From NCBI GenBank assembly GCA_041649315.1, contig JBAZNJ010000002.1, positions 128,851 to 192,850 on the forward strand: a stretch of DNA of 64,000 bases. Direction: 5' to 3'. Below, piece by piece: positions 1 to 64,000 of the stretch. Both the position numbers and the translations under genes were made by a program. Positions within the stretch are counted from its first letter, which is position 1; the number at the start of each line of letters is the position of its first letter. The stretch comes from Patescibacteria group bacterium. GTDB taxonomy: Bacteria; Patescibacteriota; Patescibacteriia; Patescibacteriales; UBA12465. The notes below the pieces were generated by a model. The model made no database searches and was not told the DNA's origin. It worked only from the letters and a program-made list of their open reading frames with translations.

Positions 1-233
1 GGACTTTAGTTTATTTAATCGCCTTGCCCCTATCTTTAGCTGGTTTCGGATTGCTTTTTGATTATTTAGTGTCTCGGGTTTTGCCTATGCCGTCAAAGAC
101 GCGCGGCCGGGGAATCTGGTTCATTCCGGGCGGACGCGGCGGCCGGGGCGGCGGCTTCGGCGGTTCTGGCGGCGGCTTCGGAGGATTCGGCGGCGGCATG
201 TCCGGCGGCGGCGGCGCAAGCGGTTCGTGGTAA
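1..233 (+). CDS. 3' fragment of a membrane protein with Gly-rich C-terminal tail (TPM/YgcG-like C-terminus); 5' end outside window
   Basis: The reading frame starting at position 3 is open from the window edge to the TAA at 231-233. A hydrophobic segment (LPLSLAGFGLLFDYLV) is followed by a GGRGGRGGGFGGSGGGFGGFGGG tail, as seen at the C-termini of TPM-domain proteins. Confidence 0.4.
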   Translation, partial: TLVYLIALPLSLAGFGLLFDYLVSRVLPMPSKTRGRGIWFIPGGRGGRGGGFGGSGGGFGGFGGGMSGGGGASGSW

Positions 234-258
234 ATTTATAGATTAGATTTATGATTAT

Positions 259-1095
259 ATGATCAAAAATTTGTTAAAGAATAATAATCTTCAAGTTTCA
301 GATTTAGAAAGAGAATTAAAGGAAAGCGCTGATAAAAGGCAGGCCGCCATTTTGCAGCGCTTTTTTAAGACCGGCCCGGGAGAATATGGCGCTGGAGATG
401 TCTTTTTAGGCCTTAAAGTGCCTCTAATACGCACTTTAGCCCGGAAATACGCGGATTTATCCTTGTCTGGCGTTCAACGGCTTTTAAATAGCAAATTCCA
501 TGGATTTCGTCTGGCCGGATTTTTGATTCTGGTCTATAAATATGAGGCCGCCGGAAAAAGTGCCGTGCGGCCAAGCCGGACGAAAAACATCAGTCAGCAA
601 ACGATTGTCATCGAAAACAGAAGCGCCCGGCAAGCAATCGTCATCGAAAAAGAAATCGTCCAGCAAGCAATCGTTACTTTCTATCTTCGCAACGCCCGGC
701 GGGCCAATAATTGGGATTTAGTTGACTTATCGGTTTACAAGATTTTAGGTGATTTCTTATTACAGCAAACAAGGGTTGAACAACGGCGGATACTTGATAA
801 ATTAGCTATATCTGATAATATTTGGGAAAGGCGGATGGCGATAGTCGCGACTTATGCCTTTATAAAAAACGGGCAGGTTAACGAAACCTTTCGGATTGCC
901 TTGAAGCTTTTGGGCGATAAAGAGGATTTAATCCATAAGGCGGTCGGTTGGATGCTTCGGGAAGCCGGACGGCGCGACCGGGCGGCTTTGAAAAATTTCT
1001 TGAACGCCCATATCCGACGTTTGCCGCGCGTTACCTTGCGTTATGCGATTGAACATTTTCCGGCGGAAGAGCGGCAGAAGTATTTGAAGAAATAG
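259..1095 (+). CDS. DNA alkylation repair protein (AlkD-like HEAT-repeat glycosylase family)
   Basis: Family-typical strings: LQRFFKTGPGEYGAGDVFLGLKVP, NNWDLVD, WERRMAIVATYAFI, HKAVGWMLREAG, LRYAIEHFP. Contains an in-frame 33-nt tandem repeat (595-675). Confidence 0.8.
   Translation: MIKNLLKNNNLQVSDLERELKESADKRQAAILQRFFKTGPGEYGAGDVFLGLKVPLIRTLARKYADLSLSGVQRLLNSKFHGFRLAGFLILVYKYEAAGKSAVRPSRTKNISQQTIVIENRSARQAIVIEKEIVQQAIVTFYLRNARRANNWDLVDLSVYKILGDFLLQQTRVEQRRILDKLAISDNIWERRMAIVATYAFIKNGQVNETFRIALKLLGDKEDLIHKAVGWMLREAGRRDRAALKNFLNAHIRRLPRVTLRYAIEHFPAEERQKYLKK
595..675 (+). repeat. 33-nt (11-codon) in-frame tandem repeat, about 2.4 copies
   Basis: caaacgattgtcatcgaaaa (598-617), caagcaatcgtcatcgaaaa (631-650) and caagcaatcgtt (664-675) sit at an exact 33-nt period. 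The peptide reads QTIVIEN.. / QAIVIEK.. / QAIVTFY. Confidence 0.8.
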
Positions 1096-1247
1096 TGTTT
1101 AAATTTCAAATAACAAAATCCAAATTACCAATCAAATCCGAATTTCTAAATTCAAATATCAAAATTAGAAATTATGATTTTGTCATTGATTGGAAATTAG
1201 AACTTTGATATTAGAAATTTTAATAATAATCTTTTAATCTTAAATTT

Positions 1248-1739
1248 ATGGATAATTTAGAAAAAAACGCCGGTCTCCGCCGTTCAACGGATGGCGAAGA
1301 CAATGGCCAGAGCCGTTATGAGCTTAAAGCAGCGCGGCAGGAGAACCAGAGCTATAAGAAAATCGAGCAGGAAATTTTGAATTCCGGCGTTTATGGTTTG
1401 AATGATAAGGCCCGATCTTTGATTGCGGATTTAGCTACGGCGAGCGGCCGGGAAGAATCGGAAACAATATTGGCGATTTTGGAAAAATTCAATCAAGAGC
1501 AGGGCGCTTTACCGGATGGCTTGGGCGAAGAGTATGTCCGGATTTTATTTTCACCGGATGGTATTAAGCGGAAGATGGATACCGCCGGTAAGAATTTTCA
1601 TGAGGCGGTGGCCGCTTTAGCAGTTAACGCGAAAGAAAAAAATGTAATTTTAGACGAGGAGCTAATCAATCAGGCGGTTAAGAAAGCGGAAAAGATTTTG
1701 TCTTTGATTGCCGTGGAAGTACCGGAAGAAAACGAATAA
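1248..1739 (+). CDS. hypothetical protein (163 aa, acidic, no recognisable motif)
   Basis: ATG-initiated ORF in an otherwise empty interval with coding-like composition. No family recognised. Confidence 0.5.
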   Translation: MDNLEKNAGLRRSTDGEDNGQSRYELKAARQENQSYKKIEQEILNSGVYGLNDKARSLIADLATASGREESETILAILEKFNQEQGALPDGLGEEYVRILFSPDGIKRKMDTAGKNFHEAVAALAVNAKEKNVILDEELINQAVKKAEKILSLIAVEVPEENE

Positions 1740-1857
1740 TTTCGAATTAGTGACCGTGGAAATCCCGGAAGAAAACGAGTAAGCAAGATCGAGGAAAACC
1801 TTTTGAGACCGGGTCGTCAGTGAGCCGATAATTTAAGAATGTAGCCATAAATTAGTA

Positions 1858-1885
1858 TTGCGGTTTTTAAAAGTGATGTTATAAT
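1858..1885 (+). promoter_or_regulatory. putative sigma-70 promoter (TTGCGG, 16-nt spacer, TGt-TATAAT)
   Basis: Extended -10 tgttataat, with the TATAAT hexamer at 1880-1885 and TTGCGG at 1858-1863. It lies about 100 nt upstream of the ATP-grasp gene. Confidence 0.4.
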
Positions 1886-1988
1886 TATAGGGACTTAAAC
1901 ATAAAATTTCCCGAATTTTCCGCTTGGATTCTTGGCGCGCTGTATGGCCGAAGTTGTCTAAGCTTGATCGGGACTCCAATAACAAAAT

Positions 1989-4457
1989 ATGAACGGCAAT
2001 AGCCAACCCGGTCCGGAACGGCCGGGGCTCGCCGGTAAGACGATTTTAATCGTTAACACGGCCGGCGCGAACGACCCCTTACATTCTAAAAAAGCTTTTA
2101 TCAGGAAGATAAAAAGTTTCGGGGTCAAGATAGTCGTTTTAGGACGGGAAGCGACGAGCTTCCAGCCCTATGTTGATTATTGCCTGAAGGCGGATACTTT
2201 GAATTATCCGAGCGCTTTGGCGGCTTTAGATGAGTTTTTAAAAGCGCGGCCGGAAATAAAACTTGACGGCGCCTTAACTTTTTTAGAAGACGATGTCCTT
2301 CTCACAGCTAAGATTGTCGATAAATATCATTTGATTGGGACTTCTTATAAAGTCGCCGGCCGGATCCGGAACAAGCATTCTTTTCGGGATTTTTGCGCCG
2401 CTAACCGTTTGCCGACGGTCGCCTGCCGGGAGCTTAAGAATAGCCGCGATTTAGAGGAAGTAGCGAAAACCACGCGCTTTCCCCTAGTGGTTAAGCCGGC
2501 TTATGGCGCAGCTAGCGCTTTCGTGGTTAAAGTCGATGATGAGGTGGAATTACGCGAAAGCTATGAATATATTAAGAAAAAGATTTCGCCCAGGGTCGAG
2601 TCGGCTTTGAACGACGGCTTGGAGATTTTTGTCGAGGAATATATTGATGGCGACGAGGTTGATCTTGATATCTTGGTTCAAAACGGAAAGATAAAATTTT
2701 GCGCGGTATCCGATAACAGCAAGACCTCGGAGCCGTTTTTTATTGAGAAAGTCCGGACTACGCCTTCTAATCTGCCGCCGAAGAATCAAGCCGAGCTTTT
2801 AGATATGGCCGACGAAGTTCTGGAAAAGCTCGGCATCCTTAACGCCTGTGTCCATTTTGAAGCGAAATCCACGGCCCGCGGACCGATGCCTTTAGAAATC
2901 AATCTGCGCCTGGGCGGCGACGAGGTCTATCCGAGCGTTAAGGCGGCCTGGCGTGTTGATTTAGTCGAGAATATGTTGAAGATTGCGCTCGGCGTTTATA
3001 TTCCGAAATTTGAATTCCCGAGCGGTCCTTATGAATATCTGGCCGCGGAAACATTTTCCGCGCCATATTCCGGAACAATCGTTAATCTGGAAATTGACAA
3101 GGATTTGGAGCGCCGATCTTTTGTGAAAGAATTTGAATTTGAGAAACGTATCGGGGAAGCGGTCTTATGTCCGCCGGACGGCTATGAATATCTTGGTTGG
3201 ATTTTAGTTTCCGGTCATAATCCTTTAGACGCCCAGGATAATTTGCGCGAGGCCGAGCAAGCGATTCGCTACGATATTGCAAAATTTCATCCGGCCTCGT
3301 CGATCGGCAAAACCCGCCGCCGTTCGCCCTTTTCCGCTTCGGCGATAAATGTTGAAATCTTAAAACGTCGGAGCAAAATCGAGAAGATCCGCCGGATGGA
3401 GATTTCCAATCAGCGGAATCTTCATATCGGAATTGCCTGCAATCTTTATAGTGAGAATGAGGTTGACCAGGAAACCGCGGTGGAAAACGATTTAACCGTT
3501 ATTGGTCGGGAAATTGAAAAAACCTTGGCCGAGCGCGGCTACCGGCTCAGTTTTTTTGATTTTAATGATGTTGCTAAGGCCTTTAATGATTTAAAAAATA
3601 GCGATGTTGATCTGGTTTTTAATGTCTGCGAACGGATTAATAACTCAAGTTTATTAGAGCCCCATGTCGCCTCAATTATGGATACTTTACAAATTCCATA
3701 CACCGGCTCAAATCCTTTTACTCTCGGCCTTTGCATCGATAAGATCCGGGTCAAGAAATTATTAACTTACCATAAGATTCCAACGCCGGAATGGGATTAT
3801 GTTTATTCGCTTGACGACGATATCCGCGAGGATCTGCAGTATCCGTTAATCGTTAAGCCGGCAAACACGGATAATTCAATCGGGATTACCAATGATTCCG
3901 TGGTTCGGAATCGGGCCGAGCTTGATCGCCAACTGGAAAAAGTAATTAAGGAAATTGGCCGGCCGGCGCTGATTGAAGAATATATTGATGGCGATGAATA
4001 TGACGTGCCGATTATCGGTTCGGAAGAGGACGATTTACGGGTTTTACCGCTTGCCCGTTCAATCTTTGACGCTTTGCCGGCCGACCGTTGGCATATCTAT
4101 CCTTTTGAGGCTAAGTATTCCGAGAGTGAAATTTATAAAAAAATTGTTGTCCAACGGCCGCCAAAAAATATCAGCAAGCGCCTTGAGGCACTTCTGGGAG
4201 AAATCGCACTTGATACTTATAATATTCTTGATTGCCATGATTACGGCCGGATAGAGATTCGGGTTGATAAGAATAATAATCCTTATGTCCTGGAGCTTAA
4301 CCCCAATCCTTCGCTTGACGCCGGCGGAACTTTTTCTTCTTCCGCCAAGGTTATCGGCCTTGACTACGGTGATTTTTTAGAAGAAATAATTCGTTTGGCG
4401 ATTAAGCGGTATAAGGATAACCCGCCTTATTATCATCTCCAGCCGAATATGATGTAA
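1989..4457 (+). CDS. fusion of two ATP-grasp ligase modules (N-terminal carboxylate-amine ligase-like, C-terminal D-Ala-D-Ala-ligase-like)
   Basis: Module 1 carries FPLVVKPAYGAASAFVVKV, EEYIDGDEVDLDILV and LEINLRLGGD. Module 2 carries the Ddl-like prelude NVCERINNSSLLEPHVASIMDTLQIPYTGSN, then YPLIVKPANTDNSIGI, EEYIDGDEYDV and LELNPNPSL. Confidence 0.8.
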   Translation: MNGNSQPGPERPGLAGKTILIVNTAGANDPLHSKKAFIRKIKSFGVKIVVLGREATSFQPYVDYCLKADTLNYPSALAALDEFLKARPEIKLDGALTFLEDDVLLTAKIVDKYHLIGTSYKVAGRIRNKHSFRDFCAANRLPTVACRELKNSRDLEEVAKTTRFPLVVKPAYGAASAFVVKVDDEVELRESYEYIKKKISPRVESALNDGLEIFVEEYIDGDEVDLDILVQNGKIKFCAVSDNSKTSEPFFIEKVRTTPSNLPPKNQAELLDMADEVLEKLGILNACVHFEAKSTARGPMPLEINLRLGGDEVYPSVKAAWRVDLVENMLKIALGVYIPKFEFPSGPYEYLAAETFSAPYSGTIVNLEIDKDLERRSFVKEFEFEKRIGEAVLCPPDGYEYLGWILVSGHNPLDAQDNLREAEQAIRYDIAKFHPASSIGKTRRRSPFSASAINVEILKRRSKIEKIRRMEISNQRNLHIGIACNLYSENEVDQETAVENDLTVIGREIEKTLAERGYRLSFFDFNDVAKAFNDLKNSDVDLVFNVCERINNSSLLEPHVASIMDTLQIPYTGSNPFTLGLCIDKIRVKKLLTYHKIPTPEWDYVYSLDDDIREDLQYPLIVKPANTDNSIGITNDSVVRNRAELDRQLEKVIKEIGRPALIEEYIDGDEYDVPIIGSEEDDLRVLPLARSIFDALPADRWHIYPFEAKYSESEIYKKIVVQRPPKNISKRLEALLGEIALDTYNILDCHDYGRIEIRVDKNNNPYVLELNPNPSLDAGGTFSSSAKVIGLDYGDFLEEIIRLAIKRYKDNPPYYHLQPNMM

Positions 4458-4541
4458 AATTTTTTCCACCGGATACTTAGCCCGTGTGGTTTTTATTTTA
4501 TTTAATTATTTGTTTAATTTATTTATTCGATTTATTTATCC

Positions 4542-4564
4542 GATAAATCATATCATGATTTATC
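4542..4564. promoter_or_regulatory. perfect 10-bp inverted repeat with 3-bp spacer (gataaatcat atc atgatttatc) upstream of the SET gene
   Basis: Read directly: 4542-4551 is the reverse complement of 4555-4564. It ends 15 bp before the ATG at 4579. Confidence 0.35.
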
Positions 4565-4578
4565 AACCAATTTAGAAT

Positions 4579-5133
4579 ATGAAAAAAGTTAAAAGCATTA
4601 TCCCGTTCCTTTGCGAGCTCCGCCCATCAAAAATATTATCAGGTGAAGTCGGTGCCTTCGCGGTTAGGAATATTAAGAAGGGCTTGATTATTTCTCGATC
4701 TGATTCGCCGGAAGCCGCTGTTTCTTTACCGCTTCGTTATTTTAAAAAACTCGATAAGATTACTCGGGAAAAGATTAATAGTTTTTCCGCGCTTGATAAA
4801 AATAAGGAATATCGCTTGCCGGCTGATTTAAATAATATGGGCGCTTCCTGGTATTTTAATCATAGCTGTTCTCCGAATATGGCTTTTGATCGTCAAGCGA
4901 ATTTAGTCGCGCTTAGAAATATTAAAAAAGACGAAGAATTAACTTTTGATTACGGCTGGATTTTTGATGAGAAATTCAAGATGAAGTGCGCTTGCGGCTC
5001 GCCTAATTGCCGGAAAGTCGTTACCGGACTTGATTTACTTGATCCGGAATTTAGAAAATATAGCCATAATAAGATGTGGCCGGATACGCGGCTTCGGGTG
5101 GCGCTTACGGAGTGCCCAGCCAAGCAGCGATAA
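4579..5133 (+). CDS. SET-domain protein lysine methyltransferase with post-SET Cys cluster
   Basis: Hallmark motifs NHSCSPN, ELTFDY and CACGSPNCRK (post-SET). Confidence 0.85.
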   Translation: MKKVKSIIPFLCELRPSKILSGEVGAFAVRNIKKGLIISRSDSPEAAVSLPLRYFKKLDKITREKINSFSALDKNKEYRLPADLNNMGASWYFNHSCSPNMAFDRQANLVALRNIKKDEELTFDYGWIFDEKFKMKCACGSPNCRKVVTGLDLLDPEFRKYSHNKMWPDTRLRVALTECPAKQR

Positions 5134-5182
5134 CCAATAAGAGGCGAGAGATTTTAGTCAGATAAAGAAACCCTTGTATTTA

Positions 5183-5211
5183 TTGGCATATTTTTAGGGG
5201 TGTGCTATAAT
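5183..5211 (+). promoter_or_regulatory. putative strong sigma-70 promoter (TTGGCA, 17-nt spacer, TGc-TATAAT)
   Basis: ttggca at 5183-5188, a 17-nt spacer ending in tgc, and tataat at 5206-5211. It is flanked by two 12-bp direct repeats, cttgtatttatt (5173-5184 and 5215-5226). Confidence 0.5.
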
Positions 5212-5382
5212 ATACTTGTATTTATTAGGTTTTCAACAGGCGGACTTTAAAAAGAATTTAGCGATTTCTTATTTAAGAAAAAAAGTAAAAATCGTGCTTT
5301 TAATAAATTTAAATATTATTTAAAAGAATCTTATTATTAAGCTCGGCGTTAGCCGGCCTATTAATCAGATTCTCACAAAGTT

Positions 5383-5664
5383 ATGTCAAAAATGACCAAG
5401 TCCCAGATGATCGCTTCTTTGTCGGAAGCGGCCGGTTTAAGCAAAAAAGACACGGCGGCTTTCATGGATAACCTGGCCAGCTTCGTGTACAAGGAAGTTA
5501 AGAAATCCGGTGAATGCATTTTGCCTGGTTTCGGCAAGGTCGTAAAAGCGAACCGCAAAGCGAGAGAGGGCCGCAATCCGGCGACTGGGGAAACCATTAA
5601 AATCCCGGCCAAAACCGTAGTTAAATTTCGCTTGTCCAAGGCGGCAAAAGAAGCCATCCTTTAG
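5383..5664 (+). CDS. hup: DNA-binding protein HU (HU/IHF family)
   Basis: 93 aa. MTKSQMIASLSEAAGLSKKD..., the beta-arm RKAREGRNPATGETIKIPAKTVVKFR and a KFRLSKAAK ending are typical of HU. Confidence 0.9.
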   Translation: MSKMTKSQMIASLSEAAGLSKKDTAAFMDNLASFVYKEVKKSGECILPGFGKVVKANRKAREGRNPATGETIKIPAKTVVKFRLSKAAKEAIL

Positions 5665-5716
5665 TCCGGTAGTTTCGGGCGTTTCGGCGCTCGAGTTTAG
5701 ATAGAAATTTGTTCTC

Positions 5717-5752
5717 AAAAACCATCCCGTTCGGAATCCGGGATGGTTTTTA
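5717..5752. terminator. bidirectional intrinsic terminator between hup (+) and the HTH gene (-)
   Basis: Stem accatcccg (5721-5729) pairs with cgggatggt (5739-5747). An A-run lies upstream and a T-run downstream. Confidence 0.7.
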
Positions 5753-5788
5753 TTTGGGAGTGTTGCCGATGAACGGCCTTAGACCTAA

Positions 5789-6040
5789 TTACGGCCGCCA
5801 TTCATCAACATATTGGCCGAGGCCGAAATCCTTTAGCTTGTTAGTTAATTTAGTATTTTTATGGAGAAAAGAAATTAGGGAACCGAGTTCAATCTGGTAG
5901 CGGTTTTTAACGATTTTAAAAAGCAAGGCCCCGTCGGCCTTAATGGCCCGGCGGATGGTTTTGCTTTGGACGCCACCGACTTTAGCCGCTTCAGAAACAG
6001 AGAGCCAAATCGGGTTTAAGATTTTTTCGTCTTTAACCAT
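5789..6040 (-). CDS. small helix-turn-helix DNA-binding protein (excisionase/MerR-like HTH)
   Basis: LSVSEAAKVGGVQSKTIRRAIKADG matches the excisionase-family HTH pattern. 83 aa. Confidence 0.6.
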   Translation of the reverse strand: MVKDEKILNPIWLSVSEAAKVGGVQSKTIRRAIKADGALLFKIVKNRYQIELGSLISFLHKNTKLTNKLKDFGLGQYVDEWRP

Positions 6041-6124
6041 GGGAATAGAGCTTATGGGGCTTAAGGACTGGCATTAAAGGCCTAAAAAGAGCATTTAGCA
6101 ATAGTCCATTAAAATATCCACATT

Positions 6125-6150
6125 TTAAGTCCACAATATCCTGGACTTAA
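6125..6150. promoter_or_regulatory. 9-bp inverted repeat ttaagtcca-N8-tggacttaa upstream of the HTH gene (candidate operator)
   Basis: 6125-6133 is the reverse complement of 6142-6150. It lies about 85-110 bp upstream of the minus-strand ATG at 6040. A third agtcca half-site sits at 6103-6108. Confidence 0.3.
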
Positions 6151-6384
6151 GTAGTATTATTTTAGTTTCCTAAAAATTAAAAGTCAAGGCCGGAAAGAAT
6201 AAAGTTTTTAGCCATCAGTTAACCTTTGGTAAAAAGATGATGAAAATCAAAGGGAAAGGCGTATAGGCCATCATTTAATTGGTCGCAAAAAATGATAAAA
6301 ATCTAATCGCAAGGCGTATTATTTAAAAGGGAAAGAAGTATTAACAAAAGGGCGCCTGGTAAGTTATTTAAGATAATTTAAAAG

Positions 6385-6413
6385 TTGCTTTTTCCCTTCG
6401 GCCGTGCTAAAGT
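6385..6413 (+). promoter_or_regulatory. putative promoter of the sigma-factor gene (TTGCTT, 17-nt spacer, TGc-TAAAGT)
   Basis: ttgctt at 6385-6390, a 17-nt spacer ending in tgc, and taaagt at 6408-6413. Confidence 0.35.
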
Positions 6414-6489
6414 AGAGGCAATTAAAAACAAAAAAGACACATAAAGCGGCGGGTTGATTTTCCCGTTATTTTTTGTTAAAAATAAATAA

Positions 6490-7146
6490 ATGAGTTTTGA
6501 TTTGATAAAAAAATTTAAGAATAAGCAGGCCTTAAGTAAATTAAAGAGCCGGGATAAAGAAGCTTTTATCAAGGCCTACGATGAGAACGCGGAGGAGATT
6601 CATCGCTTCGTCTATTTTAAGGTCGGCAATCGGGAAGAGGCCGATGATCTGACTTCAATGATTTTCTTGAAATGCTGGCACCATATCCAGAATAAAACCC
6701 TGGAAGACGCTAACACTTTACGGGCTTTATTGTATAAGATTGCGCGGACTTCAATTGTTGATTATTACCGGGCAAACAGCGGCCGTCCGGCCGCGTCTTT
6801 AGACGATGAGGAGAATAAAATCGAGATTATGGACGATTCTGAAGATCCGCGGGACCGCCTGGATCGGGAAAGGGAAATAGAGCTTATCCGGCGGCAATTA
6901 CCACTTTTAAAGGAAGAATATCGGGAAATAATTATTATGAAATTTGTTAATGATTTATCGCTTGATGAGATTGCTGATGTAAGCGGGAAAAGCAAGGGGA
7001 GTATCAAAGTTATGATTCATCGGGCGCTTAGCGCTTTAAAAGAGATGGTTGAGAAAAATTTGGCTGAATCATCCGGATCGCCCGCGCCCGGCGAGATTGG
7101 AAAAGCAGCGGTTAAACCGCGTCGTTCGAGAAAAATGACGGGATAA
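6490..7146 (+). CDS. RNA polymerase sigma factor, sigma-70/ECF-like (regions 2 and 4)
   Basis: Region 2-like IHRFVYFKVGNREEADDLTSMIFLKCW and IARTSIVDYYR. Region 4-like EYREIIIMKFVNDLSLDEIADVSGKSKGSIKVMIHRALSALK. Confidence 0.8.
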   Translation: MSFDLIKKFKNKQALSKLKSRDKEAFIKAYDENAEEIHRFVYFKVGNREEADDLTSMIFLKCWHHIQNKTLEDANTLRALLYKIARTSIVDYYRANSGRPAASLDDEENKIEIMDDSEDPRDRLDREREIELIRRQLPLLKEEYREIIIMKFVNDLSLDEIADVSGKSKGSIKVMIHRALSALKEMVEKNLAESSGSPAPGEIGKAAVKPRRSRKMTG

Positions 7147-7271
7147 AAAACCATTAAATAAAATATCTAATTAAAACAAAAATAGCTATTAGTCAAGTGT
7201 AACTTTATTGTAATTTATACGTATATTATAGTGTAAAGTTATTAAGCATTTTTTAGTAAATAGTAAAATTT

Positions 7272-8201
7272 ATGACTAATAACGAACTCATCTCTAAACT
7301 GAATAATCTGAAAAATGTCAATCCCGGGGCGAGCTGGAAAAAAAGCAATCGGGATCTTTTATTGGCTCAAATTTCAAATTCCGGAGCAGAAGAACTTTCG
7401 ACTTGGAAAATTTTTGTGATTAATTTTGAAAGCGTCCTAAAAGCCGCGGTTCGTCCGGTATCGGCTCTGGGCGTTTTTGTTTTATTATTGTTAGGCGGGG
7501 CGAGTAGCTACCAGATTTTCGCTCAAGCGAAACCGAACGACTCCTTATATATCGCCCGGGTAATTTCGGAAAAGGTTAAACTTAATACCGTTGTTAATAC
7601 GCAAGAGCGGGATAAATTAGCGGCCCGTTTTGCTTCTAACCATGCTCGGGATATCAGCGCGATTTTAGCCAATCCGGAATTTAATAATGAAGAGAATCAG
7701 GACCAGGTCGCGAAGTTAAGTGAAAGCTTTAATAAGGAAGTCGATACGGTTAAAGACCGGATTAACCGGATAAGCCGCGCGGACGCGCCGGTCGCGAGTG
7801 AAACTGAAGAAGAAAAAGAAGGGGAAGCAGAAATAATTATTGCTGATAGTTTTAAGGACGATAGTGGGATTCAATTAGCGGAAGCAGAAACGCCGGTCGC
7901 AGAAATATTAGAAACCGAGACCGAGATTGAAGTTGAAGCGGAAAAAGACGAGGCGGTCGCTTTAGAAATAAAGAAAGACGAGGCGGCTGAGGTATTGGCG
8001 GACGAAGGAGCGGATGCGGCGTCTAAGGAAGCGGCCAGCGCTTTGTTGAAGAATTTAGCTATAGAAGCGGAAGAGAAGGCCGCGGATGCGGATAACGTAG
8101 CGATTGAAAAAATATTAAATGAAGCCAAGGAATTATTTGATAATAAAGAATACGACGGCGTCCTGGAAAAACTCCAGGCCTTAGGAGAGCTTATTAAGTA
8201 A
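7272..8201 (+). CDS. single-pass membrane protein, DUF5667-like, with acidic Ala/Glu-rich C-terminus (possible anti-sigma/sigma-associated)
   Basis: TM segment VSALGVFVLLLLGGASSY followed by PNDSLYIARVISEKVKL...RDKLAARFASNHARDI (DUF5667-like pattern). Sits immediately downstream of the sigma gene. Confidence 0.55.
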   Translation: MTNNELISKLNNLKNVNPGASWKKSNRDLLLAQISNSGAEELSTWKIFVINFESVLKAAVRPVSALGVFVLLLLGGASSYQIFAQAKPNDSLYIARVISEKVKLNTVVNTQERDKLAARFASNHARDISAILANPEFNNEENQDQVAKLSESFNKEVDTVKDRINRISRADAPVASETEEEKEGEAEIIIADSFKDDSGIQLAEAETPVAEILETETEIEVEAEKDEAVALEIKKDEAAEVLADEGADAASKEAASALLKNLAIEAEEKAADADNVAIEKILNEAKELFDNKEYDGVLEKLQALGELIK

Positions 8202-8228
8202 TCTTTAATTTTAAATTTCGATAGCGCT

Positions 8229-8316
8229 AATCTGTTAGTTTATCTCTCCTTGTTAATCCTAGCCGGAAGATCCGTCTTCCGCTCCGGACGGACCGGATGA
8301 GATAAATTAACAGATT
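8229..8316 (+). other. long 18-bp-stem hairpin enclosing two GC hairpins; first part of a structured GC-rich non-coding region (8229 to about 8600)
   Basis: aatctgttagtttatctc (8229-8246) pairs with gagataaattaacagatt (8299-8316). The single G:U pair is only compatible with a + strand RNA. Inner hairpins are cggaaga/tcttccg and tccgg/ccgga. Confidence 0.35.
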
Positions 8317-8633
8317 CGCGTTTGCGAATCGGCAGACCTGATCAAGGTCGAGTCGCAGTGATGCGGCGGTTTGTCCATTATTAACCTTAAATTTCAATTC
8401 AAAGCTTGAAAGAAAGCAAATCAAAGAAATCCGTAAATCGGTTAAGCTTTTCTCCAGTCGGCGGGCAACACGCGCTTGACTGGCAGAACTTTTTTGAAGA
8501 TCAGCCGGTCATCGCCTTAAGCTAAAAGCCGAATGGCGAAGCGGGATTCCGACTGATTTACCCTTTTCCGAAATTTCTTTTAAAGTAGAGTAGAGAATTG
8601 ATCCTTATCATTATTGTTTAGTTCCGACTACTA

Positions 8634-8653
8634 TTGTCCGGACAAACTATAAT
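8634..8653 (+). promoter_or_regulatory. TATAAT -10 box (8648-8653) preceded by the 12-bp palindrome ttgtccggacaa (8634-8645), just upstream of the S-layer-like gene
   Basis: Read directly. The ATG at 8670 is 17 nt after the -10 box, implying a very short leader. No good -35 box. Confidence 0.3.
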
Positions 8654-8669
8654 GATCTAATCATTAATT

Positions 8670-11600
8670 ATGAAAAAATTACGCAAATTCCTAGTCAGCA
8701 GCGTAATGGGATTAACGGTTTTAGCCATGTGTGGCTTAGTTGCTCCTGAGGTCAATGCGGCCGCTTCCGCGGGCGATTTGATCAAAATGAGTGGCAACTC
8801 TTCCGTTTATTACCTTGGCGCTGATGGCAAGAGATATGTCTTCCCTAACGAAGCGACCTATATGTCGTGGTATTCTGATTTCAGCGGCGTGGTAACCATC
8901 CCGTCTGCCGAACTTCAGAGCTACGCTCTCGGTGGTAACGTTACCATGAGACCGGGTACGAAGTTAGTGAAGATTACGACTGATCCTTCTGTTTATGCTG
9001 TTGAAACCAATGGCACGCTCAGAAAGATCCAGAGTGAAGCTCAAGCGGCCGCTTTATACGGCACGGATTGGGCAAAACGGGTAGTTGATGTTCCGGATGC
9101 TTTCTTTACCAACTACACGGTTGGTGCGGCTTTAGCGAGCGGAGCGACTCCGGTCGGTTCTTTAGTTAAGAACGCGACTGGCGCTGATATCTTCTACTAT
9201 GATGGTACTAATTATCGGAAAATTGATAACGAAGCAGCCATGACGGCTAATCGCTTTAAGATGAGCGACGTCATTACTGCGGCGACTACGGTTGCGGCCG
9301 GCGGAACGGCGATCACGGCGGCGGAAACCGCTTTGGTTAATGTTTCTCAAGGCGCTTCTTCTCCGAGCACGGTTATCACTGGCTCCGGCCTGATGGTTTC
9401 TTTGAGCTCGGCGACTCCGGCGGCAGCTGGTATTCCGGCGGCCTCTCCGATGGAATTCTTAAAGATCAATTTAACGGCGGCTAACGACGGCGCGGTCAAT
9501 GTTTCCGCGATTACTTTAACTGCTTATGATCTTGGGACTTCTACTTATATTGATGAAGTTACCTTCTATGATAACGGCGTTAAGGTCGGAACTTCAAAGA
9601 ACTTTACTTCGGACCGCGTTGCTTCCTTTAGCTTTGCGACCCCGATTACTGTTAACGCGGGTACGACTAAGACCTTGACCGTCAAAGCGACGATCGAAAC
9701 CGGCCAGAGCGGAAACTTCGCGATCGGTATTGCGAAAGCGGCGGATATTACCGCGACCGCGTCTGCGGTTTCCGGTTCTTTCCCGGTTGTCGGTAACACG
9801 ATGTCCATCGTTTCCGGTGCGACTATCGGTACGGTTGCTGTTTCTAACGTTAATGGCACGGATACAGATAATAAATTCGGCGAAGATAATGTTCTTTTAG
9901 CTGGATTTGATTTAACGTCTGCTAACGAGCCGATTCTTATCCAGTCCATAAAATTACGGAATGGCGGAACCGACACGACCGGTATCGTTGATAACTTGAA
10001 GTTATTGGTTGACGGCACGGAAGTCGCGACCGGTACTTATGCTGATAAATACGTAACTTTTGCCATGAACAATTACAAGATCGCGAAAGGCGATACGGTT
10101 CAGGTTGAAGTTCGAGGTGATTTAGGTATAGCTAATGCTAATGATACCTTCACCTTATATATCAAGGATATCAATGATTGTGTCTTCCTTGGTCAGGATT
10201 ACGGCTTCGGCGTTCAGTTGACGGCCGCGAGCTTTGCTTTATTAGACACGACGACTGAAGGTATTACTGTTACCTTAAAGACCGGTCAATTCACGATTGA
10301 TATGGATAAGACTGCAACTCCTTCCAAGGATGTTAAAGCTGGCGACAACGATGTTGTCTTAGCGACTTTGGTTATGAAGTCTAATGGCGAAAATGCCACG
10401 ATCGAACAGATCGTTGACAGTGGCGCTGGTGACTTTGAAATCAATGGTACTGGCTTAGCGTCTGGTGAACTTGAGAACGTAGAAATGCGTGACGTTGCCA
10501 CTGGCGCCGTCTATGACATTACTGCGACTTGGGTTAACGATACCTTATGGACATTGTCTATGACCGATGAGATTTCCTTGGTTAAAGGCGTAGCCAAGAC
10601 CTTCCAGATCCGCGCTGATATGAGCGATACTGCTGGTGCGGTAATCGACGATGGCGATACTATTTATGTCGTTGTTGATGGAGGAGCTATGACGATTACC
10701 GGCGAAACTTCTAACGCCTCTATTACTGATATTACTCCGTCTTCCGTTACCTCCGCGACCGCGACGGTTAAGGATGCTTCCTTGACCTGGACCCCGACTG
10801 CTTTATCAACCCAGACGGTTGTCGGCGGCGCGCAGGATGTCGTTGTTTATCAGGCCTCTTTGAAAGCTGGTACGGCTGATGGTATTAAATTGTCCGCAGT
10901 GACGATTTCTACTATTGGTCACCAGGCAGCTTTCACTGATGCCGATATTACCAAGTTAGATTTATACTTGAACGGAAAACTGCTCAAGTCCGTTTCTAAC
11001 AGCATTGTTGAATCTGCTGCGACTCCGACTGACGGTTATATTACCTTCAACTCCTTCAGCAGTGAAGCTGACGCGACGATCGCGGCCGGCGCCACGGTTA
11101 ACTTAGTGGTTAAAGCGTCTTTCGCTTCCACGATTACCGCGGCCGGTAGCTTTACCCTTGAATTAGAATCTGCTGACGATGTTACTTCCCGCGCGGTTTC
11201 TACCAATGATGCGGTTACTGAAACCGGTACTATTTCTACAGCTTCTGGTACGGTTACCACGACGGCTAATGGTACTTTGAAGGTTGAGTTATTAACCTCC
11301 GGTTCTAAGACCAAGGATACCTATGTCTTGGCTGGCGCGGCTTCTCCGGCCGATCGCTATTTGGCGGAATTGAAGTTTACCACGCAATATGAACCGATCA
11401 AGGTTACCCGCTTACGCTTAGTCGATACCGGCACGGCGGCTTCTGATGATATCGCTTCTGTAAGATTAGTTACCAGCACTGGTACGATCGTAGCGGAAGA
11501 AATTCCGGAAGCTGATGGTCATGTTACTTTTGATCCGTTTGACTATACTTTCGCGGCCGATCAGGCGACCTCTTTGTACGTCCAGATTGTTACCCGGGGT

Positions 11601-12341
11601 ATGAATGTTTTGAATGATCCGACTTCAACCGCGGATTATAGACAGACCGTGATCTATAACATCGATCCGGCCGCTACTGGTATTGTGGCTAAGGGCGCGA
11701 ATTCCAGCGTTGCCACTACTTTAGCGGTGGATATTGATGATAATGTGATTACCGCGGGTGAATGGTCTCGGGCGGCGACTTTGTCTAAGACCGCGACTAT
11801 TACCGGTTCAATCTTGAACACGATTACCAACGCGATGTCCGACGGCGCCCTAACCGGCGGTACGGGCAAGACCTTGGCTAAGTACAAGTTTGTCTTTGAT
11901 AACGGAAGCAACCGCACCGCGGCTAACTCTGAATTAAAGGCGATTCTTGATGCTTTGACCGTTACCTTCTCTAAGGCGGCTGATGTTGTCGTTGCTAATG
12001 TTAAAGCTCATATCGACGGTACTGCCACTAAGGTAGCCGCTGATACGGAAACTACTTTAACTGCGGCTAACGCTTCTGGTTCCGCGACTTGGGATGCTTT
12101 GACCTTACAGGGCTTAGCTGATGACGGCGCGGTTGATGGCGAAGTCACCTTGGTTATTACCGGTGACGTTACCACGACTACGGCTGACAGCGAATATATC
12201 CAGACTTCGCTTGCGGATTTGGGTGGTTCCGGTAGCGATGACGATGTTAACTTCATCGGCGACGGTACTGCGGCTGGTACTGCTTTAACCAACATGTATT
12301 TGCCGGTTACGGAAGTTATCGGTGGTACTTTGGCTGAGTAG
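8670..12341 (+). CDS. giant secreted cell-surface (S-layer-like) protein with repeated beta-sandwich-like modules
   Basis: Signal peptide MKKLRKFLVSSVMGLTVLAMCGLVAPEVNAAAS. Three N-terminal modules of about 50 aa (VYYLGADGKRYVFPNE.. / VYAVETNGTLRKIQSE.. / IFYYDGTNYRKIDNE..). A long Thr/Ala/Val/Gly/Asp-rich body has recurring ...A.F.L.A..E.I.V..I.L-type modules. Strong T-ending codon bias, and three terminator hairpins lie downstream. Confidence 0.75.
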   Translation: MKKLRKFLVSSVMGLTVLAMCGLVAPEVNAAASAGDLIKMSGNSSVYYLGADGKRYVFPNEATYMSWYSDFSGVVTIPSAELQSYALGGNVTMRPGTKLVKITTDPSVYAVETNGTLRKIQSEAQAAALYGTDWAKRVVDVPDAFFTNYTVGAALASGATPVGSLVKNATGADIFYYDGTNYRKIDNEAAMTANRFKMSDVITAATTVAAGGTAITAAETALVNVSQGASSPSTVITGSGLMVSLSSATPAAAGIPAASPMEFLKINLTAANDGAVNVSAITLTAYDLGTSTYIDEVTFYDNGVKVGTSKNFTSDRVASFSFATPITVNAGTTKTLTVKATIETGQSGNFAIGIAKAADITATASAVSGSFPVVGNTMSIVSGATIGTVAVSNVNGTDTDNKFGEDNVLLAGFDLTSANEPILIQSIKLRNGGTDTTGIVDNLKLLVDGTEVATGTYADKYVTFAMNNYKIAKGDTVQVEVRGDLGIANANDTFTLYIKDINDCVFLGQDYGFGVQLTAASFALLDTTTEGITVTLKTGQFTIDMDKTATPSKDVKAGDNDVVLATLVMKSNGENATIEQIVDSGAGDFEINGTGLASGELENVEMRDVATGAVYDITATWVNDTLWTLSMTDEISLVKGVAKTFQIRADMSDTAGAVIDDGDTIYVVVDGGAMTITGETSNASITDITPSSVTSATATVKDASLTWTPTALSTQTVVGGAQDVVVYQASLKAGTADGIKLSAVTISTIGHQAAFTDADITKLDLYLNGKLLKSVSNSIVESAATPTDGYITFNSFSSEADATIAAGATVNLVVKASFASTITAAGSFTLELESADDVTSRAVSTNDAVTETGTISTASGTVTTTANGTLKVELLTSGSKTKDTYVLAGAASPADRYLAELKFTTQYEPIKVTRLRLVDTGTAASDDIASVRLVTSTGTIVAEEIPEADGHVTFDPFDYTFAADQATSLYVQIVTRGMNVLNDPTSTADYRQTVIYNIDPAATGIVAKGANSSVATTLAVDIDDNVITAGEWSRAATLSKTATITGSILNTITNAMSDGALTGGTGKTLAKYKFVFDNGSNRTAANSELKAILDALTVTFSKAADVVVANVKAHIDGTATKVAADTETTLTAANASGSATWDALTLQGLADDGAVDGEVTLVITGDVTTTTADSEYIQTSLADLGGSGSDDDVNFIGDGTAAGTALTNMYLPVTEVIGGTLAE

Positions 12342-12390
12342 TCCGAAGTTCTGAACAGTTTTCCCGATTGGCTATAACAAATCGGTAACG

Positions 12391-12416
12391 AAAAGGGCGG
12401 CGCAAGCCGCCCTTTT
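12391..12416 (+). terminator. intrinsic terminator 1 of 3 after the S-layer-like gene
   Basis: aaaagggcggc gcaa gccgcccttttc. Confidence 0.75.
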
Positions 12417-12435
12417 CTAATAGAGAGAAGAATAA

Positions 12436-12457
12436 AAGAGCCCCGGCCGGGGCTCTT
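12436..12457 (+). terminator. GC hairpin 2 of 3 after the S-layer-like gene
   Basis: aagagccccgg ccggggctctt; weak T-tract. Confidence 0.5.
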
Positions 12458-12496
12458 GGCTGTAGCTTAAGGAATTGAGACCACACATAAAATTGT

Positions 12497-12521
12497 GGCC
12501 GACGAAAAAGTCGGCCTTTTT
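12497..12521 (+). terminator. intrinsic terminator 3 of 3 after the S-layer-like gene
   Basis: ggccgac gaaaaa gtcggcc ttttt. Confidence 0.7.
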
Positions 12522-12617
12522 GCTTTTAATTGCTGTTTATTTTTTCTTTAAAAAATCTTTATCCGAACTTCATTCGGGGTTTGCTATGATGGAGGAGAAA
12601 AATTTAATTTAAGGAAT

Positions 12618-13079
12618 ATGGATAAATATAACAAAAAAAATTTTAAGAAAATAAAAAACAAAATAAATAGCCAGTATAAAAATATTGGCCGTGTTTATAA
12701 TCCAGCCTTAAGATCTAACGTTTCGTTTAATTCTAACGGTTGGCATCATCTTTGTTATGATAATAACCGGTCTGAACGTAGTAAAGCAGTTCAAATAAAT
12801 AAACTCAGATTTTTTAGCAATGCGGTAAATATTATAAAAAAGTCAACCACGATTCAAGAGTATAGACGAGGAAAACTTAGTATTGATGGAAAGGAATCAG
12901 TAGTTGAATGGTTTGCATTTTGGTCAATCATTAGTTTTATAAAACTAATCAGGATAAAAGTCATAGTTAGACGTATTGGAGGGCTTAATGGCCAATATCA
13001 TTTTTGGAGCGTGATGCCATTTTGGTCTCTTCGACAGGGAGAGAGGTTTATTGGATCGGCTGGGCTGGAGTATGAATAA
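12618..13079 (+). CDS. hypothetical protein (153 aa, Lys/Asn-rich N-terminus), AT-rich orphan
   Basis: ATG ORF with its own extended -10 box (tgctatgat, 12582-12590) and its own terminator. No motif recognised. Visibly more AT-rich than its neighbours. Confidence 0.5.
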   Translation: MDKYNKKNFKKIKNKINSQYKNIGRVYNPALRSNVSFNSNGWHHLCYDNNRSERSKAVQINKLRFFSNAVNIIKKSTTIQEYRRGKLSIDGKESVVEWFAFWSIISFIKLIRIKVIVRRIGGLNGQYHFWSVMPFWSLRQGERFIGSAGLEYE

Positions 13080-13082
13080 AAT

Positions 13083-13113
13083 AAAAACACTCTTTTTTTA
13101 AAAGAGTGTTTTT
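13083..13113 (+). terminator. intrinsic terminator of the 153-aa ORF
   Basis: acactctttt ttt aaaagagtgt followed by tttt. Confidence 0.7.
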
Positions 13114-13352
13114 ATCGTGCCTGCTTTTCGGCTTATAGCCCCGATGGGGTTAGGCCGAACGGAGCCTTCGCTCACAAGCACACTATTATTATATATCGGT
13201 TTATTATAATTGTCAAAATATTGTGCGAGCGAGTTTTGTGGAGCGCTAACTGGCCGGAGGGAGTTTTTTTGTGTTATAATATTATTGGTATTTTTATGAA
13301 AAAATAAATTTAAATTTTTCGTAAATATTTTTAACTTATTTTTAAAAATCTT

Positions 13353-15668
13353 ATGTCCGCTAAAACTTATTTAAGAATTCTCCAGGGAGGGCTTATCCTT
13401 TCTTTGTTAATAGTTTTTTTTGTTTTTCGCGATCTGCTTTTCCCGTTCATAACCTCAAAACAGCTGCCGTTTAATATTTTAATGGAAATTTTGTTGGCGA
13501 TTTGGCTGGTCTTTATCCTCCGTTACCCGGCCTATCGGCCGCGTCGTAGTTATATCAGCATCGGCTTACTCGCTTATCTGGCCGCGATTTTGGCTTCTTG
13601 CGCTGTGAGCGTTGATTTTAATTTAAGTTTTTGGGGCGATGCCGAACGGATGCTTGGCTTATTCCATTTAACGCATTTTTTTATCTTTTATTTAATTTTA
13701 ATTACCGCTTTTCGTTCCTGGCGGGAGTGGAGCGTTTTATTTCTATCCTCGGTTATAGTCGCGACCGGCGTGAGTTTAATCGGTCTATTCGGACCGGATA
13801 TCCATAGCACAATCGGCAATACGACTTATGTGAGCGGTTATCTGATATTTAATTTATTTTTTGCGGCGATATTATTTATTCGAAGCCGGAATTGCGGCCG
13901 CTGGCTTTATCTTTTGCCAGTGGCAATAATGCTTGTCGAATTCGGTGCTTGCCGGACTTCCGGCGCTTTTATCGGCTTGACCGCCGGCGTCCTGCTTTTT
14001 ATATTCTTGCTTGGCGCTTTCCATAAAAAAAGGGCTTGGCGCCGGACTGCGCTTATCGCCGCCTCTTCCTTGATTTTAGTTTTCATAATTTTATTTTCTA
14101 ACCAGTCCGCGCCTTGGTTTAAGAATAGTTTTTTGCGTGATTTAAGCTTTGCTAAACCGACTTTCCAGACCCGGTTGATTTCCTGGCGGGCCGCGGCCAA
14201 GGATTTTAAAAACCATCGGCTTTTTGGCACGGGCTTTGGTAATTATGCCGTGATTTTTGATAAGCATTTCGATTCTAAATTTTTTAGTTACGCTACGACC
14301 GAAACCTATTTTGATCGGGCGCATAATAATCTGATTGATATCGGCTCGACGACCGGATTGGTAGGCCTTATAACTTATTTAAGTATATTCGCCGCCGCTT
14401 TATATTATTTGATTCGAGAGTTTAAGAAAAATGGCGGGCGGATTGGAATTGATGAAAGCGGCGCGCGTCGGAATTTAGAGTTGTCTTTAATCATTGCTCT
14501 TTTAGGGGCTTATTTTGTCCAGAATTTAGCGGTTTTTGATTCTTTTGTTACTTATATCGGCTTGATGATGATTTTAGGTTTTATTTATTGGCGTAGTACT
14601 GGGGCGGAGCAGGCGGGAGACGAAACTGAAAACGAAGAAAACGAAGAAGACGGTTTGGCCACGACGCGACCGGTCCGGCTCGGTCCGACTTGGGAAAATA
14701 TTGTCTTGATTATATTCTTAGCCGGCGCCTTATTTTTTGCTTATCAGTTTAATATTAAGCCCTGGCGGACTTTTGCCGGCGTAATTGAAGGTTATTCTAA
14801 TATTACTTCCGGGCGGGTTGCCGCCGGTTTTGATGCTTATCACAAGGCCCTGCGCGGCGGCCCTTTGGATCGTGACGGCCGGACAACTTTTATTAATTTG
14901 GCTGTTTATGATCAGGCGATGTTAGATTCCTTAACCCCGGCTTCAGCCGCGGAATTTATGGAATACGCGATTGATTTAGCCCGACAGAATGTCGCTCAGA
15001 GCCCCTTTGATAGCTTGATACAAATGCAATTAGCCCAGATTTTAGACATGACCGCTCGTTTTTATTACGCAAAATATCCTAATCCAGAAAAGGTTAGCGA
15101 GTATTCGGCTGCGGCTATGGACGCCATGGAGGATTCGCTTGCTGCCAGTCCGGGCCGGGCGCCGGTCCATATCGTTAAAGCGCAGATGCTTTTATCCCGC
15201 GGCGAAACCGAAGAAGCGATTAAAACTATTGAACACGCGATTTCCCTTAACCCTGATTATCCTGAGGGTTATTGCCGTCTGGCGCAATTTTTTATGGTTT
15301 TAGGTAAGGATGATGAAAAATATGAAATGAGGATTAGGGAACCATTAGATAAGTGCGCGGAATTGAATGGCGCGGTCAGCATCGGTTCGCCGACTTTATT
15401 GATGGATATTATTACTTATTATTCGGAAGCCGGCGATTATGAAAAGGCGCTTTATTTTGCCGAACGCTTGGCGGAGATTTATGGCGAGGAGACCTTGGTC
15501 CAGTTTAATCTGGCGAAACTCTATCTTATTGTCGGCCAGGACGACCGGGCGGAAGAAATTATCGCCGGGTTATTATCAACGGGATTAGATGCCCAGGCGG
15601 CCTGGGATGAGTTTAAGGCCAAAGTTTTAGCGGAAAGAGAAAAAGCCGCGGCGGGGTTATCGGAGTAA
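13353..15668 (+). CDS. polytopic O-antigen ligase/polymerase-like (Wzy_C) membrane protein fused to C-terminal TPR repeats
   Basis: About 12 predicted TM helices. The Wzy_C-like motif RAHNNLIDIGSTTGLVGLITYL is present. The C-terminal 300 aa has TPR-like helical repeats (EEAIKTIEHAISLNPDYPEGYCRLAQFF..., YEKALYFAERLAEIY). Confidence 0.7.
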   Translation: MSAKTYLRILQGGLILSLLIVFFVFRDLLFPFITSKQLPFNILMEILLAIWLVFILRYPAYRPRRSYISIGLLAYLAAILASCAVSVDFNLSFWGDAERMLGLFHLTHFFIFYLILITAFRSWREWSVLFLSSVIVATGVSLIGLFGPDIHSTIGNTTYVSGYLIFNLFFAAILFIRSRNCGRWLYLLPVAIMLVEFGACRTSGAFIGLTAGVLLFIFLLGAFHKKRAWRRTALIAASSLILVFIILFSNQSAPWFKNSFLRDLSFAKPTFQTRLISWRAAAKDFKNHRLFGTGFGNYAVIFDKHFDSKFFSYATTETYFDRAHNNLIDIGSTTGLVGLITYLSIFAAALYYLIREFKKNGGRIGIDESGARRNLELSLIIALLGAYFVQNLAVFDSFVTYIGLMMILGFIYWRSTGAEQAGDETENEENEEDGLATTRPVRLGPTWENIVLIIFLAGALFFAYQFNIKPWRTFAGVIEGYSNITSGRVAAGFDAYHKALRGGPLDRDGRTTFINLAVYDQAMLDSLTPASAAEFMEYAIDLARQNVAQSPFDSLIQMQLAQILDMTARFYYAKYPNPEKVSEYSAAAMDAMEDSLAASPGRAPVHIVKAQMLLSRGETEEAIKTIEHAISLNPDYPEGYCRLAQFFMVLGKDDEKYEMRIREPLDKCAELNGAVSIGSPTLLMDIITYYSEAGDYEKALYFAERLAEIYGEETLVQFNLAKLYLIVGQDDRAEEIIAGLLSTGLDAQAAWDEFKAKVLAEREKAAAGLSE

Positions 15669-15693
15669 AAAACCAGATAAAATCTTTTTTTAG

Positions 15694-15723
15694 AAAATCA
15701 GGCCGGTCGGTCTGATTTTTTTG
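15694..15723 (+). terminator. intrinsic terminator
   Basis: aatcaggcc ggtc ggtctgatt followed by a T-run. Confidence 0.7.
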
Positions 15724-15862
15724 TTTTGGGGAAAAATCCGAAACATTCAAGCAGGCTTAGGGTTTTTATTTTTAAACTAGAAAAAATATTTTAATAAAAT
15801 TTAAATATTCCATCAGGAGCTTTTTGTTATAGTAGGATTAGCGCTAAAGCTTGGGATTCAGA

Positions 15863-16831
15863 ATGAAAACGATTTTTAAGGGCGGCCTTAGAACGGGCGC
15901 GGGTAAGAGGCCTAAATTAATTTTAAATATTATGATTATGAAAGAAGTTTTTAATCGTTTCTGGGTAGCAGCGAAAGATCGTTTGAAATTTAAGCGGGCG
16001 CGGGCGCTTTGGGCAGGATGGCCGAAAAAGAAAAAATTATTTTTTCTTATTGGCGGTCCCCTGATTATTTTTGTTGTTGGAGTCCTTATTTACTATTCTT
16101 TGGCTTTAACTTTAGTTAGCGCCGGTGAAGTCCGCTTGGCGGCTTTAAAAGAATCTTATGAGAAAGAAGAAATCTGCCATGAGGCCTGTGCTCTGGCGCG
16201 GCGCGGGATTAGTGATAAAATTACTGAAATATTAGCGGAAGATAAGGGGATGGATTCAAAAACTACCCGGCGTCTGCGCGCTTATTTTTTGGATGAAAAT
16301 TTAGATTTGAAATTCCGGGCGGAATTAGCCGCGATTCTTTTCCGGGCAACGGGGCCGGGAAATCCGCCAGAATATGTTTTTGAATATTTGGTTACGGGCG
16401 CGGAAGATTATTTGCGGGCGGCCATAATTAATATTTACGGCTTGGATCCGGAAATTGCTTTTTTGTTTTTAGATTCCGAAGAAAAGATAGAAATAAAATT
16501 AGCCGCTATCCGGGCTTTAAGCAATTATCCGGATAAGCAAGGAACCTTTTCCGCGGCGCAGTTGGCGCTAATCCGCGGCTTAGCGCTTGATTCGGCGACT
16601 GATCAACGTTTGCGCCAGCCCTTAGTTCTTTTATTGAGCGATTATTATCCATTATTTCCCGAAGAAACCAGAGAGCTTCTAAAAGTAATTTATGATAGTC
16701 AAAACGCGGTTGACGAAATCAGCCGGGCTTTTGCCGCGGATCTTTATAATCGGTTTCGAGGCAATGGCGAAGAAGAATTGATTTTGCCGGAAATCAGCGA
16801 AGCGCAATGGGAAGATTATTATAATAATTAA
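15863..16831 (+). CDS. hypothetical N-terminally membrane-anchored protein with HEAT/ARM-like helical repeats (start ambiguous: 15863 or 15932)
   Basis: TM segment LFFLIGGPLIIFVVGVLIYY followed by an alpha-helical repeat region. An extended -10 box (tgttatagt, 15825-15833) favours the ATG at 15863. The ORF track's 15851 start is a TTG. Confidence 0.5.
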   Translation: MKTIFKGGLRTGAGKRPKLILNIMIMKEVFNRFWVAAKDRLKFKRARALWAGWPKKKKLFFLIGGPLIIFVVGVLIYYSLALTLVSAGEVRLAALKESYEKEEICHEACALARRGISDKITEILAEDKGMDSKTTRRLRAYFLDENLDLKFRAELAAILFRATGPGNPPEYVFEYLVTGAEDYLRAAIINIYGLDPEIAFLFLDSEEKIEIKLAAIRALSNYPDKQGTFSAAQLALIRGLALDSATDQRLRQPLVLLLSDYYPLFPEETRELLKVIYDSQNAVDEISRAFAADLYNRFRGNGEEELILPEISEAQWEDYYNN

Positions 16832-16841
16832 AAATAATTTT

Positions 16842-19800
16842 ATGAAAACCAATAAATCTTTTGTTCGCCTTATTAAAAATTTTTTAAAGGTTATCGCTGT
16901 TCTTTTTCCCTTGTTCGTGCCGGCGTTTTGCCGCGCGATGCCGCCCGGGACTTTATTATATCGGACGACTGATGGTGGGAAGATGTACGGCTATAGCGGC
17001 GATCCTTTGATTGAAGCGCCCGGCGGGATAATAAAAGGAATTAATCCTGGTCATGTCGCAATGTATATCGGTAAAGAAAATGGCGTTGATTACGTGGTTG
17101 AGGCCTTGGCCGGCGGGATTGTAAAATTGCCGGCGAAATATTTTGTTAATTTAGATCAAGGCGAGGAATTTTTAGGGGCCTTAGTGCCGGAAGCAGCTGA
17201 TGCTTTAGATCGGGCTAAGGCCGTGGCAATCGCGAAGAGTTTAGCGGAAATGAAATTGGCTTATGATTTTGATTTTAAGAAACAGAAAGGGCCGGGAAAT
17301 GGAGAATGGACTTGTGTCGGTTTAACAGAAAAGGTTTATGAAAGTGCGGCTTTGGCTAATCCGAATAATTTAACGACTTTGGAATATGACCCGAATAAGT
17401 ATGCGGTTGATATTACGCCCGACGGTTTTGATAATTATAGTTTTATAAATAAGGCCGGCGATTGTTTTTCCCGAGAATATGAATTTTCTAAAATTTCTCG
17501 GCGTGAGGATTTGCTTTTGCCGGCGCCGGAATTAGTCGGTTTTAACGCCGGCCTGGAATATGAGGGCGAGCGTTATATTTTTCTGCCCTATACCCAGTTT
17601 CTCCAGCCGACCTTAAAAGAAGTAGCGGTTGATATTGATATTGCCTCTTCTTTTTCCGGCGAGGAAATCCGGGGTAAAGCTAAAAGCGCCGGAATAATCT
17701 TGCGGTGGAGTTTAATTAATAATCCTTTATCTTCCTTGAAAATAGCGGTTAAAGAAGCTAAAGATTCGGTTAGCGCGGTTGTTTCAAAAATAAGCCAAAA
17801 GCTATTCGGCGATGATTCAACGGGCGGCCTAGTTCTGGGCGGAGATGATTTAGCAGGGGCCGATACGGACGCTAAAACGAAAACCGCGTCGGCCGCCAGC
17901 GCGACAAAAGAAAAGAATGGCCTTAAAATTATAGTGAATAAAGCCGGACCGACAGTTGGGCGCGGGGCGTCCGGGTCTTGGGGGGAAGAAACGGGGTCAG
18001 AGTCGGAGAATAAGGAGTCGGAGGGCGCTTTAAAAAAGACGGGTAGCGGCGGTTCGGGAAGCGCGGATAGTAAAAACTCGGTTAAAACAACATTGACGAT
18101 AAAAGAAGCGATCGCCGCCTTATATGATCCGCCGGGAATTAAAGAAGCTCTAGCTGCGGTCACGGAAAAAACCGAAGTTGAAGAAAAAGAAGCGCTTGAA
18201 GAAGAAGCCGGTTTAGCGGCTAATGAAATTTATCCGGCTTCGGGCTCAACTGGTGGCGGCTCAAGTTATCAAGAAAATATTGTCTGGCCGGAAATTTTAA
18301 TTAACCGGATTTACGCGACCGGTGATAATGATTGGGTTGAGCTTTATAATCCGACCGATTCTGATTTTGATTTGGCCGCGGCCGGATATCGTTTAGAAAG
18401 AACAAAGACGGCCGAAGATCCGTCGCTGGCGATGCGAATAGGTGAAGTCGCGGACGGGACTTATCCCGGCGGAACGATCATAAAAGCTAAGAGCTATTAT
18501 TTAATTGTCCGTGATGAGGCCAGTGATTACTACCGGAATCAGGCTGATGCGATCGCGACGCGGGATGAATTTTCCTGGACCGGCTCCGGTTATACTTTAT
18601 ATTTAGGTTTAGGCGCGATAAGTTCAAGCGGTGATTCTGATCTTATTGACGCGGTCGGTTATGGCGCGGACGCGACTTATTTCCAAGGGAACGGTCCGGC
18701 TCCGGAAATTTCTGATAATTACGTCCTTAGCCGTTCAAGCCAATATGGCAATAATTCTCTAGATTTTTCTTTAATCTTAAGTGATGACCCGGCGGTTTTA
18801 GCCGCTTTGGCCGCGGCTGAAATAGAGAATGAGGAGGCAGGAGAAGAGGAAGGCGAAGCAGGAGATAATGCGGGAGAAGAGGGGGAAACTGGAGGGGAAG
18901 AGGAAGGGATAGAAGATGAGGGAAATAACGTTGAAGAAAGCGGTGAAGAAAATCAAGGGACCGAAGAAGAGGCCAATATCGAAACTGAATCCGGGACCGA
19001 GACCGAAGAAGCCACGGATGACGGAACCGGCTCCGGGTCTGAGGCCGAAACCGGAGCCGAAATTGAATCCGAAACCGGATCCGAAGCTGAAGCTGAAGCT
19101 GAAGCCGAGGCCCCCCTGGCTCTAATCAGTAAAATTTATGCGACTGGAAATGATGATTGGATAGAGCTTTATAATCCGACCGATTTTGATTTTGATTTGG
19201 CCGCGGCCGGCTATCGTTTGGAAAAAACTAAGACCGCTGTTGATCCGTCGTTAATTATGCGGATTGGCGATGCCGCGGATGGGACTTATCCCGGCGGGAC
19301 GATTATTAAAGCCAAAGATTATTATTTAATCGTTCGCGATGAGGCCAGTGATTATTATTTAAGCCGGGCAGACGCAATTGCGACGCGGGATGAGTTCTCC
19401 TGGACCGTTTCCGGTTATACTTTGTATTTAGGTATTGGCGCTATCAGCGCGAGTGATGATTCGGATATAATAGACGCGGTCGGTTATGGCGCGGATGCGA
19501 CTTACTTCCAAGGGAACGGTCCGGCTCCGGAAATTTCCGATAATTATTTTTTAAATCGGAGCTCTTGGAGCGGCGATAACGCGGTTGATTTTAATTTATC
19601 CCCGGCCGAAGATCCGATTGCCGCGGCCGCTTTGGCTGCGGCGTCGTCGGATGATAGCGCTCCGCCGACAGAAGAAATAGAACCGACAACAGAACTTGAA
19701 GATAAGGATGGCTTAACCTTAATTCGTTCGGACAATTTGATTAATCTCTGGCATTTTGACGAATGTTACGGCGAAGGCAGTTGGGCGGTCGGTCGCTGGG

Positions 19801-20900
19801 ATTGCGCGCGGGCAGTCGGGGGATATAATGACGACTTTTCCGCGGCTCTTTCCCCGGCGGCCGATCTTAATGGTTTTTCTTTAGCGCTTAATTATAAAAA
19901 AGCGGGCAATAGTCCGCGTTTGACCATAAATTTAAAAAATGATGAAGAAAATAGGGTTATTTTTACTTTAGAATCTGGTTTGATAACGGTTAAGGGATTG
20001 CCGGAGACAGAAGGGCGCTATTATCTTGATGTCCCTTTCGGTGAAGAATGGCATCAGGCCGTTTTAACCGTTAATTGGGAAAAAGATTACTGGGCGGTTT
20101 ATATAGACGGAGAAGAGCGTATCAGGGAGTCGTTTATGGCGGCGTTGCCAATAATTAATGCTTTAAGCGCCGGCGGTACGGCCGGAGCGGTTTTAATGGA
20201 TGAGGTCGCGGTTTGGAATCGTCCTTTAAGCGGCACGGAAATTGCTTTTATTAATAACTCGGTTGCGCCGTTTAGTCCTTTAACTCCTCGCGAAGCGAAA
20301 ATTATTCCGGAGCTTAAATATCATTGGAATTTTTCCGAGGGTACGGGTGAGACGGCTCTAGATAATGTTAGCGGTGCGACGCTTGATTTGCCGGGCGGCG
20401 CCTGGACGGCGCGGGCTCATGACAATTATGCCTTGAGCACGGTTTACAACAAGATTTACGCGGCCGATTTTCCGAGCGCTTTAGTTTCCCGGGATATTTC
20501 TTTAACTTTTTGGTGGCGTAATAGCGCTTATCCACAGGAAGGCCGAGCTAATATTTTTCTCGGTAATCATATTTTTTCCTTATTAACGAATTATTATCGG
20601 CCGGCTTATTGGTTTAATGATTCTTACGGAATAATCAGCCAGGGAGCGGATATAACTATTCCGAATGACGATGCTTGGCATCATTTAGCTCTTGTTTATG
20701 ATTCTCATGACTATCGTCTTAGATTTTATGTGGACGGGGAAGAAACAAAAGCTATTCCTTTAATCTGGTGGCCGCCGGAAACCGCGATTCAGGATCTTAA
20801 GATTACCAGCGATGGACAAAGTTCGGCCCTTGACGACCTTAAAATCTGGCGCGGCGCTTTAAGCGCGGAACAGGTTAGGGAAATATACGCTAATAATTAA
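16842..20900 (+). CDS. giant secreted multidomain protein: permuted-papain (Peptidase_C92/YiiX-like) amidase, two lamin-tail domains, and two LamG/concanavalin-like domains
   Basis: N-terminal signal/anchor. GHVAMYIGKENGVDYVVEA ... YDFDFKKQKGPGNGEWTCVGLTEKVYESA shows the His-before-Cys order of the C92 family. Two LTD copies carry DWVELYNPTDSDFDLAAAGYRLE. Acidic E/G/T linkers join the domains. LamG-like WHHLALVYDSHDYRLRFYVDGEE and LSGTEIAFINN are also present. Confidence 0.75.
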   Translation: MKTNKSFVRLIKNFLKVIAVLFPLFVPAFCRAMPPGTLLYRTTDGGKMYGYSGDPLIEAPGGIIKGINPGHVAMYIGKENGVDYVVEALAGGIVKLPAKYFVNLDQGEEFLGALVPEAADALDRAKAVAIAKSLAEMKLAYDFDFKKQKGPGNGEWTCVGLTEKVYESAALANPNNLTTLEYDPNKYAVDITPDGFDNYSFINKAGDCFSREYEFSKISRREDLLLPAPELVGFNAGLEYEGERYIFLPYTQFLQPTLKEVAVDIDIASSFSGEEIRGKAKSAGIILRWSLINNPLSSLKIAVKEAKDSVSAVVSKISQKLFGDDSTGGLVLGGDDLAGADTDAKTKTASAASATKEKNGLKIIVNKAGPTVGRGASGSWGEETGSESENKESEGALKKTGSGGSGSADSKNSVKTTLTIKEAIAALYDPPGIKEALAAVTEKTEVEEKEALEEEAGLAANEIYPASGSTGGGSSYQENIVWPEILINRIYATGDNDWVELYNPTDSDFDLAAAGYRLERTKTAEDPSLAMRIGEVADGTYPGGTIIKAKSYYLIVRDEASDYYRNQADAIATRDEFSWTGSGYTLYLGLGAISSSGDSDLIDAVGYGADATYFQGNGPAPEISDNYVLSRSSQYGNNSLDFSLILSDDPAVLAALAAAEIENEEAGEEEGEAGDNAGEEGETGGEEEGIEDEGNNVEESGEENQGTEEEANIETESGTETEEATDDGTGSGSEAETGAEIESETGSEAEAEAEAEAPLALISKIYATGNDDWIELYNPTDFDFDLAAAGYRLEKTKTAVDPSLIMRIGDAADGTYPGGTIIKAKDYYLIVRDEASDYYLSRADAIATRDEFSWTVSGYTLYLGIGAISASDDSDIIDAVGYGADATYFQGNGPAPEISDNYFLNRSSWSGDNAVDFNLSPAEDPIAAAALAAASSDDSAPPTEEIEPTTELEDKDGLTLIRSDNLINLWHFDECYGEGSWAVGRWDCARAVGGYNDDFSAALSPAADLNGFSLALNYKKAGNSPRLTINLKNDEENRVIFTLESGLITVKGLPETEGRYYLDVPFGEEWHQAVLTVNWEKDYWAVYIDGEERIRESFMAALPIINALSAGGTAGAVLMDEVAVWNRPLSGTEIAFINNSVAPFSPLTPREAKIIPELKYHWNFSEGTGETALDNVSGATLDLPGGAWTARAHDNYALSTVYNKIYAADFPSALVSRDISLTFWWRNSAYPQEGRANIFLGNHIFSLLTNYYRPAYWFNDSYGIISQGADITIPNDDAWHHLALVYDSHDYRLRFYVDGEETKAIPLIWWPPETAIQDLKITSDGQSSALDDLKIWRGALSAEQVREIYANN
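18309..18818 (+). repeat. intragenic duplicate A (lamin-tail domain module, about 510 nt)
   Basis: Aligns colinearly at nucleotide level with 19133-19643 (offset about 824 nt), with many identical runs, e.g. gagctttataatccgaccgatt and ccaagggaacggtccggctccggaaattt. Confidence 0.85.
19133..19643 (+). repeat. intragenic duplicate B (lamin-tail domain module)
   Basis: See copy A. It is preceded by a GAAGCT microsatellite (19083-19106, encoding EAEAEAEA). Confidence 0.85.
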
Positions 20901-20901
20901 G

Positions 20902-20930
20902 AAAAAAAGCCGCGTTCAGCGGTTTTTTTC
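20902..20930 (+). terminator. intrinsic terminator
   Basis: aaaaaaagccgc gttca gcggttttttt. Confidence 0.75.
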
Positions 20931-20966
20931 TTGCTTTTTTTTGTCTTTTATTGTACTATTTTAAAC

Positions 20967-21389
20967 GTTATCGAGGTAAGCGGGCGATCGCTCCGTTTTT
21001 TAAATAGTTCGCTGTTTAAAAGGGGGAGAGGAAAGTCCGGACTCCAAAAACAGGATAGTGGGTAACGCCCACCGGTCCGCCAACGAGCGGATTAGGGATA
21101 GCGCCACAGAGACAATACTAATTCCGGAATATTTAAACGGAATAAAAGGTGAAAAGAAATCGGGTGCGTTGAGCGCGGCTTCGGCCGGGTAAAGCGCTAC
21201 CGTTTTCGGCCTCCGGCGACGGAGAGACCGCGGCAAGCCCTATCTTGGAGCAAGAGCAAACTCGTTTTATTTTTAGCTTCGGCTGATTATAAAGCGAAGA
21301 CAAGTAGCTCGCTTGAGCCCTTTGGCAACATCGGGCCTTAGATAAATGATCGCTTAGAACAGAATCCGGCTTACGGCTGCCTTGATAAC
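20967..21389 (+). ncRNA. rnpB: RNase P RNA, bacterial type A
   Basis: Universal P4 strands gagaggaaagtccggactcc (about 21028) and acagaatccggcttac (about 21358). The gggtaacgcc motif is present. P1 pairs gttatcgagg (20967-20976) with ccttgataac (21380-21389). Confidence 0.9.
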
Positions 21390-21419
21390 TTTAGTTTATC
21401 AGCGCTTGGCGCTTCATAT

Positions 21420-22841
21420 ATGAAAACAAGAAAAATCGAATCTTTTTTTTCCGTGCTTTTTGTGCCTTTGGATTTTATCCTCGTGGTTTTGGCCGGAGTT
21501 TCCGCTTATTATTTAAGATTCTCTGAATGGTCGGTGAGCATCCGCCCGGCAATTTTTAATTTGCCATTTGCCGGTTATTTTAAATCTCTGCTCTTAATGG
21601 CGCTTCTTTGGCTGATAATTTTTGCCATTGCCGGATTATATCAGATTCGCAGCGCGCATCAGATCGCTCAGGAGCTTAAAAAAATATTTTTAGCCTGCTC
21701 GACCGGTTTAGCTTTAGTAGCGATTATAATCTTTTTCCAGCGCGATCTTTTTGATTCGCGTTTTATTGTTTTAGCCGGTTGGCTCCTGGCAACTGTTTAT
21801 CTTAGCTTGAGCCATATTATCGTCCGCTGGATAGAACGCCGTTTGCTTATTTTCGGAATTGGCGTTCATAAAGTCATCTTAGTCGGCGATTCTAAAACTA
21901 CGGATAATCTGATGGCGGAGTTTTCCCGCAATCGTCGGTCCGGTTTTGAAGTTATTAAACGGGTACGGGATTTTTCTTTAGAAACTGCCCAGGAATTGAT
22001 TGATTTTATAAAAGATCGGGAGGTCGATGAGATAATCCAGAGTGATCCTAATTTAAGTAAGATTGAAACCTTGCGGCTTTATGATTTTGCTAATGAAAAC
22101 CATATTACTTTTAAATACGTAGCCGATCTTCTAGAAGTGAAAGTGCTACGAACGGAAGTGGCGGAAATAATCGGTATTCCGGTCGTGGAAGTTAAACGGA
22201 CGACTTTGGACGGCTGGGGCCGGATTTTTAAAAGAATTTTTGATGTTATTTTTTCCGGATTATTTATTTTAATCTTATCGCCGATAATCCTTTTAACCAT
22301 GTTAGCGATTAAGCTTGATTCGCGCGGTCCGGTTTTCTTTTCGCGTCGCGATGACGGCACCCCGGTTACCCGGGTCGGAGAAGGCGGTCAGCCCTTCCGT
22401 TATTTTAAATTCCGTTCCATGATTCCGAATTCCGACAGCATGCGCTATAAAGAATTAGCCGAACATAATCTGCGGACCGACGGTCCGATGGTTAAGATTA
22501 AGGACGACCCGCGGATTACTCGCGTCGGGAAATTTATTCGCCGCTGGTCAATTGATGAATTACCGGAATTATTTTTGGTTTTTAGCGGCCGGATGAGCTT
22601 AGTCGGACCGCGGCCGCATTTACCGGAAGAAGTCGCGAAGTATGAAAATTATCATCGGAAAACTTTGACGATCAAACCGGGGATTACCGGCTTAGCTCAG
22701 GTATCGGGTCGGAGCGATTTACCTTTTGAAGAAGAAGCGAAGCTCGACATTTATTATATTGAAAATTGGTCCATGCTTTTAGATATTTCTATTTTATTAA
22801 GAACGCCTTTCGCGGTTATTAAGCATCGGGAAGCGGAATAA
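21420..22841 (+). CDS. polyprenyl-phosphate hexose-1-phosphate transferase (WbaP/bacterial sugar transferase family, priming enzyme)
   Basis: N-terminal TM bundle plus the C-terminal PF02397-type core RIFDVIFSGLFILILSPIILL, FKFRSM, DELPELFLVFSGRMSLVGPRP, KPGITGLAQVSGRS. Confidence 0.85.
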   Translation: MKTRKIESFFSVLFVPLDFILVVLAGVSAYYLRFSEWSVSIRPAIFNLPFAGYFKSLLLMALLWLIIFAIAGLYQIRSAHQIAQELKKIFLACSTGLALVAIIIFFQRDLFDSRFIVLAGWLLATVYLSLSHIIVRWIERRLLIFGIGVHKVILVGDSKTTDNLMAEFSRNRRSGFEVIKRVRDFSLETAQELIDFIKDREVDEIIQSDPNLSKIETLRLYDFANENHITFKYVADLLEVKVLRTEVAEIIGIPVVEVKRTTLDGWGRIFKRIFDVIFSGLFILILSPIILLTMLAIKLDSRGPVFFSRRDDGTPVTRVGEGGQPFRYFKFRSMIPNSDSMRYKELAEHNLRTDGPMVKIKDDPRITRVGKFIRRWSIDELPELFLVFSGRMSLVGPRPHLPEEVAKYENYHRKTLTIKPGITGLAQVSGRSDLPFEEEAKLDIYYIENWSMLLDISILLRTPFAVIKHREAE

Positions 22842-22918
22842 AGATAAATAAGTTTTTGAATTGCGGTTGATAAATATCGGAAAACGAGAAATAATAAATT
22901 ATAAAGAAAGATTTAATT

Positions 22919-24022
22919 ATGAGAGTTGCTCTAATTCATGATCATCTAGCTCAAGACGGCGGGGCTGAAAAAGTGTTGCAGGTTTTAGCCGGCATGTTTC
23001 CGGAGGCGCCGATTTATACTTTGCTTAGCGAGCGGAAGCAGGTTGATAAATATTTTCCGGGCCGGCGGATTGAAACCTCAATTATCCAGAAATTGCCGGG
23101 CGGCGTTAAGCATTATCAATGGTATTTAGCTTTTATGCCCATGGCCGTGGAGTTTTTTGATTTGCGTGGCTATGATTTGGTAATTTCCGATTCAAGTTCT
23201 TTTGCCAAAGGCGTGATTACCCGGCCGGACTGCCTGCATATTGATTATTGCCATACGCCGACGCGCTATCTTTGGAGCGACACGCATCAATATATCAATG
23301 AGCTTAAATATAATCGTTGGTTTAAGAAAATAATTTCCATGGTCTTGAACCGGATCCGGATCTGGGATCGGGCGGCGGCTCAGCGGCCGGACATTATGAT
23401 CGCTAATTCAGAAACGATCAAGCAAAGAATTTTTAAATATTATCGCCGGGAAGCGGTCGTGATTTATCCGCCGGTTGAAGTTGATAAGTTTAAAGTTGCG
23501 GAAACAAAAAGCGCCGAGGAAGAATATTTTTTAGCCGGTTGCCGTTTGGCCCCGTATAAACGTATTGATTTAGTTGTTGAGGCCTTTAAGCAATTAGGTC
23601 AGGAATATAAATTAAAGATTTTTGGCGATGGCGTTGATTTGAAGCGCTTGAAAAAAATTTCTGCCGGAGCCGGCAATATTGAATTTTTAGGACGGGTGAA
23701 CGAGGAGGAGAAGATTAAGCTATTTCAGCGCGCTCAGGCTTTTATTAATCCTCAAGAAGAAGATTTCGGGATTACCGCGGTTGAGTCCATGGCCGCCGGC
23801 CGGCCGGTTATCGCTTATAAAAAAGGCGGCGCGACCGAGACCGTAATTGAAGGAAAGACCGGGATATTTTTTGACGAGCAGACGCCGCCGGCGTTAGCCA
23901 AAGCGATTAAGAATTTCCGGGCGGCGGATTTTGATTCGGCGGAAATCTGTCAGCAGGCCGAAAAATTTTCCGTGGAGAATTTTAAGAATAGGTTAAGGGA
24001 GCTAATAGATAGTAAGTTATGA
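22919..24022 (+). CDS. glycosyltransferase family 4 (GT-B, retaining)
   Basis: C-terminal GT1/GT4 signature EEDFGITAVESMAAGRPVIAYKKGGATETV. Confidence 0.8.
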   Translation: MRVALIHDHLAQDGGAEKVLQVLAGMFPEAPIYTLLSERKQVDKYFPGRRIETSIIQKLPGGVKHYQWYLAFMPMAVEFFDLRGYDLVISDSSSFAKGVITRPDCLHIDYCHTPTRYLWSDTHQYINELKYNRWFKKIISMVLNRIRIWDRAAAQRPDIMIANSETIKQRIFKYYRREAVVIYPPVEVDKFKVAETKSAEEEYFLAGCRLAPYKRIDLVVEAFKQLGQEYKLKIFGDGVDLKRLKKISAGAGNIEFLGRVNEEEKIKLFQRAQAFINPQEEDFGITAVESMAAGRPVIAYKKGGATETVIEGKTGIFFDEQTPPALAKAIKNFRAADFDSAEICQQAEKFSVENFKNRLRELIDSKL

Positions 24023-25245
24023 AAATCGGTATCGACATCAGAGTTTTAATGGATAAGCAATATAGCGGCATATCAGAATATACCGCTAATTTATTGTCTG
24101 TAATTTTACGTCGAAATGAAGACGCGGTCGCGCCGGATGATTATGTTTTATTTTATAACTCCTTCCATGATTTAAGTAGCCGTTTAGATAAATGGTCCGG
24201 CGCTCATGCTCGGGTAATCGCGACGCGTTGGCCGAACAAGATTTTTAATTATCTACTCCAGAAAACCTTGGCTTGGCCGAAGATTGATAAGGTTTTGGGC
24301 GGGGTCGATCTATTCTGGTCGCCGCATTTTAATTTTACCCGGTTAAGCTCCGCGCCAATCGGCCCGAAGAAAATTATCACCGTTCATGATCTTTCTTTTC
24401 TCCGCTATCCGGAATTTTTTTCCGGACGGAAAAATTTTTGGCATCGCGCTTTAAGCATTAAAAAAACTTTGCGCGCCGCCGATAAGATTATCGCAATTTC
24501 AGAAAATACTAAAAATGATCTAATCGAACTCATCGGCATCGCGCCGGAAAAAATAAAAGTAATTTATTCCGGGAATAATTATTCAGTAAAAATTAATAAT
24601 TCCGCGGAAGACAGGAAAAATAATGGCACCGTAGTTGAAGAAATTAAAGATGATATTAAGAATAAGATTAAAGATGAAATTAGAGATATTGCTGATGGCC
24701 GTTTTATTCTATATCTAGGCAATATTGAACCGCGTAAAAATGTTGACGGTTTAATCAAAGCTTATGACCGCCTGCGTTCTGATGACCGGTCCGGCCGTTT
24801 TAAAGATTTGAAATTGGTGATTGCCGGAGCCAAGGCCTGGAAGAACCGCGCCGCTTATCTGGCGCAAAAAAAATCGTCTTATTGTAATGATATTAAATTT
24901 TTAGGTTATGTTAGCCAAAAAGATAAAGAAATTTTAATGGCTTCAGCTGTGGTTTTCTGTTACCCCTCTTTTTATGAAGGCTTTGGATTCCCGCCGCTTG
25001 AAGCGATGTCGGCCGGAACACCGGTTGTTTGTTCTAATGTTTCAAGTTTGCCGGAAGTTGTCGGCGATGCCGCCTTGACGGTTAATCCGTTTAAGATTGA
25101 AGAAATTGTCGAGGCCTTGCGCTTAGTTTTAAGCGATGAAAAATTACGGCAAAAATTAATAGAGCGCGGACATCGACAGGCGGCGTTATTCTCCTGGGAT
25201 AAAGCGGCAGGAGAATATTTGGAGTTATTCCAGAAGCTTAAATGA
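24019..25245 (+). CDS. glycosyltransferase family 4
   Basis: YEGFGFPPLEAMSAGTPVVCSNVSSLPEVVGDAA. 4-bp ATGA overlap with the upstream GT. Confidence 0.8.
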   Translation: MKIGIDIRVLMDKQYSGISEYTANLLSVILRRNEDAVAPDDYVLFYNSFHDLSSRLDKWSGAHARVIATRWPNKIFNYLLQKTLAWPKIDKVLGGVDLFWSPHFNFTRLSSAPIGPKKIITVHDLSFLRYPEFFSGRKNFWHRALSIKKTLRAADKIIAISENTKNDLIELIGIAPEKIKVIYSGNNYSVKINNSAEDRKNNGTVVEEIKDDIKNKIKDEIRDIADGRFILYLGNIEPRKNVDGLIKAYDRLRSDDRSGRFKDLKLVIAGAKAWKNRAAYLAQKKSSYCNDIKFLGYVSQKDKEILMASAVVFCYPSFYEGFGFPPLEAMSAGTPVVCSNVSSLPEVVGDAALTVNPFKIEEIVEALRLVLSDEKLRQKLIERGHRQAALFSWDKAAGEYLELFQKLK

Positions 25246-25248
25246 CTT

Positions 25249-26460
25249 ATGGCAGAAAGAAAAAATAATAAAAAGAAAAAAGTTTTAGTGGCGATGAGCG
25301 GCGGCGTTGATTCTTCGGTCGCGGCGCAGCTGCTTAAGAACCAGGGTTATGAAGTCGCCGGAGTTTTTTTGAATTTTTGGAAAGATAAGAGTGCGACGGA
25401 CGGTCAGGCACCGGCCGAGAATCGCTGCTGTTCCTTGCAAGCTCTGCTTGATGCGCGGGCTGTGGCCGCCCAGATCGGCATTCCGCTTTATTCTTTTGAT
25501 TTCGCTTTGCCGTTTAAGAAAAATGTCGTTGATTATTTTTTAGACGAGTATGCCGCCGGTCGAACGCCGAACCCTTGTACAGTCTGTAATAAGAAAATCA
25601 AGATTGGCCGCTTATTAGCGAACGCCCGTCTGCTCGGCTTTGATTATCTCGCGACCGGGCATTACTTGCGCTTAAAAAATGACGGGCGTACCGTTCGTTT
25701 ATTTAAAGCCAAAGATAAAAACAAAGATCAATCCTATTTTCTTTATACTTTCACGCCGCGCGAATTAAAACATTTATTATTTCCGCTTGGAAATTATACT
25801 AAGCCCCAGGTGCGCGCCTTAGCCGCCAAATTCAAGCTTAAAGTCGCGGCCAAACCCGAGAGCCAGGATATCTGCTTTTTATCCGGCGATCATAATAATT
25901 TTTTAAAGCGGCATTTGAAACTTAAGCCGGGAGAAATCCGGAGTTTAGAAAGCAACGAGAAAATTGGCGAACATCTCGGCCTGCCTTTATATACTATCGG
26001 CCAGCGCCGCGGTTTGGTTGGCGGGACCGGGCCTTATTATGTTGCTGGTTTTGATTGGGAAAAGAATATTCTGTATGTCGTTAAAAAATGGGATGAAAAA
26101 ATATTATATCGCTCCGAGTTAAGGGCGGAAAAAGTCAATTGGCTAGCCGGCCGGGCGCCGCGTCGCGCTTTTCGATGTTCCGCCGTTATCCGTTACGGGC
26201 ATCCGGCCGTGCCGTGCGTGGTTGAATTAGTAAAAGAAATAAAAGGGAAGGGCGAGAAAAATGAAAAGAAAAAGAAAGTAGAGAGTAATCTGAATGTAAA
26301 AAAAATTAAAGGCCAGGTTATTGAGCAAAATCATAATTACTTAGTTAGATTTTTAAAACCCCAGCGCGCAATAACTCCCGGCCAAAGCGTGGTGTTTTAT
26401 GATAAAAATCAGGTTTTAGGGGGAGGGGTGATTGGGGGGATAAAGGAAGATAAGGATTAA
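25249..26460 (+). CDS. mnmA: tRNA 2-thiouridine(34) synthase MnmA, with a Lys-rich insertion near the C-terminus
   Basis: PP-loop VLVAMSGGVDSSVAA. Also CCS, NPCTVCNKKIK, ATGHY and KDQSYFL. Confidence 0.9.
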   Translation: MAERKNNKKKKVLVAMSGGVDSSVAAQLLKNQGYEVAGVFLNFWKDKSATDGQAPAENRCCSLQALLDARAVAAQIGIPLYSFDFALPFKKNVVDYFLDEYAAGRTPNPCTVCNKKIKIGRLLANARLLGFDYLATGHYLRLKNDGRTVRLFKAKDKNKDQSYFLYTFTPRELKHLLFPLGNYTKPQVRALAAKFKLKVAAKPESQDICFLSGDHNNFLKRHLKLKPGEIRSLESNEKIGEHLGLPLYTIGQRRGLVGGTGPYYVAGFDWEKNILYVVKKWDEKILYRSELRAEKVNWLAGRAPRRAFRCSAVIRYGHPAVPCVVELVKEIKGKGEKNEKKKKVESNLNVKKIKGQVIEQNHNYLVRFLKPQRAITPGQSVVFYDKNQVLGGGVIGGIKEDKD

Positions 26461-26504
26461 GGGGATAAATTTGATATATAATAAAGCAGTTAGTTTGCCA
26501 AATT

Positions 26505-26535
26505 AAAAAACAGATTATTAAATCTGTTTTTTTTT
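26505..26535. terminator. bidirectional intrinsic terminator between mnmA (+) and tRNA-Leu (-)
   Basis: aaaaaacagatt atta aatctgttttttttt. Confidence 0.75.
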
Positions 26536-26536
26536 G

Positions 26537-26620
26537 TGCCCAAGGCGGGAATCGAACCCGCACGGAGTCGCCTCCACGCGATTTTGAGTCGCGCGCGTCT
26601 GCCAGTTCCGCCACTCGGGC
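26537..26620 (-). tRNA. tRNA-Leu (anticodon CAA), class II with long variable arm; CCA not encoded
   Basis: The reverse complement folds as acceptor gcccgag/cttgggc, anticodon arm cgcga-ctCAAaa-tcgcg, variable arm ggag-gcga-ctcc, and T arm gcggg-ttcgatt-cccgc. Confidence 0.9.
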
Positions 26621-26745
26621 GCTTATTGATTACGAAAATTAGTATAGTAAATAAATCGTTGATTGTCAAAATTGTCAAAGCTCTTTCTTTAGGATATAAT
26701 AAAAATAGCGGAGAAAAATATTTTTTCGCATTTTTAGATAATTTT

Positions 26746-27510
26746 ATGGGTAAAACCATTGCGATTGTCAATCAAAAAGGCGGGGTGGGGAAAACCACGT
26801 CCGCCGTCAATATCGGCGCTTATTTAGCTTACTTAGGCAAGCAGGTTTTGCTTGTTGATATTGACCCGCAGGCCAACGCGACTTCCGGTCTCGGCCTTGA
26901 TCATCGGAACCTTGAAGCCGGCGTTTACGAAGCGCTGATTGGCGATAAACCGCTGGCCCAGGTAATAAAAAGAAGCGTCCAGTCCGGCTTAAAAGTCGCG
27001 CCGGCGACTTTATCTTTGGCCGGGGCTGGCGTGGAAATGGTTAATATGGAAAATAGGGAATTCCGTTTAGCTAATGTTTTAGAAGAAATAAAAAAAGAAT
27101 TTGATTATATTATTATCGACGGTCCGCCTTCGCTCGGACTTTTAACGGTTAATAGCTTGGTCGCTGCCGACGAAGTTTTAATCCCGATTCAGAGCGAATA
27201 TTACGCGCTTGAAGGATTAAGCCAGCTTTTAGAAACGATTAGCTTAGTCCAGAACAATTTAAAACCGAGTTTAGGGATTATGGGTGCGATAATTACCATG
27301 TTTGATCGTCGGAATAAATTATCCGAATCGGTAATGGAAGAATTATACCAATATTTCCCGAATCGTATTTTCCGTTCGGTTATTCCGCGCAGCGTCCGTT
27401 TGGCCGAAGCGCCGAGCTATGGCCGTTCAATTTTACATTATGACCCGAAATCCAAAGGCGGACGAGCTTACGAAGGCCTGGCGCGGGAGATTTTGAGTTT
27501 GGAGAAATAG
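26746..27510 (+). CDS. parA: chromosome partitioning ATPase ParA/Soj
   Basis: Deviant Walker A IAIVNQKGGVGKTT, plus DIDPQANAT and LIPIQSEYYALEGL. The true start is the ATG at 26746. The longer ORF from 26536 runs antisense over tRNA-Leu. Confidence 0.9.
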   Translation: MGKTIAIVNQKGGVGKTTSAVNIGAYLAYLGKQVLLVDIDPQANATSGLGLDHRNLEAGVYEALIGDKPLAQVIKRSVQSGLKVAPATLSLAGAGVEMVNMENREFRLANVLEEIKKEFDYIIIDGPPSLGLLTVNSLVAADEVLIPIQSEYYALEGLSQLLETISLVQNNLKPSLGIMGAIITMFDRRNKLSESVMEELYQYFPNRIFRSVIPRSVRLAEAPSYGRSILHYDPKSKGGRAYEGLAREILSLEK

Positions 27511-27545
27511 TAGTAAATAGGGAGGAATATATATAAAAAATAAAT

Positions 27546-29651
27546 ATGAAATTGGTTAGAGATGATAATTTAAATCTAATTATTAAGAAAGATTATTCTT
27601 ATTCTTTTGACGCGCCTGAAGCCGGTTTTTATTTAATTGAAATTATAGCGGAGACAAAAAGTTGGTGGCAAAATTTTACCGGCCGGCGTTCTTTTCTAAA
27701 AGCCGATTATCTATCAGTCGCCATTAATGAAGAGATTTTTCCGCGACAGGAAGGGTCTAAATCTAGGAAGGATTTATTTTTTAGTCCGCTGGCCTGGAAT
27801 GGCAATAAATTAAAGGGATTGGAAAAAATAAATATTTTTATTGTTCAATTAAAAAAGGGGGTTAACCAATTTAAGTTCACCGTTAATCATTCGCCGCGTC
27901 TAACAAATATTAGAATATTCAGTATTGATCGTCGCGATTCAGATGTAGATTATCGAGTTTTAAGCGGTTCTCGTCCTCAAGACGGTGATCGACGACCGTG
28001 GATTTCCTTGGCTTTACCCCAGGGTATTTTTAATAATTTAAACATTTCCGCCGCCGCCGGTAAATATTCTAAAAGTCGCGATGATGACGATTTAAAAATT
28101 ATTATCGACGGTCAGACGCAATTGAACGAAAGTAAAAATTCTCATCAAGATTGGTTTTGGTGCGGAAAAATTTTAAATGGATCAATTAAAGAATTTAAGC
28201 GAGATTTAAGCGCCGGAGATAGTTGGCATTTTTTAGAACTTTGGGCGGATCGTCGTCCGCGTTTAGATTTTATTAAGTTATTTTTGATCGGCGGCGAATC
28301 GGAAAATGAAAATCTACCGGAGTCTAATGTTCAATATAGAAATAAAGATTTAAAATGGTGGGAAGATTGGCGAGCCATAAAGAAATATCAAGATCGCGGG
28401 CCATCCGGCAATCGCGATTATAATCGTTATGACGAGTTGATAGTTAAAGCGGTCGCTCGTTGGAATAAAGAGTTTTTTGACGATGTTTATCCGCCGGATG
28501 AGCCCCTTGATCCGAATTTAGTTAAGGCGATGATTTTTCAGGAAAGTATCATAGGTTATGATGATCAAGCGCCGATTAATATAATGTCGGTTGGTAATCC
28601 CGGAGATAACACGTTAGATATTTTGAATAATCAAACCGAGCATCCGGAATATGAATTAAGAAATGGAAAAATTTGGACTTTAGATTATAAGGGGCAGGCA
28701 CAAGTTAACTCGGTCGCTGACAGTATTTATTGGGGGGTGAGATGGCTTTATCATAAAGCGCAAGAAACCAAGGCGGATGAAAGAGAGTGGTTATCGTGGC
28801 GAAAGGCGGTGGAGAAATATGGCCCGCATGACGGGCTATATACTGACAATGTCTGGAGTATTTATACCGAAGGTGTGAGCCATCGGGAGACTCCGGTTAT
28901 TAAATTATGGTCGGTAATTTTGTTGACCGTTGCTTTAGTGGTTTTTTCTTATTTTTTTGGAGCTGATGATTTTTTACAAGCGGCCACTTTTGATTCGATT
29001 AAACCAGAATCTCAAGAGATGACGACCGACATTGAAATTAAAACTTATGTCGGTCAACCGTCATTGTTTTCGGCGGTTATCGTCAGACAAAAAGATTGGT
29101 GGGAAGATCTAAAAGTCGGTCGTTATACTCAGGGTTCGGTTAAATGGTTGGAGATAGATCGGCCCCCTTATGAGCAAGCGATTCTGTCGGTTAAGTTTAT
29201 CAAGTTAAAAGGATTTACTGAACCGTTTTTAGAAGTTTACGGTTATGGCCATAAGGGTACGGGATTTTTTCATTTATATCAGATTAAGGGAGATAATTTA
29301 AGATTGGTTTTAGAGACCCGCGCCGTGGATTATAAAAATGAGAGCCACGCTTACCTTGAAAATTTTATGAAATACGGACATTGGAATTGCGACGCCCGAT
29401 TTATTAGCGGACTTTTAGACAGTTTCTATGAAGATTTTAATAACGATGGCGTGGACGATGTTAAATTAAGCGGCCGGGAAGAAATGGTTTGTGATGTTTT
29501 TAGGGACGATTATCAAATCGGTGATGATTTTACTACAGAAGAGGAACAGATGGCCGAATATGGCGTCGAAAAGATTTTTCTCTTTGACGCTTCAAAAAAT
29601 ACTTATCAGCTGGATAAAGTTCAACCGTCCGGTTGGCATGATGATTTTTGA
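27546..29651 (+). CDS. hypothetical 701-aa protein inserted between parA and parB: two beta-sandwich-like N-terminal repeats, a possible lysozyme/transglycosylase-like core, one TM helix, and a C-terminal domain
   Basis: Internal repeat: AWNGNKLKGLEKINIFIVQLKKGVNQFKFTVNHSPRLTNIRIF versus WCGKILNGSIKEFKRDLSAGDSWHFLELWADRRPRLDFIKLF. An SLT-like LVKAMIFQES motif is present, and the TM helix is LWSVILLTVALVVFSYFF. Markedly AT-richer than parA and parB. Confidence 0.55.
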   Translation: MKLVRDDNLNLIIKKDYSYSFDAPEAGFYLIEIIAETKSWWQNFTGRRSFLKADYLSVAINEEIFPRQEGSKSRKDLFFSPLAWNGNKLKGLEKINIFIVQLKKGVNQFKFTVNHSPRLTNIRIFSIDRRDSDVDYRVLSGSRPQDGDRRPWISLALPQGIFNNLNISAAAGKYSKSRDDDDLKIIIDGQTQLNESKNSHQDWFWCGKILNGSIKEFKRDLSAGDSWHFLELWADRRPRLDFIKLFLIGGESENENLPESNVQYRNKDLKWWEDWRAIKKYQDRGPSGNRDYNRYDELIVKAVARWNKEFFDDVYPPDEPLDPNLVKAMIFQESIIGYDDQAPINIMSVGNPGDNTLDILNNQTEHPEYELRNGKIWTLDYKGQAQVNSVADSIYWGVRWLYHKAQETKADEREWLSWRKAVEKYGPHDGLYTDNVWSIYTEGVSHRETPVIKLWSVILLTVALVVFSYFFGADDFLQAATFDSIKPESQEMTTDIEIKTYVGQPSLFSAVIVRQKDWWEDLKVGRYTQGSVKWLEIDRPPYEQAILSVKFIKLKGFTEPFLEVYGYGHKGTGFFHLYQIKGDNLRLVLETRAVDYKNESHAYLENFMKYGHWNCDARFISGLLDSFYEDFNNDGVDDVKLSGREEMVCDVFRDDYQIGDDFTTEEEQMAEYGVEKIFLFDASKNTYQLDKVQPSGWHDDF

Positions 29652-29720
29652 TTTCGCTCATAGCGGATCTGGCGCTATATAATCTTTATTTTTTATTTTT
29701 ATAATTTAATCATTAATAAT

Positions 29721-30599
29721 ATGCCTCAAGGTTTAGGCCGAGGACTCGGCTCTTTAATCCCAAAAAAAACCGTAACTTACGGCCGCAACCCGTTTAAAGC
29801 GGAAGCGACCGATGAAGAGTTGGCGGTTTTACTTGATAACGACCGGATTTTTAAAATCAATCCGGCCAAGATTTCAATCAATCCGCATCAGCCCCGGACG
29901 GATTTTTCCGCGAGCGCTTTAGACGACTTAGCGGAATCAATCCGCGAACATGGCATCATTCAGCCCCTAGTCGTAACTCGGAAAGGCGAGGGTTTTGAGT
30001 TGATTGCCGGAGAACGCCGTCTGCGCGCCGCCGCTTTGGTCGGACTCAAAGAAATTCCGGTGATTGTCCGTGAAGAAAAAGAACAGAAAAAATTAGAATT
30101 AGCTTTAATTGAAAATTTACAGCGAGAAGATTTAAACCCTTTAGAAACCGCGCGGGCTTATCAGAAGTTAGTCTCTGAATTTAATATTACTCAAGAAGAA
30201 GTCGCGAAAAAAGTCGGTAAAGCCCGGTCAAGCGTTGCTAACGCCTTGCGGCTTTTGTCTTTACCGGAAGCGATTTTAGAAGAATTGGCGAGCCGGAAAA
30301 TCAGCGAAGCGCACGCGAAATTTTTGTTAGGCCTGGAGAGTGAAGCGCAGCAGCTGAATATGTTAAAAAAAATCATGCGTCAGAATTTAACCGTTGCTCA
30401 AACCGACAAGGAGATAAAAAGAATCGGCGGCACGAAGGCGGCTCGGGTGAAAAATTATCTTGATGAGGAAAGGGAACAAGAACTGGCCGGCCTTTTAGGA
30501 ACGAAAGTTGAAATCAGACGGCAAGGGAAGAGCGGTAAAATCCTGATTGATTTTTATAGCGAAGAAGAATTAGAGGGAATTGTGAATAAGATAAAATAA
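29721..30599 (+). CDS. parB: chromosome partitioning protein ParB/Spo0J
   Basis: GLGRGLGSLIP, IIQPLVV, ELIAGERRLRAA, and HTH QEEVAKKVGKARSSVANALRLL. Confidence 0.9.
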   Translation: MPQGLGRGLGSLIPKKTVTYGRNPFKAEATDEELAVLLDNDRIFKINPAKISINPHQPRTDFSASALDDLAESIREHGIIQPLVVTRKGEGFELIAGERRLRAAALVGLKEIPVIVREEKEQKKLELALIENLQREDLNPLETARAYQKLVSEFNITQEEVAKKVGKARSSVANALRLLSLPEAILEELASRKISEAHAKFLLGLESEAQQLNMLKKIMRQNLTVAQTDKEIKRIGGTKAARVKNYLDEEREQELAGLLGTKVEIRRQGKSGKILIDFYSEEELEGIVNKIK

Positions 30600-30681
30600 G
30601 GCGCTGGGGATTTTTCTTAATTAAGGATCTTTTTCACCTTATTTTATCGGGTTAAAACAGATTTTGATTCATTAATTAACC

Positions 30682-30710
30682 TTGAAATTTATTGTTTTTT
30701 ATGCTAAAAT
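30682..30710 (+). promoter_or_regulatory. near-consensus promoter TTGAAA, 17-nt spacer, TGc-TAAAAT; the ATG at 30717 coincides with the expected +1 (leaderless)
   Basis: ttgaaa at 30682-30687 and taaaat at 30705-30710. The ATG lies 7 nt after the -10 box. Confidence 0.5.
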
Positions 30711-30716
30711 TAAAGT

Positions 30717-30992
30717 ATGAATAGCCAAAAAAATCAAAAGAAAATAACTGATTTTATTAAAAAACGACCGTATTTGATTTGGTGGGTAAAAAATTATGAG
30801 CGCCTGAATAATAAGGCGATTGTGGAGGCGACTTTAAATTACGGCGATTGGGACGATGTACAATTGTTGTTTAAGATTTTAGGCATAAAAAATGTGGCTA
30901 AAATTTTTCAAAAGCAAGTGAAGCAAAAAAGAAATAATTATTACCCGAAGTCAAAAAATTATTTTCGTTTATATTTTAAACAACATGCCTAA
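30717..30992 (+). CDS. small protein, candidate cognate partner (antitoxin-like) of the downstream AbiEii-like nucleotidyltransferase
   Basis: 91 aa, with an 8-bp overlap with the downstream gene. The IVEATLNYGDWDDVQLLFKILG segment resembles small proteins often found with AbiEii-type genes (from memory, not searched). Confidence 0.4.
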   Translation: MNSQKNQKKITDFIKKRPYLIWWVKNYERLNNKAIVEATLNYGDWDDVQLLFKILGIKNVAKIFQKQVKQKRNNYYPKSKNYFRLYFKQHA

Positions 30993-31599
30993 AGAAATTC
31001 TTAGTGCGGAACAAATAAAATTACTGCCTTTAGTTCGAAAGTTTTTTAAGGAATTCGGTTTGGTGGGCGGTACGGCTATTGCTTTGCAAATCGGACATCG
31101 ACAATCCGTTGATTTTGATTTATTTTCTAATAAAAAGTTTAATAACGGCCGGATTAGAAAAATCGTTAATGCGGGCGGCTGGAAAATAATGAAAGTATCC
31201 GTTGACGAAGCCGGTCAGTTTACTTTTTACGTAAATGGCGTGCGCTTCACTTTTTTAGAATATCCTTTTCCGATTAAATTTACCGAAGGGTTTAAGCAAT
31301 TTTTAAAAATGCCCGATCTTTTGACTTTGGCCGCCATGAAGGCCTACACTTTAGGGCGGCGAAATAAATGGAAAGATTATGTTGACCTTTATTTTATTAT
31401 CAGTAAATATCATTCTTTAAAGAAAATAATTGATCGGGCGAAAAAGATTTTTAGCTCGGAATTCAATGAAAAAATTTTTCGCGAAGCCTTATCTTACTTT
31501 AAGGATATAAATTATGAAGAGGAAGTAGTATTTTTGCCGGGTTGCGCGGTTAGCGAGAATAAAATAAAGGCAGAGCTGACTAAGTACGCGCTTGAATAA
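30985..31599 (+). CDS. nucleotidyltransferase AbiEii/AbiGii toxin-family protein (type IV TA-like)
   Basis: LVGGTAIALQIGHRQSVDFDLFS matches the GGTAL..HR.S.D.D motif of the AbiEii family. 204 aa. Confidence 0.65.
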   Translation: MPKEILSAEQIKLLPLVRKFFKEFGLVGGTAIALQIGHRQSVDFDLFSNKKFNNGRIRKIVNAGGWKIMKVSVDEAGQFTFYVNGVRFTFLEYPFPIKFTEGFKQFLKMPDLLTLAAMKAYTLGRRNKWKDYVDLYFIISKYHSLKKIIDRAKKIFSSEFNEKIFREALSYFKDINYEEEVVFLPGCAVSENKIKAELTKYALE

Positions 31600-31626
31600 C
31601 GGTTATAATTTTTTTAAATCATTTCC

Positions 31627-34600
31627 ATGTCTTTTGTCCATCTTCATAACCATAGCCATTATTCTTTGCTCGACGGCCTAACTAAGATCGATGAGATGGT
31701 TAATTTTGCCAAAGAACAAGGTTCGCCAGCCATTGCCATTACTGATCACGGCACGATGTATGGTGTGATAGAATTCTATCAGAAAGCCAAAAAAGCCGGG
31801 ATAAAACCAATTATCGGCGTCGAGGCCTATTTAGCGCCCGGATCGCGCTTTGATAAGAATACGCGAGAAGACGGCCGGAGTTATCATTTACTTCTTTTAG
31901 CCAAGAATTTTACCGGCTACCAGAATTTAATAAAACTAACTTCCGCCGCTCATCTTGAGGGTTTTTATTATAAGCCACGGATTGATTGGGAATTGCTGCG
32001 TGAGCATCATGAGGGGCTAATCGCTTCGACCGCCTGTTTAGCCGGGGAGATTCCGCGCTTGATAAAGGCGGATAAGTTAAAAGAAGCGGAAAAAAGAATT
32101 AAAGAATACTCCGAACTGTTTGGTCCGGATAATTTTTATTTGGAAATAATGGATCATCCGGAACTGGGCGAGGAGCAGATTAAAGTAAATACTAAGCTGA
32201 TTGAATTTTCTAAAAAACTTAAGATACCCTTGGTCGCGACCAATGATAGTCATTATTTAAGAAAAGAAGACGCGGAAGCCCAGGATATTCTGCTTTGCTT
32301 ACAGAATAAGAAAAAAATCGAAGATACGGACCGGATGAAGATGCTCGGCCTCGGTGATTATTCTCTGCGGCCGAACGCCGAGATGATTGCCGCTTTTGCC
32401 ACGACACCCGAAGCCGTCACTAATACACTTAAGATCGCGGAACGTTGTAATTTAGAAATTCCGCTCGGCAATATTCAATTGCCGCGTTTTGAAGTGCCGG
32501 CCGGCCACGACGGGAACTCTTATTTGCGCCAGTGGTGCGAACAGGGAGTCGCTAAGCGTTTTCCGGCCGCAAACGCGACGGAATTAGAAAAGGTCCGAGA
32601 ACGATTAGATTACGAATTATCCGTTATCGCCAAAATGGGTTGGCCATCGTATTTTTTGATTGTCGCGGATTTTATTAATTGGGCGAAAGACAATAAGATC
32701 GTGGTTGGCCCGGGCCGCGGTTCGGCTGCCGGTTCGCTGGTCTGTTATCTGACCGGGATTACTAATCTTGATCCTTTGAAATATGATTTGCTTTTTGAAC
32801 GTTTTTTGAATCCGGATCGGATATCAATGCCTGATATTGATATGGATTTCGCGGACGCGCGGCGCGGCGAAGTTTTAGATTATGTCGGCAATAAATATGG
32901 GCATGACCATGTAGCCCAGATTATTACTTTTGGGACAATGGCCGCCCGGGCGGCGGTGCGCGATGTCGGGCGCGTGCTTAACGAGCCCTATGATTATTGT
33001 GATAAAATTTCTAAAAGCATCCCGATGTTTATGAAACTGGACGAGGCCCTCCGGGTCGTGCCGGAGTTAAAAGAAATGTATAATAATGAGCCGGCGGCGA
33101 AAAAGATTTTGGATTACGCCAAGCGACTGGAAGGCGTGGCGCGGCATGCCTCAACACATGCCTGTGGCGTTCTAATTACGGAAAATCCCTTGACTGAATA
33201 TGTACCGGTTCAATATGCCTCTTCGTCCGACCGCAGTATTATTTCGCAATATTCGCTTCATCCGATCGAAGATCTCGGATTATTAAAAATGGATTTTTTA
33301 GGTTTGAAAAATTTAACGATTATTGAATCAGCTTTAAAAATAATTAAGAATACTCGCGGCTTGGATATTGATATTGATAAGATTCCTCTTGATGACCTTG
33401 CCACTTATAAATTATTCCAGGCCGGAGAAACGACTGGTGTCTTTCAATTTGAATCTTCCGGCATGAAGCGTTACTTGCGCGAGTTAAAGCCGACTAGCTT
33501 TGAAGATATTATCGCCATGGTCGCCTTATATCGCCCGGGGCCAATGGAATGGATTCCAGATTATATTGCCGGCAAACATAAAAAGAAAAAAGTCGCTTAT
33601 CTTCATCCGAAACTGGCGCCAATCTTAGAAAAAACCTACGGTGTGGCGATTTATCAGGAACAAGTGATGCAGATTGCCCGCGACTTAGCCGGATTTTCCA
33701 TGGGCCAGGCCGACGTTTTAAGAAAGGCGATGGGTAAGAAGATTCCCGAACTTTTAGCGGAGCAAAAAGAAAAATTTATCGAGGGTTGTGTTAAGAACGG
33801 CGTTTATAAGGAATTAGCTGAGAAAGTTTTTTCTTTTATTGAGCCTTTTGCCGGCTATGGCTTTAACCGCAGCCACGCGGCTTGCTATGCGTTAATCGGC
33901 TATCAGACCGCTTATCTTAAGGCACATTGGCCGGCTGAGTTTATGGCTGCGCTCCTTACTTCCGATCAGGGCGACGTGGATCGGGCTGCGGTGGAAATTG
34001 AGGAGTGTCGCAATATGGGCCTGAAGATAATGGCACCGGATATTAACGAATCTTTCGGAACTTTCACGGTCGTGACTGCTGGAACAAAAGCTAACCGCGC
34101 CGTCGGCCAGACGGAGAAGATCGACACGATCCGTTTCGGCTTGAAAGCGGTTAAAAACGTCGGCGAACATATTGCTGAAGAAATTATTAGAGAGCGGAAA
34201 GAAAACGGCCCTTACTCAGAAATTTTTGATTTATTGGAAAGAATAACGGATAAAGATTTGAATAAAAAATCTTTAGAAAGCTTGATTAAGAGTGGCGCTT
34301 TGGATAGTTTTGGCGAGCGCGGCCGACTGCTTAGTAATATTGAGCGCCTGCTTAATTTCAGTAAGGAATCGACCCAGCTTAAAGACAGCCGGCAAGGCAA
34401 TCTATTTGCCGGTTTACCGACGGCTGAGGCGCCGCGCGCGGTTTTAAATCCGGCTCCGGAAGCAGACGAACACGAAAAGCTTAATTGGGAAAAAGAATTA
34501 CTCGGCCTTTACGTGAGTGCTCATCCAATCAATACTTTCCGGCCCTATCTTAACGGCTATGCCTTACTTTTATCCGAACTTAGCGGCCATAAGGGCGATG

Positions 34601-35358
34601 ATCGGATAATAACGGCCGGAGTTATTTCTACGATTAAAAAGATTTTGACCCGTAAGGGAGAGTCAATGCTTTTTGTAAAGATTGAAGACGCGGCCGCGAG
34701 CGTTGAACTTCTGATTTTTCCGCGGCTTTTAAAAGAAACGCCGGATCTTTGGCGCGAGGGGGCAGTGATTTTGTTAGACGGAAAAATTTCGGAAAAAGAT
34801 CAGGAAGTTAAGATTTTGGTCAATCGCGCTGTCGCGCTTGATTCGGCCGCGCCGCAGGAATCAATCGATGTTTTTAAAAAAATGATTTTAAATGCTCCGG
34901 CGCCGAGAAGTTCTTATGGCAATCGGAATGGCTATGGAAATAGCAATCGGAATGGTTATGGAAATGGCTATCGGAATGGTTATGGGAATAACAATGGTAA
35001 CGGAAATGGGTCCGGGAATAATCATGGAAAAATAAAAAGCGATTCAAGCGCGACAATGAAAAGTGGCGGAAAGATGACCGAGGGTGATTTGGTGTCAGGG
35101 GAAACCAAAGGCGGCTTGACGGACGGGAAGAGCGATGGGCCGCTTCGCTTGATATTTAAAGGAGATTTTTCTCGGGAGGCCTTAAATGAATTAAAAGAAT
35201 TTTTCCAGCACTATCCCGGCGAGGATGAAGTTTATTTTCGGATTAACGCCGATGGTCGTGCTCAGATAATCAAGGCCGCCTTTCGGATTTTAAATACTTC
35301 TAGCTTGCGGGATAAATTAAGCCGGGAATTTTCTGATTCGCTTAAGATCGCTGAGTAG
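31627..35358 (+). CDS. dnaE: DNA polymerase III alpha subunit DnaE, with a low-complexity insertion before the C-terminal domain
   Basis: PHP domain [15 protein letters not shown], and palm/fingers [37 protein letters not shown] and [27 protein letters not shown]. Confidence 0.95.
   Translation: [1243 protein letters not shown]
34912..35027 (+). repeat. degenerate AAT-GGY-TAT-GGN (N-G-Y-G) coding microrepeat inside dnaE
   Basis: Peptide [36 protein letters not shown]. The units aatggctatgg and aatggttatgg recur. Confidence 0.8.
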
Positions 35359-35507
35359 GCGTTTATGTTGTCGGGTAGACGCTAAAAGAAGGGCCTGTTA
35401 TTTTAATCCGAATAATCTGCTAGTAAGAGCTTGTTTTTTTGTTTGGCGGATTTAAGAAATTATGTTATAATAAAGATTATTGAAAAATAAAAAGATTGTT
35501 AAATTTT

Positions 35508-37238
35508 ATGCCGAAAAAAAAATCTACGGCCGCGTCGGCGCCGAAAACTACAAAGAATAATAAAAAAAAATCTATACCTAAAACCTCTAATAAAGCCGAG
35601 AAAAAAGAAAAGAAAAAAATCAGGAGTAAATCCGCACGCCCGGAAAAAGCTAAGATTTCCGAACCGGTTAAAAAAGCTAAATCGATTATCGTCGATGTAA
35701 TTGAGGACGAGCCGGTGGATAATGTCTGGCCGGAATACAAGAAGAACGTCAACTCGGCTCAGCCGGCTGTTTTATTGGAAGAAACCGAGGAAATCATCGA
35801 TGAAGATGGAAAAGACGGAGGGAATAAAAAATTTGACCCTTCTATTTCTAATAAAGCCGGCGAAGAAGCGATTAAAGCGCCGGCGGCCGTAGAGGCGGCC
35901 GAGGAATTAGATCAACAAAAAAAATTCTTTTCCGGATTAGTCTCTGAAATAAAAAACAAGGAAAACAGCAGTTTATCAGATAATCGAGAAGATTATAAAA
36001 ATGATTCCGTTTCCGGCGCAGATAGTCGAACCTTGCGACGCGTCGGGATTTATCGCCGCTTCGCAATAAAGTTTATCTTAATCGTCCTGGTTTTAGCGGC
36101 TATTGTCGGTTATTTTTCTTTTTCTAAATTAACGATTACCTTGGCTCTTAAAGGGGAGACCTTGAACGAAAGTTTGCTTTTTAAAGTAAGTAATCCGGCG
36201 CTTGCCCTTGAGAATGAAGAGGGGGGCGAAGATGAGGAGGATGAAAATAGTGAAAATGATAATTGGAATGACCAAGAGGAAGTTGATGAATCTTTGGATC
36301 CGCGGTCGGCAGTGAGCGGTGTAATAAAATTATTAGAAACAGAAGTAGAAGAAACTTTTCCGGCCAGCGGCGAAGAATTTTCCGGCCAAGATATAGTAGG
36401 AACGGTCAGGATAATAAACGAATATAGCAAGAGCCAGCCCTTAGTGGCGACGACCCGCCTTTTAAGCCCGGATAATAAGTTATTTAGGATTAAAAATGGA
36501 GTTACGGTTCCGGCCGGTGGAGAAGTTGCGGTTGGTATTTATGCGGATAAGCCAGCGCCTGAATTAGCTATCGGACCGACAAAATTTACTATTCCCGGGT
36601 TATGGGCCGGTTTACAGGATAAGATTTATGCTAAAAGCGACGCAGCCTTCTCTTACCAGCGGGCTGTAAAAAAATATGTTAAAGCTAGTGATTTAGAGGG
36701 AGCGGCCGCGGAAATAAGCCGGATGTTAACAGCGGACGCCAAAGCTAAAGCCGGCGTGCCGGCTGTAGGTTATAGCGACTGGCTTTATTATCCCGGCGGG
36801 CTCGGAAGCGTAATCATTGACGCGGAAATCGGCGAGGCTAAAGAGGAATTTTCCGCTTCGGCTTCCGGAAAAATGCTGGCGATTTCTTTTTCCAAGGAAG
36901 AAGCCGCGAAATTGGCTGTAGCGAAATTAAAACTGCTTACCCCGGATGATAAGGAATTAGTAGAGTTTGATTCAAATAAGGTTAGTTATTCCTTGGACGA
37001 TTATGATCCAGATTCCGGAACCGCGACGATCGAATCCTCTTTTTCCGGGACAATGATTTTAAAAAGTGATTCGGAAATCATTGATCGTCAGGCCTTGGTT
37101 AATCTGACTGAGGAACAATTAATAACTTATTTTAAAAATTATCCGGAAATTAGAGAATATGAATTTAAATTTTCTCCGAGTTTTATAAAAAGAGCGCCGA
37201 GCTTAGTTGATCGGATTACGATCAAAATTAAAGATTAG
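35508..37238 (+). CDS. hypothetical single-pass membrane protein (Lys-rich N-terminus, acidic linker)
   Basis: ATG at 35508 (the track's 35496 start is a TTG). TM segment FAIKFILIVLVLAAIVGYFSF. No family recognised. Confidence 0.5.
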   Translation: MPKKKSTAASAPKTTKNNKKKSIPKTSNKAEKKEKKKIRSKSARPEKAKISEPVKKAKSIIVDVIEDEPVDNVWPEYKKNVNSAQPAVLLEETEEIIDEDGKDGGNKKFDPSISNKAGEEAIKAPAAVEAAEELDQQKKFFSGLVSEIKNKENSSLSDNREDYKNDSVSGADSRTLRRVGIYRRFAIKFILIVLVLAAIVGYFSFSKLTITLALKGETLNESLLFKVSNPALALENEEGGEDEEDENSENDNWNDQEEVDESLDPRSAVSGVIKLLETEVEETFPASGEEFSGQDIVGTVRIINEYSKSQPLVATTRLLSPDNKLFRIKNGVTVPAGGEVAVGIYADKPAPELAIGPTKFTIPGLWAGLQDKIYAKSDAAFSYQRAVKKYVKASDLEGAAAEISRMLTADAKAKAGVPAVGYSDWLYYPGGLGSVIIDAEIGEAKEEFSASASGKMLAISFSKEEAAKLAVAKLKLLTPDDKELVEFDSNKVSYSLDDYDPDSGTATIESSFSGTMILKSDSEIIDRQALVNLTEEQLITYFKNYPEIREYEFKFSPSFIKRAPSLVDRITIKIKD

Positions 37239-37311
37239 GAGCCTGTCTCCGAAATCTAAAAACTTATGCTAAAAAAATATCCGGCGACATATAAGGCAAC
37301 ATAAAATATAT

Positions 37312-37343
37312 AAAAAATAGGCCGATAATTCGGCCTATTTTTA
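37312..37343. terminator. bidirectional intrinsic terminator
   Basis: aaaaaataggccga taat tcggcctattttt, between convergent genes. Confidence 0.75.
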
Positions 37344-37385
37344 TCAATTAAAACCTAATTAAACCTTTAAAAAATCGATAAAAAA

Positions 37386-38363
37386 TCAAAATAACCCTAA
37401 GAATTTTGTTCCGGATTTTTTACCTTTTTTAATAAGAGATTTAATCTTTTTATTTTCCTTTTCCTTATTATAAATTTTTAACGCCTCTTTGATGTCGGAA
37501 TTATGAAAAATAATCGCGCTTAAAGCTTTAGTTAAGCGGACGGCTTCTGTTAACGGACGCTGATGGAGATTGCGGCCGATAGCTAAACCGCTGCTGCCGC
37601 TGATTTTAACCTGATTCGCGACCTCTTCTAAAAATTCTTTAGCCGAGGCGCGTCCGCCGCCGACACAGACCACCTTGGTCCGTCCGGCCGCCGTAATCGC
37701 TTCAATAAATTTTTTGGCCGTAGTTTTTTTATCCTTAGTACCATAAGGATATTTTATTTTTACGAAATCGGCGTCAAGCGCCGCTGCTACGCCGGCCCCG
37801 CCGGCAATCGTATGGATATTTTCTTCCTTAATATTCTTTCCGCGCGGGTACATCCAGATTACCGCGGTTAAGCCGGCCTGATGCGCTTCATAAACCGCTT
37901 TAGCCGCCGTAGCTAATATTTCCGGCTCCCGTTTCCCGCCTAAGTAGACCGTATAACCGATTCCGACGATTCTTAAGCCGCTTTGTTTTTTGAATTTAAC
38001 GATATCATCGACGGTCCACCAAAGCGCGCCGTTGTCTTTATCCTTTTCTCCGGCATTGGTCTGGGCGTTTATTTTTACGATATAGGGCAATTTGCGGTAT
38101 TGGCGTCCATAACGGGAAATCAGGCCGAGCTGGGTCGCAAGCACGCCGCCGTCGGATTCAGCCGCGATTTTAAATAAATGTTCCGGGTTGGCGTCTTCCG
38201 GAGAAATTCCGGGACCGAAAAAATCATCGTTTAAATGTTCAACTTTTTGATCGCCGGCGATTAAGAGTAAGCGACCACGACCCTTGGTTAAGAGGTGATA
38301 ATTATCCTTATATTCCCGGCGGCGTTGACTCGGAACGCTTAAAGGAATTTGCGCGTTAGTCAT
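37386..38363 (-). CDS. class I (archaeal/DhnA-type) fructose-bisphosphate aldolase family protein with a Lys-rich C-terminal tail
   Basis: LLLIAGDQKVEH, YIVKIN, GIGYTVYLGG, VIWMYPRG, ALDADFVKIKYP (Schiff-base Lys region), VVCVGGG and GLAIGRNLHQ. Confidence 0.75.
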   Translation of the reverse strand: MTNAQIPLSVPSQRRREYKDNYHLLTKGRGRLLLIAGDQKVEHLNDDFFGPGISPEDANPEHLFKIAAESDGGVLATQLGLISRYGRQYRKLPYIVKINAQTNAGEKDKDNGALWWTVDDIVKFKKQSGLRIVGIGYTVYLGGKREPEILATAAKAVYEAHQAGLTAVIWMYPRGKNIKEENIHTIAGGAGVAAALDADFVKIKYPYGTKDKKTTAKKFIEAITAAGRTKVVCVGGGRASAKEFLEEVANQVKISGSSGLAIGRNLHQRPLTEAVRLTKALSAIIFHNSDIKEALKIYNKEKENKKIKSLIKKGKKSGTKFLGLF

Positions 38364-38444
38364 AGAATTAAAATATTTTAAAAAATTTTATAAAATAGCA
38401 ATTTTATGCTATGATAAAAGGGATAGAAATATTATATCATAAAT

Positions 38445-39407
38445 ATGGCTAAAGATAAAAATTTAGAAGACAAGAAAAGTAAGGGGTCATTTTCGTCCGC
38501 CGCAGGGACAGGCGGATCAATTCCGGAAATAGATTTGGAAAAGTACAATAATGAAGATACCGTAAGTTTGCGAGCGATGGAATTCGGCTTATGGTTGGCG
38601 CGGAATCGGCAAAAAATTAAAAAAACTATAATCGGTTTTTTATTCGCCGTCTGCGCTTTTTTCTTTATTTTTTCCGCTTATGGATTATTCAATTATTTTT
38701 TAGCTGGTGATCCTAATAAACAGGTAACTACCAACAATCTTTTACTTTCGCCGCGGAATATGACGATTAAGCTCGAAGCCGCGGCACCGGAGATTTTCAA
38801 AAGCGATGGTCACTACGACTTAGCCGCTAAAGTCCGGAATCCTAATGATAATTTTTTCTCTACCTTTAAATATTGTTTCCGCCAGGACGGATATGATGTC
38901 GCCTGTGGTGAAGCTTTTATTTTCCCGGAAGAAGAAAAATATATTTTGGCTTTGGCGCGCGATTTAGATTTAGATAAGGGGACGGCCGGAGTGAGCTTTG
39001 CTATTTCTGATATTTCTTGGCGTCGTCTGGATGCTCGTCGAATTCCTGATTGGGCGCGATACGCGGCCGAGCGCTTGAATTTTAGCGTTTCCGACTTAAA
39101 ATTTACCTCGGCGGAACGAAGCGATTTATCGGAAAAGGTCGCTTTGAACAGTTTAGAATTTTCCATAAAGAATGAAACCCCCTATGGTTATTACGAGGCG
39201 CCTTTGAATATTTTATTTTATAGCGGCGGCGCATTGGTCGGCGTAAATCGTTATTTACTGGTTGATTTTTTATCCGGCGAAAATAGGAATATAAATCTTA
39301 TTTGGCCGGGAAATTTACGCGGCGTAAACCGAACGGAAGTGGTCCCTGATATCAATATTATGGATGAGGGAGTTTATTTAAAGTACCGCGGCGAGGTTAA
39401 AAAATAA
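38445..39407 (+). CDS. hypothetical single-pass membrane protein
   Basis: TM segment IIGFLFAVCAFFFIFSAYGLF. The stop abuts the start of the SEDS gene. No family recognised. Confidence 0.5.
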   Translation: MAKDKNLEDKKSKGSFSSAAGTGGSIPEIDLEKYNNEDTVSLRAMEFGLWLARNRQKIKKTIIGFLFAVCAFFFIFSAYGLFNYFLAGDPNKQVTTNNLLLSPRNMTIKLEAAAPEIFKSDGHYDLAAKVRNPNDNFFSTFKYCFRQDGYDVACGEAFIFPEEEKYILALARDLDLDKGTAGVSFAISDISWRRLDARRIPDWARYAAERLNFSVSDLKFTSAERSDLSEKVALNSLEFSIKNETPYGYYEAPLNILFYSGGALVGVNRYLLVDFLSGENRNINLIWPGNLRGVNRTEVVPDINIMDEGVYLKYRGEVKK

Positions 39408-39408
39408 T

Positions 39409-40515
39409 ATGTTGAACCGGCTTAAGCTTTACCTAAAAAATTTAGATTGGCTTATTTTTGCCGTTATTTTCTTATTAATCGCTTTTGGCTTAGTGGAAAT
39501 ATATAGTATCGCTTTAGGGCAGAATACCCTAGACCTGCTTAATTTTTGCAAGCAGATATTTTTTGCTTCCGCCGGCCTGATTCTTTTTTTTATTTTTTCT
39601 TTTATTGATTCGCGCTTCCTTAAAAGCATCAGTCGCTATCTCTATTTTTTGGCTTTAGCGGTTTTAATCGCGGTTCTTTTATTCGGTTCGACAATCCGGG
39701 GCACGACCGGTTGGTTTTCAATTTTTGGTTTTGGTATCCAACCCGTGGAATTCGTCAAGGTAATCTTAATATTATTCCTGGCGGATTTTTTTTCGCGCGC
39801 GGCCATGAAGACCAGAAGCCGCCGCTATTTTATTTTATCCGCCTTGATCGCCGGCGCTCTGATTCTCATGGTTTCCTTACAGCCGGATTTCGGCTCGACG
39901 GTTATTTTAGGATTGATTTGGTTAGTAATGATTGCCGCGGCCGGTTTTGAAAAAAAATATTTATTAATAATCGGCGCGGCCGCTTTGATAATTTTTTCTG
40001 TTTCTTGGTTTTTGTTATTTAAAGATTACCAAAAAGATCGGATTATAGATTTCATCCGACCCGGGGAGAATGCCTTGGAATCCGGCTATCATGCTTCCCA
40101 GGCAATGATCGCCGTCGGTTCCGGCGGATTAACCGGAAAAGGCGTCGGTTTTGGCTCGCAATCCCAGCTAAGATTCTTGCCAGAAGCGCAAAATGACTTT
40201 ATTTTTGCGGTAATTTCTGAAGAATTGGGCTTTTTAGGCGTACTTTTAGTTTTAGGATTCTTTACGGTTTTTTTCGGCCGTTGTTTTCTGGCTATGCGGA
40301 AAATAAAGGATGATTTTGGGATTTATTTCATAATTGGTGGGGGGAGCTTGATTTTTATTCAAATGTTTATTAATATTGGTATGAACCTGGGGATATTACC
40401 AATCGTCGGTTTATCCTTGCCTTTTGTGAGCTACGGCGGCAGCTCCTTACTGTCGCTTTTGATTTTAACAGGCATGATGGAAAATATTATAATTAAATCA
40501 AAAATTAGCTATTAA
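39409..40515 (+). CDS. SEDS-family peptidoglycan glycosyltransferase (FtsW/RodA)
   Basis: 10-TM protein with QPVEFVKV, QPDFGS, LPEAQNDFIFAVISEELGFLG and LPFVSYGGSS. Confidence 0.85.
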   Translation: MLNRLKLYLKNLDWLIFAVIFLLIAFGLVEIYSIALGQNTLDLLNFCKQIFFASAGLILFFIFSFIDSRFLKSISRYLYFLALAVLIAVLLFGSTIRGTTGWFSIFGFGIQPVEFVKVILILFLADFFSRAAMKTRSRRYFILSALIAGALILMVSLQPDFGSTVILGLIWLVMIAAAGFEKKYLLIIGAAALIIFSVSWFLLFKDYQKDRIIDFIRPGENALESGYHASQAMIAVGSGGLTGKGVGFGSQSQLRFLPEAQNDFIFAVISEELGFLGVLLVLGFFTVFFGRCFLAMRKIKDDFGIYFIIGGGSLIFIQMFINIGMNLGILPIVGLSLPFVSYGGSSLLSLLILTGMMENIIIKSKISY

Positions 40516-40599
40516 GGGACTATTGCTAAATACTATTTTTATCCTGAGCTCCTAGATTCATGTTGAAAATAGTTTTCGGCGACAGCCCTATTAAAATTT

Positions 40600-41259
40600 A
40601 TGAATTTAAAATTGAAAGCTGAACAACGGGGAAAAGACGAAAAACTGAGTTTGGATTTTATCCCGGCCGTCCTTTATGGCAAAGAGATAGAAAATAAGGT
40701 TTTAAAGGTTAATAAGAAAGATTTTGACAAGGTTTTTGCTAATGCCGGCGAATCAAGCTTGATTGATCTTGATTGCGGCGATGGTCCGGTTAAGGTTTTA
40801 GTTAAAGATATCCAGCGCCATGTTTTAAAGAATTTTGTAACCCATGTTGATTTTTATCAAGTAAACATGAAAGAAAAAATCCATACGGAAATTCCTTTAC
40901 ATTTTATTGGCGAATCCAAAGCGGTTCGGGAATTGGGCGGTATTTTAATTAAGGATATGAGCGCGATAGAGGTTGAATGTTTGCCGGGTGATTTAGTAAA
41001 TCATATTGATGTTGATATTTCGGTCTTGAATACTTTTGATGACGCAATCCGGATCCACGACATTACATTGCCGGCCGGCTTGGTTTTAGTCCAGCAGACC
41101 AATGAGATGATCGCGGCGGTAAAAGAACCGAAAGTTGAGGAAGAGCCGGTTGTTGAGGCGGCTCCGGAAGAAGGCGCGGCGGCGGCAGGAAAAGAAGGCG
41201 AGGCGGCAAAAGAAGGCGCTCCGGCCGGAGAGGAAAAGAAAGAAGAAGGAAAAAAATAA
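40600..41259 (+). CDS. rplY: 50S ribosomal protein L25 (Ctc form) with an Ala/Glu/Lys-rich tail
   Basis: LKAEQRGK...FIPAVLYGKE, HVDFYQV, IPLHFIGES and IEVECLP. Confidence 0.85.
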   Translation: MNLKLKAEQRGKDEKLSLDFIPAVLYGKEIENKVLKVNKKDFDKVFANAGESSLIDLDCGDGPVKVLVKDIQRHVLKNFVTHVDFYQVNMKEKIHTEIPLHFIGESKAVRELGGILIKDMSAIEVECLPGDLVNHIDVDISVLNTFDDAIRIHDITLPAGLVLVQQTNEMIAAVKEPKVEEEPVVEAAPEEGAAAAGKEGEAAKEGAPAGEEKKEEGKK

Positions 41260-41280
41260 AATAGAAGTTTTATTTAATAA

Positions 41281-41310
41281 AAAATCCGGTTTGATTAAAA
41301 CCGGATTTTT
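41281..41310. terminator. bidirectional intrinsic terminator (overlaps the last codons of prmC)
   Basis: aaaatccggttt gatt aaaaccggattttt. Confidence 0.7.
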
Positions 41311-42293
41311 GTTATCAGCAGTCTTTTTTGTTTAGCAAGGTCGAGACAAATAGTATTTTTAGCTTTTGGGAAATATTTTTTACTTAAAGCTGTTATTTTT
41401 TTAGCTTGGCTCGGATCAATCTCGCAAAAAACCGTAATCGTTCGGCCGGCACTGGTTTTGATTTTTGCTAATTGGCTAAAGAGGCGGCGATAATATTTAA
41501 GGCCGTCTGATCCGCCGTCCAGCGCTAATTTCGGTTCGCGGGCAATGCTTGGCGAATCCTTAATTTGACGTGGGGTTAGATAGGGAAGATTGGCAGTGAT
41601 GATCATGTCGTGATCTAAGGCGTCGGATAGCCGGCTGGTGAAGGGCGTTAAAAGGTTGCCTTTTTTAAAAACAATCCGCTTGCCTAATTTATGCTTGGCG
41701 GCATTTTTTTGCGCCAGTTGTAAAGCAGCATAAGAAATATCTCCGGCTAAGAATTCGGTGCGTTTATAGATGGTTGGCATATCTTGCCGCAAGGCGGCGG
41801 CTATAGCGATAATAATTGCGCCCGAACCGGTGCCGAGATCAATAATCAGGAAGCTGTGCCTGTCGGATCGGATCTTTTTTTGAATCCCTCGCGGATTTTT
41901 ATCAGCCGCATGAATTTTTAAAGCATTTGGGTGTCCATCCCTAGTTCCATGAGTTTGTTCTGCTATATCAACAACAATATCTACAATCATCTCTGTTTCC
42001 GGCCGCGGGACGAGCGTCGCCGGGCTTACTTTGAAGTCCAGACCGTAGAATTCTTTATGCCCAGTCAAATAAGCAATCGGCCAGTTAGCCAGCCGTTTTT
42101 TTTCTAAGAGGTGAAAACGACGTAGAATGGCCGGATTGATTTTTATCTCCGGATGAGTTATTAGAAATTCCCGAGTTTTTTTTAACAAAAAGGCGACTAA
42201 AATTTCCGTTTCTAGCCGTGGCAATGGGCTCAACTTTAAAATTTGGGTAAAGGTAAGGGCTTTATGCGGTTGTGGAGTTTTATGTATTGACAT
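41295..42293 (-). CDS. prmC: release-factor glutamine N5-methyltransferase PrmC/HemK (NLPY variant of the NPPY motif; about 40-aa insertion)
   Basis: PIAYLTGHKEFYGLDFKVSPATLVPRPETE, DLGTGSGAI and ITANLPY. Lies directly downstream of prfA. Confidence 0.8.
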   Translation of the reverse strand: MSIHKTPQPHKALTFTQILKLSPLPRLETEILVAFLLKKTREFLITHPEIKINPAILRRFHLLEKKRLANWPIAYLTGHKEFYGLDFKVSPATLVPRPETEMIVDIVVDIAEQTHGTRDGHPNALKIHAADKNPRGIQKKIRSDRHSFLIIDLGTGSGAIIIAIAAALRQDMPTIYKRTEFLAGDISYAALQLAQKNAAKHKLGKRIVFKKGNLLTPFTSRLSDALDHDMIITANLPYLTPRQIKDSPSIAREPKLALDGGSDGLKYYRRLFSQLAKIKTSAGRTITVFCEIDPSQAKKITALSKKYFPKAKNTICLDLAKQKRLLITKIRF

Positions 42294-42294
42294 T

Positions 42295-43350
42295 TTATTG
42301 CCGTTTATCCCTCTCCGCCTTGGCCGCTTTTTTTAACTCCCCGATGATTTCTTCAATTTCTCCGTCCATAATCCGAGTGATGCTATGCCAGGAAATATTA
42401 ATCCGATGATCAGTGACCCGATCTTGCGGAAAATTATAAGTGCGGATTTTGTCCGAGCGGTCACCGCCGCCGACTTGCGTTTGGCGGGCGGACGAATCGT
42501 TTTGGCGCTTTTCTTCTTCTTGACGCGCCAAGAGGCGGGAGCGGAGAACCTGGAAGGCTTTTTCTTTATTTTGATGTTGGGATTTTTGGTCCTGACAGCT
42601 AACGGTTACACCGGTCGGAATATGGGTCAGGCGAATAGCGGAATAAGTCGTATTCACGCTTTGGCCGCCCGGACCACTCGAACAGAAAGTATCAATTCGA
42701 ACATCAGCCGGTTTTATTTCAATATCAACCTCTTCCGCTTCCGGCAAAACCACAACCGTGGCGGTTGAGGTATGAACTCGGCCCTGTTTTTCCGTTTCCG
42801 GCACGCGTTGGACGCGGTGCGTTCCCGCCTCAAATTTTAAAAAGCCATAAGAGCCTTCGCCTTTAACTTCAAAAATAATTTCTTTATAACCGCCGACGCC
42901 GATAACGCTTGAATCAAGCAGACCGAGCTTAAAGCCGCGTCGTTCACAGTAGCGGGCATACATCCGAAACAAGTCGCCGGCAAAAATCGCGGCCTCGTCG
43001 CCGCCGGCACCGGCCCGGATTTCTAAAATCGCGTTCTTTTTATCGTTTGGATCGGCCGGATTGATTTCGTCTTCAATTTCCTCTTTTAATTTCGCGACTC
43101 GTGTTTCTAGGCCGGCTAATTCCGCCTGCGCCAAATCACGTAATTCGCCTTCTTTTTCCGCCGCGATTATTTCCCGGTTATCTTTTATAGCTGTTTCAAC
43201 TTTTTCCCATTCCAAAATCAGCGCCATCGCCTTCTTTAAAGCGGCGTGCTCACGAGAAATCTTGATTAATTCTTTTTGATCGCTGATTACGGCTGGATCC
43301 GTCAGCTTTTTCTCTAATTCGGCAAAGCGATCCTTGGTAGCTTGATACAT
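42295..43350 (-). CDS. prfA: peptide chain release factor 1
   Basis: GGQSVNTT (GGQ motif), an RF1-type P-x-T tripeptide (RVQRVPETE), and GAGGDEAAIFAGDLFRMY. Confidence 0.9.
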   Translation of the reverse strand: MYQATKDRFAELEKKLTDPAVISDQKELIKISREHAALKKAMALILEWEKVETAIKDNREIIAAEKEGELRDLAQAELAGLETRVAKLKEEIEDEINPADPNDKKNAILEIRAGAGGDEAAIFAGDLFRMYARYCERRGFKLGLLDSSVIGVGGYKEIIFEVKGEGSYGFLKFEAGTHRVQRVPETEKQGRVHTSTATVVVLPEAEEVDIEIKPADVRIDTFCSSGPGGQSVNTTYSAIRLTHIPTGVTVSCQDQKSQHQNKEKAFQVLRSRLLARQEEEKRQNDSSARQTQVGGGDRSDKIRTYNFPQDRVTDHRINISWHSITRIMDGEIEEIIGELKKAAKAERDKRQ

Positions 43351-43490
43351 ATTGACTTAATTTTTATTATATGGTAAGCTTTGTTTACACTTAATAAGCG
43401 TTGTTCATTAAAATCCGATAGAGAACTAGTAGTAGTTTTTAGGGTTAGTAAATTTTTTCATAAATAGGTTTAGTTTAGGTTCTCTACGGT

Positions 43491-43527
43491 GGGGGGTAAG
43501 GTTTTATACTTTACCCTCTTTTTTTTG
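43491..43527 (+). terminator. orphan + strand intrinsic terminator inside the rpmE-prfA spacer
   Basis: Stem gggtaaggt (43494-43502) pairs with accttaccc-type actttaccc (43508-43516), followed by an 8-T run. No + strand gene lies upstream. Confidence 0.5.
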
Positions 43528-43581
43528 TTTAACTTATCTTTTCTTATTTTTTTTACTAAGAGAGATGTCGTTTACGTTAAT

Positions 43582-43648
43582 AAAAAACAACCGCTTATAA
43601 TTATTTTAGCATAAATATGCTTAATAATTAAGACCGGTTGTTTTTTTT
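43582..43648. terminator. long imperfect hairpin flanked by A- and T-runs, terminator of rpmE (-)
   Basis: aaaaaacaaccg...(AT-rich extended stem)...cggttgtttttttt. Confidence 0.6.
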
Positions 43649-43656
43649 AAGAGTCG

Positions 43657-43998
43657 CTATTTTTTATCAGTTTTGTTTAATTTAACCTGGGTAATCCGTT
43701 TTAAATCCTTAGTCCGAACCACGACCTCTTTCTTAGAGCGCGTGGCGGCGCGAGCCGCTCGTTTTACTTTTTTACCTTTCTTTTCTTTACCTTCTTCTTT
43801 CGCCTTAACTTTAGCTTCAAATTTTTCAACCCGGCGGGCGGTATCAACTAATTTTTGTTTGCCGGTGTAGAAAGGATGACAAGCTGAACAAAGTTCAACT
43901 TTAAGCTCCGGTTCGGTTGAGCCGGTTAAGAAAGTATTGCCGCAAACACAGCTAACCTTGCAATTCTCGTAATATTTTGGGTGGATTTCCTTTTTCAT
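43657..43998 (-). CDS. rpmE: 50S ribosomal protein L31 with a Lys-rich C-terminal extension
   Basis: [30 protein letters not shown]. Confidence 0.9.
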
Positions 43999-44148
43999 AA
44001 TTATAATAAAAATTTTGGTAATTTTAATAAGGGGTTTTAAGCCCCTGATAATAAAATTTCCACTATTATTTATGTTTATTTTATGGTAATATTATGCTAT
44101 CATAGCTAATAAATTTAATCAAGAGTCCGGCCGCGCGCCGTTTTGTTT

Positions 44149-45636
44149 ATGGATAAGGCCCATAATATCGCCAAAAATACTTCTTATCTTACTTTAGCCC
44201 TGATTTTACAGAAGATTATTTCTTTTACTTATTTTACTCTCCTGGCCCGCTATATTGGCCCGGCGGCTTTAGGTAAATACTATTTAGCGATTTCTTTTAC
44301 TACGATCTTCGCGATTTTTATTGATCTTGGCTTTGCAAATGTCTTAATTCGAGAAGTCGCTAAGAACCGCGAACGAGCCTCGCGTTGGCTTGGAAATATT
44401 TTAACCATAAAACTATCCTTAGTCGCTTTGGTTATAACTGCGGTTTTAGTGCTTATAAACGTTCTTGATTACGATTTATTGGTTCGCCAACTCGTCTATA
44501 TTTCCGTAATTTCCATGGCCTTGGATTCTTTTACTACGACTTTTTTCGCGGTTGCCCGCGGTTCTCATAATTTAAAATACGAAAGCATTTCCTCAATAAT
44601 TTTTCAGATAATCGTTTTGACTTTCGGTTATTCCGCTTTGCTTTTGGGCGGCGGGCTTTTGCCGGCGATGGCCGCCTTAGCGTTAGCTAGCACCTATAAT
44701 TTCATTTATTCTTGGGCGATTGTTAAATGGCGCCTAAAGATTGCTATCCGCTTCCTCTATGATCGTCTCCTGATTAAAGAAATTTTGATAATCAGTTGGC
44801 CTTTTGCCGCCTATGCGATTCTCCAGCGTTTATATACTTACTTAGATTCAGTATTATTATCTTTATTAGCCGGTGATCTCCAGGTCGGCTTATATCAGGT
44901 CGCTTTTAAGATTATTTTCGCGCTCCAGTTCTTGCCTTTAGCTTTTACCGCTTCGCTTTATCCGGCGATGAGCGCTTATTGGCAGGGCGATCGGAGCCGT
45001 TTACTAACCTCTTTTAAACGCGCGCTAAATTATTTAATGATTATCTCCTTGCCCTTAATCATTGGAGCGATTGTGTTAACCGATAAAATACTTTTATTAT
45101 TTAAAAGCGGTTATGATGACGCCGCTTGGCCCTTGCGGATTTCAATTATCGCTTTATTTTTTATTTTTATTAATTTTCCGATTGGTTCTTTGCTTAACGC
45201 CTGCGATGCCCAGCGGAAGAATACGCGCAACATGGCAATAATCACTGTCGCGAGTGTTATTTTAAATTTAATTTTGATTCCGCGCTTTCAAGCGATTGGC
45301 GCGAGTTTAACGGTCTTGGCGACTAACGGCTTAATGTTTATTCTCGGAATTAGGGAAGTAAAAAAAATTATTTCTTACCGTTCGCGCCAGAATTTAGTTG
45401 TTTTTTTGAAAGCATTAGTCGCCTCTTTACTGATGGGGGCAATAATCTTTTTCAGCCGTTCCTTCCTTAATGTTTTTATTGCGGCAGCCTTAGGCGGCGC
45501 TTTATATTTTTTATTTTTATTTTGGCTTGGCGGTTTTAGCCGGGAAGACATAATCAGTATCCGTGATTCTTTTCGTCGTTCACCCGCGGTCGGGAAAATA
45601 GCTGAGGTTAATGATGTTAATAAAATCGGAGTTTAA
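44149..45636 (+). CDS. oligosaccharide flippase (Wzx/MOP superfamily polysaccharide biosynthesis protein)
   Basis: About 12-14 TM helices. N-terminal KNTSYLTLALILQKIISFTYFTLLARYIGPAALGKY is typical of the family. The ATG is at 44149. Confidence 0.75.
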   Translation: MDKAHNIAKNTSYLTLALILQKIISFTYFTLLARYIGPAALGKYYLAISFTTIFAIFIDLGFANVLIREVAKNRERASRWLGNILTIKLSLVALVITAVLVLINVLDYDLLVRQLVYISVISMALDSFTTTFFAVARGSHNLKYESISSIIFQIIVLTFGYSALLLGGGLLPAMAALALASTYNFIYSWAIVKWRLKIAIRFLYDRLLIKEILIISWPFAAYAILQRLYTYLDSVLLSLLAGDLQVGLYQVAFKIIFALQFLPLAFTASLYPAMSAYWQGDRSRLLTSFKRALNYLMIISLPLIIGAIVLTDKILLLFKSGYDDAAWPLRISIIALFFIFINFPIGSLLNACDAQRKNTRNMAIITVASVILNLILIPRFQAIGASLTVLATNGLMFILGIREVKKIISYRSRQNLVVFLKALVASLLMGAIIFFSRSFLNVFIAAALGGALYFLFLFWLGGFSREDIISIRDSFRRSPAVGKIAEVNDVNKIGV

Positions 45637-45701
45637 TTTATAATGTGATGGCCGCCGAATATTATTTAAATTTTTAGCGTTCAAATTTTTAGTATCTAAT
45701 T

Positions 45702-46787
45702 ATGAAAACTTTACTGCTAACTTTAGAATTCCCGCCCTTTAAAGGTGGCGTGGCTAATTACTATGGCCATTTGGCTAACTATTGGCCCTTAGGCGAAAAT
45801 CTTTTAATTCTTGATAATAGCCGCGGCGAACTTGTTTCCGGCCGGGGATTTTTCGCCTGGTGGCCTGGGTTTAGTACTTTAAAAGAAAAATTGCGTTTAA
45901 GCCGGATTGATTATGTTTTAGTCGGACAAATTTTACCTTTAGGCACGATAACTTGGATCTTATCTTTATTTCGTCCGCTTAAATATGCGGTTATTTTACA
46001 TGGTTTAGATTTTTCTGCGGCTTTGCGAGTACCGCGTAAACGATTCTTGGCTCGCTTGATTTTAAAACGCGCCGATAAAATTATTTGCGCTAATTCTTAT
46101 ACCGCGGATAAAGTAAAAGAATTTTATTCTGGCGCGGCTGAAAAAATTTCTGTCGTTAATCCGGGTGTGCCGGCCGGGGTGCCACAGGCCGCGGACGGAG
46201 AGCTGGCAGAGTTAAGAAATAAGCACGGGCTTAATGATAAAATAGTTTTATTCAGTTTAGGACGTTTAGTGCGACGTAAGGGCTTTGACCAGGTAATTCA
46301 GGCCTTAACCGCTTTAGCGGCCGAAGGCTTTGATAATTTAGCTTATTGCCTGGCCGGACGCGGCGTTGACGAGGCCTATCTTCGATCCCTGGTTCCGGCC
46401 GAAATGATTGATAAAATTATTTTCTTGGGCGAATTAACGGAAAAAGAAAAATGGCAATGGCTGGAGTTAAGCGATATTTTTGCGATGCCGGCGCGCGATC
46501 TGGACGGGGATTTCGAAGGTTTCGGCATCGTTTATCTAGAAGCAAATCTTTGCGGCAAACCGGTGATTGCCGGTCGGGCTGGCGGGGTCGCGGACGCGGT
46601 AGTTGATGACCAGACGGGAATAATCGTTGATCCGGAAGATTTAAATGATCTTAAAGCGGGAATCAGGCGTTTAGCCGCCGATCCGGAGCTAAGAAAAACT
46701 TTAGGCGAACAGGGAAGATCCCGGGCTTTAAATGAATTTAATTGGGAAAAACAGGTTGCGAAGCTAGTTAAAGGTATAAAGGGTTAA
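45702..46787 (+). CDS. glycosyltransferase family 4
   Basis: FEGFGIVYLEANLCGKPVIAGRAGGVADAVVD. Confidence 0.8.
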   Translation: MKTLLLTLEFPPFKGGVANYYGHLANYWPLGENLLILDNSRGELVSGRGFFAWWPGFSTLKEKLRLSRIDYVLVGQILPLGTITWILSLFRPLKYAVILHGLDFSAALRVPRKRFLARLILKRADKIICANSYTADKVKEFYSGAAEKISVVNPGVPAGVPQAADGELAELRNKHGLNDKIVLFSLGRLVRRKGFDQVIQALTALAAEGFDNLAYCLAGRGVDEAYLRSLVPAEMIDKIIFLGELTEKEKWQWLELSDIFAMPARDLDGDFEGFGIVYLEANLCGKPVIAGRAGGVADAVVDDQTGIIVDPEDLNDLKAGIRRLAADPELRKTLGEQGRSRALNEFNWEKQVAKLVKGIKG

Positions 46788-46805
46788 AAAAATATTTTTC
46801 AAATT

Positions 46806-47507
46806 ATGATTTCCATCATCATCCCGGTCTACAACCAGGCGAAAAAATTAATCAAGACCTTGAGCAGTATCGCGCGGCAAACTTATACTGATTACGAAGT
46901 GATTATTATTAATGATGGTTCGCACGACGGCGTGGAAGCTATTTTTACGGCTTATTATAAAAAATTAGAAACAAATAATAATTATTTGTTTCTAAATCAG
47001 GAAAATAAAGGTGCGCCGGCCGCCCGCAATCGTGGCTTCAAGGAAGCAAAGGGCGAGTATCTTTTCTTCTGCGATGCCGACGCGATTTTAAAACCGGGGG
47101 CCTTAGAAATGATGCTCGGCGTTTTAATAAATAATCCGACGCTAAGTTATGTTTATTCTTCTTTTTATTGGGGGCGGAAATTATTTAAAGTCGGAGAATT
47201 TAGCCCGGAAAAATTAAAAGCGGCCCCTTGTATTCATACGATGTCTTTAATCCGCCGGACGGATTTTCCAACGGCGGGCTGGGATGAGAAAATTAAGAAA
47301 TTACAGGATTGGGATCTTTGGCTCACTATGCTTGAACAGGGAAAAGTCGGCTTCTGGATTCCGCAGGCCTTATTTACGGTTAGTCCAGGCGGAACGATCA
47401 GTTCCTGGCTGCCGTCTTTCGCTTATAAATATTTACCATTTCTACCGGCGGTAAAAAAATATCAACGAGCGGTAAAGATTGTTAAAGATAAACATGGGTT
47501 GGCTTAG
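46806..47507 (+). CDS. glycosyltransferase family 2
   Basis: ISIIIPVYNQ...YEVIIINDGSHD...FCDADA (DxD). Confidence 0.8.
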   Translation: MISIIIPVYNQAKKLIKTLSSIARQTYTDYEVIIINDGSHDGVEAIFTAYYKKLETNNNYLFLNQENKGAPAARNRGFKEAKGEYLFFCDADAILKPGALEMMLGVLINNPTLSYVYSSFYWGRKLFKVGEFSPEKLKAAPCIHTMSLIRRTDFPTAGWDEKIKKLQDWDLWLTMLEQGKVGFWIPQALFTVSPGGTISSWLPSFAYKYLPFLPAVKKYQRAVKIVKDKHGLA

Positions 47508-47512
47508 ATTTT

Positions 47513-47983
47513 ATGGATTACCTAAAAAATAAAAAAATAATTTTATTAGCCGTAGTTTTACTACTTATTTTTTTGATTTCAATTTTCTTTTTTACCGCCC
47601 GTCCGGCTGCGGCGCCGCTTCAGGCGATTGTTGAGATAAATAGCCGGATTATTGACGTTGAAATCGCGTCTACGCCGCGTGAATCTTATCGTGGCTTGAG
47701 TGGCCGGGAAGCGCTTTGTCCGGATTGCGGAATGCTATTTGTTTTTCCAGACAAGAAAGAGCGGGGGTTCGTGATGCGAGAAATGAATTTTCCTTTAGAT
47801 ATAATCTTTATTGCTGACGGCCAGATAATCAAGATTGCCGAAAATTGTCCTCCGGCCGGAAAGAATCCGGACGAAGTTTATCGAAGCGGCGCTCCGGCCG
47901 ACCAGGTTTTGGAAGTCAACGGCGGCTATGCTGATAAGTATTATTTTAAAGTCGGAGATGAGGTTCGGGTTAAGGAAAAATGA
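47513..47983 (+). CDS. DUF192 domain-containing secreted protein
   Basis: N-terminal anchor, then GLSGRE...GMLFVFP...FVMREMNFPLDIIFI, characteristic of DUF192. Confidence 0.7.
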   Translation: MDYLKNKKIILLAVVLLLIFLISIFFFTARPAAAPLQAIVEINSRIIDVEIASTPRESYRGLSGREALCPDCGMLFVFPDKKERGFVMREMNFPLDIIFIADGQIIKIAENCPPAGKNPDEVYRSGAPADQVLEVNGGYADKYYFKVGDEVRVKEK

Positions 47984-48078
47984 AACGATTTGCTATAATT
48001 ATGATTGACGCCGGACTAATTATTAAGTAAACAGATTAACCCCATAATTTTACCACGGGGGAATAAATTAGAGACAAT

Positions 48079-49653
48079 ATGGGAAAAATGAATGATAAAA
48101 AAATATTCTTTGGCCTGCTTTTAATTTTTTTAATTATTGAACTTTTATCTTTTTGGGGTTTTAAGAATATTTTAGCCGGACAAATAATCTTTGTCGGCTT
48201 AACCTTGCTAACCGCCGGCTTAACTATTTATAAATTAGAATACGGACTGCTGGCAATTTTAGGCGAATTATTTATCGGCTCTTTAGGTCATCTGTTTTTT
48301 TGGTCATTTGTTAGCCCTGACTTTAGTTTTAAATTAGGAATTAGAACCGCGTTATGGGCGGTTTTCATGTTAATTTTCTTGATTAAATTTTTAATCCAGC
48401 TTAAAAAAGCCGGACGCGATAGCCTTTATTGGCAAAATATTAAAAAATTTTTCAGCGGAAAGATATTTTCTCGCGCCAAAAGCGGCAAATTATTTTTAAT
48501 CTTATTCAGTTTTATTATTATCGGCTTGATTAACGGATTTGCGCGCCGCCATTCTTTAACTATTATTTTTTCCGATTTTAATAATTGGCTTTATCTTTTA
48601 TTATTATTCCCGCTCTTAGCTGTTTATGGCTGCGGTTCGCTCGGCAGAGATAGCCAGGAAAATAATACTGAACGCGATATAATAATCCAGCGCTTAAAAA
48701 TCTTATTTTTAGCCGGCGCGGTTTGGATTGCACTTAAGACCTTATTTTTACTTTTTGTTTTTACTCATGATTCCGCTGTTGCGCCGGATATTTATCTTTG
48801 GCTCCGCCGGACTTTGGTCGGCGAGATGACCCCGACTAAAAGCGGCTGGCCGCGTGTTTTTATCCAAGGACAGATTTTCCCGGTTATCGCTTTTTTAGCT
48901 ATTTTCTGGCATGAGGCCGTTCAGAAAAAATTTATTAGTTTTTTCCGACGTTCGGAACGGCTTAAAAATTTTCTCGGCTTACTCCTCGCCGCTTTATTTT
49001 TTACCGCTTTGATAATTAGTTTTTCGCGGAGCTTCTGGGTCGCCTTTGCTGTTACGGGATTTTTTAGCTGGCTGGCGCTTTGGCGTCTTAAGGGTTTTAA
49101 GATTGCCTTGCGTGGCGCGGCTTGGCTTGGCGGGGCGGCGGCCCTCGGCTTTATCCTGATTTACCTGACAATCGCTTTTCCTTATATCGAGACGCCATCC
49201 GCGAATTTAAGCGCTAATCTTATCGCTCGGGTAAGCGGCGGATCGGATGAGCCGGCTTTAGCTTCACGCTGGTCGCTTCTGCCGGTTTTAAGCGCAAAAA
49301 TTAAAAAAGAACCGCTATTTGGACAAGGTTTTGGAGCAACCGTTACTTATTTTTCCCGTGATCCGCGTATTTTAGAGAATAATCCAAGCGGAGAATATAC
49401 GACTTATGCTTTTGAATGGGCTTATCTTGATATTTGGCTTAAAATCGGCTTATTCGGACTCTTAAGCTATCTTATTTTAATTTTTAACCTTATTTTTTGG
49501 GCCTGGTTAAGCCGAAAAGACGAAAAAAACGCTGGATTGGTTTTAGCCTTAGCGGCCGGACTCTTATTTTTAGCCGTTACCAATATTTTTACCCCATATT
49601 TAAACCATCCGCTCGGTCTTGGTTGGCTCCTGCTCGCCTCTTGTCTAATTTAG
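48079..49653 (+). CDS. polytopic O-antigen ligase/polymerase-like (Wzy-type) membrane protein
   Basis: At least 10 TM helices, with a SRSFWVAFAV segment and a large loop before the last helices. Located in a glycan-locus context. Confidence 0.6.
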   Translation: MGKMNDKKIFFGLLLIFLIIELLSFWGFKNILAGQIIFVGLTLLTAGLTIYKLEYGLLAILGELFIGSLGHLFFWSFVSPDFSFKLGIRTALWAVFMLIFLIKFLIQLKKAGRDSLYWQNIKKFFSGKIFSRAKSGKLFLILFSFIIIGLINGFARRHSLTIIFSDFNNWLYLLLLFPLLAVYGCGSLGRDSQENNTERDIIIQRLKILFLAGAVWIALKTLFLLFVFTHDSAVAPDIYLWLRRTLVGEMTPTKSGWPRVFIQGQIFPVIAFLAIFWHEAVQKKFISFFRRSERLKNFLGLLLAALFFTALIISFSRSFWVAFAVTGFFSWLALWRLKGFKIALRGAAWLGGAAALGFILIYLTIAFPYIETPSANLSANLIARVSGGSDEPALASRWSLLPVLSAKIKKEPLFGQGFGATVTYFSRDPRILENNPSGEYTTYAFEWAYLDIWLKIGLFGLLSYLILIFNLIFWAWLSRKDEKNAGLVLALAAGLLFLAVTNIFTPYLNHPLGLGWLLLASCLI

Positions 49654-49696
49654 CTCAGTATAGTATATTTACATTATTAAAATAAGCTATAAAATT

Positions 49697-50155
49697 ATGA
49701 ACGAACAAATAATTTCCCAGGAAGGTTATGATAAATTAAAAGATGAGCTTAGTTATTTGTCTATAGTCAAACGAAAAGAAATCGCCGAACGGATAGAGCG
49801 CGCCAAAGAGCTTGGCGATTTAAGTGAAAATGCTGAATATAGCGAAGCTAAAGACGCCCAGGCGCTAAACGAGGGGCGTATTTTAGAATTATCCAATACT
49901 TTAAAGAATGTTACGGTTGTTGAAAATGGCGGTTCGCATGAAGAAGTAGCTATGGGTTCAAAAGTGAAGGTTAAGACCGATAGCCAGGAAAAAGATTATA
50001 CGATCGTGAGTTTTAATGAAGCCGATCCCTTAAACGGCCGAATTTCCAATGAGTCGCCGCTCGGCGTGGCGTTTTTAGGGAAAAAGAAAGGGGACTCGGT
50101 TGAAGTTGAGACGCCGAAAGGCCTGATGAAATACAAAATTATAAAAATAGATTAA
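49697..50155 (+). CDS. greA: transcription elongation factor GreA
   Basis: GYDKLKDEL, GDLSENAEYSEAKD, and the C-terminal ISNESPLGVAFLGKKKGDSVEV. Confidence 0.9.
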   Translation: MNEQIISQEGYDKLKDELSYLSIVKRKEIAERIERAKELGDLSENAEYSEAKDAQALNEGRILELSNTLKNVTVVENGGSHEEVAMGSKVKVKTDSQEKDYTIVSFNEADPLNGRISNESPLGVAFLGKKKGDSVEVETPKGLMKYKIIKID

Positions 50156-50201
50156 GCTAAAAGATCTAAGGAATATTTAACGCCAAAACATAAGATCGCT
50201 T

Positions 50202-51698
50202 ATGTCTGAAAAATCTGAAAAAAAAGAAGATAAAACAATTTCCGGCCTAAACGAGCGCGATGACCGTCTGAAAAAACTGGCGGCGCTCCAAGAAGCGGGA
50301 ATTGATCCTTACCCGGCTCGGGTGGAGCGGGATTTTATGATTGAGAAAGTTTTATCTGATTTTGCCGAGTTAGAAAAAAGCGAAAAAATATTTTGGCTGG
50401 CTGGCCGTTTGCGAAGTATCCGCGAACACGGTAATCTAACTTTTGCGAATTTAGAAGACGCCTCCGGCCAGATTCAGTTAGCTTTATCAAAAAAAGAGCT
50501 TGGCGATAAATATAAGACCTTTATTAAATTAATTGATTCCGGTGATTTTGTTTCGGTATCCGGATTTTGTTTTTTAACTCATAAAGGCGAGAAAAGCATA
50601 ATGGTTAAAGATTGGCGCGTCGCGGCTAAGGCCTTGCGCCCGATTCCAGACGCTTGGTTCGGCTTAAAAGACGAAGAAGAACGCTATCGCCGCCGTTATC
50701 TTGATATCCTTTTGAATCCGGAGGTTAAGGAAATGGTTTTAAAGAAAGCGAAATTTTGGAATGCCGCTCGGGAATTTTTAAACACCCGTGGCTTTATTGA
50801 AGTTGAAACTCCGGTCTTGGAAACCATGGCTGGTGGTGCCGATGCCCGGCCCTTTAAAACGCATCACAACGCTTTAGACATTGATGTTTATCTGCGGATT
50901 TCTATGGGCGAGTTATGGCAGAAGAAATTGATGGTGGCGGGCTTAGAAAAAACTTTTGAAATCGGTCGGCAATTTCGGAATGAAGGCATGGACGCCGAGC
51001 ACTTACAGGATTATACTCAGCTGGAATTCTATTGGGCTTACGCCGATTATGAAAAAGGAATGGAAATAACTGAAGAATTATTTAAGTATATTGCCAAAGA
51101 AACTTTTGATACTTTAAAATTTAAGATTCGGGGTTTTGAGGTTGATCTTGGAAAAAAATGGGAACGCTATGATTATCGGGAGACCGTAAAAAAAATGACC
51201 GGTATTGATATTTTAGAGGCAAGCGAGGCGGAAATTGTCGCCAAGCTTGATGAATTAGGAGTTAAATATGATAAGAAAGGTTTTAATATCACGCGGGCGA
51301 TTGATAATCTATGGAAATATTGCCGGAAGCAGATTGCCGGCCCGGGCTTTTTAGTCGGCACGCCGATTACGGTTTCGCCTTTAGCTAAACGCGATGAAAA
51401 AAATCCGGCTCTAGCCCAACGTTTCCAGGTGATTTTAGCCGGTTCGGAACTTGGCAACGGTTATAGCGAGTTAAATAATCCACTTGACCAAGAAGAGCGT
51501 TTTAAAGAACAGCAGAAGTTAAGAGAAGCCGGCGATGAAGAGGCCCAGGAACATGACTATGATTTTGTGGAGGCGCTTGAATACGGCATGCCGCCGACTT
51601 GCGGTTTTGGTTTTAGTGAACGATTATTCGGGTTTTTAATGGATAAATCCGCCCGGGAATGTCAGATTTTCCCGTTAATGCGACCGAAAAAGGATTGA
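50202..51698 (+). CDS. lysS: lysine--tRNA ligase, class II
   Basis: OB-fold N-domain, RRRYLDIL, FIEVETPVL, FRNEGMDAEHLQDYTQLEFYWAY, GSELGNGYSELN and GMPPTCGFGFSERL. Confidence 0.9.
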   Translation: MSEKSEKKEDKTISGLNERDDRLKKLAALQEAGIDPYPARVERDFMIEKVLSDFAELEKSEKIFWLAGRLRSIREHGNLTFANLEDASGQIQLALSKKELGDKYKTFIKLIDSGDFVSVSGFCFLTHKGEKSIMVKDWRVAAKALRPIPDAWFGLKDEEERYRRRYLDILLNPEVKEMVLKKAKFWNAAREFLNTRGFIEVETPVLETMAGGADARPFKTHHNALDIDVYLRISMGELWQKKLMVAGLEKTFEIGRQFRNEGMDAEHLQDYTQLEFYWAYADYEKGMEITEELFKYIAKETFDTLKFKIRGFEVDLGKKWERYDYRETVKKMTGIDILEASEAEIVAKLDELGVKYDKKGFNITRAIDNLWKYCRKQIAGPGFLVGTPITVSPLAKRDEKNPALAQRFQVILAGSELGNGYSELNNPLDQEERFKEQQKLREAGDEEAQEHDYDFVEALEYGMPPTCGFGFSERLFGFLMDKSARECQIFPLMRPKKD

Positions 51699-51769
51699 TT
51701 TGACTTAGAGTTATAAATTTCTTATTATTTTAATGGATTAAAGCAATCCATTTTTAATAAATATCATAT

Positions 51770-51843
51770 TCGGGGATCGTCTAATGGCAGGACTGCGGAT
51801 TCTGGCTCCGCCAATCTTGGTTCGAATCCAAGTCCCCGAGCCA
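51770..51843 (+). tRNA. tRNA-Gln (anticodon CTG), CCA encoded
   Basis: Acceptor tcgggga/tccccga (U1:A72), anticodon arm gcgga-ttCTGgc-tccgc, T arm cttgg-ttcgaat-ccaag, discriminator G followed by CCA. Confidence 0.9.
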
Positions 51844-51846
51844 AAG

Positions 51847-51877
51847 AAAAAATACTGCCCTTTGGCGGTATTTTTTC
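51847..51877 (+). terminator. intrinsic terminator after tRNA-Gln
   Basis: aatactgcc cttt ggcggtatt followed by a T-run. Confidence 0.7.
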
Positions 51878-52067
51878 TTTTATCTTAAGAATTGAGGATG
51901 AGAACCCCTGGGTTCGCACTGCCCTGCCTGCCGGTAGGCAGGCGAGGGTAGCGAGCGAAGCGCCAGCTAGCTGGCGTTTCCGAGCGACGCAGGCAGAATA
52001 GGGCGGCGAAGCCGCCCATTAAGGAGTGAAAAAATATCCAAGCAAATATAAGAAATTTAATCTTTAA

Positions 52068-52098
52068 GTCGCAAATATACCTTCAAAATGTCGCAATA
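52068..52098 (+). repeat. 31-bp direct repeat copy 1 (gtcgcaaatataccttcaaaatgtcgcaata), containing two TGTCGCAA half-sites
   Basis: Identical to 52143-52173 except for one base. Followed by the hairpin aaaccct-ttatttac-agggttt (52099-52122). Confidence 0.85.
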
Positions 52099-52142
52099 AA
52101 ACCCTTTATTTACAGGGTTTTTATAGAAATTAGGAAAAGAAT

Positions 52143-52173
52143 GTCGCAAATATACTTTCAAAATGTCGCAATA
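52143..52173 (+). repeat. 31-bp direct repeat copy 2, overlapping the -35/spacer of the Fic promoter
   Basis: gtcgcaaatatactttcaaaatgtcgcaata. The extended -10 box tgt-tatagt (52176-52184) follows, and the ATG at 52191 lies 7 nt after the -10 (leaderless). Confidence 0.85.
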
Positions 52174-52190
52174 TATGTTATAGTCTTTGT

Positions 52191-53237
52191 ATGAATAAAA
52201 AACAGGCGAGACAAAATAAAATTATTTCTTTTATGAAAGATAGGGTAAAAATATCGGTATCTGATATTTTGTCTTTTTTAAGTATGGAAATAGATAGAAA
52301 AACCTTGCAAAGAGATTTAAAAGAATTGGAAAAAAAACTGTTAATCTCTAAAAAAGGTGTTGGCAAAAATACAGTATATTCTTTATCGGTAGCCTCTAGT
52401 GTTTTGAAAGAAATTAATATCAAAGAATATTTTAAAATACCTTATTTAAAAAGGGAAGTTAAAGAAAGTTTTAATTTTGAAATCTTTACCATTTTAAAAA
52501 ATAATATTTTTACAACCGAAGAGCAAGAGAGATTAGAAAATTTGCAAAGAGAATTTATAAAAAATTTTTCGAAGTATGATAGTCAAACTCTTATCAATAA
52601 AGAATTTGAAAGAATAATGATTGAATTTTCTTGGAAATCATCAGCCATAGAAGGTAACACTTATTCGCTTTTAGGCACAGAAGCTTTGATTAAAAATAAT
52701 GTTGCGGGATCTGAAAACACAAAAGAAGAAACTCAAATGATTCTTAATCACAAAGATGCTTTTAACGAGGCTATACAGAACAAAGAAAGATTTAAAAAAT
52801 TAACTTATTCTGATATTGAATATATCCATGCTGTTTTGACTAAAAAATTAGGCATTTCTAAAAATGTTAGAAATGGCAGCGTGGCAATTGTTGGTACTAA
52901 GTATAAACCCTTAAATAATAGTCATCAAATTGAAAAAGCGGCTCGGGAAATGGTTGATTTAATCGATAAAAAAAAGTCTTTCTTTGAAAAATCTTTATTA
53001 ATATCCATCCTTATCGCTTATATCCAAATTTTTGAAGACGGCAACAAAAGAACTTCTCGAATGATTTCCAATGCTATCTTGTTAGCCCACCATTCAATCC
53101 CGTTGTCCTATAGAATCGTAGATATTGAAGAATATAAAAAAGCGATTATTTTGTTTTATGAATTAAATAATATCTCTTATTTTAAGCGAATTTTCATTGA
53201 GCAATTTGAAGATGCGGTTAATAATTATTTTAAATAG
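52191..53237 (+). CDS. Fic-family protein with an N-terminal wHTH-like domain and a degenerate active-site motif
   Basis: Inhibitory-helix-like SSAIEGN ([S/T]xxxE[G/N]). The Fic motif region reads IQIFEDGNKRTSRM, with Gln in place of the catalytic His of HxFx(D/E)GNGRxxR. Confidence 0.75.
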   Translation: MNKKQARQNKIISFMKDRVKISVSDILSFLSMEIDRKTLQRDLKELEKKLLISKKGVGKNTVYSLSVASSVLKEINIKEYFKIPYLKREVKESFNFEIFTILKNNIFTTEEQERLENLQREFIKNFSKYDSQTLINKEFERIMIEFSWKSSAIEGNTYSLLGTEALIKNNVAGSENTKEETQMILNHKDAFNEAIQNKERFKKLTYSDIEYIHAVLTKKLGISKNVRNGSVAIVGTKYKPLNNSHQIEKAAREMVDLIDKKKSFFEKSLLISILIAYIQIFEDGNKRTSRMISNAILLAHHSIPLSYRIVDIEEYKKAIILFYELNNISYFKRIFIEQFEDAVNNYFK

Positions 53238-53255
53238 AATTAGATAAATTTATTT

Positions 53256-54191
53256 ATGACCCCTATCCTTAACCTACTATTACTTCTTGTCCTTTTCGTC
53301 CTCTTGGGCCTGTCCGCCGAATTGGTTGTTAGAAAAATCAGCTATCTGGCCGGAGAAATCAAAATGCGGATGTTTGCTTTCGGGATTTTGCTCGGGATAA
53401 TTACGACTTTGCCGGAATTAGCTGTCGGAATCAATACCATGCTCAACGGCGCCGGCGGCTTGTCGGTCGGAAATATTTTAGGCGGGGTTATTGTTATCCT
53501 CGGCTTAGTCCTGGGCTGTAGCTTGCTTTTGAACCGCAAAATTGCTACGGATGGAAATTTAAAATTGCTTATTCCGCAAATCGCTATAATTTTTGTTCCG
53601 ATCTTTTTCGGATTTGACGGTCGCTTCAGCCAATGGGAAGGATTAGTAATGGTCGCTTTATACCTTAGTTTAGTATTTTATCTTTACCGCGCCAATCGGA
53701 CTTTCAGTGGGGAAGGCGTTTCTTTGATTGAAAAAAATAAAGTCGCTAAAGCAGTTTTTCTTTCTTTAGGCGGCATTATCGCGGTCTTGCTATTATCAAA
53801 TTGGATCGTGGACGTGACTCTAATATTATTAAACGGCTGGAATATAAGTAAATTAGCGATTGGCGTCTTGATTTTTTCTATCGGTACGAATTTGCCGGAA
53901 ATTTCTATTGCCGCTATTTCCTGGCGGAAAAAAGTTTCCGAATTATCTTTAAGCCATCTGCTAAGCTCATCTTTCACTAATATCTTAATCCTCGGATTAC
54001 TGGCTACTATCCGGCCGATAAATTTTGTCGCTAACGGAACTTTTGTCGTGTTAGCGGTTTTCTTAGGATTAACCTTAACTCTTTTCGGCATTTTTCATCA
54101 CAGCGGAAAGAAATTAAGCCGGGCCGAAGGCGGAATCATGGTTTTATGTTATCTGCTTTTTTTAATCGCTAATTTTTATCTCTTAAGATAA
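53256..54191 (+). CDS. Ca2+/cation antiporter (CaCA, YrbG-like) membrane protein
   Basis: Alpha-repeat motifs GIITTLPELAVGI and GTNLPEISIAAI. Confidence 0.75.
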   Translation: MTPILNLLLLLVLFVLLGLSAELVVRKISYLAGEIKMRMFAFGILLGIITTLPELAVGINTMLNGAGGLSVGNILGGVIVILGLVLGCSLLLNRKIATDGNLKLLIPQIAIIFVPIFFGFDGRFSQWEGLVMVALYLSLVFYLYRANRTFSGEGVSLIEKNKVAKAVFLSLGGIIAVLLLSNWIVDVTLILLNGWNISKLAIGVLIFSIGTNLPEISIAAISWRKKVSELSLSHLLSSSFTNILILGLLATIRPINFVANGTFVVLAVFLGLTLTLFGIFHHSGKKLSRAEGGIMVLCYLLFLIANFYLLR

Positions 54192-54254
54192 GGGCTAATC
54201 ATAAATTATAAATAGCGAATATTTTAATTAAACAAAGAATTGCTTTAAAAAATT

Positions 54255-55322
54255 ATGGCTTTATTTCTCCATATTCTCGCCCTCCTCGCGGCTTTTTATT
54301 TTTTGGCGGTCATTTGCGACCGTTATTTTGTACCCTCCCTTGATCGAATCGCGGAAAAGTTAAAAATGAATTCCGATATGGCCGGGGCGACTCTGATGGC
54401 GGTCGGTTCAAGCGCGCCCGAGCTTTTTGTTTCTTTTATTGCCTTATTTCAATCCGGCCAGGAAGCGCTTGGCGCCGGTACGATCGTTGGTTCGGCTTTG
54501 TTTAATATTTTAGTCATTATCGGTGCCTCGGCTATGGTGCGGAAAGCTTTTATCGCTTGGCAGCCGGTCATCCGCGACATCCTTTTTTATTCTTTCAGTA
54601 TTGTCCTGCTTATCTTTACTTTTTATGACGGCCGGGTGACTTTTTTTGAATCTCTGCTTTTCTTAGCATTATACGGCGCTTATGTTTTAGCGGTTTTAAA
54701 ATGGCGGAAAATTTTACCATATAAAGAAGAACGGTCCGACGAAAAGCTGGTCGATGTTTTAGAAGAGGGAATTAAAAAAGAAGAGCGACGAAAGACTTTT
54801 TTCGGGCGTTGTTTAAAAAATATTAACCGATTCTTAGATTTTATTTTTCCAAAGGCGCAATATTACTGGCTGGCTTTTTTCGTCTCTATTGCCGTCATCG
54901 CCGGTTTAAGCTGGGTTTTGGTTGAAAGCGCGGTCGCTATGGCGGAAATCTTACATATTCCGGCGGTAATTATCGGCCTAACCGTTTTAGCGGCCGGCAC
55001 AAGTATCCCAGACCTCTTTTCTTCGACTATTGTCGCCCGGCAAGGACGCGGAGGAATGGCGATTTCTAACGCTATCGGTTCTAATATTTTTGATATTTTA
55101 ATCGGTCTCGGCTTGCCTTGGGCGGTCGTTGGCTTGAGCGGAAAAATAATTCCGGTGGCGACGGAAAACCTTAATAGCTCAATTATTTTACTTTTCGCTA
55201 CCGTTGTTTCTGTGCTTTTCTTTTTAATCGCGAAAAAATGGCGTATCGGTAAATTTGCCGGTGTCGGCCTAATTAGCTTATATCTTCTTTATTTACTCTG
55301 GAGCATTTTCCAGGTTATTTAA
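54255..55322 (+). CDS. Ca2+/Na+ antiporter (CaCA family), tandem paralogue
   Basis: GSSAPELFVSFIA and GTSIPDLFSSTIVA alpha-repeats, plus GSNIFDILIGLGLPW. Confidence 0.8.
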   Translation: MALFLHILALLAAFYFLAVICDRYFVPSLDRIAEKLKMNSDMAGATLMAVGSSAPELFVSFIALFQSGQEALGAGTIVGSALFNILVIIGASAMVRKAFIAWQPVIRDILFYSFSIVLLIFTFYDGRVTFFESLLFLALYGAYVLAVLKWRKILPYKEERSDEKLVDVLEEGIKKEERRKTFFGRCLKNINRFLDFIFPKAQYYWLAFFVSIAVIAGLSWVLVESAVAMAEILHIPAVIIGLTVLAAGTSIPDLFSSTIVARQGRGGMAISNAIGSNIFDILIGLGLPWAVVGLSGKIIPVATENLNSSIILLFATVVSVLFFLIAKKWRIGKFAGVGLISLYLLYLLWSIFQVI

Positions 55323-55504
55323 ATAAAATTTAATTGTTTGTAAATTATCTGTCGTTCTTGACTTCGGATTGAGGGATTGCTCAATTATTGCTTTTTTTAT
55401 AAAGATATAATAAACTTTAATGATATTTTAAATAAGGTATTTATATTAATATTTTAAAATCATTAAGATAAAAATTAAATTCTTTTACAATTAAATATGA
55501 AAAA

Positions 55505-55771
55505 ATGGAAAATATAATCGAAACGAAAACCACTGACGGGCGAATAATCCGCCTTGATACTTCAGACGAAGCTTGTAAAAAATTCGGTTTTTCCCATGGC
55601 GACAAGGTAAAAACTATCAGCGAATTAGAGGCTATTATTATCGGCGTCGGACCAAGTAATGAAGGTGATGATGTCTTATGGTATAATTTGCTCCGCTCTA
55701 AAAGCGGCGGTGTTTGTTATTATGGACACGAAAACCGAAACTTAGCCGAAATTGGATTCAGGAAGATTTAA
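55505..55771 (+). CDS. hypothetical small protein (88 aa)
   Basis: ATG ORF in an AT-rich islet. No family recognised. Confidence 0.4.
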   Translation: MENIIETKTTDGRIIRLDTSDEACKKFGFSHGDKVKTISELEAIIIGVGPSNEGDDVLWYNLLRSKSGGVCYYGHENRNLAEIGFRKI

Positions 55772-55794
55772 TAATATAATTAAAGGAGGGTAGA

Positions 55795-55998
55795 ATGGAA
55801 ACAAAAACACGAAAAACACGAAAAATTAGAGTTGCTAATAAAAATATTAGTGACAAAAAAAGGTTTGACAGTGATAAAAATTTTGTCTTGTGCCAGGCCT
55901 TCGGTAACCGTTGCACCATCTGCGGATCATACTTTGGAGAAGACGAAGATGTTTGCGGCCAAGGACATATGATTGGAGTAAAATACTCTTGGAAATAA
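55795..55998 (+). CDS. hypothetical small basic protein with a Cys/His cluster (possible zinc ribbon)
   Basis: Strong SD aaaggaggg 5 nt upstream of the ATG. Cys/His pattern C-x6-C-x2-C-x10-C-x3-H. Followed by two hairpins. Confidence 0.5.
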   Translation: METKTRKTRKIRVANKNISDKKRFDSDKNFVLCQAFGNRCTICGSYFGEDEDVCGQGHMIGVKYSWK

Positions 55999-56018
55999 AG
56001 CGGATCCCAGATCCGCCG

Positions 56019-56067
56019 AAAAACCCTCGTTAATTTGATAAATATCAGATTTAGCGAGGGTTTTTAA
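56019..56067 (+). terminator. intrinsic terminator (preceded by the short hairpin gcggatc-cca-gatccgc at 56000-56016)
   Basis: aaaaccctcg ... cgagggttttt. Confidence 0.6.
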
Positions 56068-56220
56068 TTTGTGTTATTATTAAGTTGTGCCGAGCTTGAT
56101 TTTTATCTATTTTTTAGGTAGAATTTATCTCTATTTATAAAATTATTTAGATTTAGGCCTATTTAGAGCCAAATATAATGCTCGTCATCCGACGCGCGAC
56201 TATAAGACAAATATCGTCGA

Positions 56221-58077
56221 ATGTTTAATAAACCTTATAAAATGACCCCCTTATTTAAACTAAAATCTAATTTTAAGCCCGCCGGCGACCAGCCTGAGGC
56301 AATAAAAAAACTTCAAAAAGGTCTGGAGCAGGGTTTTGATTACCAAACGCTTTTAGGCGTCACTGGTTCGGGTAAAACCTTTACGGTTGCTAATGTTCTT
56401 GAAAAATTCAATAAGCCGGTTTTAGTTATCGCTCCGAACAAAGCCCTGGCCGCTCAACTTTATCGCGAATACAAAAATTTTTTTCCGGACAACGCCGTTC
56501 ATTACTTCGTATCTTATTATGACTACTATCAGCCCGAGGCCTATCTGCCGATCACCGATACTTATATTGATAAAGAAGCGATGATCAATCAGGAAATTGA
56601 TCGTCTGCGCCATGGCGCGACTTCGGCGCTCGTTTCTCGCCGCGACGTGATTATTATCGCTTCGGTTTCCTGTATTTATAACTTAGGCGTGCCCGCGTCT
56701 TATTTAGAGGCTAAATTAGTTTTAGAAAAAGATAAACCCATGGTCCGCGCCGATTTGATTAGACAACTCGTCAAAATCCAATTTGAACGGACGAGCGGCG
56801 AAATTAAGCGCGGCCAATTCCGGGTACGCGGCGATGTTTTTGAAATCCGGCCGATGTCGGAAAATGTGGTCTATCGTTTAGAATTAAAAAACCAGCAGAT
56901 TGCCGATCTAATGATTATTGATAACACGACCAAAAACATTTTGGACAATCTGACGGAAATGGTAATTTTTCCGCCAAAACATTTTGTCTCCACGCAACCA
57001 CAAATTGAAGCGGCCATTAAAAATATCCGCGAAGAACTAAAAGAACGTTTAGCGTATTTTAAAAAGGAGGGCTTATTATTAGAAGCGGAACGCTTGGAGC
57101 GGCGAACAAAATATGATCTAGAGATGCTTCATACCCTCGGCTACTGCCACGGCATTGAAAATTATTCCCGCCATCTGACCGGCAAACTGGCCGGAGAAGC
57201 GCCCGATGCTTTGTTAGCTTATTTCCCATGGAAAGACGGGAAACCAGATTTTTTAACAATCATTGATGAATCTCATATCGCCGTGCCGCAGATTCGCGGT
57301 ATGTATAATGGCGATCAGGCGCGCAAAAAAATCCTGGCGCAATACGGCTGGCGCCTGCCGTCGGCACTGGACAACCGCCCCTTGAAATTTACCGAATTTG
57401 AAGCGCGCGTCGGCCAGGTAATTTTTACCACCGCCACGCCCGGCGATTTTGAATATGAACATTCTAAGCAAGTTGTGGAGCAAGTCATCCGTCCGACCGG
57501 CTTGATTGACCCGGAGATTGAGATCCGGCCGGTGTTTGATAAAAAAACCAATTACAGCCAGATTAACGATGTCATGGCAGAAATAAAAAAAATCGCCGCT
57601 TTGGGCGAACGGGCGATTATCAATACCTTGACTAAAAAGCAAGCGGAGGATTTAAATACCTATTTGAACGGCCAGGGTTTTAAAGCTAATTATTTACATT
57701 CCGATATCAAGACCCTGGAACGGATGGAAATTCTACAACAGTTCCGGGAAGGGAAATTTGATGTTTTAATCGGGGTTAATTTATTGCGCGAGGGCCTGGA
57801 CTTGCCAGAGGTAACTCTAGTAGCAATTTTAGACGCCGACCGCGAAGGATTCTTACGCAGTCAAACCTCTTTAATGCAAACCATGGGCCGCGCGGCGCGC
57901 AATGTTAAAGGAAAGATTATTCTTTATGCCGATAAGAAAACCGATTCGATGAAAAAGGCGATTAAGGAAGCGGAACGGCGACGAAAGAAACAATTAGCGT
58001 ATAATAAGAAGCATAAAATTACCCCGCAAAATATTTATAAAAAGATTGAGGAATTTTTAGATAGGGCGGAGAAATAA
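56221..58077 (+). CDS. uvrB: excinuclease ABC subunit B (618 aa; lacks the C-terminal UVR domain)
   Basis: FKPAGDQPEAI, GVTGSGKTFT, YYDYYQPEAY, DESH and GRAARN. It ends shortly after the ...YNKKHKITPQNIYKKI segment. Confidence 0.9.
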   Translation: MFNKPYKMTPLFKLKSNFKPAGDQPEAIKKLQKGLEQGFDYQTLLGVTGSGKTFTVANVLEKFNKPVLVIAPNKALAAQLYREYKNFFPDNAVHYFVSYYDYYQPEAYLPITDTYIDKEAMINQEIDRLRHGATSALVSRRDVIIIASVSCIYNLGVPASYLEAKLVLEKDKPMVRADLIRQLVKIQFERTSGEIKRGQFRVRGDVFEIRPMSENVVYRLELKNQQIADLMIIDNTTKNILDNLTEMVIFPPKHFVSTQPQIEAAIKNIREELKERLAYFKKEGLLLEAERLERRTKYDLEMLHTLGYCHGIENYSRHLTGKLAGEAPDALLAYFPWKDGKPDFLTIIDESHIAVPQIRGMYNGDQARKKILAQYGWRLPSALDNRPLKFTEFEARVGQVIFTTATPGDFEYEHSKQVVEQVIRPTGLIDPEIEIRPVFDKKTNYSQINDVMAEIKKIAALGERAIINTLTKKQAEDLNTYLNGQGFKANYLHSDIKTLERMEILQQFREGKFDVLIGVNLLREGLDLPEVTLVAILDADREGFLRSQTSLMQTMGRAARNVKGKIILYADKKTDSMKKAIKEAERRRKKQLAYNKKHKITPQNIYKKIEEFLDRAEK

Positions 58078-58087
58078 AATTATTGTT

Positions 58088-60616
58088 ATGTCTAGTAAAA
58101 ATCAATCCGAATCCCTGATCATCCGCGGGGCGCGGATGCACAACCTGAAAAATATCAACCTGGAAATACCGCATAATCAATTGACGGTCATTACCGGCGT
58201 CTCCGGCTCGGGGAAATCCTCGCTGGCTTTTGACACAATTTTCGCGGAAGGGCAGAGGCAATATGTCGAATCTTTGTCGCCCTATATGCGTCAATTCTTG
58301 GGCCAGAAAAAACCGGCCGATGTTGATGAAATTATCGGCTTGGCGCCGTCTATTTCTATTGATCAAAAAGCTCTTTCGCATAATCCGCGCTCAACCGTCG
58401 GCACGCTCACTGATATTTATGATTATCTGCGCGTCCTCTATGCCCGAGTCGGCGAAGTTTTTTGCCCGCTTTGCGGCACAAAAATTGAAAAGCTCACCGT
58501 GGAAGAAATGGTGGATATTATTATTAATCGCGGCGAAGAATTAAAAGAAAAATACGTGACTATTCTGTCGCCGGTCGTCCGCGATCGCAAAGGCGAATAT
58601 TATCAGCTTTTGTATAATTATTTGTCTCTCGGCTTCAGTGAATCGCGGATTGACGGTCAAATCCACTCTTTACGCGAACAAGTAAAACTAGCACCGAAGA
58701 AAAAGCATAATATTGAGATCATAATGGATAAAGTATTGCTGACTGACCAGACGCGCCTATTTGAAGCCGTGGAAAATTCTTTGGAATATAGTAAGGGTTT
58801 GGTGATCGCTAAATATGAGGGGGATGCTGAATTCCTTCTCTCCGCCAATTGGACCTGCCCGAACGATAATTTTTCTTTTCCGGAAGTGGAACCGCGTTTG
58901 TTTTCTTTTAATTCGCCGCATGGCGCCTGTCCGGAGTGTTCCGGACTCGGCCGCACGGATTTTTTCTCCGAAAAAAAATGCCCGGCTTGCGCCGGAAAAC
59001 GTTTGCGTCCTGAAGCTTTGTCTGTCCGCATAAGCAACAAAAATATCGCCGAAGTGGCCGCTCTACCAATCAAGCGCGCTTTAGAATTCTTTAATCATTA
59101 TTACGAGAAAATGACCAAGCGCCAGCGTGCCATTGCGGAAAACGTCGTCGTCCAAATCGTCAGCCGTTTAGAATTTTTACTTAAAGTCGGGCTTAATTAT
59201 CTTTCCTTGGAACGCGAGGCGCATAGCTTGTCCGGCGGCGAAGCCCAACGTATTCGTCTATCTTCGCAAATCGGTTCCCATTTATCCCGCACCCTCTATG
59301 TACTAGACGAACCAACCATCGGCTTGCACGAACGCGATACCGACCGCTTGATAGACACCTTGAAGGCCCTGCGCGATAAGCATAATACCGTTATTATCGT
59401 AGAACATGACGAACGGACGATTTTAGAATCGGACTATCTGGTTGACCTCGGACCCTTGGCCGGCGTGCATGGCGGAGAAATTATGGCGATTGGGCCAACT
59501 AAAGATCTTCTTAATCAAGACAGAAACAAAACCGCCACAAAAAAATCTCTAACTTTGCAATATCTCAGCGGGCAATCAGAAATATCCCTACCAACGAAAC
59601 GACGCGAACAAAATCATGGCGCTCTGAAAATCCGCGGCGCTTATGCCCATAATTTAAAAAACCTAAACGTAGAAATTCCGCTCGGCCGCCTTGTCGGCAT
59701 CAGCGGCGTTTCCGGTTCGGGAAAATCTTCGCTATTGTATGATGTGATTTATAAAAATATAAGCCATATAAAAAATCGCCCGGGCCAGGCAAGATTAGAA
59801 CAAGTCAAAGAAGTCAAAGGCGCGGAATATATTAATAAAGTCGTGGTCATTGATCAGTCGCCAATCGGCCGCACGCCGCGCTCTAACCCGGCGACCTATA
59901 CCGGCATCTTCACGCCGATTCGCGATTTCTTTGCCTCTTTGCCCGAGTCGCGCGAACGCGGTTATTCTATCGGTCGTTTTTCCTTTAATCGTCCGGGCGG
60001 ACGCTGTGAGGCCTGCGAAGGAGCGGGCGCGAACCTGATTGAGATGCATTTCCTACCGCCGGTGCTGGTTGAATGTGAAGTCTGTCGTGGCAAACGTTTT
60101 AATCGCGAAACTTTACAAGTTAAATATAAAAACAAAAACATCGCCGAAATTTTAGATCTAACGATTGACGAAGCAATTGAACATTTTATCGGTAATTATT
60201 TTATTACCGATAAATTAAAAGTTTTACAATCCGTCGGTCTCGGCTATCTAAAAATCGGTCAGAGCGCCACAACTTTGTCCGGCGGCGAAGCCCAGCGCAT
60301 TAAAATCGCTAAAGAATTAACCCATACCTTAGGTCGGCGCACTTTGTATTTATTAGACGAGCCCACGACCGGATTACATTATCATGATATTGATATGCTG
60401 CTCGCCGTCCTGAATAAATTAGTAGAAAAAGGTAATTCCGTTTTAGTGATTGAACATAACATGCACATGCTTAAAGCCATGGATTATATTGTTGATCTCG
60501 GACCGGACGGCGGGGAAGAGGGCGGACGTTTAGTCGCGGCCGGAGCGCCGGAAGATATTGTCCGCGAACCAGAAAGCGCGACCGGGAAGTATTTGAAGGG
60601 GTATTTGGGGAAATAA
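58088..60616 (+). CDS. uvrA: excinuclease ABC subunit A (842 aa; insertion domain apparently absent)
   Basis: GARMHNLKNI, GVSGSGKSSLAFDTIFAEGQRQYVESLS, LSGGEAQRIRL, a second GVSGSGKSSL, LSGGEAQRIKIA, and Zn modules CPECSGLG...CPACAGKR only about 10 aa apart. Confidence 0.9.
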   Translation: MSSKNQSESLIIRGARMHNLKNINLEIPHNQLTVITGVSGSGKSSLAFDTIFAEGQRQYVESLSPYMRQFLGQKKPADVDEIIGLAPSISIDQKALSHNPRSTVGTLTDIYDYLRVLYARVGEVFCPLCGTKIEKLTVEEMVDIIINRGEELKEKYVTILSPVVRDRKGEYYQLLYNYLSLGFSESRIDGQIHSLREQVKLAPKKKHNIEIIMDKVLLTDQTRLFEAVENSLEYSKGLVIAKYEGDAEFLLSANWTCPNDNFSFPEVEPRLFSFNSPHGACPECSGLGRTDFFSEKKCPACAGKRLRPEALSVRISNKNIAEVAALPIKRALEFFNHYYEKMTKRQRAIAENVVVQIVSRLEFLLKVGLNYLSLEREAHSLSGGEAQRIRLSSQIGSHLSRTLYVLDEPTIGLHERDTDRLIDTLKALRDKHNTVIIVEHDERTILESDYLVDLGPLAGVHGGEIMAIGPTKDLLNQDRNKTATKKSLTLQYLSGQSEISLPTKRREQNHGALKIRGAYAHNLKNLNVEIPLGRLVGISGVSGSGKSSLLYDVIYKNISHIKNRPGQARLEQVKEVKGAEYINKVVVIDQSPIGRTPRSNPATYTGIFTPIRDFFASLPESRERGYSIGRFSFNRPGGRCEACEGAGANLIEMHFLPPVLVECEVCRGKRFNRETLQVKYKNKNIAEILDLTIDEAIEHFIGNYFITDKLKVLQSVGLGYLKIGQSATTLSGGEAQRIKIAKELTHTLGRRTLYLLDEPTTGLHYHDIDMLLAVLNKLVEKGNSVLVIEHNMHMLKAMDYIVDLGPDGGEEGGRLVAAGAPEDIVREPESATGKYLKGYLGK

Positions 60617-61227
60617 AAAAAGGGACTCCAGTATATATCTTAATATACTGAAGCCCTAATATCTTTGCTAATTTTGCTTAGGTTTAAGCAACCGGGAGGC
60701 TCTGCTTCCTCTTGGCATCCCCATTTTAATATCAACGGGAGACAAATTACTCGGCATATATTTTATTTGTGGTGGCCGAGAAACTAAAAATAGTATTTAA
60801 ATTGAGGATGAGTCCTCAGATGCCGTCTCTTGGACGACAATAAATTATTTTTTGCAATGTACAAGGTTTAAATTCGATGTTTATATAATATCACATAATA
60901 AAATAATTGTCAATAGCTGCGAATGATAAATCTGTGGATAACCAAGTAATATGGCTAAAATTAAATAAAAAACCGAGAAGTTTTAAGCTTTAATTGGTAA
61001 AGCGTAATAAAACTTACTCGGTTTGTCCCGTGTATCCGCGTCTATCTATCGGCTTCATAATCAATCAGTAATTATGCGCAATGATACACGGCGCTTTTTG
61101 GCCCCCGTTATGAAAGGCAAGGGCGGAAAAAATTAGATTATGCTAATTTTCCCTCGGCCACCTTCTCAAACATTTAAAAATACGGCTACCACTCATCTTA
61201 TAAAATAAAGGATTATTTGTCAACCCT

Positions 61228-62472
61228 ATGGCCTTAGCGCTTAATAAAACAAGAAATAAATTAAAAACCAAGATTAAAGACGTCCCAAAATCCCCCGGCG
61301 TTTATTTTTGGCTGGGTAAAAACGGTCGGATTCTTTATGTTGGCCGGGCGACGCGGCTTCACGATCGTTTAAATCAATATTTCCAAAAAAATATTGAAGC
61401 GCGCATCGCTGAAATGGTCGCTACGGCGACCGATATTAAATACGAAACAGCAGAAACCCTACTTGAAGCAATAATCTTAGAAGCGAAATACATTAAAAAA
61501 TATTGGCCGAAATATAATATCGTTGACCGTGATGACCGTTCTTTTATTTATATTGTTATTCCGAAAACAAAATTTTCTAAACCGCTCCTCGTTCGCGGCA
61601 CGGATTTAAAAAAATTTTCCGGCGCAAACGACGTTAAGAAGGGAACGATTGGCCAGGTAAAAAAATCCGGCCAAGCTAAAATTTTCGGCCCTTATCAATC
61701 TTTCCATTTAATCCAAACCGCCCTGCGCCTGATTCGCCGCGTTTTTCCTTATGGTAATTGCGCGCCGGCCGGCACAACCGGTAATCTTAACAGCCGAGCT
61801 TGCTTTGATTATCAGATCGGGCTCTGCCCGGGGGCCTGCGTTGGCGCGATTAGCGCCGCTGATTACCAGAAAAATATTAATAACATTATCCTCTTACTAT
61901 CCGGAGAAAAAAAACGTCTGATTAATAAATTAAAAAAAGAAAACCCCGATAAAATAAAAGCGCTAAAACATTTACAAGATGTCGCGCTCTTGTCGCGCGA
62001 TAGCGACTTGTCTGAAAACAAAATTAATCGCTTAGAGGGTTATGATATTTCACATCACGGCGGTAAAGAAAGCTATGGCTCTATGGTCGTTTTTGAAAAC
62101 GGGGAAGCGGCGCATTCCGAATACCGTCTATTCAAAATCAAGGAAGCGCCGGCTGGCGACGACGAACGGGCGCTTGCGGAAGTATTATTGCGCCGTTTCA
62201 AACATCCGGAATGGGCGAGGCCGGATTTAATTTTAATTGACGGCGGCGCCCCACAAATCAATTTTCTAAACCGAATTTTTGATAAGCATAATATCAAAAT
62301 CCCCTTAGTCGGTATCTCCAAATTCGGCGACGACCGGCTGGTTTTCACCGTGGAAACAAAAAAACCTCTACGCGAGTTAGCCGCTAATATCAAGCCAACT
62401 TTATTAAAAATCAGGGAAGAAGCCCATCGCTTCGCGAATTATGGACGGAAAAAACGAAAAATAATAAAATAA
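61228..62472 (+). CDS. uvrC: excinuclease ABC subunit C, short form (414 aa; no recognisable UVR domain or C-terminal (HhH)2)
   Basis: GIY-YIG domain GVYFWLGKNGRILYVGRATRLHDRLNQYF, plus CFDYQIGLCPGAC, IEGYDISHHGG, PDLILIDGGAPQ and IREEAHRFA. It ends right after that. Confidence 0.85.
   Translation: MALALNKTRNKLKTKIKDVPKSPGVYFWLGKNGRILYVGRATRLHDRLNQYFQKNIEARIAEMVATATDIKYETAETLLEAIILEAKYIKKYWPKYNIVDRDDRSFIYIVIPKTKFSKPLLVRGTDLKKFSGANDVKKGTIGQVKKSGQAKIFGPYQSFHLIQTALRLIRRVFPYGNCAPAGTTGNLNSRACFDYQIGLCPGACVGAISAADYQKNINNIILLLSGEKKRLINKLKKENPDKIKALKHLQDVALLSRDSDLSENKINRLEGYDISHHGGKESYGSMVVFENGEAAHSEYRLFKIKEAPAGDDERALAEVLLRRFKHPEWARPDLILIDGGAPQINFLNRIFDKHNIKIPLVGISKFGDDRLVFTVETKKPLRELAANIKPTLLKIREEAHRFANYGRKKRKIIK
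62437..62462 (+). repeat. 26-bp direct repeat copy 1 (aattatggacggaaaaaacgaaaaat), forming the last codons of uvrC
   Basis: An exact copy lies at 63252-63277. Confidence 0.9.
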
Positions 62473-62502
62473 ATTCTAAGAAAAACTTTAATTTTTTTTC
62501 AT

Positions 62503-62533
62503 TCCCCTTGTTATATAATGAAGGGGATTTTTT
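62503..62533 (+). terminator. intrinsic terminator after uvrC
   Basis: tcccctt gttatataatg aagggga tttttt. Confidence 0.6.
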
Positions 62534-62544
62534 AATTGTCAATT

Positions 62545-63129
62545 ATGACTCCTAACGCTAGAGAACTACAACCTCAAAAACTGGAGATGGACTTAAAAAT
62601 AACTCCGGAAAAATTCGGAACGATTTTTTCTTTTATTGATTTCGGTAATGTTAATCACTGGTTTGATAGAGATACCGGATTAAAAATAGACTTGAAAAAA
62701 TTAAGTGATTTTTCTAAGGATTTTTTTAAATCGACTTGGATTTATTATGGCCTTGATCCTTTAAATAAAAAATCGAGTAATTTTATTAATTGGATGAAAA
62801 TATTTTTTGGAAAAAATTACGTTTACTTTAAAAAAATTCAAAAAATAAAGCATTATCCCGATAATTCTATAATTACCAATAAATGTAATTTTGACGTAGA
62901 GATAGCGGTTGATGCTATTCGGTTAGCTAATAATTATGAAACTCTGTGCTTATTTTCCGGTGACGCTGATTTTTTGAGATTAATTAAATATTTAGAACAA
63001 GGCGAACAAAAAAAGATTATTTTAATTAAAGGTGGATTTATTCAAAAGGAACTGGCTCGAGCAGTGGATTTATTAATAGACGCCGAAGATATAAAGAGTT
63101 TAATTACCCATAAAAACAGCAAAACCTAG
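62545..63129 (+). CDS. NYN-domain (LabA/PIN-like) putative ribonuclease
   Basis: FIDFGNVNHW, NFDVEIAVDAIRLANNYETLCLFSGDADFLRLIKYL. The ATG is at 62545 (the track's 62536 start is a TTG). Confidence 0.7.
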   Translation: MTPNARELQPQKLEMDLKITPEKFGTIFSFIDFGNVNHWFDRDTGLKIDLKKLSDFSKDFFKSTWIYYGLDPLNKKSSNFINWMKIFFGKNYVYFKKIQKIKHYPDNSIITNKCNFDVEIAVDAIRLANNYETLCLFSGDADFLRLIKYLEQGEQKKIILIKGGFIQKELARAVDLLIDAEDIKSLITHKNSKT

Positions 63130-63251
63130 CCAAAGGCTAGATTTCGCGGGAAAGTTGCCCGTACCGCGGGCTCGGGTAGGTTAAAGCCTACGATATAATT
63201 ATAGCAAAACAAAAAATAAAATCAATACCTTTACAGCCTCACCGTTTAGAA

Positions 63252-63277
63252 AATTATGGACGGAAAAAACGAAAAAT
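63252..63277 (+). repeat. 26-bp direct repeat copy 2
   Basis: Exact copy of 62437-62462, located in the non-coding DNA just upstream of the next gene. Confidence 0.9.
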
Positions 63278-63313
63278 GCTATAATTAATTCATAAAATAA
63301 TAATTTAAAAACT

Positions 63314-64000
63314 ATGAAAAAAATCCATGTTTTTCTAGTGACGCTCGGCGTCCTGGCGGTGAGCGCCATTGTCATCGTCGCCTTGGTGATGGCGAATCGC
63401 GTCAATAACCAGGATCGTTTCTCGGTTACCGGCTCCGGCACGATTTACGCTAAAGCCGATATTGCTAATTTACAGGTCGGTCTGAAAACTGATACTAAAA
63501 AAACCGCGGCCGAAGCCACTAAAGACGGATCAGATAAAATGAATGAAGTGATTAAAGCAATCATAGATTTAGGCGTTGAAGAAAAAGATATTAAAACCAG
63601 TGGCTATTCCTTGAATCCAGTTTATAACTGGACTAACGACCGCGGCCAGGAATTAATTGGTTATGAAGTGAGCCAAAACGTCTCTTTGAAAATTCGTGAT
63701 TTAGAGAAGATCGGCGAAATAATCGCCAAGACAACGGAAAAAGGCGCTAATCAGATTGGCGGCATAAATTTTACGATTGACGATGAATACGAATTAAGAA
63801 ACCAGGCGCGCGAATTGGCGATTGAAAAAGCCAAAGAAAAAGCCGGCTTAATTGCCGGACAATCCGGAATGAAACTTGGTAAAATAAAGAGCGTTTATGA
63901 AAATTATGATTCTCCTCAACCGGTTTATTATTCTAACGCGAAAATGGAGGCAGTTGGTATGGGCGGCAGCGATATGGCTATTACTTCTCCGGAAATTCAA
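63314..64000 (+). CDS. SIMPL-domain (DUF541) secreted protein, 3' end outside window
   Basis: My own translation from the ATG at 63314 stays open to the window edge (229 codons). The ORF is not in the track because no stop codon is reached. Motifs: an N-terminal anchor, FSVTGSGTIYAKADIANLQVGL, GYEVSQNVSLKIRDL and RNQARELAIEKAKEKA. Confidence 0.75.
   Translation, partial: MKKIHVFLVTLGVLAVSAIVIVALVMANRVNNQDRFSVTGSGTIYAKADIANLQVGLKTDTKKTAAEATKDGSDKMNEVIKAIIDLGVEEKDIKTSGYSLNPVYNWTNDRGQELIGYEVSQNVSLKIRDLEKIGEIIAKTTEKGANQIGGINFTIDDEYELRNQARELAIEKAKEKAGLIAGQSGMKLGKIKSVYENYDSPQPVYYSNAKMEAVGMGGSDMAITSPEIQ

Follow-up and report, generated by a model that had tools for sequence, protein, structure and literature searches.

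L-Amino acid ligases such as BL00235 of Bacillus licheniformis, RizA, and YwfE/BacD combine ATP-grasp_4 and LAL_C2 domains, and GshF performs two-step peptide synthesis within a single chain whose C-terminal ATP-grasp is Ddl-like and whose N half is a glutamate–cysteine ligase rather than an ATP-grasp. Protein-modifying ATP-grasp enzymes have precedents in RimK and TTL, and chromatin proteins are substrates of SET enzymes from archaea and chlamydiae. In eukaryotes, TTLL12, a member of the TTL family, pairs SET-like and TTL (ATP-grasp) domains within one protein and is reported to be inactive in both assays (PMC3520985). In the alternative D-Glu pathway of Xanthomonas, MurD2/MurL, L-Glu is ligated before an ATP-dependent epimerization at the peptide level (PMC5808125, PMC8788868). 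BurB from Burkholderia (PDB 9l4t) is a SET-domain methionine S-methyltransferase of a biosynthetic cluster, and its substrate is free methionine (PMC12542666); SET enzymes can therefore act on a non-protein small molecule.

We analyzed a 64-kb stretch of Patescibacteria DNA (the window) in which three plus-strand genes lie in the arrangement described by an earlier, sequence-only reading: a fused double ATP-grasp ligase of 822 aa (1989–4457), a type A SET-domain methyltransferase of 184 aa (4579–5133), and an HU/IHF-family DNA-binding protein of 93 aa (5383–5664). The domain matches of all three, and the promoter match upstream of HU, are far beyond chance. We favor an account in which the bifunctional ligase and the SET enzyme belong to a ribosome-independent pathway for a peptide or amino acid conjugate, with HU unrelated, and assign this account a probability of roughly 0.55.

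Two ATP-grasp modules in one ligase

The proposal that one LAL-like and one Ddl-like ATP-grasp share a single protein was confirmed by Pfam, PDB searches, AlphaFold, and Foldseek. In the AlphaFold model (pLDDT 80.6), a linker (residues ~435–478; 3291–3422, plus strand) connects two ATP-grasp modules, each complete with its three domains; residues 435–461 of this linker fall below pLDDT 50. Despite this low score, the linker sequence is conserved in the homologue alignment (e.g., SSIGKT and KIEKIRRM).

Within the N-terminal module (residues ~14–434; 2028–3290, plus strand), residues ~130–430 match ATP-grasp_4 (5e-30) and LAL_C2 (6e-10; 39.6 bits versus a cut-off of 29.4), and a PDB sequence search aligns residues 42–424 with BL00235 (3vot, E 1e-27). 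The same structure is the best PDB match by fold (TM 0.86), with RizA at 0.79 and YwfE/BacD at 0.72. K169, E216, E303, N305, and R307 are invariant across 44 homologues. The module thereby combines the three-domain fold, invariant Lys, and Mg-binding pair (E303/N305) of the ATP-grasp superfamily with the LAL_C2 domain and closest structures of the LAL family. Judged from sequence and predicted structure, the N half is an L-amino-acid-ligase module. Its identity to the characterized enzymes is only 18–23%, however, and unlike them it is fused to a second ATP-grasp and occurs in CPR bacteria.

The C-terminal module (residues ~479–822; 3423–4457, plus strand) resembles Ddl by domain (Dala_Dala_lig_C, residues 609–801, 2.8e-35), by sequence (3r23, residues 559–809, E 2.5e-24), and by fold (TM 0.84–0.88 to Ddl structures by Foldseek), and its K623, E769, and N771 are invariant, as in the ATP-grasp superfamily. 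When mapped onto E. coli DdlB, it retains K97, K144, S151, E180, K215, R255, E270, and N272, and carries Glu in place of D257; ATP- and Mg-binding residues are thus preserved, as they are in the N half, along with the omega-loop Lys. The Ddl substrate residues, in contrast, are lost. The position aligned with E15 of the E15/S150/Y216 triad varies, S150 is replaced by Asn, Y216 is Tyr or Trp across the family, neither S281 nor L282 is conserved, and NxCERIN..LLEP stands in place of the HGxxGEDG loop. Every curated NCBIfam Ddl model scores the C half below its cut-off, including the best of them (PRK01372, 179.7 bits versus 243) and TIGR01205 (145 versus 245.65). On the strength of these scores and the missing D-Ala-binding residues, annotation as a D-Ala-D-Ala ligase (EC 6.3.2.4) was rejected. 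By sequence, the module is Ddl-derived but without the D-Ala-D-Ala-specific residues, and it constitutes a subfamily of its own with stand-alone, GNAT-fused, and doubled versions.

The same residues weigh on an alternative in which the C half is a housekeeping D-Ala-D-Ala ligase fused to an accessory LAL, or in which the whole cluster serves to assemble or modify the stem peptide of peptidoglycan. The window holds no second Ddl-like gene, a SET-A homologue at another locus (L087) has a Mur ligase, a FemAB gene, and FtsQ in its vicinity, and for five families of the cluster, the nearest characterized relatives (Ddl, MurL, L-Ala-D/L-Glu epimerase, DAP decarboxylase, and FemAB) act on the murein stem peptide. 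We nevertheless consider this explanation improbable: besides the altered substrate site and the sub-threshold Ddl scores, Woesearchaeota, which to our knowledge lack murein, carry the stand-alone proteins most closely related to the C half, the ligase family is patchily distributed, and neither the window nor the immediate surroundings of the ligase in the loci surveyed yielded any mur genes.

RimK and TTL were also tried as identities and rejected. Pfam RimK gives only a generic 25.7-bit overlap with no individually significant stretch, the ligase has no Pfam TTL match, and neither family appears among the best 50 Foldseek matches of the two halves. Both halves instead cluster with small-molecule LAL and Ddl enzymes, the very grouping that the sequence-only reading had named in advance as counting against its protein-modifying ligase, a proposal that we regard as unsupported.

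Distribution and gene neighborhoods

Among 670 ligase homologues, the best 120 are Patescibacteria proteins of ~815–825 aa that are 61–99% identical, and family members with 55–82% identity are present in no fewer than 468 Patescibacteria species genomes. Metabolically minimal episymbionts (CPR, DPANN) thus retain an 820-aa ligase at 55–82% identity across class-level lineages, which implies an important product. In Woesearchaeota, a C-half-like ligase (41–43% identity) is followed by MprF-C-like GNATs.

We surveyed 84 distinct ligase-centered loci, including 32 from the close clade and 35 distant ones. The usual partner is a FemAB-like tandem GNAT of ~300 aa, situated 6–38 nt 3' of the ligase in 29 of the 32 close-clade loci and absent only from the window and two others (L012 and L015). 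All 11 members of this partner family match PF13480, and the type found at L078 matches LPG_synthase_C. No GNAT homologue was detected anywhere in the 64-kb window, where the GNAT slot of relatives corresponds to an AT-rich spacer of 121 nt (4458–4578, no strand assigned).

The distant loci hold a MurL-like gene (8 of 35), a GNAT (7), a third ATP-grasp (5), a LysA-like gene (5), or an enolase-type epimerase (2), and 20 have no recognizable partner within 5 kb; the genes of these operons abut or overlap by 4–19 nt. The MurL model NF041275 matches 7/7 MurL-like members (best E 3.6e-8), although the assignment is weak, at 23–35 bits versus a family cut-off of 700. The LysA-like partner (TIGR01048, lysA, 172 bits) and the L-Ala-D/L-Glu-epimerase-like partner (NF041118, 168 bits) likewise score below curated cut-offs. 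When the survey was instead centered on the MurL-like gene (44 distinct loci with ≥3 kb of flank), a homologous ATP-grasp was present in 34, comprising 11 fused, 22 C-half-like only, and 1 N-half-like only. This recurrent neighbor recalls the Xanthomonas MurD2/MurL pairing, with which the logic of a ligase plus a peptide-level, ATP-dependent epimerase may be shared. The two systems differ in that a Mur ligase acts there and an ATP-grasp here, the MurL similarity is remote, the window lacks a MurL-like gene, and a UDP-MurNAc substrate is not indicated. A search for a conserved small carrier or substrate ORF found none.

The SET methyltransferase and a candidate pathway

The SET protein matches Pfam SET (2.2e-12, 47.7 bits versus a cut-off of 22.4), and the canonical motifs read from the DNA are all present in its translation (NHSCSPN, EELTFDY, and post-SET C-A-C-GSPN-C). 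N94, H95, C97, E119, E120, D124, Y125, C137, C139, and C144 are invariant among 34 homologues, which accounts for the NHSC and ELxFDY motifs, the catalytic Tyr, and the post-SET CxCx4C zinc motif of the domain. The best match of the SET-A family profile is to KMT2-type SET domains (3e-26); BurB (2.6e-15) is the only non-histone enzyme among its top PDB matches. The BurB match is partial (about residues 62–158), and whereas BurB methylates sulfur, the atom methylated by the enzyme of the window is probably nitrogen. With its canonical zinc motif and closer resemblance to KMT2, this enzyme may thus have a protein target.

A SET gene directly follows the ligase, or the ligase and GNAT, in 17 of the 32 close-clade loci. 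Three SET subtypes, all with the catalytic N..S, EE, and Y, occur inside ligase, MurL-like, or LysA-like operons, including seven architectures outside the close clade (L044, L093, L094, L098, L128, L130, and L139). In five of these (L044, L093, L098, L128, and L139), the SET gene directly adjoins the LysA-like gene, and in operons of other architectures its stop and start codons often overlap those of its neighbors. This recurrent adjacency in independent gene orders, seen in counts uncorrected for phylogeny, supports a functional link between ligase and SET. Of the two-enzyme system on a basic protein that had been suggested, the link between the enzymes is therefore supported, while the HU, nucleoid, or basic-protein target is not; the suggested alternative, a small-molecule peptide ligase unrelated to SET, fits better in its first half, but SET is probably not unrelated.

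Mere neighbors would be expected if the ligase made a small peptide while SET served as a stand-alone protein lysine methyltransferase in a variable slot. That slot holds 0, 1, or 2 SET genes within the clade, the 121-nt spacer separates the two genes in the window, SET-A homologues can be found in unrelated settings as well (e.g., beside histidine kinases), and the SET protein is KMT2-like. We find this account rather unlikely. SET genes are rare in bacteria, yet three subtypes of them recur alongside this ligase and the MurL-like and LysA-like genes in at least seven further architectures, a pattern that chance does not readily explain. In relatives, moreover, SET lies 4–46 nt from its upstream gene, compared with ~250 nt and a promoter from HU.

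Returning to a shared ribosome-independent pathway, our best reading of the gene content is a tailored non-ribosomal peptide or envelope decoration as the putative product, in a pathway of Patescibacteria that is partly common to DPANN archaea. The 822-aa protein would be a bifunctional amide-bond-forming enzyme, its LAL and Ddl-derived modules each converting a carboxylate to an acyl-phosphate and coupling it to an amine, such that the fusion could make a dipeptide or tripeptide through two successive couplings, like the bifunctional glutathione synthetase GshF. Fuller versions of the pathway would add a FemAB/MprF-C-like tandem-GNAT aminoacyl transferase, a MurL-like ATP-dependent epimerase that acts on a C-terminal residue, an enolase-type dipeptide epimerase, a third ATP-grasp, a LysA-like PLP decarboxylase, and one or two SET methyltransferases. 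The epimerases may then convert a residue of the formed peptide to its D form, and the decarboxylase may generate a lysine-type primary amine that SET then methylates. The cluster of the window would be reduced to the ligase and one SET gene. What the data show directly are the domain identities, the conservation of catalytic residues, and the neighborhood statistics; the substrates, the order of steps, and the action of SET on the pathway product rather than a protein are what we infer. Epimerase and decarboxylase genes were not found in the window or its clade, within the sequence covered, so what the distant operons suggest may not transfer.

The most specific version, in which ATP-grasp ligases, aminoacyl-transferase GNATs, MurL-type epimerases, and a DAP-decarboxylase-like enzyme form an undescribed CPR (partly DPANN) peptide pathway and SET N-methylates the lysine-type amine of a small D-amino-acid peptide or envelope conjugate, is possible but held only tentatively. 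Judging by the gene company, the product would be a peptide or envelope decoration with a D-residue and a methylated amine, of a kind not known to have been described. If true, bacterial SET domains would have a non-protein, N-directed role, and SET chemistry would extend beyond protein lysines, for which BurB is the only precedent we found.

HU and its promoter

HU matches Bac_DNA_binding (1.4e-27, 96.2 bits versus a cut-off of 22.4), placing it in the HU/IHF family, and scores below the NCBIfam equivalog cut-offs for HU-alpha, HU-beta, and IHF. Its adjacency to the other two genes motivated the idea of a basic protein, whether HU or a ribosomal protein with a Lys tail, that post-translationally receives amino acids from the double ATP-grasp and lysine methylation from SET. 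In favor of this idea, 18 of the 19 ligase-centered loci with a SET gene have HU immediately downstream, the SET-A profile is most like protein lysine methyltransferases, and RimK, TTL, and the chromatin-methylating SET enzymes provide precedents. We regard this as very improbable given the LAL and Ddl types of the halves, the metabolite enzymes encoded by the partner genes, the negative search for a substrate ORF, and the behavior of HU itself.

The spacer between SET and HU contains, as had been noted, a strong sigma-70-type promoter (TTGGCA-17-TG-TATAAT; 5183–5211, plus strand) matching at 11 of 12 positions. Five loci share an invariant core of this promoter, irrespective of whether SET-A, SET-B, or GNAT lies upstream. 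HU adjoins the ligase only in the close clade, a single family-level clade (24 of 32 loci), and it stays in place in eight loci where SET is absent. It is missing from all 35 distant ligase loci, all 66 MurL-like-centered loci, and all seven SET-bearing clusters outside the close clade, and six divergent SET-A homologues have no HU neighbor. The expectation of a ligase–SET–HU trio conserved across lineages was thus not borne out. We judge HU to be an independent, separately transcribed syntenic neighbor and not a target of ligase and SET, and neither the gene nor its promoter to be part of the module. Since the adjacency reflects synteny, a histone-code-like modification of HU is not worth pursuing on present evidence. 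Elsewhere in the window, a ParB gene is located at 29721–30599.

The double ATP-grasp ligase and its family

The three genes on which the sequence-only reading was built were confirmed in place by ORF positions and domain matches. They encode a double ATP-grasp ligase with two complete ATP-grasp modules (822 aa, 1989-4457(+)), a canonical SET protein carrying NHSCSPN, EELTFDY and post-SET CxCx4C motifs (184 aa, 4579-5133(+); Pfam 2.2e-12), and an HU/IHF-family protein (5383-5664(+); 1.4e-27). By domain search, the N half of the ligase (residues ~14-434) matched ATP-grasp_4 (5e-30) and LAL_C2 (6e-10), and the C half (residues ~479-812) matched Dala_Dala_lig_C (2.8e-35). Among solved structures, the N half matched BL00235, an L-amino-acid ligase of Bacillus licheniformis (3vot, 1e-27), whereas Ddl (3r23, 2.5e-24) was matched by the C half. 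We then used Foldseek with an AlphaFold model based on an alignment of 44 homologues (pLDDT 80.6). The modeled N half resembled 3vot (TM 0.86), RizA (0.79) and YwfE/BacD (0.72), the C half resembled Ddl enzymes (TM 0.84-0.88), and carbamoyl-phosphate synthetase was returned as a two-module match. Neither RimK nor TTL appeared among the top 50 matches, which argues against the earlier proposal of a protein-modifying ligase.

The fusion represents a widespread, uncharacterised Patescibacteria family. Database searching gave 670 matches; the best 120 all have lengths of ~815-825 aa and identities of 61-99%. Relatives with 55-82% identity occur in 468 species-representative genomes, and the lineages with relatives include Falkowbacteria, Komeilibacteria, Gracilibacteria, Peregrinibacteria, Paceibacterota, Roizmanbacteria and Jacksonbacteria; the lowest identity among fused relatives is ~29-39%. 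A literature search found no description of the double ATP-grasp fusion or its family. In one related locus, a further Ddl-like ORF of 376 aa (L049:6728-7858) sits directly upstream of, and overlaps, the fused ligase, placing three ATP-grasp modules in a row. Many MAGs with a Patescibacteria-type ligase locus (L008, L011, L014, L022 and others) carry the record title "uncultured Gammaproteobacteria bacterium" and are probably mislabelled.

We aligned the C half with an E. coli DdlB sequence whose residues agree with the literature numbering at 17 of the 17 positions printed. In DdlB numbering, the ATP/Mg-binding residues K97, K144, S151, E180, K215, R255, E270 and N272 are kept, with D257 replaced by Glu. 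The residues that hold D-Ala are not conserved: S150 is Asn, Y216 is Tyr or Trp, and S281 and L282 are lost. An invariant NxCERIN..LLEP motif stands where Ddl has its HGxxGEDG loop. All NCBIfam Ddl models scored below their curated cut-offs (best 180 bits vs 243). A housekeeping Ddl identity was rejected on the strength of these residues and scores, and the C half is an active-looking ATP-grasp from a separate Ddl-derived subfamily. Its other forms are stand-alone proteins of 330-380 aa, fusions with Acetyltransf_3 GNATs, and doubled versions. The 64-kb window contains no second Ddl-like or LAL-like gene.

Among stand-alone proteins, those nearest to the C half, at 41-43% identity, come from Woesearchaeota (DPANN). 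There the ligase precedes either one or two MprF-C-like GNATs (loci L173:7001-9117 and L174:7001-10113) that are 35% identical to the GNAT of the CPR L078 type. A ligase paired with an aminoacyl-transferase-type GNAT is thus common to CPR bacteria and DPANN archaea, which points to cross-domain sharing of a two-gene module between ultra-small episymbionts. Because the pair occurs in both groups alike, a strictly murein-bound role is disfavoured.

Conserved gene company of the ligase

A ligase-centred survey yielded 84 distinct loci, and those whose downstream sequence extends for 2.5 kb or more were counted. The close clade, defined by ligase identity of 73% or more, has 32 such loci. In these the SIMPL gene is followed by the ligase, a FemAB-like tandem GNAT of ~300 aa, zero, one or two SET genes, HU, a small opposite-strand HTH gene and finally an ECF-type sigma factor. 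The gap between ligase and GNAT is 6-38 nt, and the GNAT matched PF13480 in 11 of 11 members. The SET genes are of two types, A (~180 aa, as in the window) and B (~248 aa). GNAT is found in 29, SET in 17 and HU in 24 of the 32 loci. The window is atypical for this clade, as SET-A is its only SET and it is one of just three loci that lack the GNAT; no GNAT partner was found anywhere in the 64-kb window.

In the 35 distant loci, where the ligase is less than 70% identical, the recurrent partners are encoded in tight operons of abutting or overlapping genes: a MurL-like protein of ~456 aa that bears an SFGKDS motif resembling a PP-loop (8 loci), GNATs (7), a third ATP-grasp (5), a LysA-like PLP decarboxylase (5), an enolase-superfamily enzyme (2) and a DegT-like protein (2). 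A recognisable partner was absent from 20 of the 35. Example operons, from the MurL-like-centred survey described below, are L163 (ligase, GNAT, MurL-like, enolase-type epimerase, DegT-like, third ATP-grasp, second MurL-like, LysA-like) and L167 (ligase, MurL-like, enolase-type epimerase, DegT-like, GNAT, LysA-like).

Seven of seven MurL-like members matched the MurL model NF041275, though remotely (best E 3.6e-8). MurL, an epimerase that works in one direction and depends on ATP and Mg, acts after the L-Glu-adding ligase MurD2 (PMC5808125; PMC8788868). The decarboxylase best matched lysA (172 bits), followed by an exosortase-associated decarboxylase family; the enolase-type partner best matched L-Ala-D/L-Glu epimerase (168 bits); and one GNAT type matched the MprF C-terminal family (LPG_synthase_C). 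Because all of these scores fall below curated cut-offs, the labels are best taken as family-level resemblance, not assignment. PDB searches returned nothing meaningful for the GNAT partner (single-sequence and profile) and no solved relative of the MurL-like protein.

As a reciprocal test, we scanned metagenomes for the MurL-like family and obtained 66 distinct loci, of which 44 have 3 kb or more of flanking sequence. In 34 of these 44 there is an ATP-grasp gene with homology to the window ligase (11 full fusions, 22 stand-alone C-half-like proteins and one N-half-like only); the Ddl-like ligase and MurL-like epimerase therefore form a conserved pair. A LysA-like gene was found in 13 of the 44. 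Two MurL-like paralogues occur in some operons (L107:5602-8362; L163:6962-8371 and 11861-13255), which suggests two separate epimerisation steps. Recurrent operon members of ~620-630 aa and 433-435 aa (L098:3773-6998, L064:10737-12599, L101:12101-13963, L139:5701-7008) are further cluster components; the one scanned, L064:10737-12599, had no Pfam match, and the others were labelled by BLAST against our own query set alone. A ~60-aa four-cysteine zinc-ribbon ORF also lies in several ligase or MurL-like loci (L072:309-491(-), L113-L116, L158, L160), and in L072 it does not adjoin those genes.

SET genes, HU and a proposed pathway

Beyond the close clade, SET genes sit inside ligase/MurL-like/LysA-like operons at seven loci (L044, L093, L094, L098, L128, L130 and L139), L044 being the only one among the 35 distant ligase loci. 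In five of the seven (L044, L093, L098, L128 and L139), SET directly adjoins the LysA-like gene. The L098 protein is canonical with a post-SET motif, and those of L044, L093, L128 and L139 are minimal and lack it; the invariant N..S, EE and catalytic Tyr are retained in all of these operon SET genes, and the L044 protein exceeds the Pfam SET threshold. Because several SET lineages have joined this one set of partners in varying gene orders, a functional link between ligase and SET, as first suggested from the sequence, is supported.

By profile, SET-A most resembles protein methyltransferases of the KMT2 type (3e-26), and its sole non-histone match among the top PDB matches is BurB (2.6e-15), which methylates free methionine (PMC12542666). 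Six divergent SET-A homologues lie in unrelated contexts, with neither HU nor the ligase nearby: two adjoin histidine kinases, and a third has a Mur ligase, FemAB and FtsQ in its vicinity. Given these matches and contexts, the SET substrate may be either a protein or a small molecule.

The sequence-only reading had also suggested HU, or another basic protein, as a possible modification target, and this part did not hold. HU lies ~250 nt downstream of SET, in contrast to the SET genes of relatives, which are 4-46 nt from their upstream neighbour. The promoter proposed for this spacer is indeed present, as a near-consensus extended -10 promoter (5183-5211). Across five loci, which have SET-A, SET-B or GNAT upstream, its core (TATTGGCAT...GTGCTATAAT) does not vary. 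Conservation of the neighbourhood across relatives was partial: ligase with SET recurs, and HU is restricted to the close clade, being absent from all 35 distant ligase loci and all 66 MurL-like loci. Within the close clade, HU occurs without SET in eight loci, and ~10 have ligase and GNAT without either. HU is probably an independent transcription unit and a chance flank of a variable slot. Its 5' leader (5212-5382; also L001:10772-10944 in a related locus) contains conserved AT-rich blocks (ATTATTATTAAG ... TTATTAATAAG) around a short GC-containing segment, which may form a hairpin or autoregulatory site.

The ligase system probably belongs among the non-ribosomal peptide pathways based on ATP-grasp enzymes; it stands out because CPR and DPANN organisms conserve it and because SET enzymes are embedded in it. 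Two acyl-phosphate-forming modules on one chain would build a short peptide in two steps. In fuller clusters, GNAT may contribute a residue from aminoacyl-tRNA, the MurL-like and enolase-type enzymes would invert a C-terminal residue after ligation, and the LysA-like enzyme would yield a lysine-type amine for methylation by SET. Candidate acceptors range from a free peptide or amino sugar to a lipid head group or envelope polymer. In the window lineage, ligase and SET-A are all that remains at the locus. RiPP or LysW-type carrier-protein schemes are slightly weakened, as a search of more than 160 loci for conserved small ORFs that might encode a carrier protein or a precursor peptide returned only clade-specific synteny and antisense artefacts.

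Other features of the window

Ten larger window ORFs scanned with Pfam were polysaccharide-synthesis and housekeeping genes, with no mur or ddl genes among them. The polysaccharide-synthesis genes (21420-25245 and 44143-49653) encode an initiating sugar transferase, two GT4 glycosyltransferases, a Wzx-type flippase and a Wzy-like polymerase. RNA genes include class A RNase P RNA (20972-21388, 190.8 bits), tRNA-Leu(CAA) (26536-26620(-)) and tRNA-Gln(CTG) (51770-51843(+)). The upstream GTG start of the ORF at 26536-27510(+) is probably spurious because the ORF overlaps tRNA-Leu.

A short ORF (24-233) ends in a Gly/Arg/Phe-rich low-complexity tail (GGRGGRGGGFGGSGGGFGGFGGG). The DNA_alkylation repair protein (259-1095) has 278 aa, vs ~248 aa in relatives, with an insert of ~35-40 aa that repeats a QQAIVIE/RQAIVIE-like motif. 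At 6490-12341, the gene for an ECF-type sigma factor (6490-7146) precedes those for an acidic protein of 309 aa and a Thr/Ala-rich protein of 1223 aa, the latter with a hydrophobic, signal-like N-terminal segment. The related locus L001 shares the order of sigma factor, ~300-aa protein and very large protein, and its ~300-aa protein has a faint DUF5667 match.
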